Shown here: positions 1 to 64,000 of the stretch, piece after piece
Layout: every line of letters starts with the position of its first letter
Numbering within the stretch: position 1 is the first letter of the stretch
Source: a phage
Direction: 5' to 3' (one strand)
Assembly: GCA_024683775.1 (NCBI GenBank)
Contig: GCA_024683775.1_4106.1
Length of the DNA: 64,000 bases
Notes under the pieces: generated by a model
Told to the model about the DNA's origin: nothing
The model's database searches: none
The model's input: the letters and a program-made list of their open reading frames with translations, nothing else
Position numbers and translations under genes: made by a program

Positions 1-79
1 TATATTATGCCAGTACTTGATAATGCTGTCAATACTTTTTTTTTACTATTCAGTACTGAAAACTATTTTTAAAAAGTAC

Positions 80-107
80 TTGTAAACTATGTTTAAAGGC
101 GTATAAT
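80..107 (+). promoter_or_regulatory. sigma70-like promoter (TTGTAA-16-TATAAT)
   Basis: -35/-10 hexamers read directly; first of two tandem promoters upstream of CDS 258. Confidence 0.6.
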
Positions 108-197
108 GTTTTACATCAGGACGGGGAACGAAATAAGTAACTTCCCGTTAAGTAGCCCAGGAGTAAGGCACACGAAAAACTCCCCTGATAAAATAGT

Positions 198-225
198 TTG
201 ACAATAGAAAGTAAAAGCGTATAAT
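198..225 (+). promoter_or_regulatory. sigma70-like promoter (TTGACA-16-TATAAT)
   Basis: Consensus -35 and -10 hexamers; about 30 nt upstream of CDS 258. Confidence 0.65.
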
Positions 226-257
226 ACTTACATCAACTACTGAATGAGGGTTACAAA

Positions 258-869
258 ATGAAAACTATCACTACTACTACTTTTGTTATGGCTTTTTCTG
301 AACTGAACGCAGAACAAAAAACGGCGGCTATCGAACTGGTTCGGGATCGTGAGCGTTCATGTGAGGATAATTTCTTTGCTGAGGGCGTTATCGAGTACTA
401 TAAAGAAACAGTACTACCAGAATACGGCATAGATGAAGCTGAATTGCAATACAGTGGTTTTTGGTCGCAAGGTGACGGTGCATCAATCAGTACTGACCAC
501 GTTGACGCAGTGAAGTTTTTACGCAAGGTAAGAGCATTAACTAAGTATCGCTCAATCCGTCACTTGCTGAATGAAGATGATTTGGCGATGAGTGTAGAAC
601 GTTCACACTCTCGCTACGCACACGAAAACACGGTAAGCGGGTACATTGAATCGGCTTACACTGATTTAACCGCAAAACAAGAAACGTTAGTTAATGAGCT
701 TGAGGAACTACTCACTGAAACTATTCGTGAATTGTCCCGCAAGTTGTACCGTGATTTAGAGAATGCATATGAGGATCAATTCACTACTGAAAACATTACG
801 GCACTGATTGAGGGTAACGAATATCAATTCAATGTTATTGATGGCGTAGTGGAATCAATCGAATATTAA
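258..869 (+). CDS. hypothetical protein (203 aa)
   Basis: Long ORF; tandem promoters and structured leader upstream; SD-like GAGGG before ATG. Confidence 0.75.
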   Translation: MKTITTTTFVMAFSELNAEQKTAAIELVRDRERSCEDNFFAEGVIEYYKETVLPEYGIDEAELQYSGFWSQGDGASISTDHVDAVKFLRKVRALTKYRSIRHLLNEDDLAMSVERSHSRYAHENTVSGYIESAYTDLTAKQETLVNELEELLTETIRELSRKLYRDLENAYEDQFTTENITALIEGNEYQFNVIDGVVESIEY

Positions 870-881
870 TTTAAAAAGTAC

Positions 882-909
882 TTGCAAACTAAGTTTAAAA
901 GCGTATAAT
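882..909 (+). promoter_or_regulatory. sigma70-like promoter (TTGCAA-16-TATAAT)
   Basis: Hexamers read directly; followed by leader hairpin GGCGGGGAATGGTTCCCCGC and RBS. Confidence 0.6.
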
Positions 910-959
910 ACTTTATATCGAGGCGGGGAATGGTTCCCCGCTCAAACGAGGATTTAAAA

Positions 960-1199
960 ATGGCTAGTACTAAAACTTACAACGGACACAAAAACAAAAC
1001 TCATTGGAATGTAAGCCTTTGGATTAATAACGGTGAGTCATTGTATCGGCTTGCACAAAGTTGCATCGCACAAAGTAGAACTAAAGATATTGCTGCGGAA
1101 TGTATGTACCGCAGATTAAAAGCCAACGGTACTACTACAACGCCGGACGGCTTTAAGTATAGCACTACTGCGATCCGTGCTGCAATGGTTGGAATGTAA
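960..1199 (+). CDS. hypothetical protein (79 aa)
   Basis: ORF; promoter, leader hairpin and SD upstream; start trimmed from track ORF 930 to ATG after SD. Confidence 0.7.
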   Translation: MASTKTYNGHKNKTHWNVSLWINNGESLYRLAQSCIAQSRTKDIAAECMYRRLKANGTTTTPDGFKYSTTAIRAAMVGM

Positions 1200-1256
1200 T
1201 ATTCAGTACTGAGATAATGGCGGGTAATAGTTCCCGCCTTTACTGAGGGTTATCTA

Positions 1257-1517
1257 ATGAGTAAAGTAATTAGCTATACAGCACTAAGCAAGACATTATC
1301 TATTAGCCAGTGCACCGATGGTTATTGGCTATTTGATGAAACGCGTGGCATGAATTTAGCCATGCGTGCAAAAACTGCTGAGGCGGCGTATCTTGAAGCA
1401 TTGGAATACTACCAGGAACGTTTAAAGGAAGTAGAAGAAGATTATAAAAGCCTCAAAGCGAAAGTAGATCATTTCGTCGGTCAATTCATCGAGGAAGACG
1501 ACGACAAACAATATTGA
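1257..1517 (+). CDS. hypothetical protein (86 aa)
   Basis: ORF; leader hairpin GGCGGGTAATAGTTCCCGCC and SD GAGGG upstream. Confidence 0.65.
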   Translation: MSKVISYTALSKTLSISQCTDGYWLFDETRGMNLAMRAKTAEAAYLEALEYYQERLKEVEEDYKSLKAKVDHFVGQFIEEDDDKQY

Positions 1518-1525
1518 AAAAGTAC

Positions 1526-1553
1526 TTGCAATTAGTTTTCAGTACTGTATAAT
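1526..1553 (+). promoter_or_regulatory. sigma70-like promoter (TTGCAA-16-TATAAT)
   Basis: Hexamers read directly; followed by leader hairpin and RBS. Confidence 0.6.
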
Positions 1554-1603
1554 GGTTTACATCAAAGGGAGAAATGGTTCTCCCTGGTAATGAGGAAAAT
1601 AAA

Positions 1604-1825
1604 ATGGCTAATATCACTACTCTTTCCCAACTGGAAGCACTGGTTAAATCTATGCGGGAACATGCCGACAAAATCGGCGTACAAGATCCAGCCGTTTGCT
1701 TCTGCGACGAATTGAATGATGATACCCTGGTAATAGCAGAAGTCCAGGACGTTTCTAACTATTCCTCGCGTTACACTGGCGGCGTAGCAAATAAAGGCGA
1801 CTTCTGTTTATACCTTACAAAATAA
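1604..1825 (+). CDS. hypothetical protein (73 aa)
   Basis: ORF; promoter, hairpin, SD AATGAGGAAA upstream; trimmed from track ORF 1574. Confidence 0.7.
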   Translation: MANITTLSQLEALVKSMREHADKIGVQDPAVCFCDELNDDTLVIAEVQDVSNYSSRYTGGVANKGDFCLYLTK

Positions 1826-1993
1826 CAACGCGGGGAGATAATAACTCCCCGTTACTTTTTCAGTACTGAATCATTTAATAGACGGATCTCGGCACCCGGT
1901 GGGTTAGTGACTGTTTCGTCTTGATGTAGTAATTATGCCAGTACTGGATGCACTTGTCAACAACTATTTTTCAAATACTTTTTATTAAAATAC

Positions 1994-2021
1994 TTGCAAT
2001 TAGTTTTTAAACGCGTATAAT
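1994..2021 (+). promoter_or_regulatory. sigma70-like promoter (TTGCAA-16-TATAAT)
   Basis: Hexamers read directly; followed by hairpin GGGGGAGCGGTTCCCC. Confidence 0.6.
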
Positions 2022-2068
2022 GTTTTGCATAGGGGGAGCGGTTCCCCTGGTAACTAAGGAATAATAAA

Positions 2069-2305
2069 ATGCTTGAACAAATCAAATCAACGTCTGCGAA
2101 TGTAACGGGAACGGTAGTACACTTTACTAGTGATGAATCGCGGGGTGTACCCTATTGTGCTGTACATGTAAACACTGAGGGTAACTACTGGTTTACGGTT
2201 TACGGATCATATTCATTTGGACGACCAGGGCATCAAAAAATTCTGGATAAAGTACAGCCAACGGGTAAAAATATCACTGCTGAAATGTTTTATAAAAAAT
2301 CATAA
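2069..2305 (+). CDS. hypothetical protein (78 aa)
   Basis: ORF; promoter, leader hairpin and SD AAGGAA upstream. Confidence 0.7.
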   Translation: MLEQIKSTSANVTGTVVHFTSDESRGVPYCAVHVNTEGNYWFTVYGSYSFGRPGHQKILDKVQPTGKNITAEMFYKKS

Positions 2306-2389
2306 AGTACTTGATAATAGTTTTTAGTACTGTATAATATTTTACATCGCAAGGGGGAGCGGTTCCCCCTGGTAACTAAGGATAATCAA

Positions 2390-2689
2390 ATGAAAATTAC
2401 AATCATCGCCCTGGCTTTATCTGTTTCCTCTTTCGCTGTTAATGCGTCATTAGATGTAAGTAGTGAAAAATTCATTCAGTGCACTGTTGCAATGACCGAT
2501 GAAAGTACTGGCGAGATTGTATTAAAGGATCTGGAGATTCAGCCGGAAGCATTTAAAAACGGCCCGTTCCATGAAGAAGACGAAAACGGTAGCACGACAA
2601 TTTATTATGATGCCAGTACTAAACGCGGTTCGGTCACTGTAATGGATACCGAGAAAGTAACTCATACCGGCGTTATTAATTGCCGTTGA
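2390..2689 (+). CDS. small secreted or periplasmic protein (99 aa, N-terminal signal-peptide-like segment)
   Basis: ORF; N-terminus MKITIIALALSVSSFAVNA is hydrophobic with an AxA-like end; promoter, hairpin, SD upstream. Confidence 0.65.
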   Translation: MKITIIALALSVSSFAVNASLDVSSEKFIQCTVAMTDESTGEIVLKDLEIQPEAFKNGPFHEEDENGSTTIYYDASTKRGSVTVMDTEKVTHTGVINCR

Positions 2690-2710
2690 TAGATACTACG
2701 GGGTAACATC

Positions 2711-2941
2711 ATGACTAAGCGAATTGTTTTACTTAACGAAAGCAGTACTACACAACTACTTAACGCCGTGCATTATGATATTGAAACGAGCGTTAATCTT
2801 ATCAGTACTGTCGTACTGTTGGACACTGGAAAGGTCGCCAATGATAAAGCGATTGCAGGTATACTAACGGATCTTGAGCCTGGTAGCAGTGCACCAATAA
2901 CGTTAAATGGTAAAGTGTTTAATATTTTACTCACTGATTAA
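2711..2941 (+). CDS. hypothetical protein (76 aa)
   Basis: ORF; SD-like GGGG before ATG; intrinsic terminator immediately downstream. Confidence 0.6.
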   Translation: MTKRIVLLNESSTTQLLNAVHYDIETSVNLISTVVLLDTGKVANDKAIAGILTDLEPGSSAPITLNGKVFNILLTD

Positions 2942-2947
2942 GTACAT

Positions 2948-2970
2948 AGCCCACCTGGTGGGCTTTTTTG
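2948..2970 (+). terminator. rho-independent terminator
   Basis: GC-rich hairpin AGCCCACC/GGTGGGCT followed by a T-run. Confidence 0.7.
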
Positions 2971-3174
2971 TTTTTGTAGTATCGTAGTACTGAGATACTT
3001 TGAAAATAGTTTTAAGAAAGTAGTTGACATTACCGCAGAAAAGCGTAGAATGTATTACATCAAGACGGGGAGCACTAAGTAGACCGCCAGTAAGTCGAAC
3101 GAAAAACTGGACACGTCGAGAAAACTTTGATACACTAATAAACGTAAACTAAACTTTAATTGAGGATTTATAAA

Positions 3175-3657
3175 ATGGCTAATGTAAAATCATTCATCAA
3201 AGCACTGGTAGCAAATGAAACTAACGTCGCGGCTGAGATCCTGGCTGAACTGGATAACGATACCATGAAAGCGGTACGCAATAATTTTAACATCGCGTAC
3301 AGTACTGCGAAAGAACTACAAGCAAATAAAGCGGCAGAAATTGAAGCGGCAAAGGCGGCCCGTGAAGCAGAACTACAAGCAACAATCGAAAGTATTCAGG
3401 CGGCAGTAGTTGGATTGGATCTGGAAGTAGTTACAGAGATGGCACAAAAAGCCCTGGCGGTTAAGTATGGGGAAGACAAGCCAGAAGTAAAAGCCAAAAA
3501 ATGGATTCAGGAACGCGTAGCGGTAGTACTGGACAACGGGGAAGAATATCTGATTCCGGTGCGTGGTAACTGCATTGCGGTAGTACTGGATGCGATTAAC
3601 TCCAGTGGTATGACTCGCGAGGAATGGATCAAAGCTCATCGCAAAGTTGAAGCATAA
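3175..3657 (+). CDS. hypothetical protein (160 aa, Ala/Glu-rich helical N-terminal half)
   Basis: ORF; SD TGAGGA upstream of ATG; trimmed from track ORF 3160. Confidence 0.7.
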   Translation: MANVKSFIKALVANETNVAAEILAELDNDTMKAVRNNFNIAYSTAKELQANKAAEIEAAKAAREAELQATIESIQAAVVGLDLEVVTEMAQKALAVKYGEDKPEVKAKKWIQERVAVVLDNGEEYLIPVRGNCIAVVLDAINSSGMTREEWIKAHRKVEA

Positions 3658-3678
3658 CAATTAAAGTACTGAATCACT

Positions 3679-3706
3679 AGCCCACTGTATAAGTGGGCTT
3701 TTTTGT
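3679..3706 (+). terminator. rho-independent terminator
   Basis: Hairpin AGCCCACT-GTATAA-GTGGGCT followed by a T-run. Confidence 0.75.
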
Positions 3707-3785
3707 GTTTATCGTTTACCATGCCACCAGCACCGCCTAGAAACGATTCTAACGCATTAAACTGATTATCTGATGCATTGCCCTA

Positions 3786-3793
3786 GCTGGTGG
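3786..3793 (+). other. Chi octamer GCTGGTGG
   Basis: Exact match read in sequence; paired with an inverted copy at 3724-3731. Confidence 0.8.
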
Positions 3794-3941
3794 CGTTAAG
3801 GCTGTAAGAACGCGATTGAGAGCGTTTAAAGTATTTTGCAAAAAGTAATAAAAAGTACTTGCACGATTAAGAGATTAGCGTATAATGTTTTACATCGAGA
3901 GGGGGAAACGGTTCTCCTTCCAAATCAAAGGAATTAAAACA

Positions 3942-4169
3942 ATGGCTATCGTAATCACTCGCGTAACTGGTACTACTGGCAATTCTTCTACTGTTGCTGT
4001 AATTACTAATAAGAAAGGTGCGGAATTGCATTTTGCAATGGATAAATGGGCCGTTAATGAGTTCGGTCAGTGGGCAAGTGTAGCATACATTGAAACCTAT
4101 CAAGTGCCGTCGATTAGTTTAACTGATTTGGGCGTTGAGCGTATCCTTTGCCTGGATGAATTAAATTAA
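3942..4169 (+). CDS. hypothetical protein (75 aa)
   Basis: ORF; promoter, hairpin GGGGGAAACGGTTCTCC and SD upstream; track start 3885 lies in the -10 box. Confidence 0.7.
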   Translation: MAIVITRVTGTTGNSSTVAVITNKKGAELHFAMDKWAVNEFGQWASVAYIETYQVPSISLTDLGVERILCLDELN

Positions 4170-4255
4170 AAAAGTACTTGCAAAGTAAATCAGATAAAGT
4201 ATAATACATTACATCAAGGGGAGAAATGGTTCTCCCTGATAATGAGGAAACTAAT

Positions 4256-4399
4256 ATGAAAACTTGTCAATGTGGTAAAAAATCTATTACTGGTTTAAAG
4301 CGGGGCGTTGCACTTTGCCAGTACCATTATAATTTACAAGTATGGGGTAAAGAATGGGCCGACCAGGTGGAAGCAGCAAAGAAAGCAAAAAGTAAGTAA
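4256..4399 (+). CDS. hypothetical small Cys-containing protein (47 aa)
   Basis: Short ORF not in track; promoter, hairpin GGGGAGAAATGGTTCTCCCC and SD AATGAGGAAA upstream. Confidence 0.5.
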   Translation: MKTCQCGKKSITGLKRGVALCQYHYNLQVWGKEWADQVEAAKKAKSK

Positions 4400-4417
4400 A
4401 ATATTATCACAGTACTA

Positions 4418-4446
4418 TTGACATAGTTTGATAGTACTGGCATAAT
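4418..4446 (+). promoter_or_regulatory. sigma70-like promoter (TTGACA-17-CATAAT)
   Basis: Hexamers read directly; the same cassette recurs near 7260, 7520 and 15450. Confidence 0.6.
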
Positions 4447-4489
4447 AGATTTTATCAAGACGACACATATTAATTTAAGGAATACTAAA

Positions 4490-4813
4490 ATGGCTAAAAC
4501 TATCATTAACACCGTTTCCCTGGCTGCAATCCGTGCAATCAATGTTGACGGTAAACGTTGGACTGATTCATATGGCAATACTTATCATTCTTGTCATGTA
4601 AGCGTTGAACTGGATAACGGTTTGAATGATCTGGCGGTTGAATCATTTACTTATGGCTATGAAGATGCATATCAACAAACGGCGTTAGATCTCTTAAAGG
4701 AATCAGTAGACGGGCTTAATACTGATGACACCTCCCTTACTCGTTTGTGCAATGATCTTAATATCCCGTTGCATTGTACTGTACAGAATGTTAAACGCAA
4801 AAAAGATCTTTAA
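4490..4813 (+). CDS. hypothetical protein (107 aa), paralog of CDS 10978
   Basis: ORF; shares RWTDSxGNTYHSC and FTYGY motifs and C-terminal KRKKD with CDS 10978. Confidence 0.7.
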   Translation: MAKTIINTVSLAAIRAINVDGKRWTDSYGNTYHSCHVSVELDNGLNDLAVESFTYGYEDAYQQTALDLLKESVDGLNTDDTSLTRLCNDLNIPLHCTVQNVKRKKDL

Positions 4814-4893
4814 TTAGCTTTACTTTATGCAGATACTTTGATATAGTGTCTGCATAGGGGAAAGAAATTAAATTAACTTAAGAGGAACGTATA

Positions 4894-5163
4894 ATGAAAA
4901 ATATCAGTACTTTAATCGACGCAGGTACACATGTTCGGCGGTCTATGGTTGCAACCAGTACTACAAAACAAGTACCAAGCGGTTATCTTGTATTTGTGCA
5001 CGATGGTAAACTCCTGGAACGTTCAATCAATTTTGATGTTAAAAACAATTGCCGTTTTATTATCTTTAAGCGTGAGCAATATAAAATTGATTTACCAGCA
5101 AAGCCCATAAGCGGGGCGTACAACGTGCAATCATTGTTTGAACGTCAACCATACACCTATTAA
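4894..5163 (+). CDS. hypothetical protein (89 aa)
   Basis: ORF; SD AAGAGGAA upstream. Confidence 0.65.
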   Translation: MKNISTLIDAGTHVRRSMVATSTTKQVPSGYLVFVHDGKLLERSINFDVKNNCRFIIFKREQYKIDLPAKPISGAYNVQSLFERQPYTY

Positions 5164-5214
5164 TCAAAACATCGTTAGCGGTCGATTTAGGCCGCTTATA
5201 TTGGGGATTATACC

Positions 5215-5487
5215 ATGAACGTTAATCAAGTACTGAATGAGATCGAAAGCATCATTAAACCGATGAAGCGTACTGATGCTATGTTAACACCGGAAGAATG
5301 CCGCCTTTATGAGCGTTACAGCGTCGAACAAGTCCAGGCGATGGCTATGGCTACCCCAGCCGTTAAACCGCCTGAGAATGCGTTACAGGACGTTACAGGG
5401 GATTATATCATCAATCCAGTACTAGGGAAGATGGCTGCAATCACCGAAGATCAACAAGACTACTTAAGCCAGTACTTAAAAGGTTAA
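5215..5487 (+). CDS. hypothetical protein (90 aa)
   Basis: ORF; SD-like GGGG before ATG. Confidence 0.6.
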   Translation: MNVNQVLNEIESIIKPMKRTDAMLTPEECRLYERYSVEQVQAMAMATPAVKPPENALQDVTGDYIINPVLGKMAAITEDQQDYLSQYLKG

Positions 5488-5492
5488 TTAAT

Positions 5493-5702
5493 ATGCTTAC
5501 TGTACAGGATAAGATCGACATCTTAAAGGTTAATATGTATGTGATTGATGCAGTACCTGGTAAAGTATTTGCATACGATGACAGTACTGTAAGCGATTTC
5601 TACTATAGCCAGGCCGTGGGGGATCTTTCTGTACAGTCGGTTATTGAAAACGTAGTTAATGCAGCGTATGAGCATTTACTTTCAAATAGTACTTGCAATT
5701 AG
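5493..5702 (+). CDS. hypothetical protein (69 aa)
   Basis: ORF 5 nt after previous stop; likely co-translated. Confidence 0.55.
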   Translation: MLTVQDKIDILKVNMYVIDAVPGKVFAYDDSTVSDFYYSQAVGDLSVQSVIENVVNAAYEHLLSNSTCN

Positions 5703-5771
5703 TTTTTAAACGCGTATAATGTTTTACATGAAGGGGAGAAATGATTCTCCCCACTAATTAAGGAATATGAA

Positions 5772-5918
5772 ATGAAAGCATCAAAAAAGAGTACTAACAA
5801 GAAAGCACGTTCAACCTTAGATGGGGTATTCCCTTTACGTTTCGTTGATGAAGTAGTTTCCTACCCGCCGGGCCTTACTCCTGAGATGGTAGAAAGTTTG
5901 CGTAAATCTAAAAAATAG
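5772..5918 (+). CDS. hypothetical small basic protein (48 aa)
   Basis: Short ORF not in track; promoter, hairpin and SD AAGGAA upstream. Confidence 0.5.
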   Translation: MKASKKSTNKKARSTLDGVFPLRFVDEVVSYPPGLTPEMVESLRKSKK

Positions 5919-5999
5919 TACTTGCAATTAGTTTTTAGTACTGTATAATGTTTTACATGAAGGGGAGAAATGATTCTCCCCAATAACAGGAGAAACAAA

Positions 6000-6152
6000 A
6001 TGAAACAATACAACGCTCGGTTTGATGTTACTATCGGTAACGGCAAAGGTCAATTCTCTTTCAGTACTCGCAAAAGTTATACAGAAAACTTCCTGCGTAA
6101 TTGTGCACTGACCGCCGCTCAAATTAAACATTATTTTCAGGCTAAAAAATGA
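6000..6152 (+). CDS. hypothetical protein (50 aa)
   Basis: ORF; promoter, hairpin, SD AGGAGA upstream; trimmed from track ORF 5970. Confidence 0.6.
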   Translation: MKQYNARFDVTIGNGKGQFSFSTRKSYTENFLRNCALTAAQIKHYFQAKK

Positions 6153-6238
6153 GATCATTAGCTTATTACAGTTCGGCCCTGGTCGGTGCATTGATCGCGG
6201 CGTTGTTAGTAACCTATCTATTCTTTATGGTGATTTAA
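6149..6238 (+). CDS. possible hydrophobic peptide (29 aa)
   Basis: ATGA overlap with previous stop; single hydrophobic helix; very short, so speculative. Confidence 0.3.
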   Translation: MRSLAYYSSALVGALIAALLVTYLFFMVI

Positions 6239-6382
6239 ATGAATCCAACAGGTTTAAACTATAAAAGTTGTTCGGCGTTTACGAAAGCAAATAAAGCGAA
6301 TGCACGTAAAGCGAAAGTACAGGAATACATCAAGCAAGGCATGACGCGAAAGGCGGCGATTCTAAAAGCTAAAAATAAATGA
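6239..6382 (+). CDS. hypothetical small basic protein (47 aa)
   Basis: Short ORF directly after previous stop; Lys/Ala-rich; terminator downstream. Confidence 0.4.
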   Translation: MNPTGLNYKSCSAFTKANKANARKAKVQEYIKQGMTRKAAILKAKNK

Positions 6383-6384
6383 AA

Positions 6385-6478
6385 AAAGTGGTTGACTCCG
6401 GTCAGCCATTTTGCTATTATATATTCATTGAGAGATAGCTCACTAGCCCACAGGGTGCATAAGTGTATCTATTATATG
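6385..6478. repeat. composite intergenic repeat, copy 1
   Basis: Terminator hairpin (6389-6414) overlapping TTGACT-17-TATTAT, then conserved box CCCACAGGGTGCATAAGTGTATCT; similar copies at about 10025, 13310, 16082. Confidence 0.7.
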
Positions 6479-6593
6479 AGTATTGAGTACTGAAAACTAT
6501 TTGATAAAAAGTACTTGCAAACTATCTCAATAAGCGTATAATGTTTTACATCGAAAGGGGAAACGGTTTCCCCTGGTAATAAGGAAACGAATC

Positions 6594-6935
6594 ATGACTA
6601 TCTCAATTGCTCAATCTAACTTTGAAAATGAAATCATCGCCCAGGCACTGCGTTTAAATGATGGTCGGGCCGAAATTAATTACGGTTTCAATTCAGGCGG
6701 TTGCGAAAACTATCAGTACTTTGTAACGGCTGATGGCGGTGTCCTGGGTATCAATACAGTTATTGTAAACATCCAAAAAATTAATTTCAATGATCCAGAC
6801 GATAGCCAGTTTTACATCACTGGCGTAGACGTGAACTATGAGGATGACTCACTAACTGATGATTACACTGGCGAGCGGTTAGAAAGTGCATACGGTGAAG
6901 ATGATTATCAGTCCGGTCCAGAAGATTTCGAATAA
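6594..6935 (+). CDS. hypothetical acidic protein (113 aa)
   Basis: ORF; promoter, hairpin GGGGAAACGGTTTCCCC and SD upstream. Confidence 0.7.
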   Translation: MTISIAQSNFENEIIAQALRLNDGRAEINYGFNSGGCENYQYFVTADGGVLGINTVIVNIQKINFNDPDDSQFYITGVDVNYEDDSLTDDYTGERLESAYGEDDYQSGPEDFE

Positions 6936-7028
6936 TATAAAAAAATAGTTTGACAATAGATTATAGTACTGTATAATGTTTTACATGAAGGGGAGAATAG
7001 TTCTCCCCACTAACAGAGAGAAAACAAA

Positions 7029-7241
7029 ATGGCTAATATCTGCACTGTACTGAAAAATGCAAAACAAGTTTTATTTTCTGATCACGATCATTTAAACAAG
7101 GATATTACTGGCGTTCGGAATATCAAAGATGTAAAAAGTGTTATGGGTATCTATTGCAATATGAAACGTGTCGGCACGTTCGGCGATAAAGTACTATACC
7201 AGGCAGGGGATTACAATTTTACACTGACTATCATTAACTAA
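7029..7241 (+). CDS. hypothetical protein (70 aa)
   Basis: ORF; promoter TTGACA...TATAAT, hairpin and SD upstream. Confidence 0.7.
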   Translation: MANICTVLKNAKQVLFSDHDHLNKDITGVRNIKDVKSVMGIYCNMKRVGTFGDKVLYQAGDYNFTLTIIN

Positions 7242-7324
7242 AAATATTATCACAGTACTATTGACATAGTTTTATAGTACTGACATAATAACTTTTATCA
7301 ACTACACTACTAAGGAATTAAAAA

Positions 7325-7504
7325 ATGGCTATCATCGCAAAAACTGAAATCGTTGGTCTGGATTCTATCATCATGACGTTTGAAGATCAAAAAGGTATGT
7401 ATGTAGTTTCATATGGTGATTATGTTCGGGAGTATGAAACGGTAGACGAAGCCTTTGAAAGTTATATTCGCCAGGTGAATAAAGCATACGACGACTACCG
7501 CTAA
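7325..7504 (+). CDS. hypothetical protein (59 aa)
   Basis: ORF not in track; type-III promoter and SD AAGGAA upstream. Confidence 0.55.
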   Translation: MAIIAKTEIVGLDSIIMTFEDQKGMYVVSYGDYVREYETVDEAFESYIRQVNKAYDDYR

Positions 7505-7594
7505 AATATATTACCAGTACTATTGACATTGTTTGATAGTACTGTATAATAAGTTTTATAAACAGTAGTTAACTTAACCTAAGAGAGAAATAAA

Positions 7595-7738
7595 ATGATC
7601 GCACTGGATTCATTCATCGACGCAGTACTGGCAAAAACTGGCGAGGATCTGACCGCAGAACAATACGCGATGATCGAGCAATGTCAGCAAAACGGTAAAT
7701 CGGTGAAAGATACTGTTAAGATTATCCGCAAGATGTAA
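7595..7738 (+). CDS. hypothetical protein (47 aa)
   Basis: ORF not in track; promoter and SD AAGAGAGA upstream; hairpin downstream. Confidence 0.5.
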   Translation: MIALDSFIDAVLAKTGEDLTAEQYAMIEQCQQNGKSVKDTVKIIRKM

Positions 7739-7759
7739 TATTATAGCCCACTGGTTAAC

Positions 7760-7767
7760 GCTGGTGG
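7760..7767 (+). other. Chi octamer GCTGGTGG
   Basis: Exact match inside the hairpin after CDS 7595. Confidence 0.8.
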
Positions 7768-7837
7768 GCTATAATCATTTACCCTATACAATGCCAGTAC
7801 TCAACCGTTTATCTCGTTAGAATGCGTTACAGGACGT

Positions 7838-8041
7838 TTGACAATGATTAGCATGAAATCAGTACAAAAACAAATAGAAACATTATCAAAAATTAAACGT
7901 AAACAGTACTCGTTAGAATATACAATCAATGGTAACTATCATCTAATGAAAGAGAATAATTTCATTGTCATTGATGAATCATTGCAAGTTATTAGTATAG
8001 TACTGAAAGCATTAATCAATGACAGAAAAAAATTAAAATAA
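7838..8041 (+). CDS. hypothetical protein (67 aa)
   Basis: ORF only; no clear promoter cassette or SD. Confidence 0.35.
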   Translation: MTMISMKSVQKQIETLSKIKRKQYSLEYTINGNYHLMKENNFIVIDESLQVISIVLKALINDRKKLK

Positions 8042-8268
8042 TCTATTGACAATATCCTCCAGTACTGGCATAATACTTACATCAAGACGAGAACGTCACT
8101 AACCCATAGGGTGCACAAATGTAACTATATAATATCGATCAATAAATGATCAAAAAGTACTGGATCAATTTAGCATAAGGCGTATAATTCTGATCAATTC
8201 TTGATCAAAGGCAATATACGCAGTTGAATTTATATAGACAGTACAAAGGCGTTACTATCCGTGGTAAT

Positions 8269-8276
8269 GCTGGTGG
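8269..8276 (+). other. Chi octamer GCTGGTGG
   Basis: Exact match read in sequence. Confidence 0.8.
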
Positions 8277-8369
8277 ATATGTAGTATCATATGGTTTGAA
8301 TAAGATAAACACTAGTAGTATTATTGTAGCATTACAGTACTATAGTATTTTTATAATGAGGTTAAAATA

Positions 8370-8627
8370 ATGGCAGTAGGATACGCGAAAGACGGGGCCG
8401 AACAAGACGAGATTCACGCAGTGATTCAGGCAGCCGTTAACCACGCTAGAAAGCAAATTAACGCACAAAGAGAATCACTGGTACATTGCCTCGACTGCGG
8501 CGATAAAATCCCTGAGAATCGACGCCAGGCCGTTATAGGGTGCATGTATTGTATTACTTGCCAGGAGGATCATGATAGTACTTTTAAAAGAGATCCGCGT
8601 AATTGTTGGCATAGATCTATGAGATAA
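8370..8627 (+). CDS. TraR/DksA-family C4 zinc-finger protein (85 aa)
   Basis: CxxC-17-CxxC spacing (CLDCG...CMYCITC) near the C-terminus as in TraR/DksA proteins; SD TGAGG upstream. Confidence 0.7.
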   Translation: MAVGYAKDGAEQDEIHAVIQAAVNHARKQINAQRESLVHCLDCGDKIPENRRQAVIGCMYCITCQEDHDSTFKRDPRNCWHRSMR

Positions 8628-8690
8628 AAAGTATTGACAGTACTGAAAGATAGTGTATAATGTTTTATATCTTAACTGAGGATAGTAATC

Positions 8691-9047
8691 ATGGGAATAC
8701 AACATATCACGCGTACTACTGACAATGGCGAGATCACTGGTTATCAGGTACAGGGCAAAGTAGCACAATTGCAGTACTGGTTTGTTAAACGTGGAATCAT
8801 TGCACCGGATCTTGATTATGACCGTGTAGCGTTTATTGATTCTCTTTATGTTGATCCTGATAGTCGGGGCAATGGTGAAGGTAACGAATTAATGAATGCC
8901 TTTATTGATGCCGCCGATGATTCAGATTGTATCATCTTAGAATGCGATACGGGAGAAGATAACGCCTTTAATCTTAAAGAATGGTACGAAGGTTTCGGAT
9001 TCGAGGTACTGATCGATAGTGAATATCCTATCATGATTTTATCATAG
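8691..9047 (+). CDS. GNAT-family N-acetyltransferase-like protein (118 aa)
   Basis: Motif LYVDPDSRGNGEGNELMNAFI resembles the GNAT acetyl-CoA binding motif A; promoter and SD upstream. Confidence 0.6.
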   Translation: MGIQHITRTTDNGEITGYQVQGKVAQLQYWFVKRGIIAPDLDYDRVAFIDSLYVDPDSRGNGEGNELMNAFIDAADDSDCIILECDTGEDNAFNLKEWYEGFGFEVLIDSEYPIMILS

Positions 9048-9125
9048 TACTTGCATTTAGTTTTCAGTACTGTTATAGTACTTGCATCAAGGGGAAACAT
9101 CTTCCCCTACTAAGAGGAAATAAAA

Positions 9126-9314
9126 ATGGAAAACTTATCAAGTATTTTAGTACAAGATGATTTCGGTAATCCTGGAAGTGCTATCATTGTTCGGGGCAAT
9201 AAAGCAACGTTTGTTATTGCTGGTGGACCCGTACAGCGTAGCATTAAAAATAATGCTGTTACCATTAATAATGTACGCTATCGCTTAGATAAAGAATTAA
9301 TTCATAAACTGTAA
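9126..9314 (+). CDS. hypothetical protein (62 aa)
   Basis: ORF; hairpin GGGGAAACATCTTCCCC and SD AAGAGGAAA upstream; contains a Chi octamer. Confidence 0.65.
   Translation: MENLSSILVQDDFGNPGSAIIVRGNKATFVIAGGPVQRSIKNNAVTINNVRYRLDKELIHKL
9219..9226 (+). other. Chi octamer GCTGGTGG
   Basis: Exact match read in sequence. Confidence 0.8.
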
Positions 9315-9399
9315 AAAAGTACTGGACAATAGATTATAGTACTGTATAATAGTTTACATGAAGGGGAGAAATGATTCTCCCCACTAAGAGGAAAGAAAA

Positions 9400-9612
9400 A
9401 TGCAAGGTCAACTAATCGTTCGTAAATGGTCTGATACTAACGAAAAACCGTGGGATGTACAATACATCGCCCCAAATGGTGAATCCAGATATCAACCAGG
9501 TGTAACGCATAGTACTGAGCAATTCGCCGCCGCTCATCGCGAACGTCTGTTACAATCAATGCAGCACGGTTCCGGTGAAAAATTCATTCAGGATCATTGG
9601 CTGAAAGATTAA
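9400..9612 (+). CDS. hypothetical protein (70 aa)
   Basis: ORF; promoter, hairpin GGGGAGAAATGATTCTCCCC and SD upstream. Confidence 0.7.
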   Translation: MQGQLIVRKWSDTNEKPWDVQYIAPNGESRYQPGVTHSTEQFAAAHRERLLQSMQHGSGEKFIQDHWLKD

Positions 9613-9698
9613 AAAGTACTTGCACAGTACTGAATAAAGTGTATAATGTTTTATATCGGAAGGGGAATAGTTCCCCTCCTAACAAAGAGGAAAGTATA

Positions 9699-9872
9699 AT
9701 GGTCCAGGTAGAATTAACAGTACTGAAAGATCTGTTTTATCGGATTGGTACTACTGGCGAATATCCGAAGGGTGATAATGCAAAACTTTACGTATCACTC
9801 GACTTATGGCAACGCGAACAATTAGCAACGGCCTGGCGTAAAGGCAAAGCAGATAGCGAGGTGAAAGCATGA
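9699..9872 (+). CDS. hypothetical protein (57 aa)
   Basis: ORF; promoter, hairpin and SD AAGAGGAAA upstream; trimmed from track ORF 9597. Confidence 0.6.
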   Translation: MVQVELTVLKDLFYRIGTTGEYPKGDNAKLYVSLDLWQREQLATAWRKGKADSEVKA

Positions 9873-10018
9873 AAGAATTCTTATTTGAAGTAGTGTTTCA
9901 AGGTGTCGGTAATAACCAACTGATTCGATCAAGTGGTTATAATGTTAACCAGGCATGGAATAACATTAAACAAATGTACCCGAACGCTATCACATATCGC
10001 AACCCGAAAGAAGTTTAA
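9869..10018 (+). CDS. hypothetical protein (49 aa)
   Basis: ORF not in track; ATGA overlap with previous stop. Confidence 0.45.
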   Translation: MKEFLFEVVFQGVGNNQLIRSSGYNVNQAWNNIKQMYPNAITYRNPKEV

Positions 10019-10024
10019 AAATAA

Positions 10025-10112
10025 TTGAAAAAGGGATTGACTCCGGTCAGTCCCTTTGCTATTATATACGCATAGAAACAAATTAGCCCACCGGGTGCAT
10101 AAATGTATCTAT
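10025..10112. repeat. composite intergenic repeat, copy 2
   Basis: Terminator hairpin AAAGGGATTGAC-TCCG-GTCAGTCCCTTT overlapping TTGACT-17-TATTAT, then conserved box CCCACCGGGTGCATAAATGTATCT. Confidence 0.7.
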
Positions 10113-10117
10113 TGTTT

Positions 10118-10125
10118 GCTGGTGG
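10118..10125 (+). other. Chi octamer GCTGGTGG
   Basis: Exact match just downstream of repeat copy 2. Confidence 0.8.
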
Positions 10126-10166
10126 CTAGTACTATCAAGTACTGAAAACTATTTTTAAAAAAGTAC

Positions 10167-10194
10167 TTGCAAAGTATCACGATAAGCGTATAAT
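10167..10194 (+). promoter_or_regulatory. sigma70-like promoter (TTGCAA-16-TATAAT)
   Basis: Hexamers read directly; upstream promoter of a duplicated double-promoter leader. Confidence 0.6.
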
Positions 10195-10282
10195 GTTTTA
10201 CATCAGGACGGGGAACGAAATAAGTAACCCCGTTAAGTAGTCCAGGAGTAAGACATACGAAAAACTCCCCTGATAAAATAGT

Positions 10283-10310
10283 TTGACAATAGAAAGTAAA
10301 CGAGTATAAT
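10283..10310 (+). promoter_or_regulatory. sigma70-like promoter (TTGACA-16-TATAAT)
   Basis: Consensus hexamers; about 30 nt upstream of CDS 10344. Confidence 0.65.
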
Positions 10311-10343
10311 ACTTACATCAACCACTGATAAGGAAACATTAAA

Positions 10344-10619
10344 ATGCGGACTTTACTTACAGCTAACGAAATCGAGCAAGTACTGACTACTAATCTGGAA
10401 CAATGGAAACGTGAAGCAGATATCCAGGCGGTTCAATGCCTTAACGATAAGTTAACGCCAGATGACTTAAGCACGATTGTTGATCCACAATTTTATGAAG
10501 ATATTCACGACACGTCTTTAAGCGTCGAGGATGTACTTGATAAGCACTACATTGATACTGATTTACATGTTTACGGTCGTAAAAACTTTATCACTATTCA
10601 CGACATTTACAATACTTAA
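10344..10619 (+). CDS. hypothetical acidic protein (91 aa)
   Basis: ORF; double-promoter leader and SD AAGGAA upstream. Confidence 0.7.
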   Translation: MRTLLTANEIEQVLTTNLEQWKREADIQAVQCLNDKLTPDDLSTIVDPQFYEDIHDTSLSVEDVLDKHYIDTDLHVYGRKNFITIHDIYNT

Positions 10620-10707
10620 GTATTGACAAAGTATCTTAGTACTGTATAATAGTTTACATCAAGTGAGGGGAAACGGTTCCCCTCCTAACAAAGAGAGAGA
10701 AATTAAA

Positions 10708-10890
10708 ATGGCTAAGTGCACTATCTGTAAGAAAGAAATCGTATTAGTTCCAAGTGCCCGTGAACGTGCCGCTCGGTTCGGTGGCAAAGCGTCAGACTAT
10801 ACAAAAATGTTTACTGCCCATGCAGCTTGTCAAGTAGCAAAACGTTCACAAGAAAGCGTAGAATTAATGCGTAAACTTTCCAAAAAATAA
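10708..10890 (+). CDS. hypothetical protein (60 aa, CxxC plus HxxC)
   Basis: ORF; promoter, hairpin and SD upstream; trimmed from track ORF 10663. Confidence 0.65.
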   Translation: MAKCTICKKEIVLVPSARERAARFGGKASDYTKMFTAHAACQVAKRSQESVELMRKLSKK

Positions 10891-10977
10891 GTATTGACAA
10901 AGTATCTTAGTACTGTATAATAGTTTACATCAAGCGAGGGGAATGGTTCCCCTCCTAACAAAGAGAGAGAAATAAAA

Positions 10978-11301
10978 ATGGCTATGATCCTTACCCAGAA
11001 AGTAGAACTGAAAATTGTAACCTCCTTTGACATTAAAGTTAATCGGTGGACTGATAGCCACGGCAATACTTACCACTCCTGCTACGTGTCCGCATTGATT
11101 GGTGATCGCTGGGAAGACCTGGGACACGAAACCTTTACATACGGTTACGGCACACAAGGTGAGTACACGGGTTTAGAAATCATTAAGGAAACTGTAATAG
11201 GTTTCAACCCGAAAGAGAAAGTACTACACAGAATTGAGAAAGAGATCAACAAAGAAATTACAGTTCGCTACTACGATGTAAAACGTAAGAAAGACATGTA
11301 A
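10978..11301 (+). CDS. hypothetical protein (107 aa), paralog of CDS 4490
   Basis: ORF; upstream cassette almost identical to that of CDS 10708; shares motifs with CDS 4490. Confidence 0.7.
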   Translation: MAMILTQKVELKIVTSFDIKVNRWTDSHGNTYHSCYVSALIGDRWEDLGHETFTYGYGTQGEYTGLEIIKETVIGFNPKEKVLHRIEKEINKEITVRYYDVKRKKDM

Positions 11302-11400
11302 TAGAATCCATTTAAAGTACTATTTGACATTGCCCAGATAGTACTTTATAATAGACTCTAACTTGTAGTACTAATTAACTTAACTAATAGGATGTACACC

Positions 11401-11796
11401 ATGATTACTAAATTCTTCGCTACCCGTGAACAAGCTCGCATCGTTGCCCGTGAGGAAGGTGAAACATTTAAAGACATGGGTAAAGATTCTCCTACTGGTA
11501 AACGCTGGGCGGTACAGTTCAAAGAGATCTCTGATATTGTGAATTCACCTGAGCCTGTACTTACAGCAGCAGAACTAAAGCAAGCTCAAGAACTGGCTGA
11601 AGTACTGAACGCTCAAGATGACTTCTTGAAAGGTTCTGATATTGAAGTTACAGTTAACGCAAATGCATGGACTCACGCGGATCACCTGGCAAACCTTAAG
11701 CGTCCAAGTGAACTGATTCGCAACCAGAAAGAGATCCGACACGACCGTAAGGGTAATCGTGTAACAGTATACAGTAAACGCCGCCAGGTTATCTAA
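11401..11796 (+). CDS. hypothetical protein (131 aa)
   Basis: ORF; promoter TTGACA...TATAAT upstream; start chosen at second ATG after AGGA. Confidence 0.65.
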   Translation: MITKFFATREQARIVAREEGETFKDMGKDSPTGKRWAVQFKEISDIVNSPEPVLTAAELKQAQELAEVLNAQDDFLKGSDIEVTVNANAWTHADHLANLKRPSELIRNQKEIRHDRKGNRVTVYSKRRQVI

Positions 11797-11818
11797 TAAC
11801 TTGCAGTACTAACAACAC

Positions 11819-11843
11819 GGCGGGATCAGTTCCCGCCTTTTTT
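11819..11843 (+). terminator. rho-independent terminator
   Basis: Hairpin GGCGGGA-TCAG-TTCCCGCC followed by TTTTTT. Confidence 0.75.
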
Positions 11844-11857
11844 ATAGGACAAACAAA

Positions 11858-12112
11858 ATGATTAAGGTTCAACTATATAAAGATAACATCTTACGGGTAC
11901 ACTATAAAGCACCTCAGAGAATCATCACAAAGGCCGTACAGCTTGCTAATGAGTTTATTAATGGTAACCTATTACCTAGGAAGTTAAGCAACGGGAAACT
12001 GCGTGTAATCGACGTGGACACTAACAACAGGATAGTAATCGAGAACACAGGAAAGATAAACCTTTATGAGCATCAACAATACAATAAGAAAATAAAACTA
12101 ATATCACGTTGA
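11858..12112 (+). CDS. hypothetical protein (84 aa)
   Basis: ORF; SD-like sequence upstream. Confidence 0.6.
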   Translation: MIKVQLYKDNILRVHYKAPQRIITKAVQLANEFINGNLLPRKLSNGKLRVIDVDTNNRIVIENTGKINLYEHQQYNKKIKLISR

Positions 12113-12165
12113 CAGTACTCAATTGTTTTAGTACTATGTACACATACCAACACGGGAGAAACAAA

Positions 12166-12384
12166 ATGAAATTATCTAAAATCGAAAAGAAAACTATTGA
12201 TGAAGCAGTTAAGCACGGTTATACCTTTCGTAATGATTCACATTTTACCAATTTTCAACAAGGGTATCGTACTATTAAAAAACTAATTGACAAAGGTTTA
12301 TTAGTTGAAGTCAATAACGGTAACGGTATCGAGTATCAACCAACACAAGACGCATTTTATTTTAAGAAATATAATATTATCTAA
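12166..12384 (+). CDS. hypothetical protein (72 aa)
   Basis: ORF; promoter and SD GGGAGAAA upstream; trimmed from track ORF 12109. Confidence 0.65.
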   Translation: MKLSKIEKKTIDEAVKHGYTFRNDSHFTNFQQGYRTIKKLIDKGLLVEVNNGNGIEYQPTQDAFYFKKYNII

Positions 12385-12442
12385 TTGACAGTACTCAATT
12401 GTTTTAGTATTATGTACACATACCAACACGGGGGGAAACAAA

Positions 12443-12685
12443 ATGATTACTTTAGAAAAACGTATCAAAGAAACTACATCGCTGGTGGAACTGTTAACAG
12501 TACTCAAATGTAAAACAACACCATTCAGCACGCCGGACTTTATTAATATGGTTGATGTTAATGGTCGCTATCGTATCACGGTCGAACAAGGAGCGGCGAA
12601 AGTATTCAGTACTAAAAACACTAAGGAAGTGATCCACGCCGTTAATGTTAAAAAAGTAGTTGCCATTGATAGTAAAGTACTGTAA
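12443..12685 (+). CDS. hypothetical protein (80 aa)
   Basis: ORF; upstream about 60 bp is a near-identical copy of the region upstream of CDS 12166. Confidence 0.65.
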   Translation: MITLEKRIKETTSLVELLTVLKCKTTPFSTPDFINMVDVNGRYRITVEQGAAKVFSTKNTKEVIHAVNVKKVVAIDSKVL

Positions 12686-12716
12686 TATAGTTTCATTAAC
12701 TCAAGGAGAACATGCA

Positions 12717-13301
12717 ATGCGTAAATATACTAAATTCATCCGTACACTGTCAGAAATGGAAACCAACAAAGAGATCCTTTCAGCTTGTCGGTTAGCTGGC
12801 CTGGAGATCATCGGTGCTGGTTCTTCCCGTATAGTATTCGCTTTAAATGATCGGTTAGTGATTAAGGTCGCGAATTGTGATGCGGGTGTCGAACAAAATG
12901 AAACTGAATGTAAGGTATGGAATTTTTTAGACTATGACCGCCCTCAGTTGAAACAGTACTTTGCAAAGGTGCATATGCATTTATGCGATCCTGATAATAT
13001 GTTTATCGTTATGGATCGGTTGAGTACTGCAAGCAAAGGCAGTGTGAAGCACGTAAACGCGTGCAATGAATTAAAGTACAATATTAAACGTAATGCAATC
13101 GAACGCCAGCACCGCTTTGCTGATGCACTACAACACGTTGATGATACATTATCAACACTAACGATAAGAGATATCAGAAAACAGAATATCGGCCAGGATC
13201 GTAATGGACTTATTAAAGTACTTGATTACGGTTTAACCAGCAATATCTGGAATCAGTACTATAAAAAGCGTGATGTGGCAGCAAGTAAGGTAACACGATA
13301 A
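12717..13301 (+). CDS. protein-kinase-like protein (194 aa)
   Basis: Gly-rich loop IGAGSSRIVF, VIKVA lysine, catalytic-loop-like RDIRKQNIG and DFG-like VLDYG in the expected order; SD AAGGAGAA upstream; trimmed from TTG-start track ORF 12660. Confidence 0.6.
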   Translation: MRKYTKFIRTLSEMETNKEILSACRLAGLEIIGAGSSRIVFALNDRLVIKVANCDAGVEQNETECKVWNFLDYDRPQLKQYFAKVHMHLCDPDNMFIVMDRLSTASKGSVKHVNACNELKYNIKRNAIERQHRFADALQHVDDTLSTLTIRDIRKQNIGQDRNGLIKVLDYGLTSNIWNQYYKKRDVAASKVTR

Positions 13302-13309
13302 AAAAGATT

Positions 13310-13400
13310 AAAAAAGGGATTGACTCCGGTCAGTCCCTTTGCTATTATATATCCATTGAGAGATAACTCACTGACCCATAGGGTGCGGAAGTGTATCTAT
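13310..13400. repeat. composite intergenic repeat, copy 3
   Basis: Terminator hairpin overlapping TTGACT-17-TATTAT, then box CCCATAGGGTGCGGAAGTGTATCT. Confidence 0.7.
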
Positions 13401-13525
13401 TATATAAGTATTCAGTACTGAAAACTATTTGATAAAAAGTACTTGCAAACTATCTCAATGAGCGTATAATGTTTTATATCGAGAGGGGGAAATGGTTCTC
13501 CCTGGTACTAAAAGGAATCAAGACG

Positions 13526-13747
13526 ATGACTACTATGACCTGCGTTCACGCTTCAAATCTTCTGAATGATGCAGCATTTAAAGCAGGTGAAGAATATCAA
13601 TGCTATCGGGATGAAAATAAAAAAGTTTTCGTCGTTGATGCTAACGGTTTCCATATTGAATTGCAATCCGGCTTCACTGGTTTAAATGGTAAATCAGTAT
13701 GGGGCGTTAATGATGATAATGGTCTTTATCACTTTATCCGTAATTAA
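13526..13747 (+). CDS. hypothetical protein (73 aa)
   Basis: ORF; promoter, hairpin and SD AAAGGAA upstream; trimmed from track ORF 13469. Confidence 0.65.
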   Translation: MTTMTCVHASNLLNDAAFKAGEEYQCYRDENKKVFVVDANGFHIELQSGFTGLNGKSVWGVNDDNGLYHFIRN

Positions 13748-13831
13748 GTATTTGACAAAGTATATCAGTACTGTATAATAGTTTACATCAAGGGGAGAAT
13801 AGTTCTCCCCGATACTAAAAGGAATAAAATC

Positions 13832-14239
13832 ATGACTACTACCAATCAAGCTCGGAACATCACCAACGATAAAAATCATGCTGCAATGGTCGCTGGATAC
13901 ATTGAAGCTATGCAATTCAGTACTGTATACAATGAGAACGGCGATTACCTGGAAGATTATGAATTATCAGAGCAAGCCCATCAAGCGGCAGTGATTGCAT
14001 GTTCACGTTTCCTTGCTGTACATGGTGAAGATATGGAAACAGTACAAAAACACCATAATCCTGATTATACTTATAGTCATGCAGGTCATGATCTCTTTCT
14101 TACTCGCGAAGGTCACGGCACTGGTTTTTGGGATCGTGGTTTAGGTCACTATGGCGATGTATTCACGAAGTACTGCGAAGAAATCAACGTTTGCGATCCC
14201 TATGTAGGCGATGATAACTTAATCTATATGGGCGAATAA
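13832..14239 (+). CDS. hypothetical protein (135 aa)
   Basis: ORF; promoter TTGACA...TATAAT, hairpin GGGGAGAATAGTTCTCCCC, SD upstream. Confidence 0.7.
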   Translation: MTTTNQARNITNDKNHAAMVAGYIEAMQFSTVYNENGDYLEDYELSEQAHQAAVIACSRFLAVHGEDMETVQKHHNPDYTYSHAGHDLFLTREGHGTGFWDRGLGHYGDVFTKYCEEINVCDPYVGDDNLIYMGE

Positions 14240-14328
14240 AAGTATTTGACAAAGTATATCAGTACTGTATAATAGTTTACATCAAGGGGAGAATAGTTCT
14301 CCCCACACCAATAAAAGGAAACAAAATT

Positions 14329-14601
14329 ATGTCCAGCTACTCCGCTACTATGATCATTAAAGATATGAACGGTAATCCTACTTCTGCTGGTGGATCATTT
14401 GGAAATATTAACTTAGATGGGCGGTTATCCATGCAATCAGCCATCGATGCAGCGAAAGAAGTTTTTAAGAATGAATGTACTGTTAGTAAGCTGGATTATA
14501 TGGGTTTCGCTATCGAGAAAACTACTCGTTTTGTGAACTACAAAAATCCACTGATGATTGATACTAACCTGAAAGCTAACGAAGTGGGGTACTTATTATG
14601 A
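14329..14601 (+). CDS. hypothetical protein (90 aa)
   Basis: ORF; upstream cassette duplicates the one upstream of CDS 13832; contains a Chi octamer. Confidence 0.7.
   Translation: MSSYSATMIIKDMNGNPTSAGGSFGNINLDGRLSMQSAIDAAKEVFKNECTVSKLDYMGFAIEKTTRFVNYKNPLMIDTNLKANEVGYLL
14385..14392 (+). other. Chi octamer GCTGGTGG
   Basis: Exact match read in sequence. Confidence 0.8.
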
Positions 14602-14789
14602 CAGTAGAAGAAGTAAAAAAAGTACTGGCAGTACTACGATATCATAATCATTGCAAGGTGAAGAATGATCCTGATTATCTTGATTCATCCCTGGAGGAAG
14701 ACACCTTGAACGCTATAAGCCATATGCAGACATTAGCAAAGCGTATGACTGAAAAGAACATGCCGGACTATATCGGAAATAAAATTTAA
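14598..14789 (+). CDS. hypothetical protein (63 aa)
   Basis: ORF; ATGA overlap with previous stop. Confidence 0.6.
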   Translation: MTVEEVKKVLAVLRYHNHCKVKNDPDYLDSSLEEDTLNAISHMQTLAKRMTEKNMPDYIGNKI

Positions 14790-14876
14790 AAAGTACTTGC
14801 ATTGTAGTTAGATTAACGTATAATGTTTTATATCGAGAGGGGGAAATGGTTTCCCCTCAAGTCCAGGAGATACACC

Positions 14877-15140
14877 ATGAACACTATCGAAATCACTATC
14901 AATGCACACGTATACGACAACGTAGTACTGCAAACTACTATGACCGCCAATGATACCAGTACTTTGCGGAATACTGTTATTAGTGCCGTATGTGCCGCTA
15001 TCGGTGATGTCGCCCTGGAAAATGCAAAACACGTAAACGATGGTTTCACTATGTGCAAACGTGATAACGCAAAACATATCATCGTGGAAGGTTACGGCGG
15101 TGTAGAATTTAATGTTTATATGAAAAAAGTACTTGCATAA
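14877..15140 (+). CDS. hypothetical protein (87 aa)
   Basis: ORF; promoter, hairpin, SD CAGGAGA upstream; trimmed from track ORF 14823. Confidence 0.7.
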   Translation: MNTIEITINAHVYDNVVLQTTMTANDTSTLRNTVISAVCAAIGDVALENAKHVNDGFTMCKRDNAKHIIVEGYGGVEFNVYMKKVLA

Positions 15141-15207
15141 TAACTAAAACAAAGTATAATGTTTTGCATAGGGGGAGATATCCTCCCCCACTAAAAGGAG
15201 TAATAAA

Positions 15208-15432
15208 ATGGCTAACTTTGATGAACTGATGCGGGAAGTAGCTAACCTGGCAGAAGAGAAGAAATCATTCGATTCTATCTATAACACCGCTCACCGTGAT
15301 TCAGTACTGGCATGTAACCAGGATCAAAAAGATGAACTAATCGCCACCTATCATGAAGCATGGAAGTACTACCGACAATGGGAGAAAGAAGAAAGTGAGT
15401 CTACCATTGACGGCCTCAATAATCTAATCTAA
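15208..15432 (+). CDS. hypothetical protein (74 aa)
   Basis: ORF; promoter, hairpin GGGGGAGATATCCTCCCCC and SD upstream. Confidence 0.7.
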   Translation: MANFDELMREVANLAEEKKSFDSIYNTAHRDSVLACNQDQKDELIATYHEAWKYYRQWEKEESESTIDGLNNLI

Positions 15433-15508
15433 AAGTTTTATTTCAGTACTATTGACATAGCTTGATAGTACTGATGTAATAACTTTACTAACTACAAGGG
15501 GAAACATA

Positions 15509-15766
15509 ATGGATCAGTTCACACAATATCGGGTAAATCCTCAAGCTATGGCCTACGTAGAAGACCATAAAACGTTACCAGTACTGCAACCAGTTAAAGG
15601 CCATATCTATCGTGCAATGTCGTGGTGTACGGCCCAGGATGGCTATAAAACCGTAGCCGTGGGTATGTATTGCGGTGATGGTGAATGGTTTGATCCAAAT
15701 AATCCGGTATCCATTGACAGTACTGAAAAAATGAAATGGGCCGACTACATCGAAGATATTTCATAA
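15509..15766 (+). CDS. hypothetical protein (85 aa)
   Basis: ORF; type-III promoter and SD upstream. Confidence 0.65.
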   Translation: MDQFTQYRVNPQAMAYVEDHKTLPVLQPVKGHIYRAMSWCTAQDGYKTVAVGMYCGDGEWFDPNNPVSIDSTEKMKWADYIEDIS

Positions 15767-15856
15767 AAACTATTTGACAGTACTAACCAGTAATGTATAA
15801 TGTTTTACATAGAGCGGGGGAATAGTTCTCCCGCCAATAGTTTGGAGTAAAACATT

Positions 15857-16057
15857 ATGTCTATCGCTATCGCCCTGGTTGAAGTACTGAAAGAAGCTAA
15901 AGCCAACCAGATCGACGTAAAGATCCAGGAACTACAAAACGGCTTAATCGGCTGTACTTGTACCGCTGGTGGAGCGGCAGACTATCGAGAACACGAATCA
16001 CTCGAATCACTGGTTCGGTATCTTACCATGATCGTTGATGATTGGAGAATCATCTAA
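15857..16057 (+). CDS. hypothetical protein (66 aa)
   Basis: ORF; promoter, hairpin and SD upstream; contains a Chi octamer. Confidence 0.65.
   Translation: MSIAIALVEVLKEAKANQIDVKIQELQNGLIGCTCTAGGAADYREHESLESLVRYLTMIVDDWRII
15965..15972 (+). other. Chi octamer GCTGGTGG
   Basis: Exact match read in sequence. Confidence 0.8.
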
Positions 16058-16081
16058 CAAAAAAGAATAAAAAAAGGGATT

Positions 16082-16154
16082 GACTCCGGTCAGTCCTTTT
16101 GCTATTATATACGCATAGACAAAAACTAGCCCACAGGGTGCATAGGTGTATCCA
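16082..16154. repeat. composite intergenic repeat, copy 4
   Basis: Terminator hairpin overlapping TTGACT-17-TATTAT, then box CCCACAGGGTGCATAGGTGTATCC. Confidence 0.7.
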
Positions 16155-16187
16155 AAATATATAGTTAATAACGGTGAGTAACTATCT

Positions 16188-16195
16188 GCTGGTGG
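16188..16195 (+). other. Chi octamer GCTGGTGG
   Basis: Exact match just downstream of repeat copy 4. Confidence 0.8.
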
Positions 16196-16302
16196 AACTA
16201 AAACTATTAATAAAAAAGTATTGACAAAGTATATCAGTACTGCAATAATGTATCTCGTAGGGCGGCAATGGTGCGACGGCCCACAAAGTTAGGAGATTCA
16301 AA

Positions 16303-16638
16303 ATGACTACTTCAATCGCTATCGTTAAAGCTTTCATCCGTACTAATGTTTCCTCTGTATTCATCGACGGCCTCGACCGTAACGTAGAATACTCAATCAT
16401 TATCGCACAAACGGCAAACGGTTCTCGGTACATCCTGAATGATAGTGAAGCAAATCACTACTACTTCACTAAAGCCACTGGCTTTAAACGCATCGATGCT
16501 GATGTAGTATACGCTAAGATGAATAAGCTGGTAGACAAGATTAACGCGAAAGGTACTATCGATTTACAGTACTGGACCGAAACCGATCCAGAGTATGGAT
16601 CTCACCGCTACCTGAATCCAGGTATTAAAATGAAATAG
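16303..16638 (+). CDS. hypothetical protein (111 aa)
   Basis: ORF; promoter TTGACA...(C)AATAAT and SD TAGGAGA upstream. Confidence 0.7.
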   Translation: MTTSIAIVKAFIRTNVSSVFIDGLDRNVEYSIIIAQTANGSRYILNDSEANHYYFTKATGFKRIDADVVYAKMNKLVDKINAKGTIDLQYWTETDPEYGSHRYLNPGIKMK

Positions 16639-16723
16639 TACTTGCATAGTACTTAGATTCATGTATAATGTTTTACATAGAGAGGGGGAAATGGTTCTCC
16701 CTCCTAAATTAAGGAGTTTTATC

Positions 16724-17125
16724 ATGACCTTCTCAATCACTTCCTTCGCTGACGTTTTAGTACTGGCCCGGACTTTTGGTAAAGCTGGCCTTGAACACGC
16801 TGTAAGTAATGGTCATATGCACCCTGAATATTGCCGCATCATTGGAAGCTGCAAACGTTGGGCAGTGTCCCGTAATATTGAGATTGAAAACTTCAATGAC
16901 GGCAACAACGAATATACAGTTGATGCAGTATTCGAAGCCGTTGATCTCGGCGGTATCTATAACACTAACCTGAATGATGTGCGTATCGTTCGCACGGGGT
17001 TCGGTGCTTATGATGTATCTATCCGTGAAGCTATGGACAAGGGATACATTAGCAAGGACCAGTTAGCTTACATCATGCAGCAAACTAAGGAGCGTAATGA
17101 AGCACGTACTATCTTAGGGCTGTAA
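16724..17125 (+). CDS. hypothetical protein (133 aa)
   Basis: ORF; promoter, hairpin and SD TAAGGAG upstream; trimmed from track ORF 16661. Confidence 0.7.
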   Translation: MTFSITSFADVLVLARTFGKAGLEHAVSNGHMHPEYCRIIGSCKRWAVSRNIEIENFNDGNNEYTVDAVFEAVDLGGIYNTNLNDVRIVRTGFGAYDVSIREAMDKGYISKDQLAYIMQQTKERNEARTILGL

Positions 17126-17193
17126 GCAATACACATCACCAAACATCATAGGCCGCTCTCTAGCGGCCTTAACTATATCAGGAGTACATACAC

Positions 17194-17403
17194 ATGATCT
17201 ATACAGTATATAGCGTTCTAGGCACTATTGCAGGCGTACATGATAACGTCGATGGTGCTATGCGTACAGTACTGCAACAGGTTCCACTAAAGCCTAAGAC
17301 CATTAAGCAGATGACAGCACGACTAACCAGGGCGACGGCTGGCGTGGAAGTATGGCAGGACTATGGGGATACACAGATAATCGTAAGCGTAACGAAGGAT
17401 TAA
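17194..17403 (+). CDS. hypothetical protein (69 aa)
   Basis: ORF; hairpin AGGCCGCT-CTCT-AGCGGCCT then SD CAGGAG upstream. Confidence 0.65.
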   Translation: MIYTVYSVLGTIAGVHDNVDGAMRTVLQQVPLKPKTIKQMTARLTRATAGVEVWQDYGDTQIIVSVTKD

Positions 17404-17594
17404 TGCGTAAAAGGATTTAGTACTGAATCATAAAAAAGTCAAGGCATTTTTAAACTTCAGCGTTAAAAAAATGCATAGGTAATCCCTTGACTTTTATGAA
17501 TAAAAAGGGATTGGACTATGGCAAAATGCGTAGGGGGCTAAAGGGCGGGTAACCTTAGCGACTTCGATAAAGGGGTATTACTTATAAAATGTTA

Positions 17595-17622
17595 TTGACT
17601 TTTTATATGAATCGTATATTAT
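17595..17622 (+). promoter_or_regulatory. candidate promoter of the family A operon (TTGACT ... TATTAT)
   Basis: Only sigma70-like hexamer pair between the zone-1 end and the first family A gene. Confidence 0.5.
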
Positions 17623-17652
17623 TGGATTGATATTATTTTTAATGGAGTCCCT

Positions 17653-17850
17653 ATGCGTATTTTAACTCAAGAAGAGCACAACCACACACTCATATCCAAC
17701 ATGGCATATATCCTACATATGTCACATATCCGTGGTATTGCATATAAGCGTGAATTGGTTATGAAACTTTTCATAGGAACTAACTATCAAGAAAAGTATA
17801 TCGAACTATACTTACAAGAATTACGAAGGGACATAAAAGGTAGACTATGA
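17653..17850 (+). CDS. family A small protein (65 aa)
   Basis: ORF; SD AATGGAG upstream; C-terminal motif GTNYQEKYIELYL. Confidence 0.7.
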   Translation: MRILTQEEHNHTLISNMAYILHMSHIRGIAYKRELVMKLFIGTNYQEKYIELYLQELRRDIKGRL

Positions 17851-18047
17851 AAATGCGTATTTTAAATAAAGAAGATTATCAAGAACTGTTACGTAAAAAC
17901 ATGGTAAAGATTTATAACACAGACACAAACTTAGAACGAATTGAGTTATACCTTTTGATTACATTGGGAACAAGCTATCAGGGAAGATGGGTGATTCAAT
18001 ATATGGATGCATTGAAAAATGAAATATTATCCACGAGGAAACAATGA
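17847..18047 (+). CDS. family A small protein (66 aa)
   Basis: Family A motif LGTSYQ; ATGA overlap with neighbour. Confidence 0.7.
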   Translation: MKMRILNKEDYQELLRKNMVKIYNTDTNLERIELYLLITLGTSYQGRWVIQYMDALKNEILSTRKQ

Positions 18048-18253
18048 AAACTATAACACGAACCCAATCATACGGTCTTATCTTGAGATACATGGACTTA
18101 ATGTTGGATATCAGAAAAGACCTTCCTAAAACTGCAATTGAAGTTGCAAGAGCAGAGATCCGCATGTTGGCTGTACTGAACACAAACCATCAGGAAGAGT
18201 ATGTTGACGATTGGATTCGATTTTTAATAGAAGATATTAAGAGGAAACTATGA
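18044..18253 (+). CDS. family A small protein (69 aa)
   Basis: Family A motif LNTNHQEEY; ATGA overlap. Confidence 0.7.
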   Translation: MKTITRTQSYGLILRYMDLMLDIRKDLPKTAIEVARAEIRMLAVLNTNHQEEYVDDWIRFLIEDIKRKL

Positions 18254-18462
18254 TTTTTTTAACACCAGAAGAATATAAGATACGTTTTGTTTCTGTCCAG
18301 AATAAAATCTTAATTATATACAATTCAAATGCAGACCTTAACTTATCAAGGGTATTAGAAAAAGATTTACTTATGGGTGCATTTTTGGATACAGACTTTC
18401 AGGTGTATTATGTAGGGGAATACTTAATTGCACTCCAGAATTACATTAAGAGTAAACTATGA
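18250..18462 (+). CDS. family A small protein (70 aa)
   Basis: Family A motif LDTDFQ; ATGA overlap. Confidence 0.7.
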   Translation: MIFLTPEEYKIRFVSVQNKILIIYNSNADLNLSRVLEKDLLMGAFLDTDFQVYYVGEYLIALQNYIKSKL

Positions 18463-18671
18463 ATAGCATTAACTCAAATCTATATACCGAACGCGTCGCT
18501 GCAAGACAACTTGAAATTCTCATAGTATATGAAGAGACTGATGATTTGAACTTAGCATTAGTATTGGAAAATGATATACTATTGGGTGCATTCCTCGGCA
18601 CAGATTATCAGGAGCACTTCTTGAATGAGTATATAATTGCACTCCAGAAATACATTAAGAGCAAACTATGA
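18459..18671 (+). CDS. family A small protein (70 aa)
   Basis: Family A motif LGTDYQEHF; ATGA overlap; close paralog of 18250. Confidence 0.7.
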   Translation: MNSINSNLYTERVAARQLEILIVYEETDDLNLALVLENDILLGAFLGTDYQEHFLNEYIIALQKYIKSKL

Positions 18672-18886
18672 AACATTTAAGTAATTCCGAGAAGAATAAA
18701 ATTATCATTGCTGCAATAAACAAATATTTTACACTTCCTCACACAGAAGGTTTATGTGTAAGGGAACACAGGATAAACACCACCGATATACGCATGATGG
18801 CTGTACTGGGGACGAACTTTCAGGAAGAGTATGTTGTTGCACACATAGTTGCCCTCACTGATCTAATAAGGGACAAATGTAAATGA
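18668..18886 (+). CDS. family A small protein (72 aa)
   Basis: Family A motif LGTNFQEEY; ATGA overlap. Confidence 0.7.
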   Translation: MKHLSNSEKNKIIIAAINKYFTLPHTEGLCVREHRINTTDIRMMAVLGTNFQEEYVVAHIVALTDLIRDKCK

Positions 18887-19140
18887 AACACTTAACACTA
18901 GATGAATATGAAACTATAGTCCGTAAACTAACCCCTATAGCAAGGATAGTCTACGATGACCCCAGCCTTACATGGAACCAAATGCGAGCTAAAGTTAATG
19001 AGCTATGGTTGCTGTACTTTATGGGGACTCAATATCAAGATAAGTTTTGCACAGAATATGTCGAACAATTAATGAATGTTATACAGGATAAACTAGATGA
19101 TTATTGGCTCACAAAACATGAAGACTTTATCAGGAGTTGA
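18883..19140 (+). CDS. family A small protein (85 aa)
   Basis: Family A motif MGTQYQDKF; ATGA overlap; C-terminal extension overlaps next gene. Confidence 0.65.
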   Translation: MKHLTLDEYETIVRKLTPIARIVYDDPSLTWNQMRAKVNELWLLYFMGTQYQDKFCTEYVEQLMNVIQDKLDDYWLTKHEDFIRS

Positions 19141-19369
19141 GTATCAAACTGCCCTATTCTCTTTAATCCATACCCTTAGAAAAAACAATGCCTTACATGG
19201 TGCACCTGAAGTGGATGTTATCAACGGTGAACTTTATCTTATGAAATTCATTGGAACAAACTATCAAGATCTGTTCATTCAACGATACTTATCAGCATTA
19301 AGAAACCAAATCCAATATAAAACCATCAAGGCCAAAAAAGAATGGAATAAACAATGCGACACAGACTAA
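19118..19369 (+). CDS. family A small protein (83 aa)
   Basis: Family A motif IGTNYQDLF; start trimmed to MKTLSGVEY. Confidence 0.65.
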   Translation: MKTLSGVEYQTALFSLIHTLRKNNALHGAPEVDVINGELYLMKFIGTNYQDLFIQRYLSALRNQIQYKTIKAKKEWNKQCDTD

Positions 19370-19605
19370 ATCACAAAATGTATTGTAAACTATTACAGAC
19401 ACTGGCACAGAAACACTATGACACGGTATCTGGAATATTACCCTATGATATCATGCGTTTACTTCACTGTGAGGCCGAGATGCTTGTACTGATGACAGGC
19501 ACTGATAAAAAAGCAATTGTCAAATCAATAGATATGTTCATCGAAGCACAATGTCAACACATTAGAACCGAGATATGGAGGCGAGAGAATGATAACCCTA
19601 AATGA
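19354..19605 (+). CDS. family A-like small protein, divergent (83 aa)
   Basis: Same size and position in the array; motif degraded to MTGTDKK. Confidence 0.6.
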   Translation: MRHRLNHKMYCKLLQTLAQKHYDTVSGILPYDIMRLLHCEAEMLVLMTGTDKKAIVKSIDMFIEAQCQHIRTEIWRRENDNPK

Positions 19606-19804
19606 GTTTCAGTATCATTGGAGATTACAAGCTATAAGAAGGAAAGTTGTTAGTATTTCTTTAGACAAGTCTATTGCACAAGAGGACAAATGTGTTATAA
19701 TAGCTGAAATGAAGTTGGGTGCTTTCGTAGGGACAAACTATCAAAACATCTACACTGACGTATTGTTAAGTGCCTTACGTAACAAGGTGATATCAAAAGA
19801 ATGA
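19589..19804 (+). CDS. family A small protein (71 aa)
   Basis: Family A motif VGTNYQNIY; overlap with neighbours. Confidence 0.7.
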   Translation: MITLNEFQYHWRLQAIRRKVVSISLDKSIAQEDKCVIIAEMKLGAFVGTNYQNIYTDVLLSALRNKVISKE

Positions 19805-20019
19805 GAAAATTACAAGGCTTTGAATACATCAGACTCCTGAAAACATGCACCAGCAGAAGGAAAATCTTATCAAGCAACAAGAGCATCCCTGCCAACCTAA
19901 AACATGCAATGATAGCTGAACTCTATGTAGAAGCACTCATAGGGACAAACTATCAACAAATGTATATAGACATGTGGGTTGATGCATTAGTCAAGGAGAT
20001 CAAAAGTAAATGCAAATGA
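19801..20019 (+). CDS. family A small protein (72 aa)
   Basis: Family A motif IGTNYQQMY; ATGA overlap. Confidence 0.7.
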   Translation: MRKLQGFEYIRLLKTCTSRRKILSSNKSIPANLKHAMIAELYVEALIGTNYQQMYIDMWVDALVKEIKSKCK

Positions 20020-20228
20020 TTAATTTAAGTAAAGATGAATATTATGATCGTCTTGCAAAAACTTATCCAGCACGTAACGCCGTTTATAATAGTAACATTA
20101 TTGAACGCTCAAAGAAGTTGATTGTAGTAAATGAGATTAAGATGCTTTCAGTCTTAGGAACAAACTATCAAGAGAATGCTGTACTGTTGTTAATTGATGC
20201 CCTCAAGAGAGAGATACAAAGTAAATGA
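20010..20228 (+). CDS. family A small protein (72 aa)
   Basis: Family A motif LGTNYQENA; overlap. Confidence 0.7.
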   Translation: MQMINLSKDEYYDRLAKTYPARNAVYNSNIIERSKKLIVVNEIKMLSVLGTNYQENAVLLLIDALKREIQSK

Positions 20229-20461
20229 TTCATTTATCTTACCATGATTATCAAAAACGTTTAAATGCATCAAGGGATATAAGGATTCAAATCTTCAATA
20301 ACAAAAAATTGAAACCTGATAACAGAAGAATCAAAATGATAGAAGCAGAGTTATGCAACTTCCTGGGGACGAACTATCAGGCAGGTAAGGTAAAAAACTA
20401 TCTTAGAGAACTAATGAATTGTATCGAAAATAAATGCGATGCTTTGGAGAATAAAAAATGA
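20225..20461 (+). CDS. family A small protein (78 aa)
   Basis: Family A motif LGTNYQAGK; ATGA overlap. Confidence 0.7.
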   Translation: MIHLSYHDYQKRLNASRDIRIQIFNNKKLKPDNRRIKMIEAELCNFLGTNYQAGKVKNYLRELMNCIENKCDALENKK

Positions 20462-20715
20462 TCAATTTAAGTAAAGATGAATATACCGAGCGTATGACAA
20501 AAATTACACACAAACGTAATACAATCTATCACAACCAAAAAATTCAACACAGTAAGAAAATGATTATGATGCGTGAGTTAAAGATGGGTGTATTCTTGGG
20601 AACAAACTATCAAGAGCCAGAAGTAAATCGATTAATTGATGAGTTACTATTGGAAATCAAAGGTAAGCTGTACTTTTATCAAATGACCCGTCCACTAAGG
20701 TGTACTGATCGATGA
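20458..20715 (+). CDS. family A small protein (85 aa)
   Basis: Family A motif LGTNYQEPE; ATGA overlap. Confidence 0.7.
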   Translation: MINLSKDEYTERMTKITHKRNTIYHNQKIQHSKKMIMMRELKMGVFLGTNYQEPEVNRLIDELLLEIKGKLYFYQMTRPLRCTDR

Positions 20716-20954
20716 ATATTGTGAATAACATCAGATTAGCAGAAAGATTTGATAGAATTGGGGAAGCTATGAGAAGATACGATAAAGAATATGGTCATTT
20801 AAGCTTTACGATAGAAAAGAGATATGAACTTGAAGCAGAGTTTAAAATGCAGTTCCTTTTAGGTACACAGTATCAAAACCAATATGTAGAAAAATGGATT
20901 TCACTTTTAATCCAGACAATTTACGTAAGGAACATTAAATGCAAAATGAAATGA
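20712..20954 (+). CDS. family A small protein (80 aa)
   Basis: Family A motif LGTQYQNQY; ATGA overlap. Confidence 0.7.
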   Translation: MNIVNNIRLAERFDRIGEAMRRYDKEYGHLSFTIEKRYELEAEFKMQFLLGTQYQNQYVEKWISLLIQTIYVRNIKCKMK

Positions 20955-21175
20955 TATACTTAACACATGATGAGTTAACAGAAAGACTAGATAAATCCAA
21001 AAAACTTACAAAATATCTTCCACACAACCCAAACCAAACCCCAGCAGAAAGGAGTGCAGAAGTTTTATTCCAAACATTACCATACCTTCTTGGAACTGAT
21101 AGGCAAGAGTATCATATTGAACGTATAATTAAATATCTCAAAATTACTATTATGGAAAAAGTAAATGCAAAGTGA
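20939..21175 (+). CDS. family A small protein (78 aa)
   Basis: Family A motif LGTDRQEYH; subgroup with N-terminus MQNEMIYLT. Confidence 0.7.
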   Translation: MQNEMIYLTHDELTERLDKSKKLTKYLPHNPNQTPAERSAEVLFQTLPYLLGTDRQEYHIERIIKYLKITIMEKVNAK

Positions 21176-21395
21176 AATGATATACTTAACGAATGAAGAA
21201 TTTCAAGAGAAGATGTTAAAAGCCAATAACATTACTCTTAAGTTCGTTCCAAATCAATCAATATATGAAATGTCTGCGAATGTATTGTTTCAGAAGCTAC
21301 CATACGTTCTTGGAACTGATAAACAAGAATTTATGGTTCAAAATATGATTGAACATCTTGTAATGAGTATTAAGGAAAAAGTAAATGCAAAATGA
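21165..21395 (+). CDS. family A small protein (76 aa)
   Basis: Family A motif LGTDKQEFM; close paralog of 20939. Confidence 0.7.
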   Translation: MQSEMIYLTNEEFQEKMLKANNITLKFVPNQSIYEMSANVLFQKLPYVLGTDKQEFMVQNMIEHLVMSIKEKVNAK

Positions 21396-21642
21396 AATGA
21401 AATACTTAACAGACGATGAGTTAAAAGAACGATTAATTAAATCCAGAAAACTTACAAATCAACTTCCAAACGACACAAACAAGTCACCTGCCGAAAGGAG
21501 TGCAGAAGTTTTATACATTCAACTCATGTACTTTCTTGGAACTGACAGACAAGAGTATTACATTGAAAGTATGCTTCGATATCTTAAATTCTCTATAAAG
21601 GAAAAGATACATGCTCAAGAATTTAAAAATCCTAACAGTTAA
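21385..21642 (+). CDS. family A small protein (85 aa)
   Basis: Family A motif LGTDRQEYY; close paralog of 20939. Confidence 0.7.
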   Translation: MQNEMKYLTDDELKERLIKSRKLTNQLPNDTNKSPAERSAEVLYIQLMYFLGTDRQEYYIESMLRYLKFSIKEKIHAQEFKNPNS

Positions 21643-21868
21643 TGAATATCATAAGATTGTAATGAAAACTAATAGTGCAATTTCTAAAAAATCAAACCCA
21701 AAGTACATACTGGAACACACATTTGAAGAACGTCAATTAGCTTTAGTTGAAGCAAAACTTCTTGCACTCCTAGGAACAAACTATCAGGAAGAATACATCA
21801 GAAAACTAATATACCTTTTAACTAAACACATCAGGAAAAGAAAAAAGCATGAAGCACTTGACAGATGA
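21611..21868 (+). CDS. family A small protein (85 aa)
   Basis: Family A motif LGTNYQEEY. Confidence 0.7.
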   Translation: MLKNLKILTVNEYHKIVMKTNSAISKKSNPKYILEHTFEERQLALVEAKLLALLGTNYQEEYIRKLIYLLTKHIRKRKKHEALDR

Positions 21869-22079
21869 TGAACATGGGCTTATAGTAATGGATGTAATCA
21901 ACATCGAATACAAAAAGTTGATACGCTACCGTTGTTATGAAGATAAGCAACTCGTTCTAGCAGAACAGAAGTTGTTTCGACTCTTAAACACAAACTTCCA
22001 AGCACAATACGAAGAATCGTATATGTACCTTTTGGCGAGGAAAGCAAAAAGAGATTATGAAAATTTTAAGCCACAGTGA
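21849..22079 (+). CDS. family A small protein (76 aa)
   Basis: Family A motif LNTNFQAQY. Confidence 0.7.
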   Translation: MKHLTDDEHGLIVMDVINIEYKKLIRYRCYEDKQLVLAEQKLFRLLNTNFQAQYEESYMYLLARKAKRDYENFKPQ

Positions 22080-22272
22080 ACAAACAGAATTGTTAATCTT
22101 TAATACAAGTAAATTCTTAAACATAACATTGTCTGATATAGATGAGGATGAAAAAGAGTTACTTAGAGCAGATTTAAGAGTTCTTTTATATATTGGAACT
22201 AACTTCCAAGAGCAATTCGTTGAGGACTACATCGATGAACTTAAAGAATCTGTACTGAGAACATGCAAATGA
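22057..22272 (+). CDS. family A small protein (71 aa)
   Basis: Family A motif IGTNFQEQF. Confidence 0.7.
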   Translation: MKILSHSEQTELLIFNTSKFLNITLSDIDEDEKELLRADLRVLLYIGTNFQEQFVEDYIDELKESVLRTCK

Positions 22273-22505
22273 AAATCCTTTCACCAAGTGAATACCACGA
22301 ACTATTAAGTAGTTTAATTCTAAAATTGTATATAGCAAAGACCACAGATTTACCTGATGAAGAAAAAAATATTCTAATGAGTGAAATCTATGTTAATTCT
22401 ACCCTAGGGACTAACTATCAAGAATGTAATATTAATGATTACATCAAAGAACTAAAAAGGTTTATCCAATGCAAATGCGAATCATTACTGAAACAGAATA
22501 CCTAA
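22263..22505 (+). CDS. family A small protein (80 aa)
   Basis: Family A motif LGTNYQECN. Confidence 0.7.
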   Translation: MQMKILSPSEYHELLSSLILKLYIAKTTDLPDEEKNILMSEIYVNSTLGTNYQECNINDYIKELKRFIQCKCESLLKQNT

Positions 22506-22711
22506 CAATCTTAAATGGACTGTTTTTGAAGTTATTTGCCATTAACACATCAAAACTACCAGATACTGATAAAATTATTAAGTTAAATGAAATCTATGTT
22601 CAAGCTACACTGGGAACTAACTATCAAGAAGCCAATGTGTATAATTACATTAATACACTCAAAAGGGTAATAAAATTAAAATGCACAAACAGCCAATACA
22701 CAAACCCCTAG
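22469..22711 (+). CDS. family A small protein (80 aa)
   Basis: Family A motif LGTNYQEAN; close paralog of 22263. Confidence 0.7.
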   Translation: MQMRIITETEYLTILNGLFLKLFAINTSKLPDTDKIIKLNEIYVQATLGTNYQEANVYNYINTLKRVIKLKCTNSQYTNP

Positions 22712-22911
22712 GAACAGCAGAATACATTGAACTAATGGCTGCAAACTTCTCATCCTTTAAGAAACTGATGCAAGAATCAAATAATGATTTAGAATATCAC
22801 ATCAAAAGTTCAGATTTAAGATTGCTACTCACTCTAGGAACAGATTCCCAAGAGCGATTTGTCAATGAGCATATTAGAGCACTTTTAAATGGCATCAGGA
22901 ATAAACTATGA
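22681..22911 (+). CDS. family A small protein (76 aa)
   Basis: Family A motif LGTDSQERF; start overlaps previous gene by 31 nt. Confidence 0.65.
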   Translation: MHKQPIHKPLGTAEYIELMAANFSSFKKLMQESNNDLEYHIKSSDLRLLLTLGTDSQERFVNEHIRALLNGIRNKL

Positions 22912-23123
22912 AGGAAATATCAAATCAAGAGTACTTGGCACTATTCAGGAAGAATAATCACAAATATATGGCACTTGATTCAAGAACTGATATAAGTGAA
23001 CTTCAGAAAAATCTTTTGCGTTCAGAGATGATAGTACTGACACTCTTAGGAACACAGCATCAAGAGAGAACTGTTAATTCACACATAGAGATTCTTATGC
23101 AGATAGTACAGGAAAAGATATGA
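22908..23123 (+). CDS. family A small protein (71 aa)
   Basis: Family A motif LGTQHQERT; ATGA overlap. Confidence 0.7.
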   Translation: MKEISNQEYLALFRKNNHKYMALDSRTDISELQKNLLRSEMIVLTLLGTQHQERTVNSHIEILMQIVQEKI

Positions 23124-23341
23124 GAATCATAACACAACAAGATATTCTTAAGTTCACAAGGGTTCATGCATCTGAATTTGATGCTATATTATCAAAAAGT
23201 TACAACAACCCTTATACAGAAGATGTACATTACAGTGAATTATGGATGTATATACTTTTAGGTACAAATAAGCAAGAGCAAGCAGTACAGAAGTATTTGA
23301 CAGCTTTACGTGATGCTACAGCTAATGGAGTACGTGTTTAA
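23120..23341 (+). CDS. family A small protein (73 aa)
   Basis: Family A motif LGTNKQEQA; ATGA overlap. Confidence 0.7.
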   Translation: MRIITQQDILKFTRVHASEFDAILSKSYNNPYTEDVHYSELWMYILLGTNKQEQAVQKYLTALRDATANGVRV

Positions 23342-23342
23342 T

Positions 23343-23594
23343 ATGAAAGTACTGACAGAACTAGAAATGTATCATAGATTTAATAAGTACTATCATTTAC
23401 TTAAGCCTATACAGAGGATTAAATGTCCATTTGAAGAGAAACAGGTTTTAATCTATGAGCACAAGTTCTTTGTATCATTAGGTACAGATCAACAAGAGTA
23501 CTATTTGACGTTGTACTTGATTACATTAATAGATTTCATTCACTATAAAACCACACAATCTAAACAAGCTAATAAAGAGAAATATGAAAACTAA
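23343..23594 (+). CDS. family A small protein (83 aa)
   Basis: Family A motif LGTDQQEYY; start trimmed to MKVLTELEMY right after previous stop. Confidence 0.65.
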   Translation: MKVLTELEMYHRFNKYYHLLKPIQRIKCPFEEKQVLIYEHKFFVSLGTDQQEYYLTLYLITLIDFIHYKTTQSKQANKEKYEN

Positions 23595-23922
23595 TATAAA
23601 ACTCAAGGTATATAAATCATTTGCAAGTACATACATCAAATGCCATACATGTAACTCTGTAATGGACTACAAAGGTAAGCCATTTGCACTTACTTATGAT
23701 AATACAAGAGGTTTTTATATATCTTTTGCTGATTACAAATATAACATGTACGAACACATTGACATTGAAGATTTAAGTACTTTATCTGAAGAGGAATACT
23801 TTCAAGAATCATTAGTATGGGATTTGGAGTTTCCTATGCCATTAGTACATAAAATGATAGTACTAATAAAAGAAACTAAACCTGTACCTAATGGTTATGA
23901 AGAACACATTATTGAGTATTAA
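23584..23922 (+). CDS. family B protein (112 aa)
   Basis: Motif EEEYFQESLVWD; near-identical tandem duplicate of CDS 23937. Confidence 0.7.
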   Translation: MKTNIKLKVYKSFASTYIKCHTCNSVMDYKGKPFALTYDNTRGFYISFADYKYNMYEHIDIEDLSTLSEEEYFQESLVWDLEFPMPLVHKMIVLIKETKPVPNGYEEHIIEY

Positions 23923-23936
23923 TATATAAGGTAACT

Positions 23937-24278
23937 ATGAAAACTAATATACAACTCAATGTATACAGTTCAGAAGAACATACATATATCAAATGCAGTC
24001 TATGTAAAGATGTAATGGACTACAAAGGTAAGCCATTCACAATTACTTATGATTCTGATGTTAATGATTTATATATATCATTTCTTAATTACGAAAAGAA
24101 AATATACAAGCACGTTGATATTAAAGATTTAAGTACTTTATCAGCAGAGGAATACTTTCAAGAATCATTAGTATGGGATTTAGAATTTCCTATGCCATTA
24201 GTACATAAAATGGTAGTCCTAATGAAAGAAGCTAAACCGGAGTTTAATGGTTATGAAGAACACATCGTTGAGTACTGA
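23937..24278 (+). CDS. family B protein (113 aa)
   Basis: Motif AEEYFQESLVWD; SD AAGGTAA upstream. Confidence 0.7.
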   Translation: MKTNIQLNVYSSEEHTYIKCSLCKDVMDYKGKPFTITYDSDVNDLYISFLNYEKKIYKHVDIKDLSTLSAEEYFQESLVWDLEFPMPLVHKMVVLMKEAKPEFNGYEEHIVEY

Positions 24279-24281
24279 ACA

Positions 24282-24497
24282 ATGAAAATATTATCATACG
24301 AAGATTACCGCAAGCTTCGCGGTATTTTGCGACCAGAAATTCAAAGAATTAATTCTCTTCCTATATCTAATGCAGAATGTTCAGTACTGAAAGATGAGTT
24401 AATATTAAAACACACAGTAGGAACTAACTATCAAGCTGATAGTGTTCGATATCTAATTTGGGGATTAATATGCATAGTAAAGGAAAAACAAGCTTGA
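24282..24497 (+). CDS. family A small protein (71 aa)
   Basis: Family A motif VGTNYQADS. Confidence 0.7.
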   Translation: MKILSYEDYRKLRGILRPEIQRINSLPISNAECSVLKDELILKHTVGTNYQADSVRYLIWGLICIVKEKQA

Positions 24498-24522
24498 CAG
24501 TACTTTTCATTACTGATATAGT
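24494..24522 (+). promoter_or_regulatory. candidate sigma70-like promoter (TTGACA-17-TATAGT)
   Basis: Hexamers read directly upstream of CDS 24554. Confidence 0.5.
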
Positions 24523-24553
24523 ACCTGTACGTTAATCATTAGGGTAGAAAATT

Positions 24554-24799
24554 ATGTTGAATTTTTTAAATTTCCTTATCGTCTTGTGTATTGTTCTTGG
24601 GATTGCACCATTTGTATTGTATTTCATGGATTCCGATGAAATGCAAAAGATGAATTGCACAAGGACAGGACAGAGTAGAGAAGAGACGATTCTTATGCCT
24701 GTTACCGTTATTGTTAATAATATGCCCATTACAAACATGGTCCCTACCCTAACGACAACGTACCAGTACTCTTGTACAGACGGAGAGAGGTGGAGATAA
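24554..24799 (+). CDS. small membrane protein (81 aa)
   Basis: ORF; SD AGGGTAGAAA upstream; hydrophobic N-terminal helix FLNFLIVLCIVLGIAPFVLYF. Confidence 0.6.
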   Translation: MLNFLNFLIVLCIVLGIAPFVLYFMDSDEMQKMNCTRTGQSREETILMPVTVIVNNMPITNMVPTLTTTYQYSCTDGERWR

Positions 24800-25122
24800 T
24801 GCGTAAGTTCAATTGTATTGTACGTAAGAATTCATGTTACATTGTAGTAGCTGATTTTAATACAGGTTCTGGGTTGAAGATATTTGAGTACAGAAAATGC
24901 AATAATTCTTTTCATTGGAAATTGGGTGCAAGAAAAGCAAAAACAATTTCAGTACCGAATTTATGTTCTATCTCTGAAGAAGAAGAGTTTCAGTACTTGT
25001 TAGTACATGATGATTCTTTAGGATTTACATTCGAAGATATGAAGGAAGTACAAAAGCAGATGATTGCACATTGTCATCTTCCACCGAATTTTGTTCAACG
25101 CGTATGTGAATTCTACATATAA
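24799..25122 (+). CDS. family B protein (107 aa)
   Basis: Motif EEEEFQYLLVHD; SD GGAGAGAGG upstream; trimmed from track ORF 24772. Confidence 0.65.
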   Translation: MRKFNCIVRKNSCYIVVADFNTGSGLKIFEYRKCNNSFHWKLGARKAKTISVPNLCSISEEEEFQYLLVHDDSLGFTFEDMKEVQKQMIAHCHLPPNFVQRVCEFYI

Positions 25123-25131
25123 GAGAAGAAT

Positions 25132-25443
25132 ATGAAATTTAATATAGCAAAAACATCGAGTATATGTATTTTTGGTTATGCAGAAGAGTTAGGTGATATT
25201 GACATTCTTTTGTACAAAAAGGATGGTGTTATGCATTTCAAGTACCAGGATGAAGAGGCAGACAATTATCTTTTACCTAATTTAGTACAAATGCAGGAAG
25301 AGGAATTATTCCAGTACAGCTTAATATACGACATTGATATTTGCACGATGCCAGTATTAATTAGTATTCAAAAAGTGATGCTCGATATGTATGATAATTT
25401 AATACAAGGTACAGCAGGGATAACCAAACATGTCAATATATAA
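25132..25443 (+). CDS. family B protein (103 aa)
   Basis: Motif EEELFQYSLIYD. Confidence 0.7.
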   Translation: MKFNIAKTSSICIFGYAEELGDIDILLYKKDGVMHFKYQDEEADNYLLPNLVQMQEEELFQYSLIYDIDICTMPVLISIQKVMLDMYDNLIQGTAGITKHVNI

Positions 25444-25636
25444 GGATTTACCTAATGCATATATGTTGAAGTATAAAGAGTTTATTAAAGATGTATATGT
25501 AGATCCGTTCAATATAAAATTATCAGAGTTCGATGTATCATTTTATCTAGGGACAATAGTACAGGAACAATACGTTGATAAGCTCATAAGGTGCATGAAA
25601 AATGAGATTCGATGGAGATTAGATGCAAATGTATAA
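25430..25636 (+). CDS. family A-like small protein (68 aa)
   Basis: Motif LGTIVQEQYVDKLI; located inside array B. Confidence 0.65.
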   Translation: MSIYKDLPNAYMLKYKEFIKDVYVDPFNIKLSEFDVSFYLGTIVQEQYVDKLIRCMKNEIRWRLDANV

Positions 25637-25880
25637 AAAGATAGATGCTTATTTGTATGCTTCAAAGTACAGGGATTTTTGTTTACGAGGGGGAGAGGAA
25701 GATTTCGCTCTGAGATTATCTGAATTTAATATGTTATTTTATCTTGGTACAAAAGAACAAGAAGATACAGTACAGAAATTTCTCAATCATCTTGTACAAA
25801 AAATTAATATGCAAATTTTGATGCTTAAGTTACAGAATGAGATAAATGAATATGAATCCAGAAATAGTTCAGGATCTTAA
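25623..25880 (+). CDS. family A-like small protein (85 aa)
   Basis: Motif LGTKEQEDTVQKFL; located inside array B. Confidence 0.65.
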   Translation: MQMYKKIDAYLYASKYRDFCLRGGEEDFALRLSEFNMLFYLGTKEQEDTVQKFLNHLVQKINMQILMLKLQNEINEYESRNSSGS

Positions 25881-26256
25881 AAAAGTAATATTTCTTTTGA
25901 ATACAAGAAGCTCTTTATATAAGGAGTTCAAGGATATTAAAACATCGTGTAATATAGATTTTTTTGAAACCATACATGCGGAGTTTCGTGATTTAATTGC
26001 AGATGCATTGTTTGAATTTTCCGAGAAATATCAAGGTACAGTCTTCGGTGTTAAGAATGTTCTTCGTCCAAGTACAGGTACAAGGAAGATTGAGTTATCA
26101 CATTTTACAATTGGTAACAACGATTTATTCAGTTATAACCCCAGTACATCTTTATATTTTATTCCTGTTTCAGACAAAAATCATCCTATTCATTACGGAT
26201 GGATTATATCTTATACAATAAATGGAACGGAGTATCCTATCAAATGGCACGATTAG
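25846..26256 (+). CDS. hypothetical protein (136 aa)
   Basis: ORF; no family motif recognised. Confidence 0.55.
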   Translation: MNMNPEIVQDLKKVIFLLNTRSSLYKEFKDIKTSCNIDFFETIHAEFRDLIADALFEFSEKYQGTVFGVKNVLRPSTGTRKIELSHFTIGNNDLFSYNPSTSLYFIPVSDKNHPIHYGWIISYTINGTEYPIKWHD

Positions 26257-26396
26257 GGTGTGAAGATTATAATATGAATATATTATTAAGAAATATTAAT
26301 GCAGATTATTGTGTATGGGTTAAGAATAGAGATATGATGTATTATGATTTTTATTTAGATTGTGCCATTAAGCGTTATTTGAGGGAAGAATTTTAA
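26244..26396 (+). CDS. hypothetical protein (50 aa)
   Basis: ORF overlapping previous stop; start uncertain (track ORF 26199). Confidence 0.4.
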   Translation: MARLGCEDYNMNILLRNINADYCVWVKNRDMMYYDFYLDCAIKRYLREEF

Positions 26397-26578
26397 TGAA
26401 ATCATATGAAGCAAGAACATTTGATGATTTAAATAATTCATTGATTACAAGCATTAAGATGTATTACAATATACATTTAAAGGGTGGAATTAATGATTTT
26501 AGTTATTATCTTAGTGCAATATTACAAGAGCATTTAAATTATCAAGATCGTTTATTACATCCAAATCCACCAAATTAA
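26396..26578 (+). CDS. hypothetical protein (60 aa)
   Basis: ORF; start abuts previous stop. Confidence 0.5.
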   Translation: MKSYEARTFDDLNNSLITSIKMYYNIHLKGGINDFSYYLSAILQEHLNYQDRLLHPNPPN

Positions 26579-26589
26579 GGAATACCAAT

Positions 26590-27150
26590 ATGAATGATAT
26601 TGAGTTATTGGTACATAAGATTTGCACAATATCGTTAGTGCTGAACAATGCGAATACAGTACAGAGTTCCCTTTTAAGAATTAATAAAGTTGGGAGTAGT
26701 TTATATTTGGAAGTAAAAGCTGGTTTTGCAGGACAGTACAATGATAAAATCAAAGAAGAAGTTAAGGGAAATGAAGATGCTTTCATTGAGGTTTGTGCAA
26801 CAGTTGGTTCAAATCCAATTTCAGTATCACCTTTAATGCGAAATGAAAATTCAGAATTTGATTCCAGTTTTGAAGGTTATTTGTGGTACAATTATGGTGA
26901 TGATTATTTTATATATCAAAATTCCAAAACGGATTATAGTGAAGAAGGTATAAAATTCATTGATCCTTACAATGAAGCAGAAGTATTTCAGACATCCCTA
27001 ATATACAATACAAATCAAATGAAGTATCTTATGTTGTTTAGTACAATGCATTTGAATCCATTGAAAGATAATTTAAAATTTTTCATTCGTTTAGAATTAG
27101 TTGATATTGCTTATGATCTTTTAATGCAAGGATATAGTTATGAAGTATAA
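26590..27150 (+). CDS. family B protein (186 aa)
   Basis: Motif EAEVFQTSLIYN. Confidence 0.7.
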   Translation: MNDIELLVHKICTISLVLNNANTVQSSLLRINKVGSSLYLEVKAGFAGQYNDKIKEEVKGNEDAFIEVCATVGSNPISVSPLMRNENSEFDSSFEGYLWYNYGDDYFIYQNSKTDYSEEGIKFIDPYNEAEVFQTSLIYNTNQMKYLMLFSTMHLNPLKDNLKFFIRLELVDIAYDLLMQGYSYEV

Positions 27151-27451
27151 AATGCTGTATACATTAACATTAATATATGTAGAATTAGAATCCGATTCAG
27201 ATGCATGGAATTTGGTTAAAGAGGTCGATACCAATCAATGGTACATGGCAAATTTAGACGAACATGTTGTTACGGATTATTTTATAGATTTTAATACATT
27301 ATCTGAAGAAGAATTTTTCCAAATGCAATTGGTGGTTGACATGTACGGACATGACATGGTAACATTAAGAAATATACAGAAAGTCGTTAATGAATTCCAA
27401 AGCAAGAAAGATTATGAGGTAGGAGCGTATTATGACATCGACGTACAGTGA
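27140..27451 (+). CDS. family B protein (103 aa)
   Basis: Motif EEEFFQMQLVVD; tandem duplicate of next gene. Confidence 0.7.
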   Translation: MKYKMLYTLTLIYVELESDSDAWNLVKEVDTNQWYMANLDEHVVTDYFIDFNTLSEEEFFQMQLVVDMYGHDMVTLRNIQKVVNEFQSKKDYEVGAYYDIDVQ

Positions 27452-27798
27452 AAGCAATGAGTACAATAGTTATGATATATAAAATGCTTTATACAGTATC
27501 GGGGATATATGTAGAATTAGAACCCGATTATCCAGATGGATGGAATTTTATTAAACGCTCCGAAAGAAATACATGGCACATGGCACATTTGGATAATGAC
27601 GTAATATTAGACAATTTTGTGGATTTTAATACATTATCAGAAGAAGAATTCTTCCAAATGCAATGTGTGCTTGACACAAAAGGATTTGATGTGCTATTAT
27701 TAAAGAATATACAGAAAGCTGTTAACGAATTAATATCCAATGACGAGTTAGGCAAAGTGAGGCTGTTCCATGATCTCGAAGTACCGTACCAGCAATGA
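27448..27798 (+). CDS. family B protein (116 aa)
   Basis: Motif EEEFFQMQCVLD; true start may be the internal Met at 27472. Confidence 0.65.
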   Translation: MKAMSTIVMIYKMLYTVSGIYVELEPDYPDGWNFIKRSERNTWHMAHLDNDVILDNFVDFNTLSEEEFFQMQCVLDTKGFDVLLLKNIQKAVNELISNDELGKVRLFHDLEVPYQQ

Positions 27799-28339
27799 AA
27801 TTCAGTACACCTACGCTAATGCAATCCTAATGGGACAAAAGTTAGCTTGTATTGTTGCAGCCTTATATAATGTACAAAAAGCAGCACATAATAAAAAACC
27901 ATATACAAGAATCATTAACGCATTCATGGGGTTTAAACCATCTGATTTTGATTCACATATTGCGTGCACAAGTTATTTTGACAAACGATTCAATACACCT
28001 GATACCCCAAATGCCCGTAGTGTTATTAGTCTTTTACAGTTTAATCCAACACCAGTTATATCAAAGAATGATTTGGATTACACATGGTACAATTCAAATC
28101 AAGATTCATTTTATTCTAATGATCAATCGATTGAATATAATAAAATTAAATCAGAGGAAGCATTTTTTCAGGAATCATTATTTACACATGAACGTTCTTT
28201 GTTTTATAGTGTTATGTTGAGTACAGTATACAATAGTCCATTACACAAGAATAACAAAATTAATTTCAGTTTTTGTGCTTATGCGATTGATGGTGTTTAT
28301 GAGTGCTTAATGGAGGTATTGAGTTATGAAGCTGAATAA
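27770..28339 (+). CDS. family B protein (189 aa)
   Basis: Motif EEAFFQESLFTH. Confidence 0.65.
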   Translation: MISKYRTSNEIQYTYANAILMGQKLACIVAALYNVQKAAHNKKPYTRIINAFMGFKPSDFDSHIACTSYFDKRFNTPDTPNARSVISLLQFNPTPVISKNDLDYTWYNSNQDSFYSNDQSIEYNKIKSEEAFFQESLFTHERSLFYSVMLSTVYNSPLHKNNKINFSFCAYAIDGVYECLMEVLSYEAE

Positions 28340-28667
28340 TACATTTGATATTAAGAAGTTAAGAGAATGGTTTTATAGTATTGAAATTGAAGCCATTCCT
28401 TATCATAGATATGAACAAAGTGATTTACAAAGTATTGATATCAGAGAGTTGTACAAATATTATCAGAGTGCATTAGAGATGCATAAGTTATTTTTGAGTA
28501 CAAATTTCATTCTAAATTACAATTTTGAGGAATTTAATAATTATAATTTAGTACAGAAATATGTAGTAGCAAAGTACATGTACAATCAAGGTATCAAAGG
28601 TTGCCTCGAATTCAATACCGTTCTTATTTTAGTTGAGGTAATTTTATGCACCGCATGTCTGATTTAG
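28326..28667 (+). CDS. hypothetical protein (113 aa)
   Basis: ORF in array; no family motif recognised. Confidence 0.55.
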   Translation: MKLNNTFDIKKLREWFYSIEIEAIPYHRYEQSDLQSIDIRELYKYYQSALEMHKLFLSTNFILNYNFEEFNNYNLVQKYVVAKYMYNQGIKGCLEFNTVLILVEVILCTACLI

Positions 28668-29143
28668 AGTTCAGTTTAGATGCAGCCTTTAAATTTGTTC
28701 ACAAAATTGAAACAATATATCGTACATTATGTGCAATAACATCAGTATCAAAAGAGTTTGATGTTGGTGAAAGGTATCAGGTGTGGAATAATTCATTTTA
28801 TAATAAAGAACATTCTGCGACGGCATTTTATATTTTAGCATTTAATCCCAGCAATTGTTACCCAGAGAAGCATGAACGTTATCCAAATGACGACATGTGG
28901 TTTGAGTACAAAGAAGATGCTGATATGTCGTCAATTGTAGTTCCTGATGATTTTAATGCACAAGATTTAACAGAAGAGTGGTGGTTCCAGCAGAATTTAG
29001 TACATGATGATATTGATTTATTTTTCTATATTGCATTTAAAATGCTTTATCACAACAATATAGTTAAAGAAAGTTTATCGTTTTCATGTCTATATATTGA
29101 TGATTTGTACAATGAAATTCAAATAAACATGCCTGTATCGTAA
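28646..29143 (+). CDS. family B protein (165 aa)
   Basis: Motif EEWWFQQNLVHD. Confidence 0.7.
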   Translation: MHRMSDLEFSLDAAFKFVHKIETIYRTLCAITSVSKEFDVGERYQVWNNSFYNKEHSATAFYILAFNPSNCYPEKHERYPNDDMWFEYKEDADMSSIVVPDDFNAQDLTEEWWFQQNLVHDDIDLFFYIAFKMLYHNNIVKESLSFSCLYIDDLYNEIQINMPVS

Positions 29144-29161
29144 GATATGGGCTTTTTTTGT

Positions 29162-29190
29162 TTGACACGAGTACAAATGCATGGTACAAT
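29162..29190 (+). promoter_or_regulatory. sigma70-like promoter (TTGACA-17-TACAAT)
   Basis: Hexamers read directly; internal promoter within array B. Confidence 0.6.
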
Positions 29191-29215
29191 GTGTAATCAT
29201 TTTAAGGAGATACCT

Positions 29216-29791
29216 ATGGAAAATTTTAAAATACCAGATGATTTCAATTCAGTACAAGAGATTGTACACAAGGTTCATTATATTTTTAATGAATTAATTA
29301 TTGCCAATTCATCCGGTATGCAAATTGAGTTAAAGGATATTGATAGAGAAGAAGTTTTTTTGGGTTCCCCAAATTCAATCATTCCTTTTTATGGACAAGA
29401 TCGTTTATGGTTCATGAGAGATACCCCAATTGACAAATACAAAATACAAACAAAATCAGAGTTTTATTCTATTTTTGAATATCTTAATATTACATTACAA
29501 ACACAAGATATAAATGCAATAAGTGCCATGAGTGCTGAGGAATATTTTCAGTACAGTACATTGCATAGTCCAGAAGAAATCTTTGTTGTTATGCTCGTTG
29601 CAAAATTAAGTACAGTTGATTTTGGGACGTACCCAAATAAATCATTCAAGATTATTATTCCTGCATTCGTTGATCTTTATGATTTCATTGTGCACAAGAA
29701 AGAAAGTACAGTGTACGATATGTATCGTTCAAATATCAGTTTATTTGCATCAAGTGCAGTAAATGCAGTGATTACAGGGGAATTAAAATGA
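29216..29791 (+). CDS. family B protein (191 aa)
   Basis: Motif AEEYFQYSTLHS; SD TAAGGAGA upstream; trimmed from track ORF 29147. Confidence 0.7.
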   Translation: MENFKIPDDFNSVQEIVHKVHYIFNELIIANSSGMQIELKDIDREEVFLGSPNSIIPFYGQDRLWFMRDTPIDKYKIQTKSEFYSIFEYLNITLQTQDINAISAMSAEEYFQYSTLHSPEEIFVVMLVAKLSTVDFGTYPNKSFKIIIPAFVDLYDFIVHKKESTVYDMYRSNISLFASSAVNAVITGELK

Positions 29792-30396
29792 ACATAGACC
29801 AATTAATGAAGTACAGTACAAGTGCAATCACAGTGCTAAGTAAAGCATTAGATTCATTCAATGCTAAGTACCCTGAAGGTTCAGAGTTAAATATTCCTTT
29901 TACCACAGAGGGGATTGTTGATACGTACATTGTAAACATCAGTAGTACAGGTATTGTTTTGAAGCAAAAGTACGGCGAAAGTGAATATTATGGATTGAAG
30001 CTGGATAATATTTCAGGAGAGAAGACACCTTATGAGTTTTGGGTTCCGAATAACATTGAGTCATGGAAAACAAATATTAATAAGAGAGACGAAAGAAATT
30101 TACCTCTTGTACAAAATAATGAAAAAAGAATTGATGTATTTTATTATTACAGTACAGCCCAGTTTCCAGAAGAGATTTATTTAAATTCAGAGGTGCATGA
30201 AGATATTGAATCATTTTTCTTTCAGTTATCATTGGTACAGGATATCATGCCTGTGCAAATGTTCAGGGATGAAATAAATTTAGCGAAAGAGATTTCGGAT
30301 ATGTTACCTGAATTTAGTGTTCTTTATGGTAGTAGAGCTTTACCTGAAAATGTTTACAAAGAATTTATTTCCATTGTTAAAGGGTTGAATATATAA
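29788..30396 (+). CDS. family B protein (202 aa)
   Basis: Motif ESFFFQLSLVQD; ATGA overlap. Confidence 0.7.
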   Translation: MNIDQLMKYSTSAITVLSKALDSFNAKYPEGSELNIPFTTEGIVDTYIVNISSTGIVLKQKYGESEYYGLKLDNISGEKTPYEFWVPNNIESWKTNINKRDERNLPLVQNNEKRIDVFYYYSTAQFPEEIYLNSEVHEDIESFFFQLSLVQDIMPVQMFRDEINLAKEISDMLPEFSVLYGSRALPENVYKEFISIVKGLNI

Positions 30397-30397
30397 T

Positions 30398-30592
30398 ATG
30401 ACCGCCTATGATATCAAACAAAGGCATACGAAGTTTGATTTGTTCACATACCAATTCCACAATGATATAGTGAATTTTAACATCAATGCGTCATTGCATC
30501 CTACATCACAAGATGATTTTGACAACAGAGTGCTTAACATCGTGGTGCTTTTGTGTTATAATCATTTCAGTGAATATTTTAACACAAGATAA
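30398..30592 (+). CDS. hypothetical protein (64 aa)
   Basis: ORF between family B genes; no motif. Confidence 0.5.
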   Translation: MTAYDIKQRHTKFDLFTYQFHNDIVNFNINASLHPTSQDDFDNRVLNIVVLLCYNHFSEYFNTR

Positions 30593-30605
30593 GGTTGAGG
30601 CACAC

Positions 30606-31124
30606 ATGTATCAGGCCAAGTACAATACATCATATGCATTTGCACACAACATTTTGAAGATCATCAAAGCGTTAGAGGGTGGATTGCTTAGTCATAAGTA
30701 CACCAAAGTAGGTGACAATTGGTTCAGAAATGATGATGAGTTCAGAAGTCATAAGATTGTTTACAGCAATAATTACAGTGCTAATTACCTTCAGGATGTT
30801 GCTATGTGCTTCGAATACGTGTTACAGTTCAGGGGTTCCATCAGTCCTGAGCTAAGAGAACACATGTACATTCGATACCTACCAATGCTTAAGGATGAGA
30901 AAACAATATTCAATTCAGTACACCACAGAGTACGAGAGAGAACATTCAGGGATATTTTAGAAGATGAAGCTGCATATTTCCAGCAATCATTGATTGATGC
31001 TCCTGATGTGTTACAGATGCAGAATTTGTATAATGTATTAGATGCGAACATCGATACGGATATCTTTTTTTCCTTAAGTGATTATGAAACATTTTTGGAA
31101 GATTTAAAGGAAATAGGATTATGA
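30606..31124 (+). CDS. family B protein (172 aa)
   Basis: Motif EAAYFQQSLIDA; SD AAGGTTGAGG upstream; trimmed from track ORF 30486. Confidence 0.7.
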   Translation: MYQAKYNTSYAFAHNILKIIKALEGGLLSHKYTKVGDNWFRNDDEFRSHKIVYSNNYSANYLQDVAMCFEYVLQFRGSISPELREHMYIRYLPMLKDEKTIFNSVHHRVRERTFRDILEDEAAYFQQSLIDAPDVLQMQNLYNVLDANIDTDIFFSLSDYETFLEDLKEIGL

Positions 31125-31465
31125 GTAGATTTTCAGTTTATATAGTAAACGTCAGTAAAGATGGTAGTTTAATTGAATTTGATGTAGTTGATGACAATGA
31201 TAATTCATATGGTATTAAGGTACAGGACAATGATGTACAGTTCAGTACAAGGACAAATTTTGAGAATCCAGTCCAAGTTCCGAATTTCATAGAAGATGAA
31301 GCTGCACGATTCCAATACGAAACGGCCTTTGATAATTTAGCGATGCATATTATTATGCAACAAAGTTTAGTTCAATTGCTTCAGGTATTCAGACAAAATA
31401 TATATGTACATGAAGTGTCGATTAATGGCATTCAAAGTTCCGTTTTGTTCGGTACAAATATGTAA
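31121..31465 (+). CDS. family B protein (114 aa)
   Basis: Motif EAARFQYETAFD; ATGA overlap. Confidence 0.65.
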   Translation: MSRFSVYIVNVSKDGSLIEFDVVDDNDNSYGIKVQDNDVQFSTRTNFENPVQVPNFIEDEAARFQYETAFDNLAMHIIMQQSLVQLLQVFRQNIYVHEVSINGIQSSVLFGTNM

Positions 31466-31475
31466 GGAAAGTACA

Positions 31476-32030
31476 ATGAGTTCAATGAGTTTATTAGATA
31501 CATTAGAAAAAGACAGAAGTGCCATTAAGAGATTAAAAAATCTTGTCCAGAGCATTGCGAACAACGCTGAGAAGTTCAGTGACAATCTTAGTATAGGTGA
31601 TATAACCAGTACAGGAATAAAATCCCTGAAGTCAGATTTATTAATTCATAAGGAAGATAAATTATTATTTGTATTGAGTTCAGATTTAATGGTTGCAAGT
31701 AATGGTTTCAATTCGATATCAACACAAGATGGTAGCACAGGATTATATCTATCACAGGGTGTCCAGACGAACGAACAAAAGTGTTTTAGTTCAGGAGTAC
31801 AGAATCCCTTTAAGTTCAGTACAGAACAAGCCACAGAGCTTTTAGAGGCTTCAGAAGAGATGTTATTTCAGTACAAAACGGTTCATACAGATTTTGAATT
31901 ACGATGCATGTACGCTGTTAAGCATTATGTTCAGGAGTTCGAGAATTTAAGTTATCTTTTAGTTCGAACGAATACAAAGAACATTGGTGCATTAGAAGAT
32001 TACATTTCAAAAGTTGTTAAAGGGTGCTAA
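31476..32030 (+). CDS. family B protein (184 aa)
   Basis: Motif EEMLFQYKTVHT; SD TAAGGAAAG upstream; trimmed from track ORF 31404. Confidence 0.7.
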   Translation: MSSMSLLDTLEKDRSAIKRLKNLVQSIANNAEKFSDNLSIGDITSTGIKSLKSDLLIHKEDKLLFVLSSDLMVASNGFNSISTQDGSTGLYLSQGVQTNEQKCFSSGVQNPFKFSTEQATELLEASEEMLFQYKTVHTDFELRCMYAVKHYVQEFENLSYLLVRTNTKNIGALEDYISKVVKGC

Positions 32031-32193
32031 AGGGTGCTGATGAAAGAGTTATTTGAAGAACAGTTCGATACATATGTGGATAATATTCTTTATTCTAGCC
32101 GTGCTAGTCAACGAGGAAATCGTGCTTACAACATAGATTACCTATTAACGGTGCTGAGTTCACAGTACACCTACGCTGTGCAGAGGACATATT

Positions 32194-32397
32194 ATGGATA
32201 ATTTTAGAGATGTTGCAAAGGAGAAGTTCAAGTGCAGTTTAGATTACGGTTTAAATGATTTTCTTACATGCACAATGTACAGGAATGATGATTATGAGCA
32301 ATCCGTAATTTCGTTGCACAGATATTTCGAAATAATTTACGCAAGATATCTTAGAAGGTTAGATGGGATAGGGGATTGGAATTATGATTACGTTTGA
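32194..32397 (+). CDS. hypothetical protein (67 aa)
   Basis: ORF; no family motif. Confidence 0.5.
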   Translation: MDNFRDVAKEKFKCSLDYGLNDFLTCTMYRNDDYEQSVISLHRYFEIIYARYLRRLDGIGDWNYDYV

Positions 32398-32599
32398 AGA
32401 GCCGGAAGTGGTATATTGCTTTAGTGTGAAAGGTTTTGAATACATGATGGATTCGATTTTGAAGGATACATATTTGGTTCAGATTGCAGATGCAGATAAT
32501 GCAGTACAACGAGTATTGAATATATACGAGAAGACGAGTCGAAGGCTTTGTGCGATGAAAAGGATTGAAGAAATCAAGCTTTCTAGGCTGAATAAATAG
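32384..32599 (+). CDS. hypothetical protein (71 aa)
   Basis: ORF overlapping previous; no family motif. Confidence 0.5.
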   Translation: MITFEEPEVVYCFSVKGFEYMMDSILKDTYLVQIADADNAVQRVLNIYEKTSRRLCAMKRIEEIKLSRLNK

Positions 32600-32758
32600 A
32601 GACGTTTAGTTTTCACAGGCCGCAGGGGGGGTCAAAAAAATTTTCGCTGAAAAACATGTTAAGGTATATGTTTAATATAAAGTTTTAAAATGTGTTTTCA
32701 GAGTACAGTTCATGTTTCCTGAAACAAAAAATACCCCGCCGCAAACGTTCTCCTTATA

Positions 32759-33172
32759 TTGGAGTTTACCTTATTAATTACAGTAGAGATTATTATGGAA
32801 ATAAAATATAAAGAATTTTGTATAGGGACATGGATGTACACGGGTGAGTTGATTACGTGTTGTAATTTGTACAAAGGTGATTTAAACTACACAAGGGGCA
32901 AGGTTATAAAGTTCTGGAATTCACAATTTTATTTAATGGATCTTGGTACTGGATTTAGTTGTAAAGCAACCGATATGCTGGACTATACCTTAATGGATGA
33001 TGCTGCACTATTTCAGGAGTCATTAGTATTTGACAAGAAGTACATCTGTACATTAGAAGAGATTGTTGAAATCCAGCGTAGAATTAAATGCATTCACAGG
33101 GAATGTATAGATAAATGGTGTAAAACTGGTGAAACTAATTTTAGTAATCATTTCAATCTAGGGGAAGAGTGA
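32759..33172 (+). CDS. family B protein (about 137 aa)
   Basis: Motif DAALFQESLVFD; track start is TTG, first ATG at 32795; N-terminus aligns with paralog 33169 from the TTG. Confidence 0.6.
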   Translation: MEFTLLITVEIIMEIKYKEFCIGTWMYTGELITCCNLYKGDLNYTRGKVIKFWNSQFYLMDLGTGFSCKATDMLDYTLMDDAALFQESLVFDKKYICTLEEIVEIQRRIKCIHRECIDKWCKTGETNFSNHFNLGEE

Positions 33173-33525
33173 TGGAATTTGATTTTGTAATATCAGTACA
33201 TTCTTTTAAGAACAGTTTTCAGTACTTTTGTAATTTAAACAAAGGTGATTTGATGCACAGTGCAAATGAGTATATTCATTTCACTCAGGGTAAATTTACA
33301 TTCATTGATTACAATTCATTACAGTATCCGCATCAGGATATGCCGGATTATACAGTAATGGATGCCGCTGAACTATTTCAGGAGTCATTAGTATTTGATA
33401 AGAAGTACTTGTGTACATTTGAAGAAGTTATTGCAATACAAAATGAAATGAAAGAGTATGCTTCTTTGAATAAAGGCAATGTCAGTATTAATCAAGAATA
33501 CAAATTCAATATAGGAATTACATAA
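33169..33525 (+). CDS. family B protein (118 aa)
   Basis: Motif AAELFQESLVFD; ATGA overlap. Confidence 0.7.
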   Translation: MMEFDFVISVHSFKNSFQYFCNLNKGDLMHSANEYIHFTQGKFTFIDYNSLQYPHQDMPDYTVMDAAELFQESLVFDKKYLCTFEEVIAIQNEMKEYASLNKGNVSINQEYKFNIGIT

Positions 33526-33890
33526 TGACATATGATTATTCAATGTACGTTTGCAAGTCCAGAACGGGGTGGGATTTGTGCTGTAATCTTGTCAAGGGTG
33601 ATTCGGAACATGAGTTGAGTTTATATATTCAGTACTCGGATTTGTGTTTTAATTTCATTGATGTATTGCATGATGACTTCGACTATAACTCTGAAAGTAT
33701 TACAGATTATACAGTACTGGATGATGTTGAACTATTTCAAGCTTCTTTGGTGTTTGACAAGAATAAGTACTCATGTACAATAGAAGATATGATTTTTATA
33801 CAAAATGAAATGAAGAGATATGTTAAAGAAAACACCTTTGATACATCTACCACAACAACAAGTAACTATTATTTCAATGCAGGTAAGTAA
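33525..33890 (+). CDS. family B protein (121 aa)
   Basis: Motif DVELFQASLVFD. Confidence 0.7.
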   Translation: MTYDYSMYVCKSRTGWDLCCNLVKGDSEHELSLYIQYSDLCFNFIDVLHDDFDYNSESITDYTVLDDVELFQASLVFDKNKYSCTIEDMIFIQNEMKRYVKENTFDTSTTTTSNYYFNAGK

Positions 33891-33891
33891 T

Positions 33892-34236
33892 ATGGAATAT
33901 GATTTTTCTATGTTTATACCTAAGATTAGTACTTCACTGGAAGTGTATTGCAATCTTAACAAAGGTGATTATGAACACAAAATGGATCAGTACATTAAAT
34001 TTAATGGTTCTTACTTTAGCTTCATTGATTATCAGGCCAAAGGAACAGTTGTAGAAAATATGAAAGACTATACAACTGTACAGGGTGAGGCTGAAATATT
34101 TCAAGAGTCATTAATATTTGACAAGAAGTACTTGTGTACACTAGAGGAAGTCATTGAACTCCAACAGAAGATGAAAGAATATAGAAGAATCTGTATAGAG
34201 ACTGATTCCAAAGATAGGTATCGTTTTAAGATATGA
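33892..34236 (+). CDS. family B protein (114 aa)
   Basis: Motif EAEIFQESLIFD; trimmed from track ORF 33820. Confidence 0.7.
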   Translation: MEYDFSMFIPKISTSLEVYCNLNKGDYEHKMDQYIKFNGSYFSFIDYQAKGTVVENMKDYTTVQGEAEIFQESLIFDKKYLCTLEEVIELQQKMKEYRRICIETDSKDRYRFKI

Positions 34237-34418
34237 ATAAAAAAGAACAAATGGAATCATTCATGAATACAATACTTCGACGATTCGTAATTGATATTAG
34301 ACATAACAACAGCATTAGGAATGACATGTACTTCGGTACATATGATATTAGTGAATTGTATATAGCTAATATTCACATGGTTTACCGAGATTATATCAAG
34401 ACACAACACAGGAGTTGA
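34233..34418 (+). CDS. hypothetical protein (61 aa)
   Basis: ORF with ATGA overlap; possibly a divergent family A relative (MYFGTYD). Confidence 0.5.
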   Translation: MNKKEQMESFMNTILRRFVIDIRHNNSIRNDMYFGTYDISELYIANIHMVYRDYIKTQHRS

Positions 34419-34419
34419 T

Positions 34420-34890
34420 ATGAGTTTTGCAAGAGCATTAGAAATTGCTAAGTTAATTGATTTATGTAAAAAGGAAATAGTACTCAATCAACTCAATGGG
34501 TATCTATTCAAGGAAGGTAAAGCTTATTGTCGAATGATATACGATGACAGTAGTGAGTACATTCACATGTACGAAGAAAACTTAGATTCTTCTGAAACAA
34601 CACTCAATGGGTGTGATGTTAATCTGGAAGATAATTACATGTACTTCTGTCGTGATGCTGATATTTTAATACAAGATTCTGACATTATAACTGGTGCAGC
34701 AGAGCAACATCTCCCGTATTCAGTACTGGATAATGACTGGGGAAGTGAAGAGTTCTACTTCCAGCAGAATACTATCTACGAGGAATATGTGCTTGACAAG
34801 CTTGTCATTCTGTGGTACTTTAATAATACCGATTGTCCTAGCTTCTATCTGGACTTGGATCTACTACGAGTTATTAAAGAGGATATATGA
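34420..34890 (+). CDS. family B protein, MSxxSAL subgroup (156 aa)
   Basis: Motif SEEFYFQQNTIY followed by LVILWYFNN. Confidence 0.7.
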   Translation: MSFARALEIAKLIDLCKKEIVLNQLNGYLFKEGKAYCRMIYDDSSEYIHMYEENLDSSETTLNGCDVNLEDNYMYFCRDADILIQDSDIITGAAEQHLPYSVLDNDWGSEEFYFQQNTIYEEYVLDKLVILWYFNNTDCPSFYLDLDLLRVIKEDI

Positions 34891-35327
34891 GTTTAGCAAG
34901 TGCACTTAAACTGGCACACAAAATACATCACTTCCACGATAACATAAAAAGTGGTTTCTATGGTGATAAAGTAAGTGCATTTGGTAATGAGTATTATCTA
35001 TCAGGTATAAAGACATACTCTGATGATATTTTACTTATGGGCCATGATAAAGACAATACTATACAGTACTCTTCATGTAGTCAATATACTAGTTTTTTTG
35101 TATATATTCCAGGTACTAAGATTACTTTTGACACATCAAATACACCTGTTGACTTCGGGGTACTTGATGGGCCGTGGGGTACTGAAGAGTATTACTTCCA
35201 ACAGAGTCTTATTTTTAACCAAGAAATGCTTGATTCCTTGGTTGTTTTGTGGTACTTTAAGGAATTGAATTTTGAACCCTTCTTCCTTGACTGGGGAGCA
35301 TGTGAATATTTAAGTACAGGGGATTAG
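34887..35327 (+). CDS. family B protein, MSxxSAL subgroup (146 aa)
   Basis: Motif TEEYYFQQSLIF followed by LVVLWYFKE. Confidence 0.7.
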   Translation: MSLASALKLAHKIHHFHDNIKSGFYGDKVSAFGNEYYLSGIKTYSDDILLMGHDKDNTIQYSSCSQYTSFFVYIPGTKITFDTSNTPVDFGVLDGPWGTEEYYFQQSLIFNQEMLDSLVVLWYFKELNFEPFFLDWGACEYLSTGD

Positions 35328-35329
35328 TA

Positions 35330-35821
35330 ATGTCATTAGAAAGTGCATTGAAAGAAGCAAAGAAGATTCATGAGTACATGATTATGGTACAAGAAGGTTC
35401 AGTGCCTGGTGTGTATAAAACATCTGATACTGAATTTTTTGTAAAAGACCGCGACGATTATGATGAGTCAGAGATATGTGCAGAAACGTTAGTACTACAC
35501 ACTGATACGGGTGATACTGATGACTGTGAATATCATATGTACAATCAGTACATTAGTTATTGTAGAGATGAAGATATTATAATTTACAGCCCTGATTACG
35601 ATGATGATGACACAATCATTCCGTATTCAGTACTAGAAGGTCCGTGGGATAGTGAAGAATATTACTTCCAGAACAGTACTGTGTACAATGAAGAAGAATT
35701 AGATGTTATTGTAATTATGTGGTACTTTAAAAGTATTGGTTCTGATAGTTTCTATTTCGATTATGAATACGTAGAGAATACTGTAGGGGAAGATAATGTC
35801 ATTACAAAGTGCACTGGATAA
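35330..35821 (+). CDS. family B protein, MSxxSAL subgroup (163 aa)
   Basis: Motif SEEYYFQNSTVY followed by IVIMWYFKS. Confidence 0.7.
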   Translation: MSLESALKEAKKIHEYMIMVQEGSVPGVYKTSDTEFFVKDRDDYDESEICAETLVLHTDTGDTDDCEYHMYNQYISYCRDEDIIIYSPDYDDDDTIIPYSVLEGPWDSEEYYFQNSTVYNEEELDVIVIMWYFKSIGSDSFYFDYEYVENTVGEDNVITKCTG

Positions 35822-36239
35822 AGCAAAAGAACTACAGGTATATATTGAAGATATCAAGGCTGGGAAGTTCGAAGAAGTATACAAAGCCGAGAATGGTAAC
35901 TACTACAAGGATAGTGATTTTACCACAACTACAGTTATTCTTGGGCTGAATTCCAAAAGTCCCGCAGATTTTTCACAATACAATCCAGATGCAGAATTTA
36001 TCAGTTATGCTTATGGTGGTGAAATCCGTTTTTATAATCGCAGCAGACCTTTAAAATTGAACTTTGAAGTACTGAAAGGTCCGTGGGATAGTGAAGAGTA
36101 TTACTTTCAGAATAGTACTTTGTATGATGATGAAGTACTAGATACTTTAGTTATTATGTGGTACTTTAAAAGTATTGATAGTACAAGATTTTATTTGGAT
36201 TATGAATATGTACGTGAAGCATATAAGGGCAAACGATGA
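35796..36239 (+). CDS. family B protein, MSxxSAL subgroup (147 aa)
   Basis: Motif SEEYYFQNSTLY followed by LVIMWYFKS. Confidence 0.7.
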   Translation: MSLQSALDKAKELQVYIEDIKAGKFEEVYKAENGNYYKDSDFTTTTVILGLNSKSPADFSQYNPDAEFISYAYGGEIRFYNRSRPLKLNFEVLKGPWDSEEYYFQNSTLYDDEVLDTLVIMWYFKSIDSTRFYLDYEYVREAYKGKR

Positions 36240-36550
36240 AATTCTTATACAGTATTCAGTACATTCCTGGTACAATTAGTTTAATGTATTTCTTCGATCA
36301 TGATAATTTCCAGCACCTTGCCGTTAGAAGATGTAATGAATCTTTAATGATTGAATATCTTCACGATTGTGATTATATTCCTGACTTCCTTGAATGTGAT
36401 TATAGAGATGATCATGAAACATTTCTTTTTCAGGAATCACTTGTATGGGATAAGAGAATTAATTTTCATGCCTTAATTGAGATACAAAAACAAGTGAAGT
36501 ACTACTGGGATTACTTAATTACCCAAGAATATATAGAGATTGAAATATAA
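36236..36550 (+). CDS. family B protein (104 aa)
   Basis: Motif ETFLFQESLVWD; ATGA overlap. Confidence 0.7.
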   Translation: MKFLYSIQYIPGTISLMYFFDHDNFQHLAVRRCNESLMIEYLHDCDYIPDFLECDYRDDHETFLFQESLVWDKRINFHALIEIQKQVKYYWDYLITQEYIEIEI

Positions 36551-37023
36551 TGTACGAAAGTGATCTTAAGCACGCTGAAGAATTAGTTAATATAGTAAAG
36601 TTCTTTCAAAATAATGTAAAGTACTTAGACTATAAAGGGGCATATATTAGTACTATAAGTGTTGGAACAGATATACTAGGATTAGGTAATGAATATAAGT
36701 ACGAGTCCCATGATTATGATTTGGAATTCAAGTACTTCGTATGGGATTCTGGAACTTTCTATTATATAGAGGAAGGTGGAAAATATTTTGAATTCACAGA
36801 AGAAGAAGTACTATTTTTAAATTCAGAAGATGCTTACTTCCAGTACAGTACTATATACCCAAATAGTGCATTAAGAGCTTTGGTAGTTTTTAATGCATTC
36901 CTGAAAGAGAACTTTAATAATTCTATATTCATTGATTTAGATTATGTATATGAACTAAATCAGGTGATATATATGGAGTCCAGAAAAAATGAGTTACGAA
37001 AGTGCAATCAAGAAAGCAAATGA
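36550..37023 (+). CDS. family B protein (157 aa)
   Basis: Motif EDAYFQYSTIYP. Confidence 0.7.
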   Translation: MYESDLKHAEELVNIVKFFQNNVKYLDYKGAYISTISVGTDILGLGNEYKYESHDYDLEFKYFVWDSGTFYYIEEGGKYFEFTEEEVLFLNSEDAYFQYSTIYPNSALRALVVFNAFLKENFNNSIFIDLDYVYELNQVIYMESRKNELRKCNQESK

Positions 37024-37435
37024 TATTCTAAAAGTTGTTAAGTTCTTCAAAGAAAATCCTGAATACGTAGATGATGAACGCAGAGAAGTTTCTAATGGTA
37101 CGAAGATTACAATTGATTCTTTATTTGACACTAGCAACAACAACTGTAGTACTATTGAATTAGCATACGATTATATTTCATTGAACAGAAAATATGATGA
37201 AGTTACGATAGAGCGTCATGAGAATGAAGAATCTTTTAAAATTTCTGATATTTTATCTCTGAGTACAGAAGAAGGGTACTTCCAGGGAAGTACTGTTTTT
37301 AATGAAGGAACACTAGACAATCTATGTACATTTAGTGTACTATATCAGAAGTCAGTACTGGATATATTTTATCTAGACACTGAAAAACTTGATAGGTTAG
37401 TTGATTTCGTTACTATAGAAGAGGCATCCGTTTGA
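36989..37435 (+). CDS. family B protein (148 aa)
   Basis: Motif EEGYFQGSTVFN; overlaps previous gene by 35 nt. Confidence 0.65.
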   Translation: MSYESAIKKANDILKVVKFFKENPEYVDDERREVSNGTKITIDSLFDTSNNNCSTIELAYDYISLNRKYDEVTIERHENEESFKISDILSLSTEEGYFQGSTVFNEGTLDNLCTFSVLYQKSVLDIFYLDTEKLDRLVDFVTIEEASV

Positions 37436-37968
37436 GAAAAATTAACATTAATGATTACAATGCATTACAAGATTTATCAAAAAAGATTCGCACTATCGTA
37501 CCAGTACTGAAAAAATGCAGTACTGGATTAATTGATCCTAGTACTGTTGTTAATGAGAAGTACAATTTTCATTATGTATTACAGGGTACTGGGGCATTCC
37601 AGAAGTGTGAGGTGCGTGAGAAACACGTAATTGATACATCATTGTTTTCTATTGGTGCACCTATGTCGAATAATACTATTTTCCTGGATGACGCAGGAAA
37701 TATTCAACAATTAACATTTAAGAAAAGGAAAAAGAACAATAACATTGGTGTGTACGCGATGAAGTGGGGTCAACCTGATTTGAAGCGTGAAATTCACATC
37801 CCTAAGTACAATTACAATTCATTTGAAGAACAGTGCTTTCAACTATCTTGTACTGACCCTGACTATGCTATCATTCAGTTCTATATGGAATTGCAGATTG
37901 CATTTAACAGTAATTTGTATATTAACTTATTGGCGATGAACATCGATGAAGTATTCAAAAACATTTAA
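37432..37968 (+). CDS. family B protein (178 aa)
   Basis: Motif EEQCFQLSCTDP; ATGA-type overlap. Confidence 0.65.
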   Translation: MRKININDYNALQDLSKKIRTIVPVLKKCSTGLIDPSTVVNEKYNFHYVLQGTGAFQKCEVREKHVIDTSLFSIGAPMSNNTIFLDDAGNIQQLTFKKRKKNNNIGVYAMKWGQPDLKREIHIPKYNYNSFEEQCFQLSCTDPDYAIIQFYMELQIAFNSNLYINLLAMNIDEVFKNI

Positions 37969-38164
37969 TCGAATTGAATACATGAGAACTGTGAGTGCAG
38001 TGTGGGACATATGGTTCACTACTAAACCAAAAATGGATTACCATGACTTTAAGCTATTGTTCTTCGTTGGCTCTAACAAACAGGATGTTGCAATGAAGGG
38101 TTATATTCAGCACTTACAGGAACTAATCCAGAAGAGAATATATGAAAATAATAGACCAAGATGA
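37946..38164 (+). CDS. family A-like small protein (72 aa)
   Basis: Motif VGSNKQDVAMKGYI; inside array B. Confidence 0.65.
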   Translation: MKYSKTFNRIEYMRTVSAVWDIWFTTKPKMDYHDFKLLFFVGSNKQDVAMKGYIQHLQELIQKRIYENNRPR

Positions 38165-38333
38165 TATTGCTAAACTATTCAATATATATTCTTCTAAAAT
38201 GATGCAAACCGACTCATATAGTACTGAATTCAAAGAATTAAAAGTACTGATGTATTTGGGCACACAGTATCAGGAACAAGTTGTTAAAGAATATATTGAT
38301 TCTTTACAGAAGGATATCCGTTATGTACAATGA
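38142..38333 (+). CDS. family A small protein (63 aa)
   Basis: Motif LGTQYQEQVVKEYI; inside array B. Confidence 0.7.
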   Translation: MKIIDQDDIAKLFNIYSSKMMQTDSYSTEFKELKVLMYLGTQYQEQVVKEYIDSLQKDIRYVQ

Positions 38334-38877
38334 ACTTGACTTGGCATTTGAGCGTGTAAAAATCTTCATTGAAACTTATATTATGCATGAAACTATACTG
38401 AAAACAAAAGGAATATGGTTCACTGATAAATTTCTTACTATGGCTATGAGAGGTGGAATGAAACATCTGTACTGCACAGATAATTCAAGAATTTCAGTAC
38501 TGAATTATGATGAAAGTGTAGCATCCAGTACCAGTTTAATTTCTACATACAATGATAATGTTATTAGTATTATGTGCAATATGAATGTCCCATCTATTTC
38601 TGTATATAAAAACTGTGATAGTTCATTGGAGTACAAGATTGAGCAGTACTTATATCCTAACACAGAAGAAAACATCTTTCAAAATAGTCTTATGTGGGAT
38701 GATACATCTACTAAGTGCATATATCTTTATAATAAATTAAAAGAGTACATTGTTGATAGTTCAATTAGTACTGCTGTATTCAGTGTTACTGTTTTTAATG
38801 ATAATCGTGAAGATATGAGTTATTACAGAGACATTGTAAGAATACATGCAATGTATAAGGATCTACTATGTTATTAA
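38323..38877 (+). CDS. family B protein (184 aa)
   Basis: Motif EENIFQNSLMWD; trimmed from TTG-start track ORF 38281. Confidence 0.65.
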   Translation: MYNELDLAFERVKIFIETYIMHETILKTKGIWFTDKFLTMAMRGGMKHLYCTDNSRISVLNYDESVASSTSLISTYNDNVISIMCNMNVPSISVYKNCDSSLEYKIEQYLYPNTEENIFQNSLMWDDTSTKCIYLYNKLKEYIVDSSISTAVFSVTVFNDNREDMSYYRDIVRIHAMYKDLLCY

Positions 38878-39470
38878 ATGCAAATAAATGTTGTAGTACT
38901 GAGGTTCATTTGTATTTTAAGAAATTAGTAAATGATATTATCTATATGCAAGAAATCATTTATCACAAAAGAATGGACTTAGAAAAAGCATTAGTTCAGT
39001 TCTCTTTTAATCTCGATGGTGATATATCGTTAGATGGTGATGGATTGCGTATAGCATTTGACGGTAATACAAATAGGGTTTTCTTTTGGATAGATAATAA
39101 ATTATGTTCATCAATATGTCGTACTTTTTATAACCCTATTTCGGACTTATATCAATTGGTGTATTCTAAAGGTGCAGTAGAAGCATCATACGGTGATAGC
39201 TTTGCACTAGGAAAGAGTATCCCATATATGCAATCATTTGATATTGAATTAGTCAGTACTGATGAAGATGCGATGTTCACAAATGATATAACAATGCAGC
39301 GTGAATCTGCAATGAGATATATTACAAATTCTATGCATACATTCTTCGAAAGAACAGAATTTGATAATGTGTATATAGCAAATGTAAATATTTTTACTGA
39401 CCTTTGTCAGTTCTTGAGAAGTATTTTTGATTTCGATGAAAGCTATTGTAAGCTTTATACTGAGGTTTAA
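38868..39470 (+). CDS. hypothetical protein (200 aa), possibly divergent family B
   Basis: ORF in array; motif weak. Confidence 0.55.
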   Translation: MLLNANKCCSTEVHLYFKKLVNDIIYMQEIIYHKRMDLEKALVQFSFNLDGDISLDGDGLRIAFDGNTNRVFFWIDNKLCSSICRTFYNPISDLYQLVYSKGAVEASYGDSFALGKSIPYMQSFDIELVSTDEDAMFTNDITMQRESAMRYITNSMHTFFERTEFDNVYIANVNIFTDLCQFLRSIFDFDESYCKLYTEV

Positions 39471-39475
39471 ATGCC

Positions 39476-39835
39476 ATGAATACCATTAGTATTACGTACT
39501 ACACAACGAAAAAATACGTTTGTTGTTTACTTTCGTTAAAGACAAATGATGATATGTTTGAAATGGCGGCATATACATTAGAATTATCAGAAGATGGTTT
39601 TCAATGTCATGAAGCGTACTCAAATACACGTGAAGATACAATTGATACTACGCTAATGCAAGAAGATGAGTTATTTCAAGAAAGTTTAGTATGGGATAAA
39701 AAATACTATTGTGATTTTGATTTTCTTTGTTTAATCCAGAAAGAAATGAAAAGGATCTTCGACAATTATCCGGTGAAGAGATTGAGTACTAAGCCGGAGC
39801 AGTACAGGAGAATTTTATTCCGTTATGAAGACTGA
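39476..39835 (+). CDS. family B protein (119 aa)
   Basis: Motif EDELFQESLVWD. Confidence 0.7.
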   Translation: MNTISITYYTTKKYVCCLLSLKTNDDMFEMAAYTLELSEDGFQCHEAYSNTREDTIDTTLMQEDELFQESLVWDKKYYCDFDFLCLIQKEMKRIFDNYPVKRLSTKPEQYRRILFRYED

Positions 39836-40163
39836 ATTAGTAAAAATAATGTACGCAACTCACACTAAGTTATTATTGGTTAAAATGAATTATAACAGAA
39901 AACATAATGAATTCTGTACATTAATCCGAAATGAGGAATCATTTACATTGCGTACCAATGATAAGCCAATGCTAACTATAAATGATTTTTCATGTTTAGA
40001 TACAGGTGAATTGTTCCAGGAGTCATTAGTACTGGATAGTAGTATACATTTGGAAATTGAAGTACTACAACAGTACCAGATACTTTTGAATCGTATTATG
40101 GAAAATTATCCATGTGAAGTTGGTGGACCAATGCAATTCAAATCAAAGATGTATGAACTATGA
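39825..40163 (+). CDS. family B protein (112 aa)
   Basis: Motif TGELFQESLVLD. Confidence 0.7.
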   Translation: MKTELVKIMYATHTKLLLVKMNYNRKHNEFCTLIRNEESFTLRTNDKPMLTINDFSCLDTGELFQESLVLDSSIHLEIEVLQQYQILLNRIMENYPCEVGGPMQFKSKMYEL

Positions 40164-40170
40164 GGTTAGT

Positions 40171-40704
40171 ATGTTAGATAAAATAAAGAACGAGGGAACT
40201 CTATACAATCATCTTAAGTTGGATACGTTCGAGGCAGCAATCAGTACTGCACAAGATATAATTGATATTATCAAGTACATTAAAGAAAATAAGTTAAAAT
40301 GTGTGAAAACGCCAGAACGTACAATATACAAAGATGACGACCTTCACGTATCAGTTGTTAAGCCAAAAGATAAGGATGGTAATAGAGATTTCTATAATAA
40401 CAGTGGACAGTATGAATGTGAATATGATCCCGAATTTAGAGGTGGATTCATGTGCTTCAGTAAAACAGATACTTCACATGTTGAGATACGTACATTAAAA
40501 GGTCTAGGTAGATTTGAGTTCATGGATATAGAACTAAATGAAGAAAACTACTTCCAACAATCATTACTTAACACTGAATACAATTTAGGTGTACTATTCA
40601 TGTACAAGTACTTATATGAGCACTTAAATGAAGACTTCTATCTGGACTTAGAAGATTACCATTTAGTATGGAAAGAAATGGTAGAACTTCGTGAGAACTA
40701 TTGA
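40171..40704 (+). CDS. family B protein (177 aa)
   Basis: Motif EENYFQQSLLNT; trimmed from track ORF 40114. Confidence 0.65.
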   Translation: MLDKIKNEGTLYNHLKLDTFEAAISTAQDIIDIIKYIKENKLKCVKTPERTIYKDDDLHVSVVKPKDKDGNRDFYNNSGQYECEYDPEFRGGFMCFSKTDTSHVEIRTLKGLGRFEFMDIELNEENYFQQSLLNTEYNLGVLFMYKYLYEHLNEDFYLDLEDYHLVWKEMVELRENY

Positions 40705-40730
40705 CACCCTCCAAATCTTTGTGATATAAT
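40701..40730 (+). promoter_or_regulatory. sigma70-like promoter (TTGACA-18-TATAAT)
   Basis: Hexamers read directly upstream of CDS 40764. Confidence 0.55.
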
Positions 40731-40763
40731 CTCTTTATATTAATTGTAAAGGGTTATATCACT

Positions 40764-41243
40764 ATGTCCAAAGACCTATCATTTAGCAATGCACAAAAAA
40801 TCGCACAAAATATCATTAAACTTCATAAGTTCTTTGTAACAGTTAAAGAGAATATAATTCTCCCACGATGCACACTTTATGCGTACAAAAATTATTTGTC
40901 AATGAATAGCAATTTGTTGCATACTACAGATGAGAATTTCTGTGGTATTCGTGTACTTGACGATGCACCATCAGGGGATTTTATCTCATATTGTTTCCAT
41001 ACATCTGATAGTTTTAAGTACTATCATCCTAGATCTAATGATGATGATGAATATGACACATTTAATGTTAGATCAGAAGAAGAATTCTTCCAGTACAGTA
41101 CTTTGTACAATGAGAGAATCGTGTTTAGTTCTACAATTTTTACAGTACTTAAAGATGAACTCAATGACGCAAATGATAGATTCTATATGGATTTAAACTT
41201 CGTAGATGAAATCATTGAGTACATGGAGAAAAATGGTCTATGA
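40764..41243 (+). CDS. family B protein, MSxxSAL-like subgroup (159 aa)
   Basis: Motif EEEFFQYSTLYN. Confidence 0.7.
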   Translation: MSKDLSFSNAQKIAQNIIKLHKFFVTVKENIILPRCTLYAYKNYLSMNSNLLHTTDENFCGIRVLDDAPSGDFISYCFHTSDSFKYYHPRSNDDDEYDTFNVRSEEEFFQYSTLYNERIVFSSTIFTVLKDELNDANDRFYMDLNFVDEIIEYMEKNGL

Positions 41244-41722
41244 TTACAACAGAATATGATTACGATGGTGTTTTAGAATTTGCATCTAACATTCATCGCA
41301 TTGCAAAGGAGTTCAGAAGTCCCCAACCTTTCGGTGGAATGCCTTTTGGTGGAATGTTCCAATATGACCAATTCAGTTCAACCAAAGGAAGACTTGCCTT
41401 TAAAAATAATAAGGGCAATCAAGTATATGCTGAGTTCTTTGACGATAATGACTTTCACTACAGAGCTGAATATATTTCATATTGCCAAGGGTCTGATTTG
41501 AAGATTAACATTGATACATTTAGAGATTCAGTGTTTATCCCTTATAGTGAGTTAGTTTTCATGACAGAAGAAATGTACTTCCAAGGGTCTTGTATTCATG
41601 ATGCAAAAGTACTTAATGCTATATTACTTTATGGTGCACTACTTCATCATTACAAATACAAACAACGATTCTTTATAGATTTAGTTGTATACCATCAATG
41701 CGTGGATTATTTGAATGCATAA
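41240..41722 (+). CDS. family B protein (160 aa)
   Basis: Motif EEMYFQGSCIHD; ATGA overlap. Confidence 0.7.
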   Translation: MITTEYDYDGVLEFASNIHRIAKEFRSPQPFGGMPFGGMFQYDQFSSTKGRLAFKNNKGNQVYAEFFDDNDFHYRAEYISYCQGSDLKINIDTFRDSVFIPYSELVFMTEEMYFQGSCIHDAKVLNAILLYGALLHHYKYKQRFFIDLVVYHQCVDYLNA

Positions 41723-42077
41723 TACAACAACAATTCAGTACATGACGGATGGCAATGATTGCTTTGCTTCAAGATATGAATTCATCAAGAACCATTTCGT
41801 AACCTATATCCCTGAATATAATCAGTTTTATCTACAGATTTACCAAAATGATTCATATATGAATGAGATATATTCTGAAATAAAAATCCCTGATTATAGT
41901 ACTTTATCAGAAGAGGAATTGTTTCAGGAGAGCACTGTCAATACTGAAGATGTGTACGAACTAATGGAATACCAGAAGGTACTTAAATATTTCCATGAAG
42001 TTCAGGATATACAAATGGATAGTGTTAAAACGTGGAATTATAACACATACGAGGTAAATTATGTTCGAAATGATTAA
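41715..42077 (+). CDS. family B protein (120 aa)
   Basis: Motif EEELFQESTVNT. Confidence 0.7.
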   Translation: MHNTTTIQYMTDGNDCFASRYEFIKNHFVTYIPEYNQFYLQIYQNDSYMNEIYSEIKIPDYSTLSEEELFQESTVNTEDVYELMEYQKVLKYFHEVQDIQMDSVKTWNYNTYEVNYVRND

Positions 42078-42474
42078 AATTATGCAACGATGCATTGTTG
42101 ACCAACATGGAATATATGGATATAGTTTAAGTGCAGCTATTGACAAAAACAAAACAACATATGTAAGCTATAATGCAGTACTTGGATTTGATATATTCAT
42201 TAATGCCAACAATAAAATCAAACAAGCCAAGGATGTATCTATAATGACCCCTGATGAGCTATTTCAGTACAGCTTAGTTCTGCCGGGCTGTATTGATTTA
42301 CAACGTCTAGGAGCTATACAGAAGGTTTTACGCGAACATAAAGTACAACCAAATAAAATCACACACATTCCAGAAACATTCTACAAACCCATAGAAGTAG
42401 AAACACCTGATTATATGTTAAGTGATGATGAGTTCTACGAGAAACACTTCCCTGGTAAAGTTTGGAGAGACTAA
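42061..42474 (+). CDS. family B protein (137 aa)
   Basis: Motif PDELFQYSLVLP. Confidence 0.7.
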   Translation: MFEMIKIMQRCIVDQHGIYGYSLSAAIDKNKTTYVSYNAVLGFDIFINANNKIKQAKDVSIMTPDELFQYSLVLPGCIDLQRLGAIQKVLREHKVQPNKITHIPETFYKPIEVETPDYMLSDDEFYEKHFPGKVWRD

Positions 42475-42956
42475 TGAACCGAAAGTACAGAGAAACTATG
42501 AAGTTCGCTAAGGAGTGTTTAGAGACAATTGATTTCATTTTCGATAACAAAGACTCATTGGGCCGTCACTTCGTAATTACAAAGAAAGAAGATAAGAGAT
42601 ACAAGTGTCAACGATTAGGATACAGTATTGAGTTCTCCTTAATGATTGATGGCATGATAAACTCCTTATATGAATGTGGTAAGACTTATTACATTTCATT
42701 TAGATCTTGGAGTGAACGTGTCATGTTCTTGACTCCAAATGGAGTTGTATATCCTTTTCTTGATGATTTATCAGAAGAAAGTTACTTTCAAAATAGTTTA
42801 ATTTACACAGAAAAAGAACTCAAAATGCTATTCATTATGTCGTACTTTAAAAAGTACTGCAAATTTAAATCATTAGCTTTTGAGATTTCTGCAATGAAAG
42901 TATTCATTAAAAATGTAAAAGAATTAAAGAGGATTTACGATGTACATAGAAAATGA
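42462..42956 (+). CDS. family B protein (164 aa)
   Basis: Motif EESYFQNSLIYT followed by LFIMSYFKK. Confidence 0.7.
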   Translation: MERLMNRKYRETMKFAKECLETIDFIFDNKDSLGRHFVITKKEDKRYKCQRLGYSIEFSLMIDGMINSLYECGKTYYISFRSWSERVMFLTPNGVVYPFLDDLSEESYFQNSLIYTEKELKMLFIMSYFKKYCKFKSLAFEISAMKVFIKNVKELKRIYDVHRK

Positions 42957-43482
42957 TAATGTAAAATGCATTTCCGACATTTGTATAAAATTAATGAAAA
43001 TTTTCATTAACCCAAAATACAAGACTCGTTCATTACGTCATGACATTGATGAACATTGTGTAATTACTATTCTAGGTAATATGCTTGATGTAAAGTACGA
43101 TGGTAAATTGTTATTCGGTGTCCGAGAAGAGAAGATAGATGATGTCTTCTTTTCTCCTAAAGATAAGTTTGAACCTTCTGATTATAAAGTAATTATTCGT
43201 GATGATAGTATCTACATTAGCAGTGATCATTCAAATTACGTCGAACAGATATACACTGAAAATGTTGACTACAACCATGAACTACTAGATTTACCAACAT
43301 CAGACATAGATATGGAGAGAATCAAATTTTCATTATCAAATAATGAGTACTTAGGTATACAAACATATTATGCACTTCAGGGAAAGATTCCACCTGCGAT
43401 GTATATAAGAATTGAGATTGGTAATGTATTCAATGACAAGGTTATATCAATTGCTGATAAAATATTGAAGGTACAATTATGA
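42940..43482 (+). CDS. hypothetical protein (180 aa)
   Basis: ORF in array; no family motif recognised. Confidence 0.55.
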   Translation: MYIENDNVKCISDICIKLMKIFINPKYKTRSLRHDIDEHCVITILGNMLDVKYDGKLLFGVREEKIDDVFFSPKDKFEPSDYKVIIRDDSIYISSDHSNYVEQIYTENVDYNHELLDLPTSDIDMERIKFSLSNNEYLGIQTYYALQGKIPPAMYIRIEIGNVFNDKVISIADKILKVQL

Positions 43483-44036
43483 ATTTTACTAATTATAATT
43501 TACATAGACTTGAATTACGTCATTGTATTGCATTTGCAAAAACATTAATGTGCATCATTGATACACTATCATCTAAAACTTTTCGAAAGGATAATGATTT
43601 ATGCCTTAAAAAAGGTAAAGTACAAAAATACGATTATACAGATGAAACGTATTTTGATATCTTTTTGGGAACAAATGATAGTACAAGAGTAGGATGTTTG
43701 GGAACAGTTGGAACACATTGCTTTACATGGAATCCAAATTCAAGTACAGTACGAATTGACACCAACGATACATGTTATGCTGACCTTAGTACTGAATCTG
43801 ATTTAGAATCAGTTATGTTCCAACACATGTTAATTCATAAACCAAATGAAATTCTTTATCTTGTTGCTTTTAGTTATCTCTTACAAAATTATAAATCAGG
43901 TTTTACTATTGAAACTGATATCGATGAGATTATGGATGAGATTCCTAGTTTAAAAGATATTCTTGAAGAAAAAGATTTCTATCAGGACTTTAGAGATTTA
44001 TACAACATGCACAGGGAGTTATCTGATAATGAATAA
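43479..44036 (+). CDS. family B protein (185 aa)
   Basis: Motif ESVMFQHMLIHK; ATGA overlap. Confidence 0.65.
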   Translation: MNFTNYNLHRLELRHCIAFAKTLMCIIDTLSSKTFRKDNDLCLKKGKVQKYDYTDETYFDIFLGTNDSTRVGCLGTVGTHCFTWNPNSSTVRIDTNDTCYADLSTESDLESVMFQHMLIHKPNEILYLVAFSYLLQNYKSGFTIETDIDEIMDEIPSLKDILEEKDFYQDFRDLYNMHRELSDNE

Positions 44037-44547
44037 AGATGATATTCTAATCAGACTAATCAACAGTCTGTTAAAATTCGTGAATAGTGATAGCGATACA
44101 CACAATGTAGGTGACATTGAATTCAAATCATTTGGAATGTACGGTGAGGACAAAACATATTATGCATCAATGAAATTCCAAGATTATTATGAAATGTTAA
44201 TTGCGTTAACATACGAAGATGTGGACCCAAGATGGAGTTCCAGTATTTCTCTGTCGAGAATGGTAATTCGTAGTAAACATCGTTACATTTCGTCAAAGAA
44301 TACTCCTAATTTGTTTGATATTGTTTTGAATGAAAATACCAACCCCCCATCTAAACATGATATCGTACCTTTAACTGATGAAGTACAGTTTCAATTGAGT
44401 ACCATTTGTGATGAAGATGTGATATCATGTATGAAAATTTACGAGAAGATTGGTAGTGATATCCCTAAGAACTATTACATAACAATAGATGGAACGTACC
44501 TCCGAGATGAGGCTCTAGCGTACATTGACAGCGTTTTACCAAAATAA
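44029..44547 (+). CDS. family B protein (172 aa)
   Basis: Motif DEVQFQLSTICD; trimmed from track ORF 43963. Confidence 0.65.
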   Translation: MNKDDILIRLINSLLKFVNSDSDTHNVGDIEFKSFGMYGEDKTYYASMKFQDYYEMLIALTYEDVDPRWSSSISLSRMVIRSKHRYISSKNTPNLFDIVLNENTNPPSKHDIVPLTDEVQFQLSTICDEDVISCMKIYEKIGSDIPKNYYITIDGTYLRDEALAYIDSVLPK

Positions 44548-44568
44548 AGACCCTTATGGGTCTTTTTG
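44548..44568 (+). terminator. rho-independent terminator
   Basis: Hairpin AGACCC-TTAT-GGGTCT followed by TTTTT. Confidence 0.75.
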
Positions 44569-44578
44569 TGTTTAGTGC

Positions 44579-44607
44579 TTTACATGAGCATTCAGGTGTG
44601 TTATAAT
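44579..44607 (+). promoter_or_regulatory. sigma70-like promoter (TTTACA-17-TATAAT)
   Basis: Hexamers read directly; SD ACAGGAGAAG follows before CDS 44635. Confidence 0.6.
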
Positions 44608-44634
44608 CGCTTTTAACAGAGTACAGGAGAAGAT

Positions 44635-45198
44635 ATGAGTACTGAATTAATTAAAGAAATCACATTGTTGGTAAAGCATTGTTTTAAGTTCATTGATGAT
44701 AATGGTTCACGCCAGTACATTAAAGTTAATGAGAAATATAACATTAACGTCCTAAAGAATGAAACCGTTAACAGTTATGCAAACATTGAGTTAGATGTTG
44801 AGGACAAATACACAGCATTACACATCATTTCGTCCGGCGATAGAAAACAAGATTATCGTTCTACATTTTATGATGATAGTGTTACTGTTGGTTATAAATT
44901 TCATAAAAATAAAATTGCTTATAAGAATACATACACACATGAAGTAATTGAAGAGTACAATTATAAAATTAAAAAAGACGAGTACGATGTACTTTTATTC
45001 AATGCGAATCTCATACACAACGCTGGTACTGTTCGCAATCTTATGTTAGCATATGAAATTCCAAAGATTATAGAAAGAAATGAATTGATAATCTTTAAAA
45101 CTATATTAAAATTCAGTACAGAAGAATTAGAAGATCTAGTACTGGCTCTTAAGACGTTCATCAATGAACATGTACCTGTTAAATTAGAGGACTTATAA
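44635..45198 (+). CDS. hypothetical protein (187 aa)
   Basis: ORF with promoter and SD; no family motif recognised. Confidence 0.65.
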   Translation: MSTELIKEITLLVKHCFKFIDDNGSRQYIKVNEKYNINVLKNETVNSYANIELDVEDKYTALHIISSGDRKQDYRSTFYDDSVTVGYKFHKNKIAYKNTYTHEVIEEYNYKIKKDEYDVLLFNANLIHNAGTVRNLMLAYEIPKIIERNELIIFKTILKFSTEELEDLVLALKTFINEHVPVKLEDL

Positions 45199-45782
45199 TG
45201 CAAGCTGAACACATTCAAATTATGAAATTGATGCATGACATTGCAGAACTATCTGAAAAGCACAACATTACTGAACATGAGCCTATTGGAAATTATCGTC
45301 TTAAAGTTGAATGCAAATCACCATATCGTTTTGGTTCAGTAGTACTGGAGTCTTATAAAGTTTACGATTATGGAACGACAAAAAAAGGTTCATGGGATAC
45401 TATGGCAATGTATATCCGTACATCAAGGCATAGTGAGCGAATTGGTTCCATTACTCCAAACATGATATTTGTCAATGCTTTACACGAAGATATTAATCGA
45501 ATTGTTGAATCTAATTTTGATGACGTAGAGAATGATACATATTTGGAAATTCCACCAGAACTAGATCAAAGTGAAGACATTCGTGAAGCATACATTTTCC
45601 AGAGATCAGTACTTGACAACTTCAAGGAGTTTGAGTACATGATGCTTTGCTATGAAACTGCAAAAGCTATTGACACTGGTGAATTGGTAATGTATAGTAA
45701 GTTCATTAACTGTGAATCCGATACATTAAAAGAGCTACACACGGCAATCAAAAACATCAAGGATACATATGAACGCTTATAG
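45198..45782 (+). CDS. family B protein (194 aa)
   Basis: Motif EAYIFQRSVLDN. Confidence 0.65.
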   Translation: MQAEHIQIMKLMHDIAELSEKHNITEHEPIGNYRLKVECKSPYRFGSVVLESYKVYDYGTTKKGSWDTMAMYIRTSRHSERIGSITPNMIFVNALHEDINRIVESNFDDVENDTYLEIPPELDQSEDIREAYIFQRSVLDNFKEFEYMMLCYETAKAIDTGELVMYSKFINCESDTLKELHTAIKNIKDTYERL

Positions 45783-46347
45783 TTATATGACAGCCCGACA
45801 CCAACAGCTATATGATATCAGTACAAAGATGCTACACATTGTTGGTAGTGCCAAAGAAATTAACAAACATTACCTCATTCGTGATGTGTCATTTTCATCT
45901 AAATGTTTGTCCAAAGAATATTACGATCACGGTATTCTTACTATTTCTGGTGCCAGGAATATTTGTATTGTAAAAAATAATAGTAAAAGTAATGAAGAGT
46001 GCGAGATTAGATCCGATATCCAAATTAATGATGATGGAAGTTTTTCACACCATCCATTTCATATTAGTACTGTTGGTGTTTTATATAATATTAAAGTACT
46101 ATTCGGTGATAAAGAGTATGAGTTAAAAGCTATCAATCCAGAATCAAGTACAGTTGATGAAGAACTGTTTCAGATGAGCACCGTTATACCTGAAGAGGTT
46201 CTTAGTACTGTTGTTTTTTGTAGTTTAATTTATCACACATACAAAAAGAACCAGTTCGATTTCCACATTTTAGGAACGTACATCTTCAATACTTTGAATG
46301 TTGATCGTTTAAAAGCATTAAATGCAGCAATGGATAAGGTGCTATAA
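45769..46347 (+). CDS. family B protein (192 aa)
   Basis: Motif DEELFQMSTVIP. Confidence 0.7.
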   Translation: MNAYSYMTARHQQLYDISTKMLHIVGSAKEINKHYLIRDVSFSSKCLSKEYYDHGILTISGARNICIVKNNSKSNEECEIRSDIQINDDGSFSHHPFHISTVGVLYNIKVLFGDKEYELKAINPESSTVDEELFQMSTVIPEEVLSTVVFCSLIYHTYKKNQFDFHILGTYIFNTLNVDRLKALNAAMDKVL

Positions 46348-46775
46348 TGACAAGAGATGAATGCTTATACATATGGGATATAATTGAAACTACACTTTCA
46401 AATCCAGAAAATTATAAAACAAAAAAAAGACAACGACACAAAATATGGATAGATTTGTTCGTTGAGGGCATACACGCAGTGACTATTTGGGATTCACCGA
46501 GGGCATCATCATCTACTCTGTTGGACAATGAATGCATTGATTGCATTAATTCCAATTTTCATCTCCACGGTACTACATATTTCGGCACATTTCTGGATAT
46601 TGAAAGTAAAGATGATATTGATTCACTTGCTTTACAATACGGAGTACTGTATGATACTAAATTAATTTACGATTTAGTACTAGCTTCTTATGTGTATAAA
46701 TTAATGATGAAATACAATCACATTTCTGTATCAGTTTATACTAAGGATATTCTTTCATTAAGAGACAAAACATGA
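46347..46775 (+). CDS. hypothetical protein (142 aa), possibly divergent family B
   Basis: ORF; weak motif DSLALQYGVLYD. Confidence 0.55.
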   Translation: MTRDECLYIWDIIETTLSNPENYKTKKRQRHKIWIDLFVEGIHAVTIWDSPRASSSTLLDNECIDCINSNFHLHGTTYFGTFLDIESKDDIDSLALQYGVLYDTKLIYDLVLASYVYKLMMKYNHISVSVYTKDILSLRDKT

Positions 46776-47278
46776 GTTTATTAAATGCACGAGAATTAGT
46801 TGAGATGTATGAGATCTTATCTTCATATAAAAATTCCCCAAAAGATGTAATTCTAAACAAAAAGTTCCATGTCAGTGTTGAACATATAACAAATATAGAT
46901 ATGATTTCTTTGGTGGAAAGTAATAAGTCAGGTCTGGAGCGTGATATCATGCGTTTGATTTATATTCCTAAACCATCATATACTAATGATAGTACTATTA
47001 GCAATGAGACATTCATGTATAGTCCTGGTACGGATTCTACTATAGTATCGCTGTCAAATAAATCAATGGATACTTTCCAATTCATCTATACCAGTACTGA
47101 TAACATTGAAGAAAATGAATTCCAAAACAATACATTAAGTTCATGTAGTAGTGTTATAACCTTTATGTCATATCTGTGGTCAATCAAATCAAATGCAATT
47201 GTATATAGTTCTAATTACACACAAGATAGTATTGTTGAATCATTTAAAGTTCTAAAGGAATACTATGAAAATAACTAA
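46772..47278 (+). CDS. family B protein (168 aa)
   Basis: Motif EENEFQNNTLSS; ATGA overlap. Confidence 0.65.
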   Translation: MSLLNARELVEMYEILSSYKNSPKDVILNKKFHVSVEHITNIDMISLVESNKSGLERDIMRLIYIPKPSYTNDSTISNETFMYSPGTDSTIVSLSNKSMDTFQFIYTSTDNIEENEFQNNTLSSCSSVITFMSYLWSIKSNAIVYSSNYTQDSIVESFKVLKEYYENN

Positions 47279-47846
47279 TGATTTTATTAGAAGCTTAGTG
47301 CACCCTATGCTTGGTGTTATGAAAAAATTACAAACTCTACCTGAAGACAACGATTACAAGTTTAATCGTTTTGATTCAGATGTGTTTTGTATTGAAATGG
47401 AAATTAATAACAATCGTTATTTTCATTTAAAATTCAAAGAATCGTCGAGTTCGCACTACAACTTTGACATGAATTTTAAAATAAGCAATGATATTGAAGA
47501 AAACGCAATATCAAATCATATTAGCAGAAATGGTTTCATGCATAGAACTAATATGTTCAATAATAAAAACAGTATTATATCTAAATGGAATCATCAATTC
47601 ACTAAAATTTGTGATATTGATTGCAGTACATTTGGTGAAGAACAATACTTTCAGTTAAGTACAATACATGAACTTCCACCATATGATTGTGTAAAAACAT
47701 GGTTTGATATTCATAATATAATTGATGATGCAATCGTACTTCCATTTGGGTTGTCAATATCATATACTGCACCTAAAACGTTTGTTTTTACTGAAGATAT
47801 GATTATGAAAAAGATATGGGCGATGATGCCACTTATGCTTGATTAA
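47265..47846 (+). CDS. family B protein (193 aa)
   Basis: Motif EEQYFQLSTIHE; paralog of 47858. Confidence 0.7.
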   Translation: MKITNDFIRSLVHPMLGVMKKLQTLPEDNDYKFNRFDSDVFCIEMEINNNRYFHLKFKESSSSHYNFDMNFKISNDIEENAISNHISRNGFMHRTNMFNNKNSIISKWNHQFTKICDIDCSTFGEEQYFQLSTIHELPPYDCVKTWFDIHNIIDDAIVLPFGLSISYTAPKTFVFTEDMIMKKIWAMMPLMLD

Positions 47847-47857
47847 CGGAGAACTAC

Positions 47858-48409
47858 ATGAATCAAAGTCATGATCTTTTTAAATTATGTGCATCCAAAG
47901 ATGTGGAAGGATGGGCAGATAAAATCAATACAATTATTAACCGTTATCTTGGCTTCTGTGCACGTTCACGAAGTGAAGGTTCAATGCGTTTCCAAATAAC
48001 CATGACAATCGATGGTGTTACGATTTATGTCAACGAAGAGCGTCTTGGTATTATTCTCTATGATAGTTGTGTCTTTGCTATTCACCAGAAAATGGGGGCA
48101 GGTTGGGGTTGTAATAATATGAACACCAATGCTTTTTTCTGGGTAGGTCATAGCAACACAGTACTTGATCCTTCAAAGAAATCAAACCTTTTAGATGATA
48201 ATTTGGTATATGATTTAGCTTACTCTGAAGAACAACATTTCCAGTTAAGTACAATACATAGCTTAGTTCAATATGAAGATTGTATCAAAGCATTAGAATT
48301 ATGTCATTCACTTGAACTTAAAGAAAAATTGATACAAATTTACCCGTTGTTCTTCCATGAAGAAGTACAATGCACACTAGATCATATTTTATATGGGTAC
48401 GACAAATGA
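47858..48409 (+). CDS. family B protein (183 aa)
   Basis: Motif EEQHFQLSTIHS. Confidence 0.7.
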   Translation: MNQSHDLFKLCASKDVEGWADKINTIINRYLGFCARSRSEGSMRFQITMTIDGVTIYVNEERLGIILYDSCVFAIHQKMGAGWGCNNMNTNAFFWVGHSNTVLDPSKKSNLLDDNLVYDLAYSEEQHFQLSTIHSLVQYEDCIKALELCHSLELKEKLIQIYPLFFHEEVQCTLDHILYGYDK

Positions 48410-49008
48410 GAAAAAGTTATCAAGAAGCTATTGACCTAGTTCGAGAAGTTATTAAGGTGGCTCCAGGTGCGATAGCATTCAAGAAGTCCCTATATAAAAA
48501 GTATGGTCCCATGTCAAGTATGTGCTGTCAAAAGAAACGTAGTAAATTCACTACGCAGTACTGGCATGATTCTATTATCCTGAGTAATGAACATCAGCGT
48601 ATTTTAACAATCGAATCAGTAGATAATCAATATGGTGAAGGAATGATTTGTGTTCCTGACTATGATGAAATTAATTTCAATTGTGGAGATTATGAGACTA
48701 CATTATTATTACACGAGGGTTACCCTGAAGGTGATGTAATGGCAGAGTATAACCCAAAAACCAAAATACTGAAACGTGGTATGCAGTTCAAAATCAATAA
48801 CAAAGATGATGTGGAAGCAGCACTAATGCAACTTAGTACTAGTGAACCTATCACTATTGATGTAGAAGAGTTATGGGGAATCATTTCAGTACTTAATGAG
48901 TGTTATAAAATTAAATCATTACACAAGTACGCTATCATTTTACATACTAATTGTGCAATGATAAAATGCAAGAACATACAAGAGATGGCGGTTCCAGATG
49001 AACTTTAA
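48406..49008 (+). CDS. hypothetical protein (200 aa), possibly divergent family B
   Basis: ATGA overlap; weak motif VEAALMQLSTSE; trimmed from track ORF 48370. Confidence 0.55.
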   Translation: MRKSYQEAIDLVREVIKVAPGAIAFKKSLYKKYGPMSSMCCQKKRSKFTTQYWHDSIILSNEHQRILTIESVDNQYGEGMICVPDYDEINFNCGDYETTLLLHEGYPEGDVMAEYNPKTKILKRGMQFKINNKDDVEAALMQLSTSEPITIDVEELWGIISVLNECYKIKSLHKYAIILHTNCAMIKCKNIQEMAVPDEL

Positions 49009-49582
49009 AGAAATAGAAAGTAAAATTAAGTACTTTAAAGATATTAAAAAACTTTGGGAAAAGTATAAAATTGATTATCAATTCCAAGATGATGATACTG
49101 TTCAAAACATTGATATTAATATTCGTGTAAAGTTCAAGAATGGCAATTATGGCGAAGTTAAATTGAATGCTATTGGTATATTCCTTAAGGATTATGATGG
49201 TTCTTCACTCGCTCAATTCGATTTCACACCTGATCCTGATGATATGTTATTGAGTGAAGTCAATGCATATGACCTTGAGATGTTTAATGGTAAACCTTTA
49301 CTATTCCGCTTATCAGATGAATGGGATGAGATTTACTACACATACAAAGATGGTGTGATTCGAGACGCAAATGATGAAGTAGTAAATGATATGGAAGAAC
49401 GTCTATTTCAAGAATCATGTGTGTCATCGGAGTCATATACATATCAATATCTACTTGACATGTTCGATTTGTATAGTAAAATAGATTCAGAAATGAGTAC
49501 ATTGGGTATTCATTATCTTACAATCAACGACTTTGCACAACTTGAAACAGCGGTTAAAGCCCTTGTCAAAGTACTGAAATAG
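48998..49582 (+). CDS. family B protein (194 aa)
   Basis: Motif EERLFQESCVSS. Confidence 0.65.
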   Translation: MNFKEIESKIKYFKDIKKLWEKYKIDYQFQDDDTVQNIDINIRVKFKNGNYGEVKLNAIGIFLKDYDGSSLAQFDFTPDPDDMLLSEVNAYDLEMFNGKPLLFRLSDEWDEIYYTYKDGVIRDANDEVVNDMEERLFQESCVSSESYTYQYLLDMFDLYSKIDSEMSTLGIHYLTINDFAQLETAVKALVKVLK

Positions 49583-49591
49583 GAATGAATA

Positions 49592-50005
49592 ATGAAACTG
49601 TATCATGCGAGTACTGTAAAAATTGATAACTTTTATATCCCGTATGGTGGCCTTCATATGGGTGGCAAACACAGTGCTTTAGAAGCTGCATTACGCAAGC
49701 TGAGAAGCCCACTGAACGTTGTTGACGCTGATACAGTATACTTACATACCTTAGAAGTTGATGTTGATAACGTGCTTCTGTGGACGGATATGGGCAGTGA
49801 CGACGAATGGCGTGGAGTGATTGAGTACTGCGAAATTAACGGCTATGATGCAGTTCAGTACAAAAACGATTACGAACCAGATACAGTTCCTAGCTATATG
49901 ATTTGGGATACGTCTAAGGTTCGCATTGTTGAAGTTGATGCTATGCACATGGATGACGCAGAAATGATCATCGAAGATTTCCTTGATGAATATGAAGGTG
50001 TATAA
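49592..50005 (+). CDS. hypothetical acidic protein (137 aa), compositionally distinct
   Basis: ORF; SD TAGGAATGAATA upstream; visibly higher GC than neighbours; no family motif. Confidence 0.65.
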   Translation: MKLYHASTVKIDNFYIPYGGLHMGGKHSALEAALRKLRSPLNVVDADTVYLHTLEVDVDNVLLWTDMGSDDEWRGVIEYCEINGYDAVQYKNDYEPDTVPSYMIWDTSKVRIVEVDAMHMDDAEMIIEDFLDEYEGV

Positions 50006-50523
50006 TGATTGAACCTATGACAGTACTAGCACGTACTAAATTATTATTGAAGATTGCTGAAATATTCACTGTTCTTATGTACAATAATAAAGACATAAAT
50101 GACTTAGATATTAAGCAACCGTGGCAAATTACAAAGTTCACGGCGTTCCACCGATTGTCATATAATGGTGAAACTGTTCTTGATTTTAATCCAAAAGCCA
50201 AGTTCGTGAATTACGCTGCATTATATGGATGTAATGGTGGATTAACAAATGACTTCACTAAAATAAAAGTACAATCAGAATCATTAGAATTTAATGACTT
50301 ACTATATCCAGAATTTAAGTTAACTGAAGAATCACTATTTCAGTACTCACTAATTATAAAAGATGTATATGATCTTGAGTACTACAAAGAGTTAGTAGAT
50401 ATTTTTAAGAATACTCGACTTTCAAAAGATATTGTGATATTCTGGTATGTTGAGTATGTTACAGAGGAATTGCTTGAAGAATTTCTTCTAAATATGACAG
50501 CAATCAAGGAGAAGTTATGTTAG
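50005..50523 (+). CDS. family B protein (172 aa)
   Basis: Motif EESLFQYSLIIK. Confidence 0.7.
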   Translation: MIEPMTVLARTKLLLKIAEIFTVLMYNNKDINDLDIKQPWQITKFTAFHRLSYNGETVLDFNPKAKFVNYAALYGCNGGLTNDFTKIKVQSESLEFNDLLYPEFKLTEESLFQYSLIIKDVYDLEYYKELVDIFKNTRLSKDIVIFWYVEYVTEELLEEFLLNMTAIKEKLC

Positions 50524-50990
50524 ACATTTTAGGAAACATCGATACAGCAAATTATTTTATTCAAGATGCACTGTTCAATACAGTACAGAAAGGGTTGGAT
50601 GTACGATGTAATATCCATCAGGGAGATGGGTATTTTGTTGATATCACTGAAACACGCAAGAACGTGTTCAATTTAAACATTACCACATTAGCACGTCAGA
50701 ACATTGCACGCATTCTGGTCAATAAAGATGAAATAGTTCTTCGTTATAATTCCAAATTCTTGTTCACATACAAGAAGAAGACTGACATGTTCAGTACTAA
50801 TTTGTTTGATGAACCCTTCAATCTGGAAGACTTAGAAGCAACTTTCTTTACACAGAACACTATGCTGAAATTCAATGATGTTGAATTTTCATCAGAAGTA
50901 ATGTCTGAAACACTACAAATGGTTAAGGTAGTATTCTATGCTTTTCAACAGTTTAACGAAGAACGAAACAAGGTTAACAACAACAGATGA
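50517..50990 (+). CDS. hypothetical protein (157 aa), possibly divergent family B
   Basis: Weak motif LEATFFTQNTML. Confidence 0.55.
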   Translation: MLDILGNIDTANYFIQDALFNTVQKGLDVRCNIHQGDGYFVDITETRKNVFNLNITTLARQNIARILVNKDEIVLRYNSKFLFTYKKKTDMFSTNLFDEPFNLEDLEATFFTQNTMLKFNDVEFSSEVMSETLQMVKVVFYAFQQFNEERNKVNNNR

Positions 50991-51351
50991 ACTAATCGCG
51001 GCGATGGGAGCCAATGAGAAATACTTCAATGGGATTCATTTTTTTAAAACAGATCTTAGTGAAAGTAAAGTACTATATGTGTATGGTTCCCAGTACTGCA
51101 TTGTTACAAAGCACCCCGATGCGATTTCACTAAAATTTAATACTTATTCAAAAAACTTCTTGACGATTAATAAAAGCAATGTTACTATGTCTGGTATAGG
51201 GAATCAGGTTGTTGAGATTCCTTTGGACTCAATTGATTCTATTGAGTTCTTTCAATACGAGTGCTTAGGTGTTGATTTTGGTACTGTCAGTACTGAATCT
51301 ATGCGAACATTAATTAATTTACTTAAAGGTAAAGTTCATGCTTTTAACTAA
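50938..51351 (+). CDS. family B protein (137 aa)
   Basis: Motif SIEFFQYECLGV; start overlaps previous gene by 53 nt, alternative ATG at 51004. Confidence 0.55.
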   Translation: MLFNSLTKNETRLTTTDELIAAMGANEKYFNGIHFFKTDLSESKVLYVYGSQYCIVTKHPDAISLKFNTYSKNFLTINKSNVTMSGIGNQVVEIPLDSIDSIEFFQYECLGVDFGTVSTESMRTLINLLKGKVHAFN

Positions 51352-51838
51352 TTCGATGAAGTATTCATTTAAAATTATCAAAGAAATACTAAATGGATCT
51401 AAAAATCATAGTGGGTCTTCCTTTACTAGTGACCAGATCCAACACAGTACAAAGGATTGTACTGTAATCTTTGGGTTACATAGTCTGCGTTTGACAATAG
51501 TAAATAATATTGATAACACAGCAATTGTAATCACCCCATGTCATATTCAGAATGATACTGGTGTATACTTACACCACATGGGGACTGTATTCTACATCTT
51601 CAATACTGAAGAAAACATTGTTAAAGAATACAACACACTCAATGTTGATGCAGGTGAGTTATTCCAATTGAGTACTGTCAATGATTGTAACTTCAGTGAC
51701 AATGCAGAAGTACTTCCATTGTTTCTAAGTCTTCTCAATAACATGGAAAAACTAACCACTGCATACAACAAAAGTGACGTACCGCAAGCAGTATTGAATA
51801 TCACCGAAGCAATGGAGAAATACAAAGCTGTGACCTAA
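51338..51838 (+). CDS. family B protein (166 aa)
   Basis: Motif AGELFQLSTVND. Confidence 0.7.
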   Translation: MLLTNSMKYSFKIIKEILNGSKNHSGSSFTSDQIQHSTKDCTVIFGLHSLRLTIVNNIDNTAIVITPCHIQNDTGVYLHHMGTVFYIFNTEENIVKEYNTLNVDAGELFQLSTVNDCNFSDNAEVLPLFLSLLNNMEKLTTAYNKSDVPQAVLNITEAMEKYKAVT

Positions 51839-51880
51839 TATATGTGCACATGGAGTGCCTTTGAAGATCAAGGATAGATC

Positions 51881-52354
51881 ATGGAGATTAAAACTGTTGA
51901 GAATGGAAAGATAGATGACATTTTAGAGTTGGACGCATTCAAAGTTCATGATATAATGTTCAATGTAAAGGACATAATTCAGTGCTTGTTTTTATGCAGT
52001 AAAACTATGCACGACTTCTTTCACAATCCAAATACTAATGTTTTCATACTAACAATCAGTACTAGTAATTCGTTTATCATGGGTATGCCTATGAGTACAA
52101 ATGACGAGTACATTGATTGTGTTATTCGTAACAATGATAATATTACCCCACAATCTGAAGTACGTAAGAAAAAGAATACATACACCATCAAAGATGATAA
52201 AATCATGATGTGTTGTAGTAAAGGGTTTATTTTGGATAATTTTAAAGTGAAAGATAGTTATCATGATTTTAAAGTATCAGAGACACAAACTAATGTAGTT
52301 CTTTACGCAAGTGATATTGAAAGCCTAACAGTTAAAGATCCCGATTTGGAGTAA
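51881..52354 (+). CDS. hypothetical protein (157 aa)
   Basis: ORF; no family motif. Confidence 0.55.
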   Translation: MEIKTVENGKIDDILELDAFKVHDIMFNVKDIIQCLFLCSKTMHDFFHNPNTNVFILTISTSNSFIMGMPMSTNDEYIDCVIRNNDNITPQSEVRKKKNTYTIKDDKIMMCCSKGFILDNFKVKDSYHDFKVSETQTNVVLYASDIESLTVKDPDLE

Positions 52355-52356
52355 GT

Positions 52357-52488
52357 ATGGCTAAAAATGTAAACAACTTTGTACAAAAGCATATGAATGA
52401 GTTTAATAAACCTCAAACACATGTGGACCGTAAAAAAGCAATGAAGAATGGTAAAGTAAAACACAAGTCGAGATTTATTCTCGACTAA
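52357..52488 (+). CDS. hypothetical Lys-rich small protein (43 aa)
   Basis: ORF not in track; starts 3 nt after previous stop. Confidence 0.4.
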   Translation: MAKNVNNFVQKHMNEFNKPQTHVDRKKAMKNGKVKHKSRFILD

Positions 52489-52521
52489 TTTTTTGTCCGA
52501 AATTTAGGAGATTGTATTACG

Positions 52522-53370
52522 ATGGATATCGCAGATTTTCGTAATTTCAAAAAGTATTCAGTACTTGAGCATATAAATGAATTTCTGAATTCCCCAACAC
52601 CGTTTGGTATCAGTTCATCAGATGCATACGATGGGTATACAATCTTCCCATGCAATGACTTTCAAATTTCTGTCAAAAAAGGTACTTCAAAAGAAGTTGC
52701 AATTCGTGATGTTGTACTGTATAGCGATTCTTCTATTTCTTACTGTCATGATGTGAACAATTTTGAATCTCTTTCAACACCTAATTGTTCATACTACAAA
52801 TCCAATGACACAATGATGTACAAAGAAGAACACGTCAATGGGGTTTCGTTTTATAAAACCGCCAGTGATAAATCTTATACATCTAGAGATGATTTTGGAA
52901 AATATACATGCACTATGTATACGGATGATGAAACATCAAATCGTATTCATTCATTCGAATCCAAATTCAAAGAGAGTGAAGTTTCAAATATCACTATACA
53001 AGAAAAGGTTACCGAAGATGGTGTTGTGTATCGTAGTACTGCATTCTTCCGAATGAAAGATATTGCATCTGGTCGCCCAATGATGTATAATATTGACATA
53101 TCCATGAAAGGTGAATCATCGGAAGTAGTGATTAGTACTGGTTATCGTGCCAACTACACATTTACAATGGAATCACCTGATGCATCGTTGGTACATCTAT
53201 TCAACAATTTATATACTTTCCAATTCGAACTTGGTTTCGAAACAAATGAATATCAAATATTTGAGATATTAAAAAGTAATATTATTAATAAATTGGAATA
53301 TTACTTCAAGTTAGGCGGGAAGATGAACATAGTTAATACTATGTTACGCAACATAAAAGAAACAATGTAA
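52522..53370 (+). CDS. hypothetical protein (282 aa)
   Basis: Long ORF; SD TAGGAGA upstream. Confidence 0.7.
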   Translation: MDIADFRNFKKYSVLEHINEFLNSPTPFGISSSDAYDGYTIFPCNDFQISVKKGTSKEVAIRDVVLYSDSSISYCHDVNNFESLSTPNCSYYKSNDTMMYKEEHVNGVSFYKTASDKSYTSRDDFGKYTCTMYTDDETSNRIHSFESKFKESEVSNITIQEKVTEDGVVYRSTAFFRMKDIASGRPMMYNIDISMKGESSEVVISTGYRANYTFTMESPDASLVHLFNNLYTFQFELGFETNEYQIFEILKSNIINKLEYYFKLGGKMNIVNTMLRNIKETM

Positions 53371-53386
53371 TTATGGAGGATTTGGT

Positions 53387-53680
53387 ATGGATACTAAATT
53401 CAAACTTATTTTCAAAACAGAGCCGTATATCCCTTATACTGGTGAACGTTTTATTCCACCTGGTGCAGTGGAGATTGAGCATCCTGATGGAACAAAATTG
53501 TATCTCAGCCCATGTTCGTATGAACGTGCAGTTGAAATGCTAATTATGAATAGCAAACACTGTAGTAATAAGTACATTAGCTACTTATACAATGAACATA
53601 TTCTAGAATTTAATGATGAGAATATGTTTATGCTGGCTATTAACGATTTCAATAACTGGCACGAAAGTTTGACTATTTGA
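53387..53680 (+). CDS. hypothetical protein (97 aa)
   Basis: ORF; SD TGGAGGA upstream. Confidence 0.65.
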   Translation: MDTKFKLIFKTEPYIPYTGERFIPPGAVEIEHPDGTKLYLSPCSYERAVEMLIMNSKHCSNKYISYLYNEHILEFNDENMFMLAINDFNNWHESLTI

Positions 53681-53751
53681 TAAAATATTGTGGACATGAC
53701 AATTCCTTGTGATATAATGTTCACATCTTTTTTTGATAAATGGAGATATAG

Positions 53752-54138
53752 ATGAATACAAGTTCTGTTCTAAAAGCTATTGGTGGTGTACTTCTGATTG
53801 AAGTCCAGGGTGAACCTAAGCTATGTTGCTTAGAAGACATGAAGAATACTAAACACTTCAGTACTGGACAGATTTTCAATGCTATTCGTGTTCTTAACGA
53901 CAAATCAGTACAAGACTATGGAAAGGTATGGCCTTCGTATGTAAATCCTGAAGGTGAAATTAGTGCTGATTGGAAAACAATTGAAGCAGTACGTGTGAGT
54001 TGTGAGAGCGATTGGGATTTCATCGTTGAAGTATGTGACCAACTGCAAGAAGATGTGCCAGAGATTGTCGAACGTAAAGAAGTTCTTGCACAACTTGATA
54101 AATTCCGTCACGGTACTCTACCGTATGACGTAATCTAA
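53752..54138 (+). CDS. hypothetical protein (128 aa)
   Basis: ORF; extended -10 promoter (TGATATAAT) and SD AAATGGAGA upstream. Confidence 0.65.
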   Translation: MNTSSVLKAIGGVLLIEVQGEPKLCCLEDMKNTKHFSTGQIFNAIRVLNDKSVQDYGKVWPSYVNPEGEISADWKTIEAVRVSCESDWDFIVEVCDQLQEDVPEIVERKEVLAQLDKFRHGTLPYDVI

Positions 54139-54189
54139 TCTGATTTATTAAAAACTATCTAACTAACATTATATAAAAAGGAATTTAAA

Positions 54190-54495
54190 ATGGAAGACAA
54201 CGGAATGAAATTTGATATGTTTGAAGGTGTACCAGAGTTCGATTTCAATAAACTTGAAAATGGTGAAGAATCAGAACTAGTAAGTGTTACACTAAAATCA
54301 GATACCAAAAAGAAATATTCCCCATCAGTTCGTTCACGTTCTCAAGAAGAATATGAAACCTTCATTGAGAGTATTCATTACGAAACGTTCCATCATGCAG
54401 ATGGTACTCCGTATGAAGTTCGTGTTACAGTACTGAAGCCTGAAGTAAACCCAATGGAAAATCTACGTCCTGTTTACTGCTGGGCAAGCCACTAA
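54190..54495 (+). CDS. hypothetical protein (101 aa)
   Basis: ORF; SD AAAGGAA upstream; terminator downstream. Confidence 0.65.
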   Translation: MEDNGMKFDMFEGVPEFDFNKLENGEESELVSVTLKSDTKKKYSPSVRSRSQEEYETFIESIHYETFHHADGTPYEVRVTVLKPEVNPMENLRPVYCWASH

Positions 54496-54504
54496 TAAAC
54501 CAAA

Positions 54505-54535
54505 GGACGGGATATAATATCTCGTCCTTTTTTTG
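54505..54535 (+). terminator. rho-independent terminator
   Basis: Hairpin GGACGGG...CTCGTCC followed by TTTTTTT. Confidence 0.7.
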
Positions 54536-54546
54536 TCTGGAGATAT

Positions 54547-55395
54547 ATGAAACTTTATCTAATCGTTGACTACAGTAAGGGTTATTATGACTACGCAGAA
54601 GAATCTGAAGGGTATTGCTCGTCTACTAATGTCAATGTACGCACCAGTAGTACACATGAGCATGAATCTATTACAAACCTAAAAGATTTCATCGCATATC
54701 GAGCATTTGAAAAGAATTTCTGTCGTAGTAGATATTCGAAGTTTGAGTACCCGTTAATTGATGTTCCTGATGAATTGATGTTCCAGTTAATGCTAACTGG
54801 AGTTCAAGATTATGATTACATCGCGTACAATCACATTACTAAGAAAATTTATATCGGTACGTCAACACATGACATTTCTATGTATGCATCATGCCCGGAT
54901 GATCGAATGAATGATAGAAAATCATACTATAGTGGATCAGTTGGTTCAAATGATTCATTAAATGAAAATTTATTCTTTGAGTACGAGTTTGATAATCATC
55001 GAGGGAAAAAAGACCGAGAAGATTATTGTACTGAAATTGATAGTACCAATGGATATGAAGAAGTGAAAGAAGCGATAATGCCATATATCCTTGACAAGTA
55101 CTACAAAGATTTTCAGTACTGTAGTAATTTTCTAATCCGAAATTCTATCATAATCGGTCGTCAAAGTACTGCATTCTCTAAGTACTACAATGATTCCCCT
55201 GTTGCTGAAAATGAAAACTGTAATATTCTCTCAATCCCACGTGAAGATATGGTATTCATGTTCACATCTTTCATTGAAGATGATGAGTTGTATGTAAAAA
55301 ACAAGCACAGGTTCATGCCAAGTAAGATTGAGGTTATGAGAAGCTTAAGTGCAGATATCTTAACGAATTTCACTGAAAAAACAGAATACAACTGA
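54547..55395 (+). CDS. hypothetical protein (282 aa)
   Basis: Long ORF; SD CTGGAGATA upstream; contains a family B-like motif DELMFQLMLTGV. Confidence 0.65.
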   Translation: MKLYLIVDYSKGYYDYAEESEGYCSSTNVNVRTSSTHEHESITNLKDFIAYRAFEKNFCRSRYSKFEYPLIDVPDELMFQLMLTGVQDYDYIAYNHITKKIYIGTSTHDISMYASCPDDRMNDRKSYYSGSVGSNDSLNENLFFEYEFDNHRGKKDREDYCTEIDSTNGYEEVKEAIMPYILDKYYKDFQYCSNFLIRNSIIIGRQSTAFSKYYNDSPVAENENCNILSIPREDMVFMFTSFIEDDELYVKNKHRFMPSKIEVMRSLSADILTNFTEKTEYN

Positions 55396-55425
55396 GACAT
55401 ACCATAAGTTTATGATATAATGTAA

Positions 55426-55456
55426 GGTGACAGCAGAATATGTTGTCACCTTTTTT
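55426..55456 (+). terminator. rho-independent terminator
   Basis: Hairpin GGTGACA...TGTCACC followed by TTTTTT. Confidence 0.7.
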
Positions 55457-55986
55457 AATCCTGAAAGGTTCCATATGGAAATGATTAAAGCCTAATCCAC
55501 TCGAAAAGTAGAGGGTAGATGAGTAGTCCTTTCAGTACGAACAGCAAATGAAACCCGTTAGATGATGGCATAGTTTGAACCACTCACGGCAATGCGGCTG
55601 TATAAAGAACTCCAATAGGATAAAGAGAGTTCCTCGATAGACATATAAGGATCGCACCTTACCAATTATCTAAGGGAGATTTCATGAGAAATTTGCGGTC
55701 GTAATTTATACAATATAGTTGCGTCCAAAATTCGTGAAATCAAATACAAGTACTGGTCATATGGTATTTGTATTATGTGTCGGGATGTTTAAGACCGACG
55801 ACCGTTGCTACAAGAACCGCGATAGAGAGAAACAGAGCAACCCGCTTTCGCCTCGTAAGAGAATTCGTGATATGAACTATGTGAAGGCCACCAGCGTCAA
55901 ACTTTTTGTTCTTTCCCCTGCGGGGGGATGAAATATGCTCAAGCAAACCCCGTCAATATTAATTAAAACAAATCATAGTACTTTCG

Positions 55987-56015
55987 TTGAATTAGACATG
56001 CGAAGCGTGTATAAT
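55987..56015 (+). promoter_or_regulatory. sigma70-like promoter (TTGAAT-17-TATAAT)
   Basis: Hexamers read directly upstream of CDS 56074. Confidence 0.55.
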
Positions 56016-56073
56016 TCGACTGGTGTTGATGAAGTCAACGCCATGTACAGTCATTGATGTTTCCATAGGAATA

Positions 56074-56619
56074 ATGATGTCATTTATTAAAAAATCTAAA
56101 AGCGTCACTTATAAAACACTAGAATTTGTTGATTCAGACAATCAGAACCAAGACCAAGAGAATTTTACTGGTTTTGTTGTGATTAAAGAAAAGGGATGTA
56201 TTTCGTACATCAAAGAGTTGCAGTGCGGTTTTGAATTAACTTCCATTAAGTTATTTCCAACCAAGAAGCCTACAATTCTTAAAGCTCGTTATGGGAACTA
56301 CTACGAAGAGCGTTATAGTAATAATCTAATCAGTGCGAAAGCACATATCGTCAATGGAGAACTAGAAGGAGAATATAGAAAATTCAACCCACAAGGAAAA
56401 TGTGTTTGGGTTAAATACTTCAATTCAGGAAATGATGTAACATCAGAAATTATTGAGTTTTTAGGTTTAACATGTACCCTTGAAACTCTTCATGATTACA
56501 AATTTAATACTGAAGAAGAGTTTAATCTGATGATGCGTTATGGATCACATTTTAAATTTTTATATGAATACAACATTGACAGTAGTACTTTTGATGACAT
56601 AGTACTTAACTGTCTATAA
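56074..56619 (+). CDS. hypothetical protein (181 aa)
   Basis: ORF; SD ATAGGAATA upstream; trimmed from track ORF 56023. Confidence 0.6.
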   Translation: MMSFIKKSKSVTYKTLEFVDSDNQNQDQENFTGFVVIKEKGCISYIKELQCGFELTSIKLFPTKKPTILKARYGNYYEERYSNNLISAKAHIVNGELEGEYRKFNPQGKCVWVKYFNSGNDVTSEIIEFLGLTCTLETLHDYKFNTEEEFNLMMRYGSHFKFLYEYNIDSSTFDDIVLNCL

Positions 56620-56635
56620 TCAAAGGAAATTATGT

Positions 56636-57160
56636 ATGTCGAAGAAGGATGCTTCGAAGAAAAAACAATCAGTACATTTCAGTACTGGAAAAGATAACTG
56701 GACTACTCCAAAGGATTTCTTTGAAGATTTGGATGAACTCTGGGAATTTACACTAGATGCAGCGTGTGTCAAAGAAACTGCATTGTGTGATAAGTTCTTT
56801 ACACCAGAAGACAATTCACTTGAACAGGACTGGGGAAACAATATCGTGTGGCTCAACCCACCGTACAGTGATTTGAAAACGTGGTTATCTAAGGCAGTTG
56901 ATGCATATAACAAAGGTGCTACAGTACTGATTCTCGTACCATCAAGAACTGATACTATAGCCTTTCAGGATTATGCTGCGAAAGTTTGTGATTGTATTTG
57001 TTTTATAAAAGGTCGCTTAAAGTTCGGTATCCCTGAAGAACCAGATAAAAAGACGGACAGTGCACCATTCCCTAGTTGTTTAATAGTACTGGATAAGTAT
57101 TTGACTCCAGCTAAAATCAACTATCTTAAATCTATTGGTCAGGTGATGAAGAACATATGA
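56636..57160 (+). CDS. DNA N6-adenine methyltransferase, phage Dam family (174 aa)
   Basis: Motifs WTTPKDFF, FTLDAAC and NPPY in the arrangement typical of the small phage Dam family; SD AAAGGAAA upstream. Confidence 0.75.
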   Translation: MSKKDASKKKQSVHFSTGKDNWTTPKDFFEDLDELWEFTLDAACVKETALCDKFFTPEDNSLEQDWGNNIVWLNPPYSDLKTWLSKAVDAYNKGATVLILVPSRTDTIAFQDYAAKVCDCICFIKGRLKFGIPEEPDKKTDSAPFPSCLIVLDKYLTPAKINYLKSIGQVMKNI

Positions 57161-57690
57161 AAGAAACATGTATACTATCATTCATGAGATGTAACCCAAT
57201 ACATCACGGACATGGCTTAGTGTTTGAAAAAGCTCAAGCACTACAAGAACAGTACAATGCTGATTTGAAAATATTCCTTAGTACCAGTACTGATGCCGTA
57301 AAAAATCCATTACCTCCTGAACTGAAAATGTACTATACAGAAGGATTTTACCCATCTGTACAAGAAAATATCTATACAGAAGATAATCTGTTTGATATAA
57401 TGAGAGAACTGGATGGAAAGTACTTAGATGTTCTTTTCATATGTGGTTCAGACAGACTTGAACCATTCCAAAAAACGCTTGACACGTACAATGGGAAGTT
57501 ATATAATTTTTGTTCAATCAAGGCAGTTCAAGCTGGAATTGACCGAAATGTAAGTCGCTACAGTTCCACACAGATGCGTGAGTTTGCCAAGAATGAAGAT
57601 TTTAATAGCTTCAGTACTTTTCTACCTGGTAATGATGATGCACTGAAAACTAAACTATTTGAAGATGTAATAAAATACATGAGGAAATAA
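57157..57690 (+). CDS. HxGH-motif nucleotidyltransferase, NMN/NaMN adenylyltransferase-like (177 aa)
   Basis: N-terminal CNPIHHGH (nucleotidyltransferase HxGH) and C-terminal SSTQMR (ISSTxxR-like); ATGA overlap with the methyltransferase gene. Confidence 0.55.
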   Translation: MKETCILSFMRCNPIHHGHGLVFEKAQALQEQYNADLKIFLSTSTDAVKNPLPPELKMYYTEGFYPSVQENIYTEDNLFDIMRELDGKYLDVLFICGSDRLEPFQKTLDTYNGKLYNFCSIKAVQAGIDRNVSRYSSTQMREFAKNEDFNSFSTFLPGNDDALKTKLFEDVIKYMRK

Positions 57691-57692
57691 CT

Positions 57693-57986
57693 ATGTCAGT
57701 ACTGTTTAAAACTAACCCAGTACTTTGGGATCAGAATGAGGATTCGGGTTTCCGTTCAATCCATGTTGAATTCAAAGGTAATACGGTGGTTGCAATCATT
57801 GCAAACAAAACTTTAGGAAACTGGACTGCACAAGTTGTTCCTATGGGATATTCTTATACATCTGATGAAGTTGCGTTTCTGGCTGAATTATATAGTCAAA
57901 CACCATTCATCATCAATGTTCTAGAGCGTAGTGATAAGTTAACACATGACGAAGTAATTGACTTCCTGGCGAACTTACATGTCTGA
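57693..57986 (+). CDS. hypothetical protein (97 aa)
   Basis: ORF 3 nt after previous stop. Confidence 0.6.
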   Translation: MSVLFKTNPVLWDQNEDSGFRSIHVEFKGNTVVAIIANKTLGNWTAQVVPMGYSYTSDEVAFLAELYSQTPFIINVLERSDKLTHDEVIDFLANLHV

Positions 57987-58266
57987 TGATTCGAATCTAA
58001 CAGGTTATTTTTTGCAAGAATCAATGATCAAATTCAGTGAACATTTTCCAGTACTAGATGGTGTGGAGATGTGGCATGTAAAACCACTCTTCCACACTTT
58101 CAGTAAAGAGCACAAAATGTTATTGACTGAGGCTTGTAAATCGAATAAAATATGCCAAATCAAGATTGGTGTAAATGTCTACAAAGGATTAGTCATCTTT
58201 TTTGACAACAACAGCAACTACTTTTATATTGTTAAGGAGCATTACGTTGACAAATACAAATACTAA
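57979..58266 (+). CDS. hypothetical protein (95 aa)
   Basis: ORF overlapping previous stop; trimmed from TTG-start track ORF 57958. Confidence 0.55.
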   Translation: MSDDSNLTGYFLQESMIKFSEHFPVLDGVEMWHVKPLFHTFSKEHKMLLTEACKSNKICQIKIGVNVYKGLVIFFDNNSNYFYIVKEHYVDKYKY

Positions 58267-58861
58267 TACATACTTTCGTTATCTTCGCCTAGGGCTTTCC
58301 CTACGCCCAATCCGTGGTAAGTGTGATTCACTTGCTGATTTGGATTATGCATATGCATTACATTGTGATGGTGTTCAATATGTATTAGGTGACTATGGCA
58401 CATTCGAAGAATCCAATGACAGTTCAGAAATTATTGCTGGTGTTGCTAACCTTAACAACATTGCCAATAGTTCTCGTCATGAAATCGTTCTTGAAATTCA
58501 GAACTTCATTGAGAAAAATACTGGCAAGCGTACATGGTCATATGTCGGTACTGATGCACAAATGTCAATCGCATTTGGTAACGAAGATGGTTATGTAGCA
58601 CAACTTATTATGGATTTTGAATCAGAAGAGAAGTTCCAAGAATACAAAGAAAAAATCATCCAATCCTTATTGCAAATGGGTATTCCTGAAGATCGTATGC
58701 CTGAAATTCAAAGCATTGATGAGTTTGTTCTTATCCCATCTGATGAAAAATATGATGCGATGTTCACAGCACTGAACATTCCTGGTGTAGTGGTTGAGTA
58801 CTTCGATGATGGTGATAGTGACATTTACCTAGATCTCGACGACGATGATGACGATGAATAA
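58202..58861 (+). CDS. hypothetical acidic protein (up to 219 aa; start uncertain)
   Basis: Long ORF with poly-Asp C-terminus; track start is TTG 65 nt inside previous gene; no in-frame ATG until far downstream. Confidence 0.5.
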   Translation: MTTTATTFILLRSITLTNTNTNTYFRYLRLGLSLRPIRGKCDSLADLDYAYALHCDGVQYVLGDYGTFEESNDSSEIIAGVANLNNIANSSRHEIVLEIQNFIEKNTGKRTWSYVGTDAQMSIAFGNEDGYVAQLIMDFESEEKFQEYKEKIIQSLLQMGIPEDRMPEIQSIDEFVLIPSDEKYDAMFTALNIPGVVVEYFDDGDSDIYLDLDDDDDDE

Positions 58862-58867
58862 TACATA

Positions 58868-58896
58868 TAGCCCGACATAAGTTCGGGCTATTTTTG
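58868..58896 (+). terminator. rho-independent terminator
   Basis: Hairpin TAGCCCGAC-ATAAG-TTCGGGCTA followed by TTTTT. Confidence 0.75.
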
Positions 58897-58907
58897 TAAG
58901 GGGAAAT

Positions 58908-59177
58908 ATGAATTACAAACATATACAATTCACTTATATGGAATTATTTAAATTACACCACAATCACCGAAGTACTAACACAATTAATAAAAATGCGTTT
59001 ACCCATAAAATATGGTCAAATTATCTAGAAGAATTACGTGAGTATTTTGTTAATACTGAAATTGTCATTAATGGAAAAAAACGAAAGATACTTAGAGTAG
59101 ATAGTTTCGGTGGTAGATTAGTACTTTCATATAAATTTGATAACGACCTATTCTCTGTGGATTTGGTGAATATATGA
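58908..59177 (+). CDS. family C protein (89 aa)
   Basis: N-terminal motif HIQFTYMELF; SD AAGGGGAAAT upstream. Confidence 0.65.
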   Translation: MNYKHIQFTYMELFKLHHNHRSTNTINKNAFTHKIWSNYLEELREYFVNTEIVINGKKRKILRVDSFGGRLVLSYKFDNDLFSVDLVNI

Positions 59178-59434
59178 ATTATAAAGATTTCCAATTAACA
59201 TTCAAGTGCATTCGTGACCTAGCAAATAAAAATAATAGTATATTTTTAGAAGATACATGTAATGAAATGATTAATACTGTGCGTGAGAGGATTAAAGAAA
59301 AATTCAGTACTGTAATTATTAATAACGATCATGCAGAATTTTCAGATATAATCATTAAGCTCGATGGTAAAGTAGAGGTACAGTTCTACACTGATTTTGG
59401 ATTTACGAGTGTTCCTCTGGAGATATTCCCTTGA
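59174..59434 (+). CDS. family C protein (86 aa)
   Basis: N-terminal motif DFQLTFK; ATGA overlap. Confidence 0.65.
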   Translation: MNYKDFQLTFKCIRDLANKNNSIFLEDTCNEMINTVRERIKEKFSTVIINNDHAEFSDIIIKLDGKVEVQFYTDFGFTSVPLEIFP

Positions 59435-59742
59435 AATTAAATTTGAATGATGTTCAATTCACATATAAAAATATATACGGTTTGTATGACATGTATCTTT
59501 TTAGTGGGAAGATTGGTGAACATGTAGAATCAAAAGAATCACCATTTATTCATAATTACTATGATTACTTAGATTCTATTGCTGAATATATAAAAAAGAA
59601 TTACAGTACTTACACTGATGGCGATGATATATTCGAATATTCAGGTGTCAAATCTTATCAAGGTATTATCCATGTAGAATTTCTTGAAAAAACTGATAGG
59701 GAATTTATGGAGATCAAAGTTTTGAAGTTGACAGACCTATAA
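59431..59742 (+). CDS. family C protein (103 aa)
   Basis: N-terminal motif DVQFTYKNIY; overlap. Confidence 0.65.
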   Translation: MKLNLNDVQFTYKNIYGLYDMYLFSGKIGEHVESKESPFIHNYYDYLDSIAEYIKKNYSTYTDGDDIFEYSGVKSYQGIIHVEFLEKTDREFMEIKVLKLTDL

Positions 59743-59752
59743 GGATTGACAT

Positions 59753-60064
59753 ATGAATCTTAATGATATACAATTCACATACAAATTTTTGTATATCCAA
59801 TACGCTACGGTTGATGCTGGAGAATATCTCTACGGTGAAATCTATCGTTCGGTATGGATAAAGTTTTTGGATGAATTACATGAATATTACCATGATTTGT
59901 GTATAGTTCGTGATAATAAAATATACAAATTCCGCGATATTGTTAGTCATAGCGGTAAGCTACGATTGGAATTAAGTACTGATAGTGATGTTGATTGGAT
60001 TGGTGTAAATTTACTGGAGTTGGAGAATGAAAAACAACTTAAAGGAAATACAAGTATTTTATAA
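59753..60064 (+). CDS. family C protein (103 aa)
   Basis: N-terminal motif DIQFTYKFLY; SD AAGGATTGA upstream. Confidence 0.65.
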   Translation: MNLNDIQFTYKFLYIQYATVDAGEYLYGEIYRSVWIKFLDELHEYYHDLCIVRDNKIYKFRDIVSHSGKLRLELSTDSDVDWIGVNLLELENEKQLKGNTSIL

Positions 60065-60311
60065 ATTCTTATACTTGTCATATGTAAAAGATGAGTACTA
60101 TGAAAGTGTGTATTATTTTTTATGGCAACATTACCGTACTATAGTAAGAGATTTATATATAGGAAAATCTATCATATCCAATGGTGAAAAATGTATATGT
60201 ACTGATGTTGTTAGTTTTAATGGTTCTTTAACACTGTGTTTCAGATGCGATAATAATAGTGGGTCATTTTCATTAAACGTATATCAGTTAGAAGGAATAA
60301 ATTTTGAATAA
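60027..60311 (+). CDS. family C protein (94 aa)
   Basis: N-terminal motif EIQVFYKFLY; SD GGAGTTGGAGA upstream; overlaps previous gene. Confidence 0.6.
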   Translation: MKNNLKEIQVFYKFLYLSYVKDEYYESVYYFLWQHYRTIVRDLYIGKSIISNGEKCICTDVVSFNGSLTLCFRCDNNSGSFSLNVYQLEGINFE

Positions 60312-60504
60312 ATGTCCATATTGCAACAGTACTCAATTAGCTCGTTTCCGTTTAGATTCAGACTGGGCCACTGGTGCTGGTGATTTCTTTCCCATCAATG
60401 ATGATTCGGAATACACTGAAGAACAGCACAAAGATTTCGATAAATCATGGCGACCTGACATTGAGTGCATTTATTGCCTTAATTGTGAGCGTATCCATGA
60501 CTAA
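60304..60504 (+). CDS. zinc-ribbon protein (66 aa)
   Basis: Two CxxC pairs (CPYC ... CLNC) about 45 residues apart. Confidence 0.6.
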   Translation: MNKCPYCNSTQLARFRLDSDWATGAGDFFPINDDSEYTEEQHKDFDKSWRPDIECIYCLNCERIHD

Positions 60505-60760
60505 AGCTGAACTGATCGTGCAAACACTGCGTTTATTGAGGGATTTAGATATCCCACGCATGGATGTGAAACTTGAAGATATCTACATTGAATCTCTTAG
60601 TGAAGATTACACCGATACCGTAATGATGCTGAATGACGTGCTTTATCGTATAGATAGCATCAGTCGTCTTGGAAGTACTTTAAAAGTGAATATGGAAAGA
60701 GTTGATAAACTTTACGTACATATATATAGTCTACCCATTTCAATATTAAACTATAGATGA
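60497..60760 (+). CDS. hypothetical protein (87 aa)
   Basis: ORF overlapping previous stop; trimmed from track ORF 60374. Confidence 0.5.
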   Translation: MTKAELIVQTLRLLRDLDIPRMDVKLEDIYIESLSEDYTDTVMMLNDVLYRIDSISRLGSTLKVNMERVDKLYVHIYSLPISILNYR

Positions 60761-61047
60761 ATATTATATTGATACAAAAAACATATGCTATACTGATGAA
60801 AGAATATGATAAAATTTATGATGAAAAGTGTAGTGCAAGTCATAATATGTATAAATTCATTACTCAAGAGTACAGGGATTATATATATGCTGTGTTAGTG
60901 GGTAGATATTTCAGTACTAGAAAATACCCAAAACTTCAAATAGTTGATGTTTCTTTTTATTTCAATGGTCATATTACTATTCATAGTTTAGACCAAGATT
61001 CAACAACGTACTTAAACTTTTCATTTGATGAGGTAACATTTTTATGA
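60757..61047 (+). CDS. hypothetical protein (96 aa)
   Basis: ORF; ATGA overlap. Confidence 0.6.
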   Translation: MNIILIQKTYAILMKEYDKIYDEKCSASHNMYKFITQEYRDYIYAVLVGRYFSTRKYPKLQIVDVSFYFNGHITIHSLDQDSTTYLNFSFDEVTFL

Positions 61048-61217
61048 GAACAGTATTTTTTATCTGGAGTCTTTTTTCATTGGCAGTACTGACAGCTTCA
61101 GGTGCTTATTCCTTTTTAACAATGAACACATGGTATGTTAATTTACTATTCCCAATTGTTGGTGTTGGTTTAGGATTTACTTTACATAGTGTTTGTAAGG
61201 ATTTTAATGGCAAATAA
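61044..61217 (+). CDS. small membrane protein (57 aa, two hydrophobic segments)
   Basis: ORF not in track; ATGA overlap with previous stop. Confidence 0.45.
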   Translation: MRTVFFIWSLFSLAVLTASGAYSFLTMNTWYVNLLFPIVGVGLGFTLHSVCKDFNGK

Positions 61218-61491
61218 ATCGAATGAAGTACTTGTTGCTGAAACAATGAAGATGGTTTATGCCATAACAACTAGTAATGATTTGTCTTACCCAATTAAGT
61301 CCAAGTTGAGGGATATAACTCTTCAGGTTATACAGCAGTACTACAAATCTAAACACAAAAGTATTATTAGTGTTTATCGTGATTATGAAAGGATTCGTAT
61401 TCTGTTCTGGAACAAGAACCGAGTTCGTGAGGAATGTGATATAGAGAACTTTAAATTTGAGAATCTTTATTGTTACAAAGCGGGACAATAG
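61207..61491 (+). CDS. hypothetical protein (94 aa)
   Basis: ORF; SD TAAGGA upstream; trimmed from track ORF 61189. Confidence 0.55.
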   Translation: MANKSNEVLVAETMKMVYAITTSNDLSYPIKSKLRDITLQVIQQYYKSKHKSIISVYRDYERIRILFWNKNRVREECDIENFKFENLYCYKAGQ

Positions 61492-61549
61492 CTCAAGTAG
61501 TGATATAATATTGGATGAGGAACAATAACTAACACAAGGAGTGTGTAAA

Positions 61550-62278
61550 GTGCTTGACCGTATCCGTTTCGCTACAGAGATGGCGAATGAATTAAACATG
61601 GCAAATTTTCAAATGTTAACATCAGTGATGGCTGAACATGCATGTGCTTATTCTGTAAGTGGTGTGCAGTGCGGTCAGGAGAATATGTTAGCAGATGTAT
61701 ATAGCGAAGTTCAAAGTAAACAATACAGTGTAAAGACGTACAAGGATAAGTTCGTTAGTCTTTATATGAATGAAGACATTGCAGAAGACCGCAAATATAC
61801 TGATTTTATTATTGAACGAAGAGTATCAGGTGTATCCAACCCAAATGCTGACAGTACTACAGTATTTGAAGAAGTACTTCAAGATATATATGAAAATGAA
61901 TTGAAAAGTAAGAATCATTACAATGTACGTGAAACTAACACAGTGCTCTTGGGATATGATGAAGACGATCAATATTATTATTTCCGTATGACTGAAGTTC
62001 CTTTTGAATATAAATCACCAAGTACTACTGCTGTAAAAGAATTTACCGAGAAAAGCAAGAACTACAAGAAACATGAAGGCAACCGTTGTAGTATAAATGG
62101 TTATAATGAAGATGGTGTTCATATATATGAATGGGTTCATCCTAATTGCCAGACATATACCCGTTGCTTGAAGAAACGTTATAATTTAGAAGACAATGAA
62201 TCCTTCTACTTTAAAGTTAAGAAACAAGGCTATACTCGCCCTGAAGATTCAGAATTGATGGGTATGGTATATTTCTAA
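61550..62278 (+). CDS. hypothetical protein (242 aa; probable GTG start)
   Basis: Long ORF; SD AAGGAG 8 nt before GTG at 61550; first in-frame ATG only at 61583. Confidence 0.6.
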   Translation: MLDRIRFATEMANELNMANFQMLTSVMAEHACAYSVSGVQCGQENMLADVYSEVQSKQYSVKTYKDKFVSLYMNEDIAEDRKYTDFIIERRVSGVSNPNADSTTVFEEVLQDIYENELKSKNHYNVRETNTVLLGYDEDDQYYYFRMTEVPFEYKSPSTTAVKEFTEKSKNYKKHEGNRCSINGYNEDGVHIYEWVHPNCQTYTRCLKKRYNLEDNESFYFKVKKQGYTRPEDSELMGMVYF

Positions 62279-62287
62279 GGAACTGTT

Positions 62288-62569
62288 ATGGATTTTTACC
62301 TACACACATGGTCATACGAACAATACATTACATTATATCTTGAGATTATTAATACTGATCCCAGATATGGTTGTGATTTTGCTGATATTATAAAAGAGTA
62401 TGCAGATGAGTTTGAGTTTGTATATCTTGGCTCTGACCTATTCGTGAAGAGTGTAGGTAAAACCGGACGCATCACTGAGATTGATTATGATACTGTTAGT
62501 GTGAATTTCTATGTTGATTTTCCTTGTGATGGCGTTGATGGTGTATATTGTCTATATGAAATAATTTAA
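62288..62569 (+). CDS. hypothetical protein (93 aa)
   Basis: ORF; SD TAAGGAA upstream; terminator downstream. Confidence 0.65.
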   Translation: MDFYLHTWSYEQYITLYLEIINTDPRYGCDFADIIKEYADEFEFVYLGSDLFVKSVGKTGRITEIDYDTVSVNFYVDFPCDGVDGVYCLYEII

Positions 62570-62576
62570 ATTTTGA

Positions 62577-62600
62577 GGCCAGCGTTTGCTGGTCTTTTTT
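62577..62600 (+). terminator. rho-independent terminator
   Basis: Hairpin GGCCAGC-GTTT-GCTGGTC followed by TTTTTT. Confidence 0.7.
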
Positions 62601-62613
62601 CGCAGGTACAAAG

Positions 62614-62916
62614 ATGATTAGTATAGATTTAATTAACAGTACTATAAAGTTGTTGGCTGATGTAGTGAGAGAATCCAATGGAACTGTATACACATCAATG
62701 TATAAAATCTTTGAACGATACATCAAGGATTGTAATATATCCTTATATGGACTGGCTGTTGATATAGACGACCACTATGAAATTAATACTTCATATAAAA
62801 CTGGAATGTTAATTGGTATTAATATAAAGATGGGATATTTTCCTTATTACTGTATAGGATTACCAGATAGTACTATGGTAGATTACCCAGCCAGTACTAT
62901 TAAACTAAGAGGATAG
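62614..62916 (+). CDS. hypothetical protein (100 aa)
   Basis: ORF after terminator; SD-like CAGG upstream. Confidence 0.55.
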   Translation: MISIDLINSTIKLLADVVRESNGTVYTSMYKIFERYIKDCNISLYGLAVDIDDHYEINTSYKTGMLIGINIKMGYFPYYCIGLPDSTMVDYPASTIKLRG

Positions 62917-62920
62917 AATT

Positions 62921-63610
62921 TTGATTAAAGATTTAGATAGAATTTTATATGTACTGAGGGGTGTAATTACATTACAACCACAGGTTAATCGTATGGAGAG
63001 AGCCTTTGAATTAAAATCAAGAGAAACTCCATATTCACATATATCAAATGTAGTTGGATCATTCAGTGCTGAAGACTCGCCTTATGATATTTGTGTATGT
63101 GAAGTACAGCCAAGTTCGGATCTTGGATTTGCTATTTTTGATAAAAATCAAAATCTAATTAGTATGTTTCAGTGCAATAATCCTTTTTGGAAAACATGCC
63201 TGTATCCAGAGTGGGCTATGCTTGATCCAACCAAGAGTTCCATTAAAGTATATGACTCTAAAAATGATGAAGTCGTTATTGATTTGGATGAGTCAATGTC
63301 AGAGGAAGAACACTTTCAGCTAATGATGATGCGTGCTATGCCTGAATACAATGCAATGATTAACACTGTGCAATACATTAAGGATACCATGCCATCGTTG
63401 CGTACACATGAGTTTTGTCATCCGGTATTGTATGAACATTTGGATTTAGATTTCAGTACTATTAAATTTAAAGATAATGTTATTAATTACATTCAAGAGA
63501 ATGTTAAATTTGATTTTATTAGTACAATGACAAATAATCCAAATACTAATTTCAGGCATCAGTACAATGAATCTTTGTCTGGTGGTCGTGATACAACTTG
63601 GTGGAAATAA
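62921..63610 (+). CDS. hypothetical protein (229 aa) with family B-like motif
   Basis: Long ORF; motif EEEHFQLMMMRA resembles the family B core. Confidence 0.6.
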   Translation: MIKDLDRILYVLRGVITLQPQVNRMERAFELKSRETPYSHISNVVGSFSAEDSPYDICVCEVQPSSDLGFAIFDKNQNLISMFQCNNPFWKTCLYPEWAMLDPTKSSIKVYDSKNDEVVIDLDESMSEEEHFQLMMMRAMPEYNAMINTVQYIKDTMPSLRTHEFCHPVLYEHLDLDFSTIKFKDNVINYIQENVKFDFISTMTNNPNTNFRHQYNESLSGGRDTTWWK

Positions 63611-63611
63611 T

Positions 63612-63875
63612 ATGAATATCCAAGATAGATTGCAATTGTTGCACACACTTGAAGAAGCTGCTTTTGAACTTGTTAATAAAATTGCACAAGAACTCCCAAA
63701 AGGAACCAAAGTTCGTGTTCGTGAAATGGATTATTTAACGGGAAAAATTGATGAAAAAGTTCTAACAGTGATCAAAGTAACATACTATGAATCAGAGTTA
63801 TCAATTCAATGTAATTCAGATAATGGTTACGTTTCCTACTATGGCACAGATGTAGATATAGAGGTAATAAAATGA
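63612..63875 (+). CDS. hypothetical protein (87 aa)
   Basis: ORF 1 nt after previous stop; SD TGGTGGAAATA upstream; trimmed from track ORF 63567. Confidence 0.6.
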   Translation: MNIQDRLQLLHTLEEAAFELVNKIAQELPKGTKVRVREMDYLTGKIDEKVLTVIKVTYYESELSIQCNSDNGYVSYYGTDVDIEVIK

Positions 63876-64000
63876 CCCTTTTACAAATATATGAAGATTT
63901 AATGCACTTATGTAATACTCGTGAGGCTTTCTTTTATGTGGATCATAAAAGTCCTGCTGGTGGAACATATCGTGTATTCAGTTATCGTCTAGCATCATAT
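63872..64000 (+). CDS. rnlA: RNA ligase 1, T4 RnlA-like, N-terminal fragment (continues past window end)
   Basis: Translation MTLLQIYEDLMHLCNTREAFFYVDHKSPAGGTYRVFSYRLASY matches the T4 RnlA N-terminus as recalled (..NLMELC...FFYSDD...GRTYRIFSYNYASY); ATGA overlap. Confidence 0.8.
   Translation, partial: MTLLQIYEDLMHLCNTREAFFYVDHKSPAGGTYRVFSYRLASY
63956..63963 (+). other. Chi octamer GCTGGTGG
   Basis: Exact match inside the RNA ligase gene. Confidence 0.8.

Follow-up and report, generated by a model that had tools for sequence, protein, structure and literature searches.

ADP-ribosyltransferase (ART) domains occur in the giant, injected polyvalent proteins of many phages. This clade, ART-PolyVal (PF18760, related to the Tox-ART-HYD2 clade), is regarded as the commonest of the macromolecule-modifying domains with which phages, whether by delivery or by expression, act on host proteins, by analogy with Alt, ModA and ModB of phage T4 (PMC5512222). 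The same analogy underlies the prediction that ARTs from jumbo phages and from polyvalent proteins are host-modifying enzymes (PMC5512222, PMC7824862, PMC9503650). Alt, ModA and ModB themselves are phage ARTs that have been proposed or shown to modify the host RNA polymerase and other host proteins early (PMC5512222, PMC7824862). The active site of the polyvalent clade has been described as a histidine on strand 1, a tyrosine on strand 2, and an aspartate on strand 5 (Iyer et al. 2017, PMC5512222). In PARP, the motifs of the H-Y-E-type ARTs are HGS, YFA, and YNE (PMC7955679). Biochemical tests of ART-PolyVal members or of their solo relatives were not found in the searched literature, nor were experimental data on the protein described here or on its close relatives.

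The gene at 49592-50005 of the window (the whole stretch of 64,000 nucleotides of phage DNA that was analysed) encodes a new, solo, and divergent member of this enzyme family, which is known from computational work. The relationship offers a probable biochemical function for a gene that is hypothetical in PHROGs and in most GenBank records. The gene also lies in the tens of kilobases of paralogous ORFan arrays that make up the most poorly understood section of Rak2-like jumbo-phage genomes.

The gene, its operon, and the surrounding arrays

The 2 kb around the gene are 99.2-99.7% identical to the Escherichia phages WPEC5, EC.P1, WPEC3, Ecwhy_1, and fEgEco12, and about 80% identical to PBECO4 and 121Q. 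Because of these identities, the window is assigned to an Asteriusvirus genome, that is, a PBECO4/121Q-like jumbo coliphage. Asteriusviruses are Rak2-like jumbo myoviruses of about 350 kb. The gene lies within a tightly packed same-strand run (44635-52488). The following features lie in this run or just before it.

44546-44607, plus strand: terminator-like hairpin (44546-44565), then a near-consensus sigma-70-like promoter, TTTACA-17-TG-TATAAT (44579-44607), found by pattern scan
49581-49584, plus strand: Shine-Dalgarno-like AGGA, 7 nt 5′ of the ATG and overlapping the stop of the upstream gene (49580-49582), read from the sequence
49592-50005, plus strand: coding sequence with ATG start and TAA stop for a 137-aa stand-alone protein with a predicted ART fold, a solo relative of the ART-PolyVal domain
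50003-50007, plus strand: TAATG junction, an overlap between the stop of the gene and the start of the array gene that follows (172 aa), read from the sequence
52466-52486, plus strand: terminator-like hairpin at the end of the run, found by pattern scan

An earlier note on this DNA had described an acidic ORF of 137 aa with its own Shine-Dalgarno sequence, and both features are present. The product has a pI of 4.27 (about 4.3), with 28 D+E against 10 K+R. The TAATG overlap suggests translational coupling to the downstream array gene. The hairpin and promoter at 44546-44607 occupy the only sizeable intergenic gap upstream and are the putative start of the operon, with the hairpin at 52466-52486 as its putative end. 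Overall, promoter-like sites are not enriched over shuffles, and terminator-like sites number 12 against 4.9 expected. The layout, which consists of pattern matches only, fits early transcription by the host polymerase.

The motif 'EExxFQxST' (regular expression [FM]Q[LMEYHR][ST] after acidic residues) is located at about two thirds of the protein length and marks 26 array ORFs at 23.5-51.8 kb. It does not mark 49592-50005, and so the absence of the family motif, also reported in the earlier note, holds. The 26 ORFs (23584-51838) fall into three length classes of about 110, about 150, and about 170-210 aa, and into several BLAST families, two of them large. BLASTP splits the length classes into separate families, and hhalign joins their profiles only around the motif (probability 60-80%). 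RaK2, GAP32, Yen9-03, and metagenomic relatives carry the motif in their corresponding arrays as well. The fuller form of the motif is 'EE-x-x-FQ-[ELY]-S-[TL]-[IVL]-[WYH]D', as in ORFs 23584-23922, 36550-37023, 47858-48409, and 51338-51838.

Three further observations concern this region. A second tandem family comprises 30 very small ORFs (about 65-93 aa) at 17653-25880 and at 38142-38333; they are mostly arranged head-to-tail with overlapping stop and start codons, and form the largest BLASTP cluster in the window. ORF 50938-51351 (137 aa) is only 40% identical to its ph0011 counterpart, with a dN/dS of 0.68, among neighbours that are 66-94% identical; sequence comparison marks this position as hypervariable in a gene order that is conserved otherwise. 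In ORF 48370-49008, the longest frame opens at 48370, with a 40-nt overlap with the upstream gene. Its true start is probably the ATG at 48406, because the alignment to the PHROG covers the product from residue 13 on and the product annotated in ph0011 has 200 aa.

Fold, family, and candidate active site

The AlphaFold2 model, made with 27 homologues, has a pLDDT of 92.1 and a pTM of 0.85. Its elements are ordered beta-beta-alpha-beta-beta-alpha-beta-beta-beta-alpha, and both the model and Foldseek place the split beta-sheet ART fold in the product. Foldseek against the PDB agrees with this fold, with MbcT/RES as the best structural match. Against viral models (BFVD), the matches include 'ART-PolyVal-like' phage proteins and a polyvalent protein with an N4-like virion RNA polymerase. 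One BFVD match, A0A2C9D1N7 of fHe-Yen9-03 (199 aa), carries the UniProt label 'ART-PolyVal-like domain-containing' and lies outside the ten genes flanking the ART orthologue. Rak2-like phages may carry more than one ART of the ART-PolyVal clade elsewhere in the genome; HMM searches of the window ORFs found no further one within the window.

Searched against 1.84 billion proteins, the family profile recovers 128 representatives; most are solo proteins of 110-150 aa, and 109 of the 120 full-length domain matches are in proteins shorter than 200 aa. The same profile also matches domains embedded in proteins of 2400-3700 aa (library-wide E 1e-13 to 1e-4), in regions that Pfam labels as PF18760 ART-PolyVal with up to 53.6 bits. 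In the reverse direction, an HMM from nine multidomain proteins only gives 57 bits to residues 2-116 of the product and matches no other ORF of the window. The BLAST and profile comparison that had been proposed for this gene thus recovers homologues and ties the product in both directions to PF18760-bearing domains; neither BLASTP nor HMM searches link it to any other ORF in the window, the arrays included. The orthologue is independently named a putative ADP-ribosyl transferase in the GenBank records of ph0011 and Muenster. By its predicted structure and these profiles, the product is shown to have an ART fold and to be homologous to the ART domains of polyvalent proteins.

Scanning the product directly against family libraries did not identify it. 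The Pfam ART-PolyVal model (gathering score 31.2 bits) does not match the ORF or its 26 close homologues, even at E <= 1, and reaches 9 of 89 members of the wider family at E <= 0.01. Scans of Pfam, NCBIfam, and PADLOC gave nothing significant, and a weak Pfam match to PARG_cat_C (E 0.24) was dismissed. PHROGs assigns the product to phrog_11632, whose function is not known there. PDB sequence-profile searches gave no true relatives; the RecA matches among them were set aside as weak matches summed over concatenated RecA repeats.

Residue conservation was read from 90 representatives that are at most 50% identical to each other. H5, H22, G24, D66, W73, Y90, N92, E95, and S101 are invariant or nearly so, and the polar residues H5, H22, D66, Y90, N92, E95, and S101 form the family-wide invariant set. 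The main conserved blocks are listed below.

49604-49612, plus strand: codons of H5-A6-S7 on strand 1 ('LYHAS'; strand 2-7 of the model), the predicted H-x-[ST] NAD-binding motif of H-Y-E-type ARTs
49646-49666, plus strand: codons of G19-G20-L21-H22-M23-G24-G25 on strand 2, with H22 at the strand-2 aromatic position, placed by conservation
49859-49909, plus strand: codons of Y90-K-N92-D-Y-E95-P-D97...S101-Y-M-I-W-D106, the most conserved block of the family, placed by conservation

In the first block, H5 is present in 82 of the 83 non-gap representatives and S/T7 in 73 of 90. By analogy, H5-A6-S7 would be equivalent to the 'HGS' motif of PARP. The second block has H22 in 88 and G24 in all 90 representatives, follows the family pattern G20-x-H22-[F]-G24, and aligns with 'mHFGt' of the polyvalent-protein ART domains. 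In the third block, Y90, N92, E95, and S101 each occur in 90 of 90; the block aligns with 'YkNkyEd...SYvvFD' of the polyvalent ART domains, and D97 is invariant among close homologues of the product. E95 is the candidate catalytic acid, and only a candidate because it sits in the model in the loop between strands 87-91 and 101-104, six residues before the next strand.

The resulting H...H...E pattern is an exact fit to none of the canonical triads on strands 1, 2, and 5 (H-Y-[EDQ], R-S-E, and H-H-h). Compared to the published triad of the polyvalent clade, the strand-1 histidine is present, strand 2 has histidine and not tyrosine, and the acidic residues are the invariant E95 and D97. The PF18760-positive polyvalent domains recovered here carry the same 'HFG' and 'YxNxYE' motifs. 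In its motifs, the product therefore resembles the recovered PF18760-positive members, though not the published verbal description (PMC5512222).

Base composition and conservation across Rak2-like phages

The visibly higher GC reported for this gene relative to its family B neighbours is borne out. Its GC is 0.416 against a pooled 0.321 in 16 neighbouring array genes (z 4.2), and none of 67 genes at 20-56 kb reaches this value. By codon position, the gene differs from the neighbours at GC1 (z 4.1) and GC3 (z 2.3), with no difference at GC2. Recoding the product with the synonymous usage of the neighbours predicts a GC of 0.381. The excess of +0.095 comprises about 0.060 from the amino-acid sequence (about two thirds) and about 0.035 from synonymous codons (about one third). 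G, A, V, D, and E make up 42% of the product, compared to 20-32% in neighbours.

The different codon choice claimed in the earlier note stands, in a modest form. Among 17 genes, this one has the poorest fit of synonymous codons to the usage pooled over the neighbours (z -2.6, p about 0.007). Codon statistics no different from those of the neighbours, the result that the note had named as counting against its claim, were not obtained. The difference is modest, not dramatic, because three neighbours also fit poorly (z -2.0 to -2.3).

The window itself has a compositional step. The first 17 kb or so (1-17200) has a GC of 0.41 and a GC3 of 0.38, and the paralogue arrays (20000-56000) have a GC of 0.32 and a GC3 of 0.29; the ART gene goes with the former group and not with the arrays. 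Compared to the genes at 0-17 kb (mean 0.410), its GC has a z of 0.2, and its composition is ordinary for the same phage elsewhere. The orthologue has a GC of 0.39 against 0.31 in the flanks in ph0011, 0.38 against 0.27 in RaK2, and 0.333 against 0.34, hence no elevation, in GAP32. The GC3 of the ph0011 orthologue is 0.304, and the raised GC3 is thus not common to both. Because the orthologue is richer in GC than its flanks in ph0011 and RaK2 but not in GAP32, the contrast reflects AT-rich, fast-evolving arrays around a constrained gene and not a foreign origin. The higher GC would be a by-product of a constrained enzyme rich in Gly, Ala, Val, Asp, and Glu, set among genes that evolve rapidly and have drifted towards AT. 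Within these arrays, locally raised GC is the mark of a constrained gene for an enzyme, not of foreign DNA.

Presence at this position in related phages, a check that had been proposed, gives a consistent picture. An orthologue occupies the same slot, among same-strand genes for about 170-210 aa, in ph0011 (Asteriusvirus), RaK2 (Alcyoneusvirus), GAP32 (Mimasvirus), and fHe-Yen9-03 (Eneladusvirus). By tblastn, it is found in 75 phage records, which comprise essentially the whole Rak2-like clade (including CBB, XbC2, Munch, and BF) and three Vibrio phages of about 130 kb (38% identity). Related solo genes occur in unrelated Vibrio phages without arrays. A degenerate-pattern scan from the close alignment recovered only Rak2-like phages and a few other large phage contigs. 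The distant solo homologues whose surroundings were looked up lie on contigs of just 1-4 kb, which say nothing useful on gene context.

The product is 59% identical to that of RaK2 and 47% to that of GAP32. In GAP32, no counterpart is detected for the ten upstream array genes or for the one directly downstream; in RaK2, the same flanking genes are undetectable or weak, with 26-35% identity over partial alignments. Homologues of the product form 33 clusters, in addition to the 128 distant representatives of the profile (50% identity level). For the neighbour 47858-48409, a search of 5.8 billion proteins gives only three clusters of homologues, and Asteriusvirus is the source of them all. The dN/dS of the gene against ph0011 is 0.12, which indicates purifying selection, and most neighbours are likewise under purifying selection. 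A conserved gene at an old, fixed position among fast-evolving paralogous genes is thus supported, and the arrays have flanked the ART since before the Rak2-like genera diverged.

Some other genes of the region are kept as well. At 44-55.4 kb, only the ORFs 51881-52354, 53752-54138, 53387-53680, 54190-54495, and 50517-50990, in addition to the ART, are clearly conserved in RaK2 (42-62% identity), and all of these except 53387-53680 also in GAP32 (37-54% identity). In two Asteriusvirus genomes of 310-319 kb, Salmonella phages SD-1_S14 (OR699183.1) and SD-6_S16 (OR699182.1), the ART gene is seemingly absent or truncated. Compared to the window, both show 100-700-bp deletions at intervals of a few hundred bases, and many of their ORFs are broken up. 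Assembly artefacts or heavy genome degradation are the probable cause, and the records are unfit for presence or absence calls. They were discounted as evidence that the gene is dispensable, since the deletions riddle the whole region.

Proposed function and comparison with known systems

The product is probably an active ADP-ribosyltransferase that uses NAD+ and modifies a host macromolecule early in infection. H5/S7 and H22 would bind NAD+, and E95 (or the Y-x-N-x-x-E block) would transfer ADP-ribose to the host macromolecule, most likely a protein. A promoter read by the host RNA polymerase would drive its early expression, along with that of the fast-evolving array genes around it, and the product would contribute to the takeover of the host or to counter-defence. 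Some evidence tells against this proposal: the closest structural match of the model, MbcT/RES, is an NAD+ phosphorylase and not a transferase, the Pfam ART-PolyVal model misses the ORF, and strand 2 has His rather than Tyr.

In a different and unlikely reading, the product would consume NAD+ as an NADase or NAD+ phosphorylase, like the RES toxins MbcT and NatT, whose family is structurally closest to the model, in place of ADP-ribosylating a macromolecule. Host NAD+ pools or NAD+-derived immune signals, for example, could then be manipulated. An ART acting on nucleic acid, either on DNA like DarT or on RNA ends like Tpt1/KptA, is rather improbable. Structural matches of this kind score well below the protein-modifying and RES ARTs, the family has an invariant acidic residue that the H-H-h clade does not have, and the polyvalent ART clade is grouped with protein-modifying ARTs (PMC5512222). 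A catalytically dead ART-fold binder, such as a sensor of NAD+ or ADPr or an inhibitor, is quite improbable, as 90 highly diverged representatives all keep the polar residues at the expected active-site positions, a pattern typical of active enzymes, and the ART domains of polyvalent proteins share the same motif.

Other readings concern the origin of the gene and its relation to the arrays. The earlier note had left open an independently acquired or a conserved-core gene, and the conserved alternative is the one that stands (same slot in four genera, 33 clusters). The locally highest GC and the worst codon fit of 17 genes, the lack of any relationship to the array families, and the solo homologues in Vibrio phages would suit a foreign gene that recently landed in the array. 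Against this are the same position in four genera, a GC typical of the genes at 0-17 kb, the share of the GC excess that is fixed by the protein sequence, the GAP32 orthologue without GC elevation, and the stop/start overlap that ties the gene into the operon. Recent independent acquisition is not supported; this reading is highly improbable and already largely refuted, and an ancient capture before the Rak2-like genera diverged is possible. It is exceedingly improbable that the gene belongs to the surrounding array family, either as its founder or as a member that has diverged to an extreme degree; the arrays would then consist of degenerate ART-like proteins. The array motif 'EE-x-FQ-x-S-h-h-[WY]D' has a superficial likeness to the ART block 'E95...S101-Y-M-I-W-D', and the BFVD fold matches include Rak2-like phage proteins of about 185-199 aa with 6-11% identity. 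Nevertheless, hhalign of three array-family profiles against ART profiles gave a probability below 1%, and Pfam found no ART domain in the array genes of this window or in ten Yen9-03 neighbours. The AlphaFold model of array member 47858-48409 is uninformative (pLDDT 38) and places the motif in a helix. The idea that the arrays are degenerate ARTs was rejected for want of support. An iterative HMM search from three family-B paralogues recruited nothing further. It is very doubtful that a single functional module, in the manner of a 'disassembled polyvalent protein', is made up of the ART together with the hypervariable 'EExxFQxST' arrays, the ART working with or on the array proteins. If so, the array proteins might be interchangeable specificity adaptors, decoys, or regulators that steer ADP-ribosylation among host targets or defences. 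If anything new is hidden here, it may lie in the one conserved ART that keeps a fixed array position in different genera.

Compared with known systems, the ADP-ribosyltransferase proposed here resembles the RES-domain toxins (MbcT, ParT, NatT, and Res) in structure only. These belong to toxin-antitoxin pairs and rely on R-E-S for catalysis; Prs is the ADP-ribosylation target of ParT, and MbcT acts as an NAD+ phosphorylase. The product has no match to a RES signature in Pfam, NCBIfam, or PADLOC, and no antitoxin-like partner of the gene is evident. Similarity to the anti-CRISPR ADP-ribosyltransferase AcrIF11 (PDB 6kyf) is at the fold level only and ranks below many other ARTs, and nothing points to CRISPR-Cas as the target. 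The general motif logic is like that of the PARP-type H-Y-E ARTs, whereas the product has His at the strand-2 position.

T4 ModA and ModB are likewise small early-gene products, the early expression of 49592-50005 being predicted from its operon layout. In contrast, Alt, ModA, and ModB belong to another ART clade with an R-S-E active site, compared to H...H...E here, and have no sequence similarity and no Pfam or PHROG link to the product. The likeness to them would be a functional analogy.

ART-PolyVal is alike in profile homology in both directions, in the ART fold, and in phage origin. The shared motifs are YH-x-[ST], G-x-H-F/x-G, D-x-G...W, Y-x-N-x-Y-E, and S-Y-h-h-[FW]-D. However, the product is a single domain of 137 aa and not part of a virion-delivered polyvalent protein of several thousand residues, its gene lies in an apparent early operon and not among structural genes, and residues 120-134 add an acidic helix at the C-terminus of the product. 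The product is small, looks soluble, and is modelled with confidence; with H5, H22, and E95 as candidate catalytic residues, it offers an easy entry to the solo relatives of ART-PolyVal.

Follow-up and report, generated by a model that had tools for sequence, protein, structure and literature searches.

Large and intricately folded RNAs of unknown function are rare in bacteria and phages. The main examples are GOLLD, ROOL (named for its rumen origin), OLE, and raiA, each of which opened new RNA biology, the latest being RNA-only nanocages. ColE1 RNA II is a structure-dependent pre-primer of about 550 nt, in which a G-rich segment pairs to a C-run of the template, and T4 oriF and oriG are origins consisting of a promoter plus an unwinding element, several of which are dispersed over one genome. 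ROOL and GOLLD are both borne by phages or prophages, contain multiple pseudoknots, and have neither a known protein partner nor a known function; GOLLD members are often longer than 800 nt and often lie near tRNAs or contain them (PMC12286853). In PA5oct, a relative of the RaK2/121Q clade, four ORF-free regions of 236 to 619 nt are transcribed, and two of these four RNA-seq-defined ncRNAs are found at 2 to 5% of phage reads (PMC7318152).

Here we analyzed a gap between genes (positions 55396 to 56073) in the window, which is the whole 64-kb stretch of phage DNA under study. The proposal that the gap holds a structured noncoding RNA, which the initial annotation made alongside that of a decayed gene, is strongly supported by conservation across phage genera without the flanks, by compensatory changes, and by validation on held-out sequences. 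As far as sequence comparison can tell, this RNA of ~500 to 540 nt (~540 nt in the window copy, ~55428 to 55962, plus strand) resembles GOLLD and ROOL in kind and is unrelated to them in sequence. Like ROOL (RF03087), it occurs on phages and integrated elements, belongs to a size range of ~0.5 to 0.6 kb, has many helices and several pseudoknots, and lacks an associated protein gene (PMC12286853). Unlike ROOL, it has Enterobacteria and their jumbo phages as hosts, there are three to five diverged paralogs per genome, tRNA genes are absent from the 64-kb window, and the model does not match. With GOLLD (RF01998) it shares the character of a large ornate phage or prophage RNA whose 3' domain is strongly conserved and whose 5' part varies more, but its length is different and the GOLLD model gives no match. 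To our knowledge, GOLLD is not known as a multiparalog family within one genome. Two hallmarks of the large ornate RNAs are thus found here, namely, a length of several hundred nucleotides with many covarying helices and pseudoknots, and a location on phages or integrated elements without a linked protein gene. Frequent adjacency to tRNA islands was not found: ARAGORN predicts no tRNA or tmRNA gene in the window, so that the element itself is not one either, and in phage G17 the nearest tRNA cluster lies ~12 kb from the closest copy.

The Rfam/Infernal scan that had initially been proposed as a check gave no match to Rfam 15 at gathering thresholds in the whole window and, in permissive mode, noise only (E ≥ 4.8) between 55300 and 56200. 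The family is absent from Rfam 15, so the candidate RNA is new to Rfam. No Rfam family recurred over nine loci with diverged paralogs, and the covariance models of ROOL, GOLLD, OLE, raiA, and HEARO gave no match, permissive thresholds included. Group I and group II introns were rejected, as there was no match at E values up to 10 and the element lies between genes, its flanks being unrelated from one paralog to the next. We found no annotation of the element in sequence records and no paper describing the family; literature searches with its invariant sequence strings returned only primer coincidences, and no transcriptome for any phage of the RaK2-like clade was found in the literature. The PA5oct ncRNAs that we compared (ncRNA001, ncRNA002, and ncRNA004) showed no link to the family with nhmmer --max or the covariance model and no invariant motif, so that these three ncRNAs of the distant relative are not homologous. 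The 3' end of ncRNA004 has a vague resemblance only.

The gap and the ends of the predicted transcript

The gap had been described as an ORF-free and GC-richer island between a terminator and a promoter, and this description holds. The ORF upstream stops at 55395, and a real gene (180 amino acids, PHROG 16210) begins again only at 56074 or 56077; between them there are only short ORFs, the longest being a TTG-initiated ORF of 70 amino acids at 55719 to 55931. The GC content of 55426 to 55965 is 0.409 versus 0.343 for the whole window, an enrichment that is real yet modest (94th percentile among 540-nt windows, where the maximum in the stretch is 0.463). The promoter at the far end is sigma70-like (TTGAAT-17-TATAAT, 55987 to 56015, plus strand), lies outside the RNA, and serves the 180-amino-acid gene. 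The minus-strand Chi that had been noticed (CCACCAGC) is present at 55888; it is incidental to the family because just 5 of 43 members carry it.

The terminator at the near end is likewise real as a sequence, with a hairpin (55424 to 55452) followed by a U-run, and the authors of the G17 genome also annotated it as a terminator. What the initial annotation missed is a strong extended −10 promoter upstream of this "terminator." It consists of a −35-like GAGACA (55394 to 55399), a 16-nt spacer with a TG, and TATAAT at 55416 to 55421 (GAGACA-16-TGATATAAT, plus strand, 55394 to 55421) and scores 10/12 plus TG in a consensus scan; the predicted transcription start lies near 55428. A homologous promoter (TGAAAC or TGrGAC, ~17 nt, TGnTATAAT) is found upstream of ~40 of 43 members and also at the bacterial island copies. 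The TGAAAC promoter had no other match in the window, but the idea that it is specific for the RNA turned out to be wrong for Asteriusvirus, as a relaxed pattern yields ~19 matches in TH47. The terminator-like element, SL0 (55424 to 55458, plus strand), is a 12-bp 5' stem-loop followed by the U-run. It is located downstream of the RNA's own −10 box and therefore falls within the element's transcription unit. SL0 probably stops transcription arriving from the upstream gene, and a hairpin with a U-run just past the predicted start could also terminate many of the element's transcripts. In most copies a 5' hairpin, itself variable, occupies this place, and the U-run is present in some and absent in others.

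At the 3' side, a first YCGUCAR motif (CAGCGUCAAA) is followed by the U-rich CUUUUUGUUCUUU (55892 to 55914, plus strand). In about half of the family this position is occupied by a canonical intrinsic terminator (a hairpin plus U7-8), which lies 5' of the conserved P16 and tail; the window copy has no hairpin there. Since the window copy has no terminator ahead of the next gene, its transcript may run on into the 180-amino-acid gene. P16 (UUUCCCC-UGC-GGGGGGAUGAAA) and the conserved tail CAAACCCCGUCAAUAUUAA, which contains the second YCGUCAR motif, together span 55912 to 55962 (plus strand). The hairpin CCCCTGCGGGGGG that had been noticed initially lies within 55912 to 55933 and corresponds to P16. 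The G-run of P16 is invariant, and its C strand changes exclusively from C to U, yielding G.U pairs. This indicates pairing at the RNA level without double changes, because all C-strand variation retains a G.U pair. The tail is kept in all members, even where a terminator precedes it. Covariation revealed neither a closing helix that joins the 5' and 3' ends nor a partner strand for the two YCGUCAR motifs.

Helices and pseudoknots of the window copy

The fold comprises at least 14 helices, and three pseudoknots are backed by covariation: one between the leader and the P2 loop (PK1), one between the P11 loop and a downstream strand (PK2), and one of the H type in the 3' core (PK3). The helices are joined by long invariant single-stranded junctions, and there are ~100 invariant positions, mostly unpaired. 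All features described below are on the plus strand. The 5' strand of PK1, CUGAAAGG (55461 to 55468), pairs with the P2 loop (55528 to 55535) in an 8-bp run that is ≥90% canonical in 42 sequences, with double-sided changes at four positions (e.g., CUGAUUGA/UCAAUCAG). Next to it lies P0 (55469 to 55480), a predicted hairpin (UUCC-AUAU-GGAA) of variable sequence whose position is conserved in all leader alignments. P1 (55492 to 55518) is a three-part helix (a/b/c) with the conserved cap loop GAAAAGUA; six of its eight pairs change on both sides, and 88.6% are paired. P2 (GUA/UAC, 55523 to 55538) holds the 3' strand of PK1 in its 10-nt loop and is 100% paired, with the variants UA, AU, and CG. 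P3 (55541-45/55597-601) delimits the region 55541 to 55601 and encloses the invariant strands GAAACCCG and CGGCAAUGCGGC, P4 (55555-58/55586-89), and the tentative, alignment-limited P5 (55566-68/55580-82). Both P3, with four of five pairs covarying, and P4 are 100% paired; P5 is replaced by a long insertion in some paralog groups. The GAACTC...GAGTTC hairpin, which was also part of the initial annotation, is helix P6 of the conserved structure (GAACUC/GAGUUC, 55607 to 55632); all six pairs covary, with three to four pair types per position and 94.4% paired.

The central junction (55636 to 55700) contains the invariant GAUAGACAUAUAAGG, the invariant UAAGGGAG at 55671 to 55678, and the hairpin P8' (55646-50/55657-61). 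The helix scored in this junction (helix 6) is 84.8% paired and has three covarying pairs. P9 (55679 to 55692) is a local hairpin restricted to the ortholog group of the window copy. GCGGUC (55695 to 55700) probably pairs with the P8' loop to form P7, a possible fourth pseudoknot; the variants GAUACUA/UAGUAUC, GAUGCAU/AUGCAUC, UCGCAC/GUGCGA, and GCCAAA/UUUGGC point to it, with a modest statistic. The central-junction pairing CCUUA/UAAGG was ruled out by 11 C.A mismatches, and UAAGG/CCUUA is preferred. The K-module (55703 to 55732) is a predicted hairpin, AAUUU(A/G)UAC - loop AAUAUAGUUGC - GUCCAAAAUU. It is conserved, but its insertion place in the secondary structure varies by paralog group: other groups have it in the tip of P15, and island copies have it at both places. 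P11 (55743 to 55774) is a 12-bp hairpin with 11 covarying pairs (91.1% paired), and its conserved loop (55756 to 55762) is the 5' strand of PK2. In P12 (GUCGG/CCGAC, 55779 to 55799), the two outer pairs were scored and both covary, the inner pairs being alignment limited. The pseudoknotted 3' core (55800 to 55877) contains the invariant GACCGUUGC, P13 (55818-22/55865-69), P14 (55825-29/55845-49), P15 (55852-54/55859-61), the 3' strand of PK2 (55870 to 55876), and PK3 (55804-08/55837-41), which crosses P13 and P14. The helices of this core (8 and 10 to 13) are 96.8 to 100% paired, and 20 of their 25 pairs covary.

A model of 74 pairs in 14 helices, including two pseudoknots, was scored on 42 distinct sequences; PK1, the third pseudoknot, was evaluated apart from it. 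In this model, 95.3% of the pairs are canonical, versus 75.6% in shuffles (0/500 as high) and 38 to 45% with slid partners, and 55 of the 74 pairs change on both sides. The number of compensatory cells was 534, versus 149 in shuffles and 39 to 78 with slid partners. Curation of the structure relied on MAFFT alignments built from sequence, a concern that is mitigated by the held-out set of 16 sequences, in which 95.1% of the pairs formed, as did 184 of 184 pairs of PK2 and PK3. G.U cells outnumber A.C cells about fivefold (137 versus 26), and the plus strand is therefore the RNA strand. The 3' core is the part that is still conserved in RaK2, and a covariance model of this domain recovers the RaK2 and island copies at 63 to 84 bits. 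Single-sequence thermodynamics are uninformative, as the folding energy is unremarkable (z = −1.8).

Phage paralogs and island copies

About 90 instances were collected (~50 on viral contigs, 36 in metagenomes or genomes, and 4 in TH47), a lower bound because the strict two-block pattern of the genome scan undercounts. The family is carried by 70 jumbo-phage records, and each of the RaK2-like jumbo phages examined has three to five diverged paralogs. TH47, a near-identical genome, has four copies on one strand, 56 to 116 kb apart; within the 64-kb window there is no second copy. Comparison with the same locus in related phages, another check suggested at the outset, shows that the gap is conserved across phage genera and the flanks are not: the RNA can be aligned between genera at 65 to 76% identity, and the flanks are unalignable. 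From the sequences it is shown that the paralogs diverged anciently and are arranged in ortholog groups. These groups span CBB, GAP32, Serratia phage BF, and Yersinia phage fHe-Yen9-04, and paralogs of the same genome are at most ~70% identical. In E. coli, Citrobacter, and Serratia, small integrative chromosomal islands carry rare single copies, and an Enterobacteriaceae metagenome-assembled genome has one more.

The neighboring genes differ between paralogs, and the island copies have still other neighbors. In G17 and TH47, one copy is antisense to both adjoining genes, and one copy per Asteriusvirus genome is in this situation, without a downstream gene. No protein partner is encoded beside the RNA in every context, and no protein is common to islands and phages. 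The family adds a large RNA from cultivable phages of E. coli, Salmonella, Erwinia, and Yersinia, which are phage-therapy candidates. As these phages are already in laboratories, genetics on the RNA is possible at once. Four to five conserved paralogs per genome, a module with a shifting insertion point, and a home in mobile islands are unusual for this class of RNA and provide handles on its function.

Possible roles of the RNA

We consider it probable that ~55428 to 55962 (plus strand) is the gene for an undescribed large folded ncRNA that is transcribed independently by the host RNA polymerase and acts in trans as a particle. The copy antisense to both of its neighbors in G17 and TH47 supports transcription as an independent unit, presumably by the host enzyme. 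By analogy, the RNA would be a stable folded particle, RNA only or assembled with host or phage proteins; the conserved junctions and loops may serve as a surface for binding or catalysis or as an interface for assembly, and the island copies may be captured phage genes. Our best guess for the role is that of a stable folded RNA or RNP that acts in trans, comparable to ROOL and GOLLD. More speculatively, and here we are doubtful, it might represent a new class among the large functional RNAs, as a ribozyme or as an RNA machine that assembles itself, and its four to five paralogs would then be nonredundant subunits or specificity variants needed in infection. Hijacking of the phage by satellite-like mimicry, or interference with it by a decoy in a defense island, might in that case be why islands captured a copy.

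It is unlikely that the element is a replication origin whose structured transcript forms a persistent RNA-DNA hybrid downstream, around the G-run hairpin and the tail, and yields a leading-strand primer on processing, which would let islands replicate with their copy, perhaps via a helper phage. Like ColE1 RNA II and the T4 origin transcripts, the RNA is promoter driven, is ~550 nt long, has a fold that matters and a G-rich element near its 3' end, and occurs in dispersed copies. The four same-strand copies per genome, 56 to 116 kb apart, with a strong promoter at each, the length close to that of RNA II, and the presence in small mobile islands, where no obvious replication initiator was seen, all fit such a pre-primer, and conservation past the canonical terminator into the invariant G-run and tail suits an element acting at the DNA or hybrid level. 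However, the structure is far more elaborate and more conserved than in these systems, and no known pre-primer needs three to four pseudoknots, peripheral modules that transpose, and invariant junctions of such length. Half of the copies, again unlike these systems, have a terminator ahead of the G-run, which would defeat priming at the putative hybrid site. Cumulative GC skew has no inflection at the locus, neither iterons nor an antisense regulator like RNA I were seen, and the evenness of copy spacing is only weakly nonrandom (estimated P of ~0.05). A cis-acting leader, for example, a giant attenuator of the riboswitch or T-box type or a processive antiterminator similar to put, that controls terminator read-through into the downstream genes is quite improbable. 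Many copies do have the order promoter, structured RNA, intrinsic terminator, and same-strand genes, the window copy's transcript is not stopped before the 180-amino-acid gene, and in one paralog group the first YCGUCAR motif lies within the terminator stem. Against this, the downstream genes are unrelated across paralogs, and as a rule a separate sigma70-like promoter lies between the RNA and their start codon, the antisense copy of each Asteriusvirus genome has no downstream gene, and the island copies have different neighbors again. An alternative terminator/antiterminator pairing was not found, and neither was a match to a riboswitch or leader family.

The compact, pseudoknot-rich fold with ~100 mostly unpaired invariant positions would also suit a new ribozyme that processes itself, ligates, or acts on other RNA, with the invariant junctions as its active site. 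Processing could account for the ambiguous 3' end, and the peripheral module shifts its insertion point, as peripheral elements of group I and group II introns and RNase P likewise do. Nevertheless, we regard a catalytic role as a slim prospect, because there is no similarity to a ribozyme family even at E values up to 10, because exon-like flanks or a conserved cleavage-site context were not found, and because the noncatalytic large ornate RNAs ROOL, GOLLD, and OLE bear the same hallmarks (PMC12286853). Very improbable is a protein gene, be it decayed or unconventional, or a repeat that acts at the DNA level (for recombination, packaging, or protein binding) without an RNA function. The element is indeed a dispersed repeat, several GenBank records place one to five "hypothetical proteins" over the region, and a 57-amino-acid minus-strand ORF has a weak PHROG match (E = 0.0017). 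This was the lone match of the gap ORFs in Pfam and PHROG, and none gave a credible family. The frame of the 70-amino-acid ORF is broken by a 1-nt indel in relatives that are 99.5% identical, and the median stop-free stretch in family members is shuffle-like (73 codons versus 64 in shuffles). The frameshift, these ORF lengths, and the absence of a homologous protein family rule out a protein-coding gene or pseudogene, and with it the decayed gene of the initial annotation. Substitutions in the helices are compensatory, and G.U is tolerated five times more than A.C; selection therefore acts on the single-stranded plus-strand transcript and not on duplex DNA or a reading frame. The weak PHROG match is most simply explained by spurious annotations. 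In dozens of GenBank phage records these loci are left blank or filled with such spurious "hypothetical proteins"; a covariance model for this family would set the annotations right.

The gap and its coding potential

The locus lies in a fragment of a jumbo phage of the Asteriusvirus type that BLAST matches at 99% identity to the Escherichia phages Turkey3, EC.P1, and TH47, with PBECO4, 121Q, and G17 as further relatives. As the initial annotation stated, there is no credible open reading frame (ORF) in the interval from 55395, where a 282-aa gene ends, to 56074 or 56077, where a 180-aa gene with a promoter of its own begins. The other features it listed for the gap are also found: both quoted hairpins, a minus-strand Chi at 55888, and the downstream promoter (55987-56015). 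The GC enrichment is real but modest (0.409 versus 0.343 for the window, 94th percentile). Beyond the 180-aa gene, the annotation of the G17 orthologues gives a phage N6-adenine methyltransferase (56636-57160) and a cytidylyltransferase-like gene (57157-57690), and the arrangement as a whole (282-aa gene, RNA, gene, methylase) has its syntenic counterpart in RaK2 ORF445 to ORF447.

The initial annotation left a choice between a structured noncoding RNA and a decayed gene. The first turned out to be right, as shown by a covariation-backed model, by held-out sequences, and by a family that crosses genera. The second did not survive: a 1-nt indel breaks the frame of the 70-aa ORF in TH47, G17, and 121Q, which are 97.7 to 99.5% identical, and the stop-free stretches of family members resemble those of shuffled sequence. 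The ORFs in the gap matched no Pfam or PHROG family except for one weak hit (E = 0.0017) of a minus-strand 57-aa ORF to PHROG 37483. This hit most likely reflects spurious "hypothetical proteins" placed over the RNA in some records. One to five of these are annotated there in several genomes (e.g., PV611058, OR699282, PP886230, and the Salmonella SD-series).

The proposed Rfam scan was run and returned no known family: Rfam 15 at gathering thresholds gave no match in the whole window, permissive mode gave only noise on the locus, and nine loci with diverged paralogs showed no recurrent subthreshold family. ARAGORN found nothing. The phage records and both RefSeq Escherichia coli carriers lack an RNA annotation of the element, and full-text literature searches covering the phages, the invariant stretches, and RNAs of the GOLLD/ROOL type found no description of it.

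Copies in jumbo phages and bacterial islands

BLAST of the region against 50,697 phage records gave matches in about 70 jumbo phages of Escherichia, Salmonella, Klebsiella, Erwinia, Serratia, Yersinia, Cronobacter, Pectobacterium, and Xanthomonas, at 4 to 5 places per genome. Comparison of the same locus in related phages, another suggested check, showed that conservation across genera is confined to some 550 nt in the centre, and the flanks do not align. A motif search of IMG/VR, extended by iterated nhmmer, yielded about 50 instances, including 43 distinct full-length sequences (pairwise identity, mean 65%, minimum 53%), and all the IMG/VR instances are on jumbo-phage contigs or pieces thereof. 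RaK2 has a more diverged orthologue at the syntenic position between ORF445 and ORF446, the latter followed by dam, and G17 has diverged copies in other unannotated gaps, two of which we read directly. No second copy was found within the 64-kb window. The complete TH47 genome carries four, all on one strand, at 49.4, 146.0, 261.9, and 345.5 kb (49384-49880, 146030-146528, 261938-262438, and 345477-346032; loci L190 to L197), the first being the window copy. They are spaced 56 to 116 kb apart round the 352-kb genome, an evenness that four random points would reach with roughly 5% chance by our own estimate. In G17 the known copies, at about 65, 176, and 311 kb, are co-oriented too, and the second G17 copy (L003:15681-16654, G17 65689-66654) lies directly 3' of the gene for a phage RpoD-like sigma factor and the terminator of that gene.

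Each orthologue group includes CBB, GAP32, Serratia phage BF, fHe-Yen9-04, and metagenomic genomes, and paralogues in the same genome are at most about 70% identical. On this comparison, the duplications predate the divergence of these phage genera. The fact that all paralogues have been retained since then argues for nonredundant functions.

Only 3 of 185,579 species genomes matched a strict two-block pattern, as did 33 contigs from metagenomes; every match is a true member. In Citrobacter amalonaticus (L154:1845-4135, NZ_JBALIF010000001.1) and a Serratia sp. (L155:3257-5920, NZ_JBNDIN010000009.1), the RNA is directly 3' of the gene for a large serine recombinase, where housekeeping genes meet an inserted element. 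In an Enterobacteriaceae metagenome-assembled genome (L153:6445-7830), the corresponding side shows no recombinase ORF. In this genome and in Citrobacter, a CI/LexA-like S24 repressor follows just past the RNA, and five metagenome loci (L185, L161, L164, L158, and L156) have the same island-type context. The Citrobacter and Enterobacteriaceae contigs (619,944 and 212,681 bp) carry ordinary chromosomal flanks (hofB and ppdD; thiD and thiM), so these are genuine chromosomal insertions and not jumbo-phage DNA contaminating the assemblies. Among 5,426 complete E. coli genomes, two have the RNA, in a 10.6-kb island adjoining ffs (in strain EEC_W5, L189:9974-20318, NZ_CM130020.1 241200-251544, with the unannotated RNA at L189 14001-14560). 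This island has a tyrosine integrase interrupted by an IS3, together with a candidate defence system (PADLOC PDC-M45: DuOB, DUF488, and mSLOG/DUF4326). Its 118-aa secreted-looking protein is 73% identical to a Citrobacter island counterpart. Island copies keep the full cassette of promoter, leader, core, terminator, G-run hairpin, and tail. The E. coli copy is 80 to 82% identical to one particular paralogue of phages BF and fHe-Yen9-04 and thus nests inside the phage diversity. No protein common to the islands and the phage loci was found.

The predicted fold

An alignment of 42 distinct members supports a curated model with 14 helices and 74 base pairs; two of the helices are pseudoknots. In this model 95.3% of the cells are paired, versus 75.6% in column shuffles (0 of 500 reached the observed value) and 38 to 45% when the 3' partner was slid by 1 to 3 columns. 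Pairs that change on both sides number 55 of 74 (42.5 in shuffles, 17 to 22 when slid), and compensatory cells number 534 (149 and 39 to 78, respectively). In pseudoknot PK2 (99% paired, 6 of 7 pairs covarying), 55870-76 is the partner of the conserved loop (55756-62) that caps the long hairpin P11, and PK3 (55804-08 with 55837-41, 100% paired) crosses helices P13 and P14. A third pseudoknot, PK1, emerged once the leader was added to the analysis; it joins CUGAAAGG (55461-68) to the P2 loop CCUUUCAG (55528-35), with double-sided changes at 4 of 8 positions. P7, between the P8' loop and 55695-700, is probably a fourth, with clear compensatory variants and a modest statistic.

Sixteen metagenomic, island, RaK2, and TH47 sequences were kept out of model building; their identity to any training sequence was always below 95% and in many cases no more than 67 to 73%. 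They form 95.1% of the pairs and 184 of 184 PK2 and PK3 pairs, versus 35 to 44% in slid controls. A covariance model of the 3' core recovers the RaK2 and island copies at 63 to 84 bits. As G.U cells far outnumber A.C cells (137 versus 26), the folded molecule is the plus-strand transcript. About 100 alignment positions are invariant, mostly within junctions, among them the stretches GAAACCCG, CGGCAAUGCGGC, GAUAGACAUAUAAGG, UAAGGGAG, GACCGUUG, AACCCGC, and GGGGGGAUG. A hairpin module, AAUUUGUAC-AAUAUAGUUGC-GUCCAAAUU (55703-55732), follows the UAAGGGAG junction in most paralogues, occurs in the P15 tip in other paralogue groups, and is present at both places in island copies. Peripheral elements of large folded RNAs shift position in this way.

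Transcription signals and possible function

About 40 of 43 copies have a conserved upstream promoter, with the form TGAAAC, about 17 nt, TGnTATAAT in most genera and the bacterial islands and TGrGACA, about 14 nt, TGnTATAAT in Asteriusvirus; the window copy has GAGACA-16-TGATATAAT (55394-55421). TH47 contains about 19 matches to the relaxed motif TG(A/G)(A/G)ACA, about 14 nt, TGnTA(T/C)AAT, nearly all of them on one strand, so the motif belongs to a general class of phage promoters, probably a temporal one, rather than to the RNA alone. The Citrobacter island copy has two tandem TGAAAC-N17-TGGTATAAT promoters about 65 nt apart 5' of the RNA (L154:3415-3512). What had been read as the terminator bounding the gap is indeed a plus-strand hairpin (55424-55452) with a U-run, to 55458, but it lies downstream of the RNA's own -10. 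It probably ends transcription from the upstream gene and doubles as the RNA's 5' hairpin; other copies have a hairpin at the same place with or without the U-run. The core is followed by a YCGUCAR motif and, in about half of the copies, by a textbook terminator (A-tract, hairpin, U7-8), beyond which the invariant G-run hairpin P16 (55912-55933 in the window) and a conserved tail bearing another YCGUCAR are still present. At this place the window copy shows just a U-rich stretch, and no terminator follows up to the 180-aa gene. In one paralogue group (L104:1985-2075, L116, L106, L115, L034, and L030), the tail is followed by a conserved module made of an inverted repeat (gattttcttgc..gcgaagc..aagaaaatcc) fused to TTGACT-N17-TAnnAT and then a gene (ATGGGTAC...); this looks like a regulated promoter common to several genera.

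We are nearly certain that the locus is a structured RNA gene. Comparative analysis shows a predicted RNA that is independently promoted and strand specific, has a compact fold with three covariation-supported pseudoknots, and is kept as several paralogues linked to no protein gene. In each Asteriusvirus genome, one copy runs antisense to both neighbouring genes and must be its own transcription unit. The RNA may work in trans as a stable folded particle, either RNA only or protein bound, a proposal to which we give close to an even chance. Taken together, the near certainty about the gene and the more tentative view of the particle leave a structured RNA gene acting as a trans particle as the best overall explanation, and one that we moderately favour. 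ROOL and GOLLD would be the same kind of entity: they reside on phages and prophages, contain multiple pseudoknots, have no partner gene and no known function, and were recently shown to form nanocages (PMC12286853).

A preprimer akin to ColE1 RNA II or the T4 ori would account for the dispersed, co-oriented copies and for conservation past the terminator, but it leaves unexplained both the ornate fold and a terminator ahead of the putative hybrid site, and we consider it unlikely. Slightly more doubtful is a cis-acting leader or antiterminator, which is contradicted by downstream genes that are unrelated or absent. A new ribozyme would fit all observations without having positive support, and we rate it just as low. 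A coding or DNA-level element is the least credible reading, and very improbable.

The RNA belongs to what appears to be a hitherto unreported family of large ornate RNAs, found in enterobacterial jumbo phages and mobile islands. The carrier phages are cultivable, and the finding goes far beyond a local curiosity. In the distant relative PA5oct, four noncoding RNAs have been defined by RNA-seq (PMC7318152). The three that we compared, ncRNA001, ncRNA002, and ncRNA004 (L100:764-999, L100:14452-14902, and L101:617-1235), are not homologous to the family, and PA5oct may carry different large RNAs of its own. The 3' end of ncRNA004, a C-rich/G-rich hairpin followed by CCCGAATAT, bears a vague likeness to P16 and the tail.

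What the first reader, a model, noticed from the sequence alone, without database searches (positions are those of the whole stretch)
58908..60311. Third tandem family (family C, 5 members)
Five consecutive 86-103-aa ORFs start with M-N-x-x-D-[IV]-Q-F-T-[YF]-K and share a C-terminal S-[FH]-x-G-x-L-x-L pattern, again with overlapping stops and starts.
Basis: seen in the sequence. Interest (0 to 1): 0.5.

Follow-up and report, generated by a model that had tools for sequence, protein, structure and literature searches.

The report
Tandem small-protein family in jumbo coliphage
Five neighbouring small genes of a giant E. coli phage (121Q/Asteriusvirus group) are true, diverged copies of one gene of unknown function; they vary unusually fast between related phages, so this is a real but fairly ordinary accessory gene family.

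Summary
The window is an Asteriusvirus (121Q/PBECO4-like, Rak2-related) jumbo coliphage, 98% identical to fEgEco12 and Ecwhy_1. The five ORFs at 58908-60311 exist as described. They are annotated as hypothetical proteins in 36 phage genomes. They are homologous: a profile trained on any four clades recovers the fifth at 21-57 bits, against 14.6 bits or less for decoys, and all five hit phrog_21004. dN/dS is mostly 0.1-0.3, so they encode proteins. An AlphaFold model (pLDDT 84.5) shows an N-terminal two-helix hairpin followed by a small beta domain. It has no significant PDB match; the only resemblance is weak and SH3/Tudor-like.

The family is almost confined to Asteriusvirus: 19 representatives among 1.84 billion proteins. 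Two remote relatives are probable in Klebsiella phage RaK2. Copy number runs from 0 to 5, and alleles are mosaic (27-100% identity, against 73-100% for the flanking genes). The proteins are absent from the phAPEC6 virion proteome. The whole window lacks the T4-type late promoter TATAAATA. A conserved terminator hairpin precedes the array, and the ORFs are translationally coupled.

A sixth, diverged member is likely at 60757-61047. The most likely function is a non-virion, pre-late accessory protein that binds host or defence factors; this is inferred, not shown. Interest is low to moderate.

The parts
58867..58897 (+). Intrinsic-terminator-like hairpin (9-bp stem, GCCCGA/TCGGGC core) plus T-run, sitting between the conserved 205-aa gene and member 1
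   Evidence: Found by the terminator scan. The hairpin and T-run are conserved in all 12 Asteriusvirus loci compared. Only about 15 nt, containing the AAGGGG Shine-Dalgarno site, separate it from the ATG of member 1.
58908..59177 (+). Family member 1 (89 aa, pI 9.5, the only basic member)
   Evidence: ORF listed. Hits phrog_32291 at 5e-31 and phrog_21004 at 8e-6. Leave-one-out profile score 45.4 bits. dN/dS 0.18-0.26. Corresponds to fEgEco12 g167 and 121Q gp422.
59174..59434 (+). Family member 2 (86 aa, the most divergent; ATGA overlap with member 1)
   Evidence: Hits phrog_35943 at 1e-45 and phrog_21004 at 4e-4. Leave-one-out profile score 21.7 bits, against 12.2 bits for the best decoy. dN/dS 0.11-0.19.
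59431..59742 (+). Family member 3 (103 aa, TTG start in a TTGA overlap, with a 10-residue insertion between the two helices)
   Evidence: Hits phrog_21004 at 4e-35. Leave-one-out profile score 21.3 bits. dN/dS 0.17-0.30. The same start is annotated in fEgEco12 g169.
59753..60064 (+). Family member 4 (103 aa, the modelled member)
   Evidence: Hits phrog_21004 at 2e-44. Leave-one-out profile score 57.5 bits. AlphaFold2 model has pLDDT 84.5 and pTM 0.72, with elements H3-18, H22-46, E50-53, E56-66, E69-75, E82-86, H87-92.
60027..60311 (+). Family member 5 (94 aa; its start lies 38 nt inside the 3' end of member 4, in another frame)
   Evidence: Hits phrog_21004 at 1.6e-4 and phrog_32291 at 8e-4. 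Leave-one-out profile score 42.3 bits. The N-terminal family motif MKNNLKEIQVFYK confirms the upstream ATG, and a GGAG lies 7 nt before it.
60304..60504 (+). Conserved 66-aa zinc-ribbon-like ORF (CPYC...CIYCLNC). It bounds the array and is not a family member.
   Evidence: ORF listed. It is 85-100% identical across Asteriusvirus loci. It is also present in RaK2 as ORF454, at the same relative position.
60757..61047 (+). Probable sixth, diverged family member (96 aa)
   Evidence: It aligns end to end and collinearly with the family profile (MNIILIQKTY......FNGHITIH). The score is only 12 bits, at decoy level, and hhalign gives 35% probability. Its 92%-identical slurp01 ortholog, P0040 = A0A1C3S6P8, is a full-length structural match to the member-4 model in BFVD: E 1.8e-4, TM 0.68/0.73, rmsd 2.6 A. 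Its own AlphaFold2 model is low-confidence (pLDDT 63) but has the same H-H-E-E-E order.

Best explanation
SHOWN. The region holds a lineage-restricted multigene family of small (86-103 aa), soluble, mostly acidic proteins. Each has an N-terminal two-helix hairpin packed against a small C-terminal beta domain. The genes lie head to tail in a translationally coupled block of an Asteriusvirus jumbo coliphage. The block starts right after a conserved terminator hairpin. The copies arose by old tandem duplications: paralogs are 15-30% identical, and only about 30 nt at the 5' ends is still detectable as a DNA repeat. Selection acts at the protein level. The array turns over quickly between related phages through gain and loss of copies, cassette-like replacement of alleles and occasional fusion of neighbouring copies.

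INFERRED. The proteins are made before the late phase, stay in the infected cell and are not packaged. I infer that they act as binding modules for host, defence or competitor-phage proteins. On this reading a conserved core and N-terminal helix carry variable surfaces, and each paralog or allele is tuned to a different target or target variant. That would make them dispensable accessory genes for host takeover or counter-defence. It would also explain why they vary far more than the flanking genes.
For: - Identity of the window: 98% identical to Escherichia phages Ecwhy_1 and fEgEco12, genus Asteriusvirus.
- Homology of the five ORFs.
- Protein-coding status: dN/dS 0.11-0.30 for members 1-3 and 0.04-0.77 for members 4-5. 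Each ORF has its own Shine-Dalgarno site.
- Fold: AlphaFold2 pLDDT 84.5 and pTM 0.72, with two helices followed by 4-5 strands.
- Physical character: no signal peptide or transmembrane segment is evident on reading the five sequences (no predictor was run). All five have a negative hydropathy index. pI is 4.8-5.8 for four of the five.
- Restricted distribution: 36 phage records, all Asteriusvirus. There are 19 representatives among 1.84 billion proteins. IMG/VR holds only 121Q itself.
- Turnover: 5, 4, 3 or 0 copies at the same syntenic site. Alleles are mosaic. Against 121Q, members 1-3 are 59-77% identical while members 4-5 are 99-100%. Against WPEC5, only member 4 differs (66%). Against A4, members 1-4 are 27-42% and member 5 is 96%. 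Neighbours such as the methyltransferase, the 205-aa protein and the zinc-ribbon ORF stay at 73-100%. The NJ tree shows non-orthologous copies in A4 and JNE01. Salmonella phage SD-6_S16 carries a member 2/3 chimera.
- Not virion proteins: the phAPEC6 orthologs gp386c-389c are not among the 62 proteins detected by mass spectrometry (PMC7247149).
- Not late genes: TATAAATA occurs 0 times in the 64-kb window against 13 +/- 4 expected. In the phAPEC6 structural region all 7 copies lie in intergenic DNA just upstream of genes, on the right strand, including the major head gene.
- Setting: the window's first 16 kb carries 12 of the window's 17 sigma-70-type early-promoter cassettes. It matches the short-ORF early region proposed for the related phage CBB (PMC5259590).
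Against: - No experiment or annotated homolog bears on function. The binding or counter-defence role rests only on context, variability and fold class.
- No promoter was found for the array, and a terminator precedes it. Expression level and timing are therefore unproven.
- Small proteins can be missed by virion mass spectrometry.
- Many neighbouring small ORFs are just as variable. High turnover may reflect general dispensability rather than an arms race.
- dN/dS below 1 shows constraint. Diversifying selection was not tested by site models.
Confidence: 0.5

Rival explanations
1. The proteins are small nucleic-acid- or RNA-polymerase-binding regulators. An SH3/Tudor-like beta domain plus a helical hairpin would dock on RNA polymerase or on DNA/RNA and redirect transcription during takeover, in the manner of CarD or Mfd-RID.
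Confidence: 0.15
2. The proteins act in competition between phages, as superinfection-exclusion or immunity factors against related jumbo phages. The variable paralogs would track variable proteins of competitor phages rather than host proteins.
For: The same variability and mosaicism as in the main explanation, and the same non-virion, pre-late setting.
Against: Classical exclusion proteins such as T4 Imm and Sp are membrane proteins (my own knowledge). The family members read as soluble: none shows a hydrophobic segment. There is no direct evidence.
Confidence: 0.12
3. The array is neutral or decaying genetic material. Duplicated ORFs would persist only because jumbo genomes tolerate them, and they would have no current function.
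For: Copies are lost in some lineages: 3 in JNE01 and Turkey5, 0 in EJP2, and a fused copy in SD-6_S16. dN/dS for members 4-5 reaches 0.5-0.8 in some pairs.
Against: ORFs stay intact in 12 of 12 loci despite dS up to 1.8. dN/dS is 0.1-0.3 for members 1-3. Start motifs and Shine-Dalgarno sites are conserved. The fold prediction is confident.
Confidence: 0.06
4. The proteins are virion or assembly components, for example small decoration, chaperone or hair-fibre accessory proteins.
For: Asteriusviruses have many unassigned structural features such as hairy fibres (PMC7247149). Small proteins are easily missed by mass spectrometry.
Against: They are not among the 62 virion proteins of phAPEC6. 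There is no TATAAATA late promoter anywhere in the 64-kb window, whereas structural genes have one. The array lies in the short-ORF block on the strand of the early genes.
Confidence: 0.04

Closest known systems
PHROG families phrog_21004, phrog_32291 and phrog_35943 (all 'unknown function')
   Same: These are the same proteins. Members 3 and 4 hit phrog_21004 at 4e-35 and 2e-44, member 1 hits phrog_32291 and member 2 hits phrog_35943. All five cross-hit phrog_21004.
   Different: PHROGs splits the family into three groups. It records neither the tandem arrangement nor the fold nor any function. The likely sixth member falls in yet another group, phrog_28826.
Short-ORF early regions with paralogs in Rak2-like jumbo phages (for example CBB_390-546 of Pectobacterium phage CBB, PMC5259590)
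   Same: Both are long same-strand blocks of short hypothetical ORFs with sigma-70-type promoters. They are thought to be early host-takeover genes, and CBB has 22 recognised paralogs. The flanking synteny, from Dam and cytidyltransferase through the 205-aa protein to RnlA, is shared with RaK2.
   Different: Family C itself is not detectable outside Asteriusvirus, apart from two weak RaK2 hits at 17-20 bits. No early promoter lies directly upstream of the array, and a terminator precedes it.
Lineage-specific expansions of small proteins in jumbo phages (for example about 35 zinc-ribbon copies in Bacillus phage G, PMC7824862)
   Same: Both are tandem or clustered amplifications of a small domain within one phage lineage, with unknown but presumably regulatory or conflict-related roles.
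   Different: The fold differs (helical hairpin plus beta domain, no metal-binding cysteines). The copy number here is much smaller, at 3-6.
Multigene families and 'genomic accordions' of large eukaryotic DNA viruses (ASFV MGFs, poxvirus K3L amplification). This comparison rests on my own knowledge.
   Same: As a concept: tandem paralog arrays of small host-interaction proteins with copy-number variation and rapid divergence between strains.
   Different: The viruses, hosts and proteins are unrelated. The duplications here are old, with no recent amplification visible. An arms-race role is inferred, not shown.
SH3/Tudor-like small beta-barrel domains (CarD/Mfd RID, PcrA Tudor, eIF5A/EF-P N-domain)
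   Same: The C-terminal 45-50 residues are predicted as a 4-5-stranded antiparallel beta unit. Their best, though weak, PDB matches belong to this fold class.
   Different: No match is significant, and none covers the N-terminal helical hairpin. Pfam shows no sequence signature.

Membership tests
Family C itself (one homologous family of five ORFs) | Each ORF is recovered by a profile built without it or its orthologs, above decoy level | tested here: met
   Scores are 45.4, 21.7, 21.3, 57.5 and 42.3 bits. The best shuffled decoy scores 14.6 bits or less in a database of 1128 sequences.
Family C itself | All members match one independent external profile over most of their length | tested here: met
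   phrog_21004 E-values for members 1-5 are 8e-6, 4e-4, 4e-35, 2e-44 and 1.6e-4.
Family C, extension to 60757-61047 | Significant sequence or structure match to the family | tested here: inconclusive
   Sequence evidence is weak: 12 bits, equal to the top decoys, and hhalign 35%. Structure evidence is stronger. The BFVD model of its ortholog A0A1C3S6P8 matches the member-4 model at E 1.8e-4 and TM 0.68/0.73. Its own AlphaFold2 model is low-confidence.
Family C, extension to Klebsiella phage RaK2 (ORF453, ORF456) | Profile score above composition-matched decoys at the syntenic locus | tested here: met
   Scores are 17.4 and 19.7 bits, against a maximum of 12.8 bits in 2280 decoys. BFVD lists an 89-aa RaK2 protein at TM 0.58/0.65 and E 0.06. 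PHROGs gives no support, so the link is moderate only.
T4-type late genes | A TATAAATA late promoter upstream | tested here: not met
   The motif occurs 0 times in 64 kb (13 expected). In the phAPEC6 structural region all 7 copies lie just upstream of genes.
Virion (structural) proteins of Asteriusvirus | Detection in the virion proteome | tested here: not met
   Orthologs gp386c-389c are absent from the 62 proteins in Table 1 of PMC7247149.
Any curated protein family (Pfam-A, NCBIfam, PDB sequences) | A hit above the curated cut-off | tested here: not met
   Only sub-threshold chance hits appeared.
Anti-defence or host-takeover accessory proteins | A demonstrated target or phenotype | not testable with these tools
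   Only indirect evidence is available: pre-late setting, non-virion status, hypervariability and copy-number variation.

The most novel reading that the evidence does not exclude
Family C may be the recognisable tip of a much larger, fast-evolving superfamily. In this reading one scaffold, a helical hairpin plus a small beta domain, fills much of the small-ORF region between the 205-aa gene and RnlA in all Rak2-like jumbo phages. It would serve as a diversifiable binder platform, with individual copies neutralising different host defence or takeover targets.

Three hints point this way.
- A divergent metagenomic relative has 6-9 profile-positive ORFs in the region.
- RaK2 has two.
- The downstream 96-aa ORF shares the fold.
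Probability: 0.2. Interest if true: 0.6.

Novelty: new member of a known kind. Interest (0 to 1): 0.27.

Why it matters
More than 80% of the genes of these 350-kb phages have no known function. Much of that dark matter consists of arrays like this one. This work shows that one array is a genuine, selected protein family. It has a confident and so far unmatched two-part fold, non-late and non-virion status, and unusually fast allele and copy-number turnover. That gives a small, well-defined target for deletion and pull-down experiments. Asteriusviruses are being developed for phage therapy, so such variable accessory genes are candidates for host-range or counter-defence determinants. In itself the finding is not surprising, because tandem paralog families of small early proteins are a known feature of jumbo phages.

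Tried and rejected
1. Word-indexed homolog searches with member 4 and with the five-member alignment found only near-identical Asteriusvirus proteins.
2. The exhaustive profile search of 1.84 billion representatives added nothing outside the lineage. The one exception was P0034, a 1243-aa repeat protein matched by 13 short stretches. I judge this a repeat or composition artefact or convergence, not homology.
3. Pfam, NCBIfam and PDB sequence searches gave nothing above threshold.
5. I tested whether the neighbouring ORFs 60374-60760, 61189-61491, 62288-62569, 62614-62916 and 63567-63875 belong to the family. hhalign gave 34% or less, and iterative profiles with decoys did not include them. Membership is not shown.
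6. I tested whether family C is related to the other tandem families upstream in the window. No hit rose above decoy level.
7. I looked for a promoter for the array. There is no early cassette (AGTACTGTATAAT), no GTGWTATAAT and no TATAAATA nearby. The TTGACA-N17-TACAAT site at 59746-59774 overlaps the start codon of member 4 and is probably a chance match.
8. The region has no Rfam family and no tRNA.
9. A literature search found no paper describing this family.

Full report
**What the window is.** A megablast of 58000-62000 finds 36 phage records. All are Escherichia or Salmonella jumbo phages of the 121Q/PBECO4 group, genus Asteriusvirus. The best matches are Ecwhy_1 and fEgEco12 at 98% identity. 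In fEgEco12 the five ORFs are g167-g171, and in 121Q they are gp422-gp426. All are annotated 'hypothetical protein'. Nearly all long ORFs of the 64-kb window lie on the + strand.

**Checking the observation.**
- The motifs are consensus patterns rather than strict ones. Only member 4 matches the N-terminal pattern exactly, and member 3 matches it after a 2-residue offset. Members 1, 4 and 5 match the C-terminal pattern.
- These two segments are nevertheless the best-conserved parts of the family. Among 39 distinct sequences, G68 is invariant, Y10 occurs in 35, T9 in 32, S65 in 32 and Q7 in 31.
- The junctions are ATGA, TTGA (member 3 starts with TTG), a 10-nt gap, a 38-nt overlap, and an 8-nt overlap into the next gene. 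Every member has its own Shine-Dalgarno site.

**Homology.**
- BLASTP links four of the five members pairwise.
- A profile of those four finds member 2 at E 1e-5.
- I then ran a stricter test. Profiles were built from orthologs of four positional clades and searched against all window ORFs plus five-fold shuffled decoys. They recovered the left-out member at 45.4, 21.7, 21.3, 57.5 and 42.3 bits, while decoys reached at most 14.6 bits.
- Independently, all five hit phrog_21004 over most of their length.
- At DNA level only about 30 nt at the 5' ends of members 1-4 still registers as a direct repeat, at 70-83% identity. The duplications are therefore old.

**The genes are real.** Nei-Gojobori dN/dS between the window and 121Q, ph0011, UE-S1 and WPEC5 is 0.11-0.30 for members 1-3, with dS up to 1.8. 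For members 4-5 it is 0.04-0.77. ORFs are intact in all 12 loci examined.

**Fold.**
- AlphaFold2 on member 4, with a 24-sequence alignment, gives pLDDT 84.5 and pTM 0.72. The model has helices at 3-18 and 22-46, followed by strands at 50-53, 56-66, 69-75 and 82-86 and a short helix.
- Foldseek against PDB has nothing at E of 1e-3 or less. The weak partial hits to the C-terminal half are SH3/Tudor/KOW-type barrels: CarD, Mfd, PcrA Tudor, eIF5A/EF-P and HEX-1.
- In BFVD only Asteriusvirus proteins are significant.
- Pfam, NCBIfam and PDB sequence searches are negative.
- Four members are acidic (pI 4.8-5.8) and member 1 is basic (pI 9.5). All are hydrophilic and rich in aromatic residues.

**Distribution and evolution.**
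- tblastn finds the family in 36 records, all Asteriusvirus.
- An exhaustive profile search of 1.84 billion representatives returns 19 hits. The 13 whose sequences I read were 12 proteins of 52-105 aa with the family's N-terminal motif plus one repeat protein, which I regard as spurious. The other six had already been recovered as family members.
- IMG/VR holds only 121Q.
- Copy number at the syntenic site, between the conserved 205-aa gene and a zinc-ribbon ORF, varies. It is 5 in most phages. It is 4 in Salmonella phage SD-6_S16, where members 2 and 3 are fused. It is 3 in JNE01 and Turkey5, and 0 in EJP2.
- Alleles are mosaic. Against 121Q, members 1-3 are 59-77% identical but members 4-5 are 99-100%. 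Against WPEC5, only member 4 differs (66%). Against A4, members 1-4 are 27-42% and member 5 is 96%. The methyltransferase, the 205-aa protein and the zinc-ribbon ORF stay at 73-100% in the same comparisons; the cytidyltransferase falls to 66-72% in two of the phages.
- An NJ tree shows five positional clades plus non-orthologous copies in A4 and JNE01. This is birth-and-death evolution with cassette exchange.
- A divergent metagenomic contig (L012) has six profile-positive ORFs at the site and three more downstream.
- In Klebsiella phage RaK2, whose flanking synteny is conserved, ORF453 and ORF456 score 17.4 and 19.7 bits. The maximum among 2280 decoys is 12.8 bits. PHROGs gives no support for this link.

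**A likely sixth member.** ORF 60757-61047 (96 aa) aligns collinearly with the profile from its Met-Asn start to the NG turn. It scores only about 12 bits, which is decoy level. hhalign gives 35% probability. Its 92%-identical slurp01 ortholog is UniProt A0A1C3S6P8. The BFVD model of that protein matched my member-4 model over 90 columns, at E 1.8e-4, TM 0.68/0.73 and rmsd 2.6 A. Its own AlphaFold2 model is weak (pLDDT 63) but shows the same order of elements. I rate membership at about 70%.

**Expression context.**
- A 9-bp GC-rich hairpin plus T-run at 58867-58897 lies directly before member 1. It is conserved in all 12 loci.
- No promoter consensus lies between the hairpin and the array.
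- The window's first 16 kb holds 12 of the window's 17 near-identical early-promoter cassettes. The AGTACTGTATAAT pattern occurs 17 times in the whole window against 0.27 expected.
- The T4-type late promoter TATAAATA is absent from the whole 64 kb, against 13 +/- 4 expected. In the phAPEC6 structural region all 7 occurrences are intergenic, on the coding strand and 25-60 nt upstream of genes, including the major head and scaffold genes. That region also encodes a late sigma factor. The array is therefore very unlikely to be a late operon.
- The phAPEC6 orthologs gp386c-389c are absent from the 62-protein virion proteome (PMC7247149).
- For the related phage CBB, a comparable block of short ORFs was proposed to be the early host-takeover region (PMC5259590).

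**Interpretation.**
- Shown: a real, selected, tandem paralog family with a confident and so far unmatched two-part fold. It is narrowly distributed, hypervariable in allele and copy number, non-virion and non-late.
- Inferred, at roughly 50% confidence: the proteins are dispensable intracellular binders of host, defence or competitor proteins, diversified by duplication and recombination.
- Rivals: RNA-polymerase or nucleic-acid regulators (weak fold hints, but acidic proteins), inter-phage exclusion factors, neutral decay and virion components. Their evidence is set out in the rival section.

**Novelty.** No paper in the searchable library describes the family. PHROGs already holds the proteins, split into three to four groups of unknown function. 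Tandem families of small early proteins are a known feature of jumbo phages. I therefore class this as a new member of a known kind, of low to moderate interest.

Noticed in passing
window 1-64000 (compared with L013 = phAPEC6 130000-179999): The T4-type late-promoter motif TATAAATA is completely absent from both strands of the 64-kb window, against 13 +/- 4 expected. In the phAPEC6 structural-gene region all 7 copies are intergenic, on the right strand and just upstream of genes, including the major head gene. The motif seems to be purged wherever it is not a promoter.
   Followed up: partly
window 1-17600: Nearly every gene is preceded by the same 60-90-nt cassette. It has a UP-like 'aaaagtac', then TTGCAA/TTGACA, N17 and (AGTACTG)TATAAT, followed by a GC hairpin and a Shine-Dalgarno site. 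AGTACTGTATAAT occurs 17 times in the window against 0.27 expected, 12 of them between 1.5 and 15.8 kb. The ORFs starting 'MFYIERGK...' at 3885, 13469 and 14823 are translations of this repeat.
   Followed up: partly
window 40721, 44598, 53709, 61500 (also 19692, 30553, 42037): GTGWTATAAT, which resembles an extended -10 element, occurs 7 times against 1.2 expected. Four of the copies lie in the few intergenic gaps of the tightly packed 17.6-64 kb region. This may be a second promoter class without a -35 element.
   Followed up: no
window 60304-60504: A 66-aa acidic zinc-ribbon-like ORF (CPYC...CIYCLNC) bounds the array. It is far better conserved than its neighbours, at 85-100% within Asteriusvirus, and is recognisable in RaK2 as ORF454.
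   Followed up: partly
window 60374-60760, 61189-61491, 62288-62569, 62614-62916: Other small ORFs downstream of the array show the same allelic hypervariability between Asteriusvirus genomes (34-100% identity). The interspersed larger genes stay at 84-100%.
   Followed up: partly
L010 3200-3490 (Salmonella phage SD-6_S16; protein P0025): A 96-aa ORF is a chimera. It joins the N-terminal two thirds of member 2 to fragments of member 3. This reflects a deletion or recombination between neighbouring paralogs, or an assembly error.
   Followed up: partly
P0034 (1243-aa protein from the representative library): The beta-strand half of the family profile (positions 48-84) matched 13 tandem repeats of a long repeat protein ('...SNRDGKLKIKVKDNNNSFQGTVEITYS...'), with a summed E of 2.5e-9. 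This is probably a repeat or composition effect or convergence. Its origin is unknown.
   Followed up: no
L012 3257-7428 (Logan SRR22590159 contig, 9.3 kb): A more divergent Asteriusvirus-like metagenomic contig keeps the Dam/cytidyltransferase synteny. It carries six profile-positive small ORFs at the array site and three more beyond the 232-aa gene. This suggests a larger superfamily.
   Followed up: partly
window 17600-56000: The stretch holds many further head-to-tail arrays of small paralogous ORFs. Examples are the 70-85-aa ORFs starting 'MK.LT..EY' at 17.6-24.5 kb and the 150-200-aa ORFs at 34-51 kb. None was detectably related to family C by profile search.
   Followed up: partly
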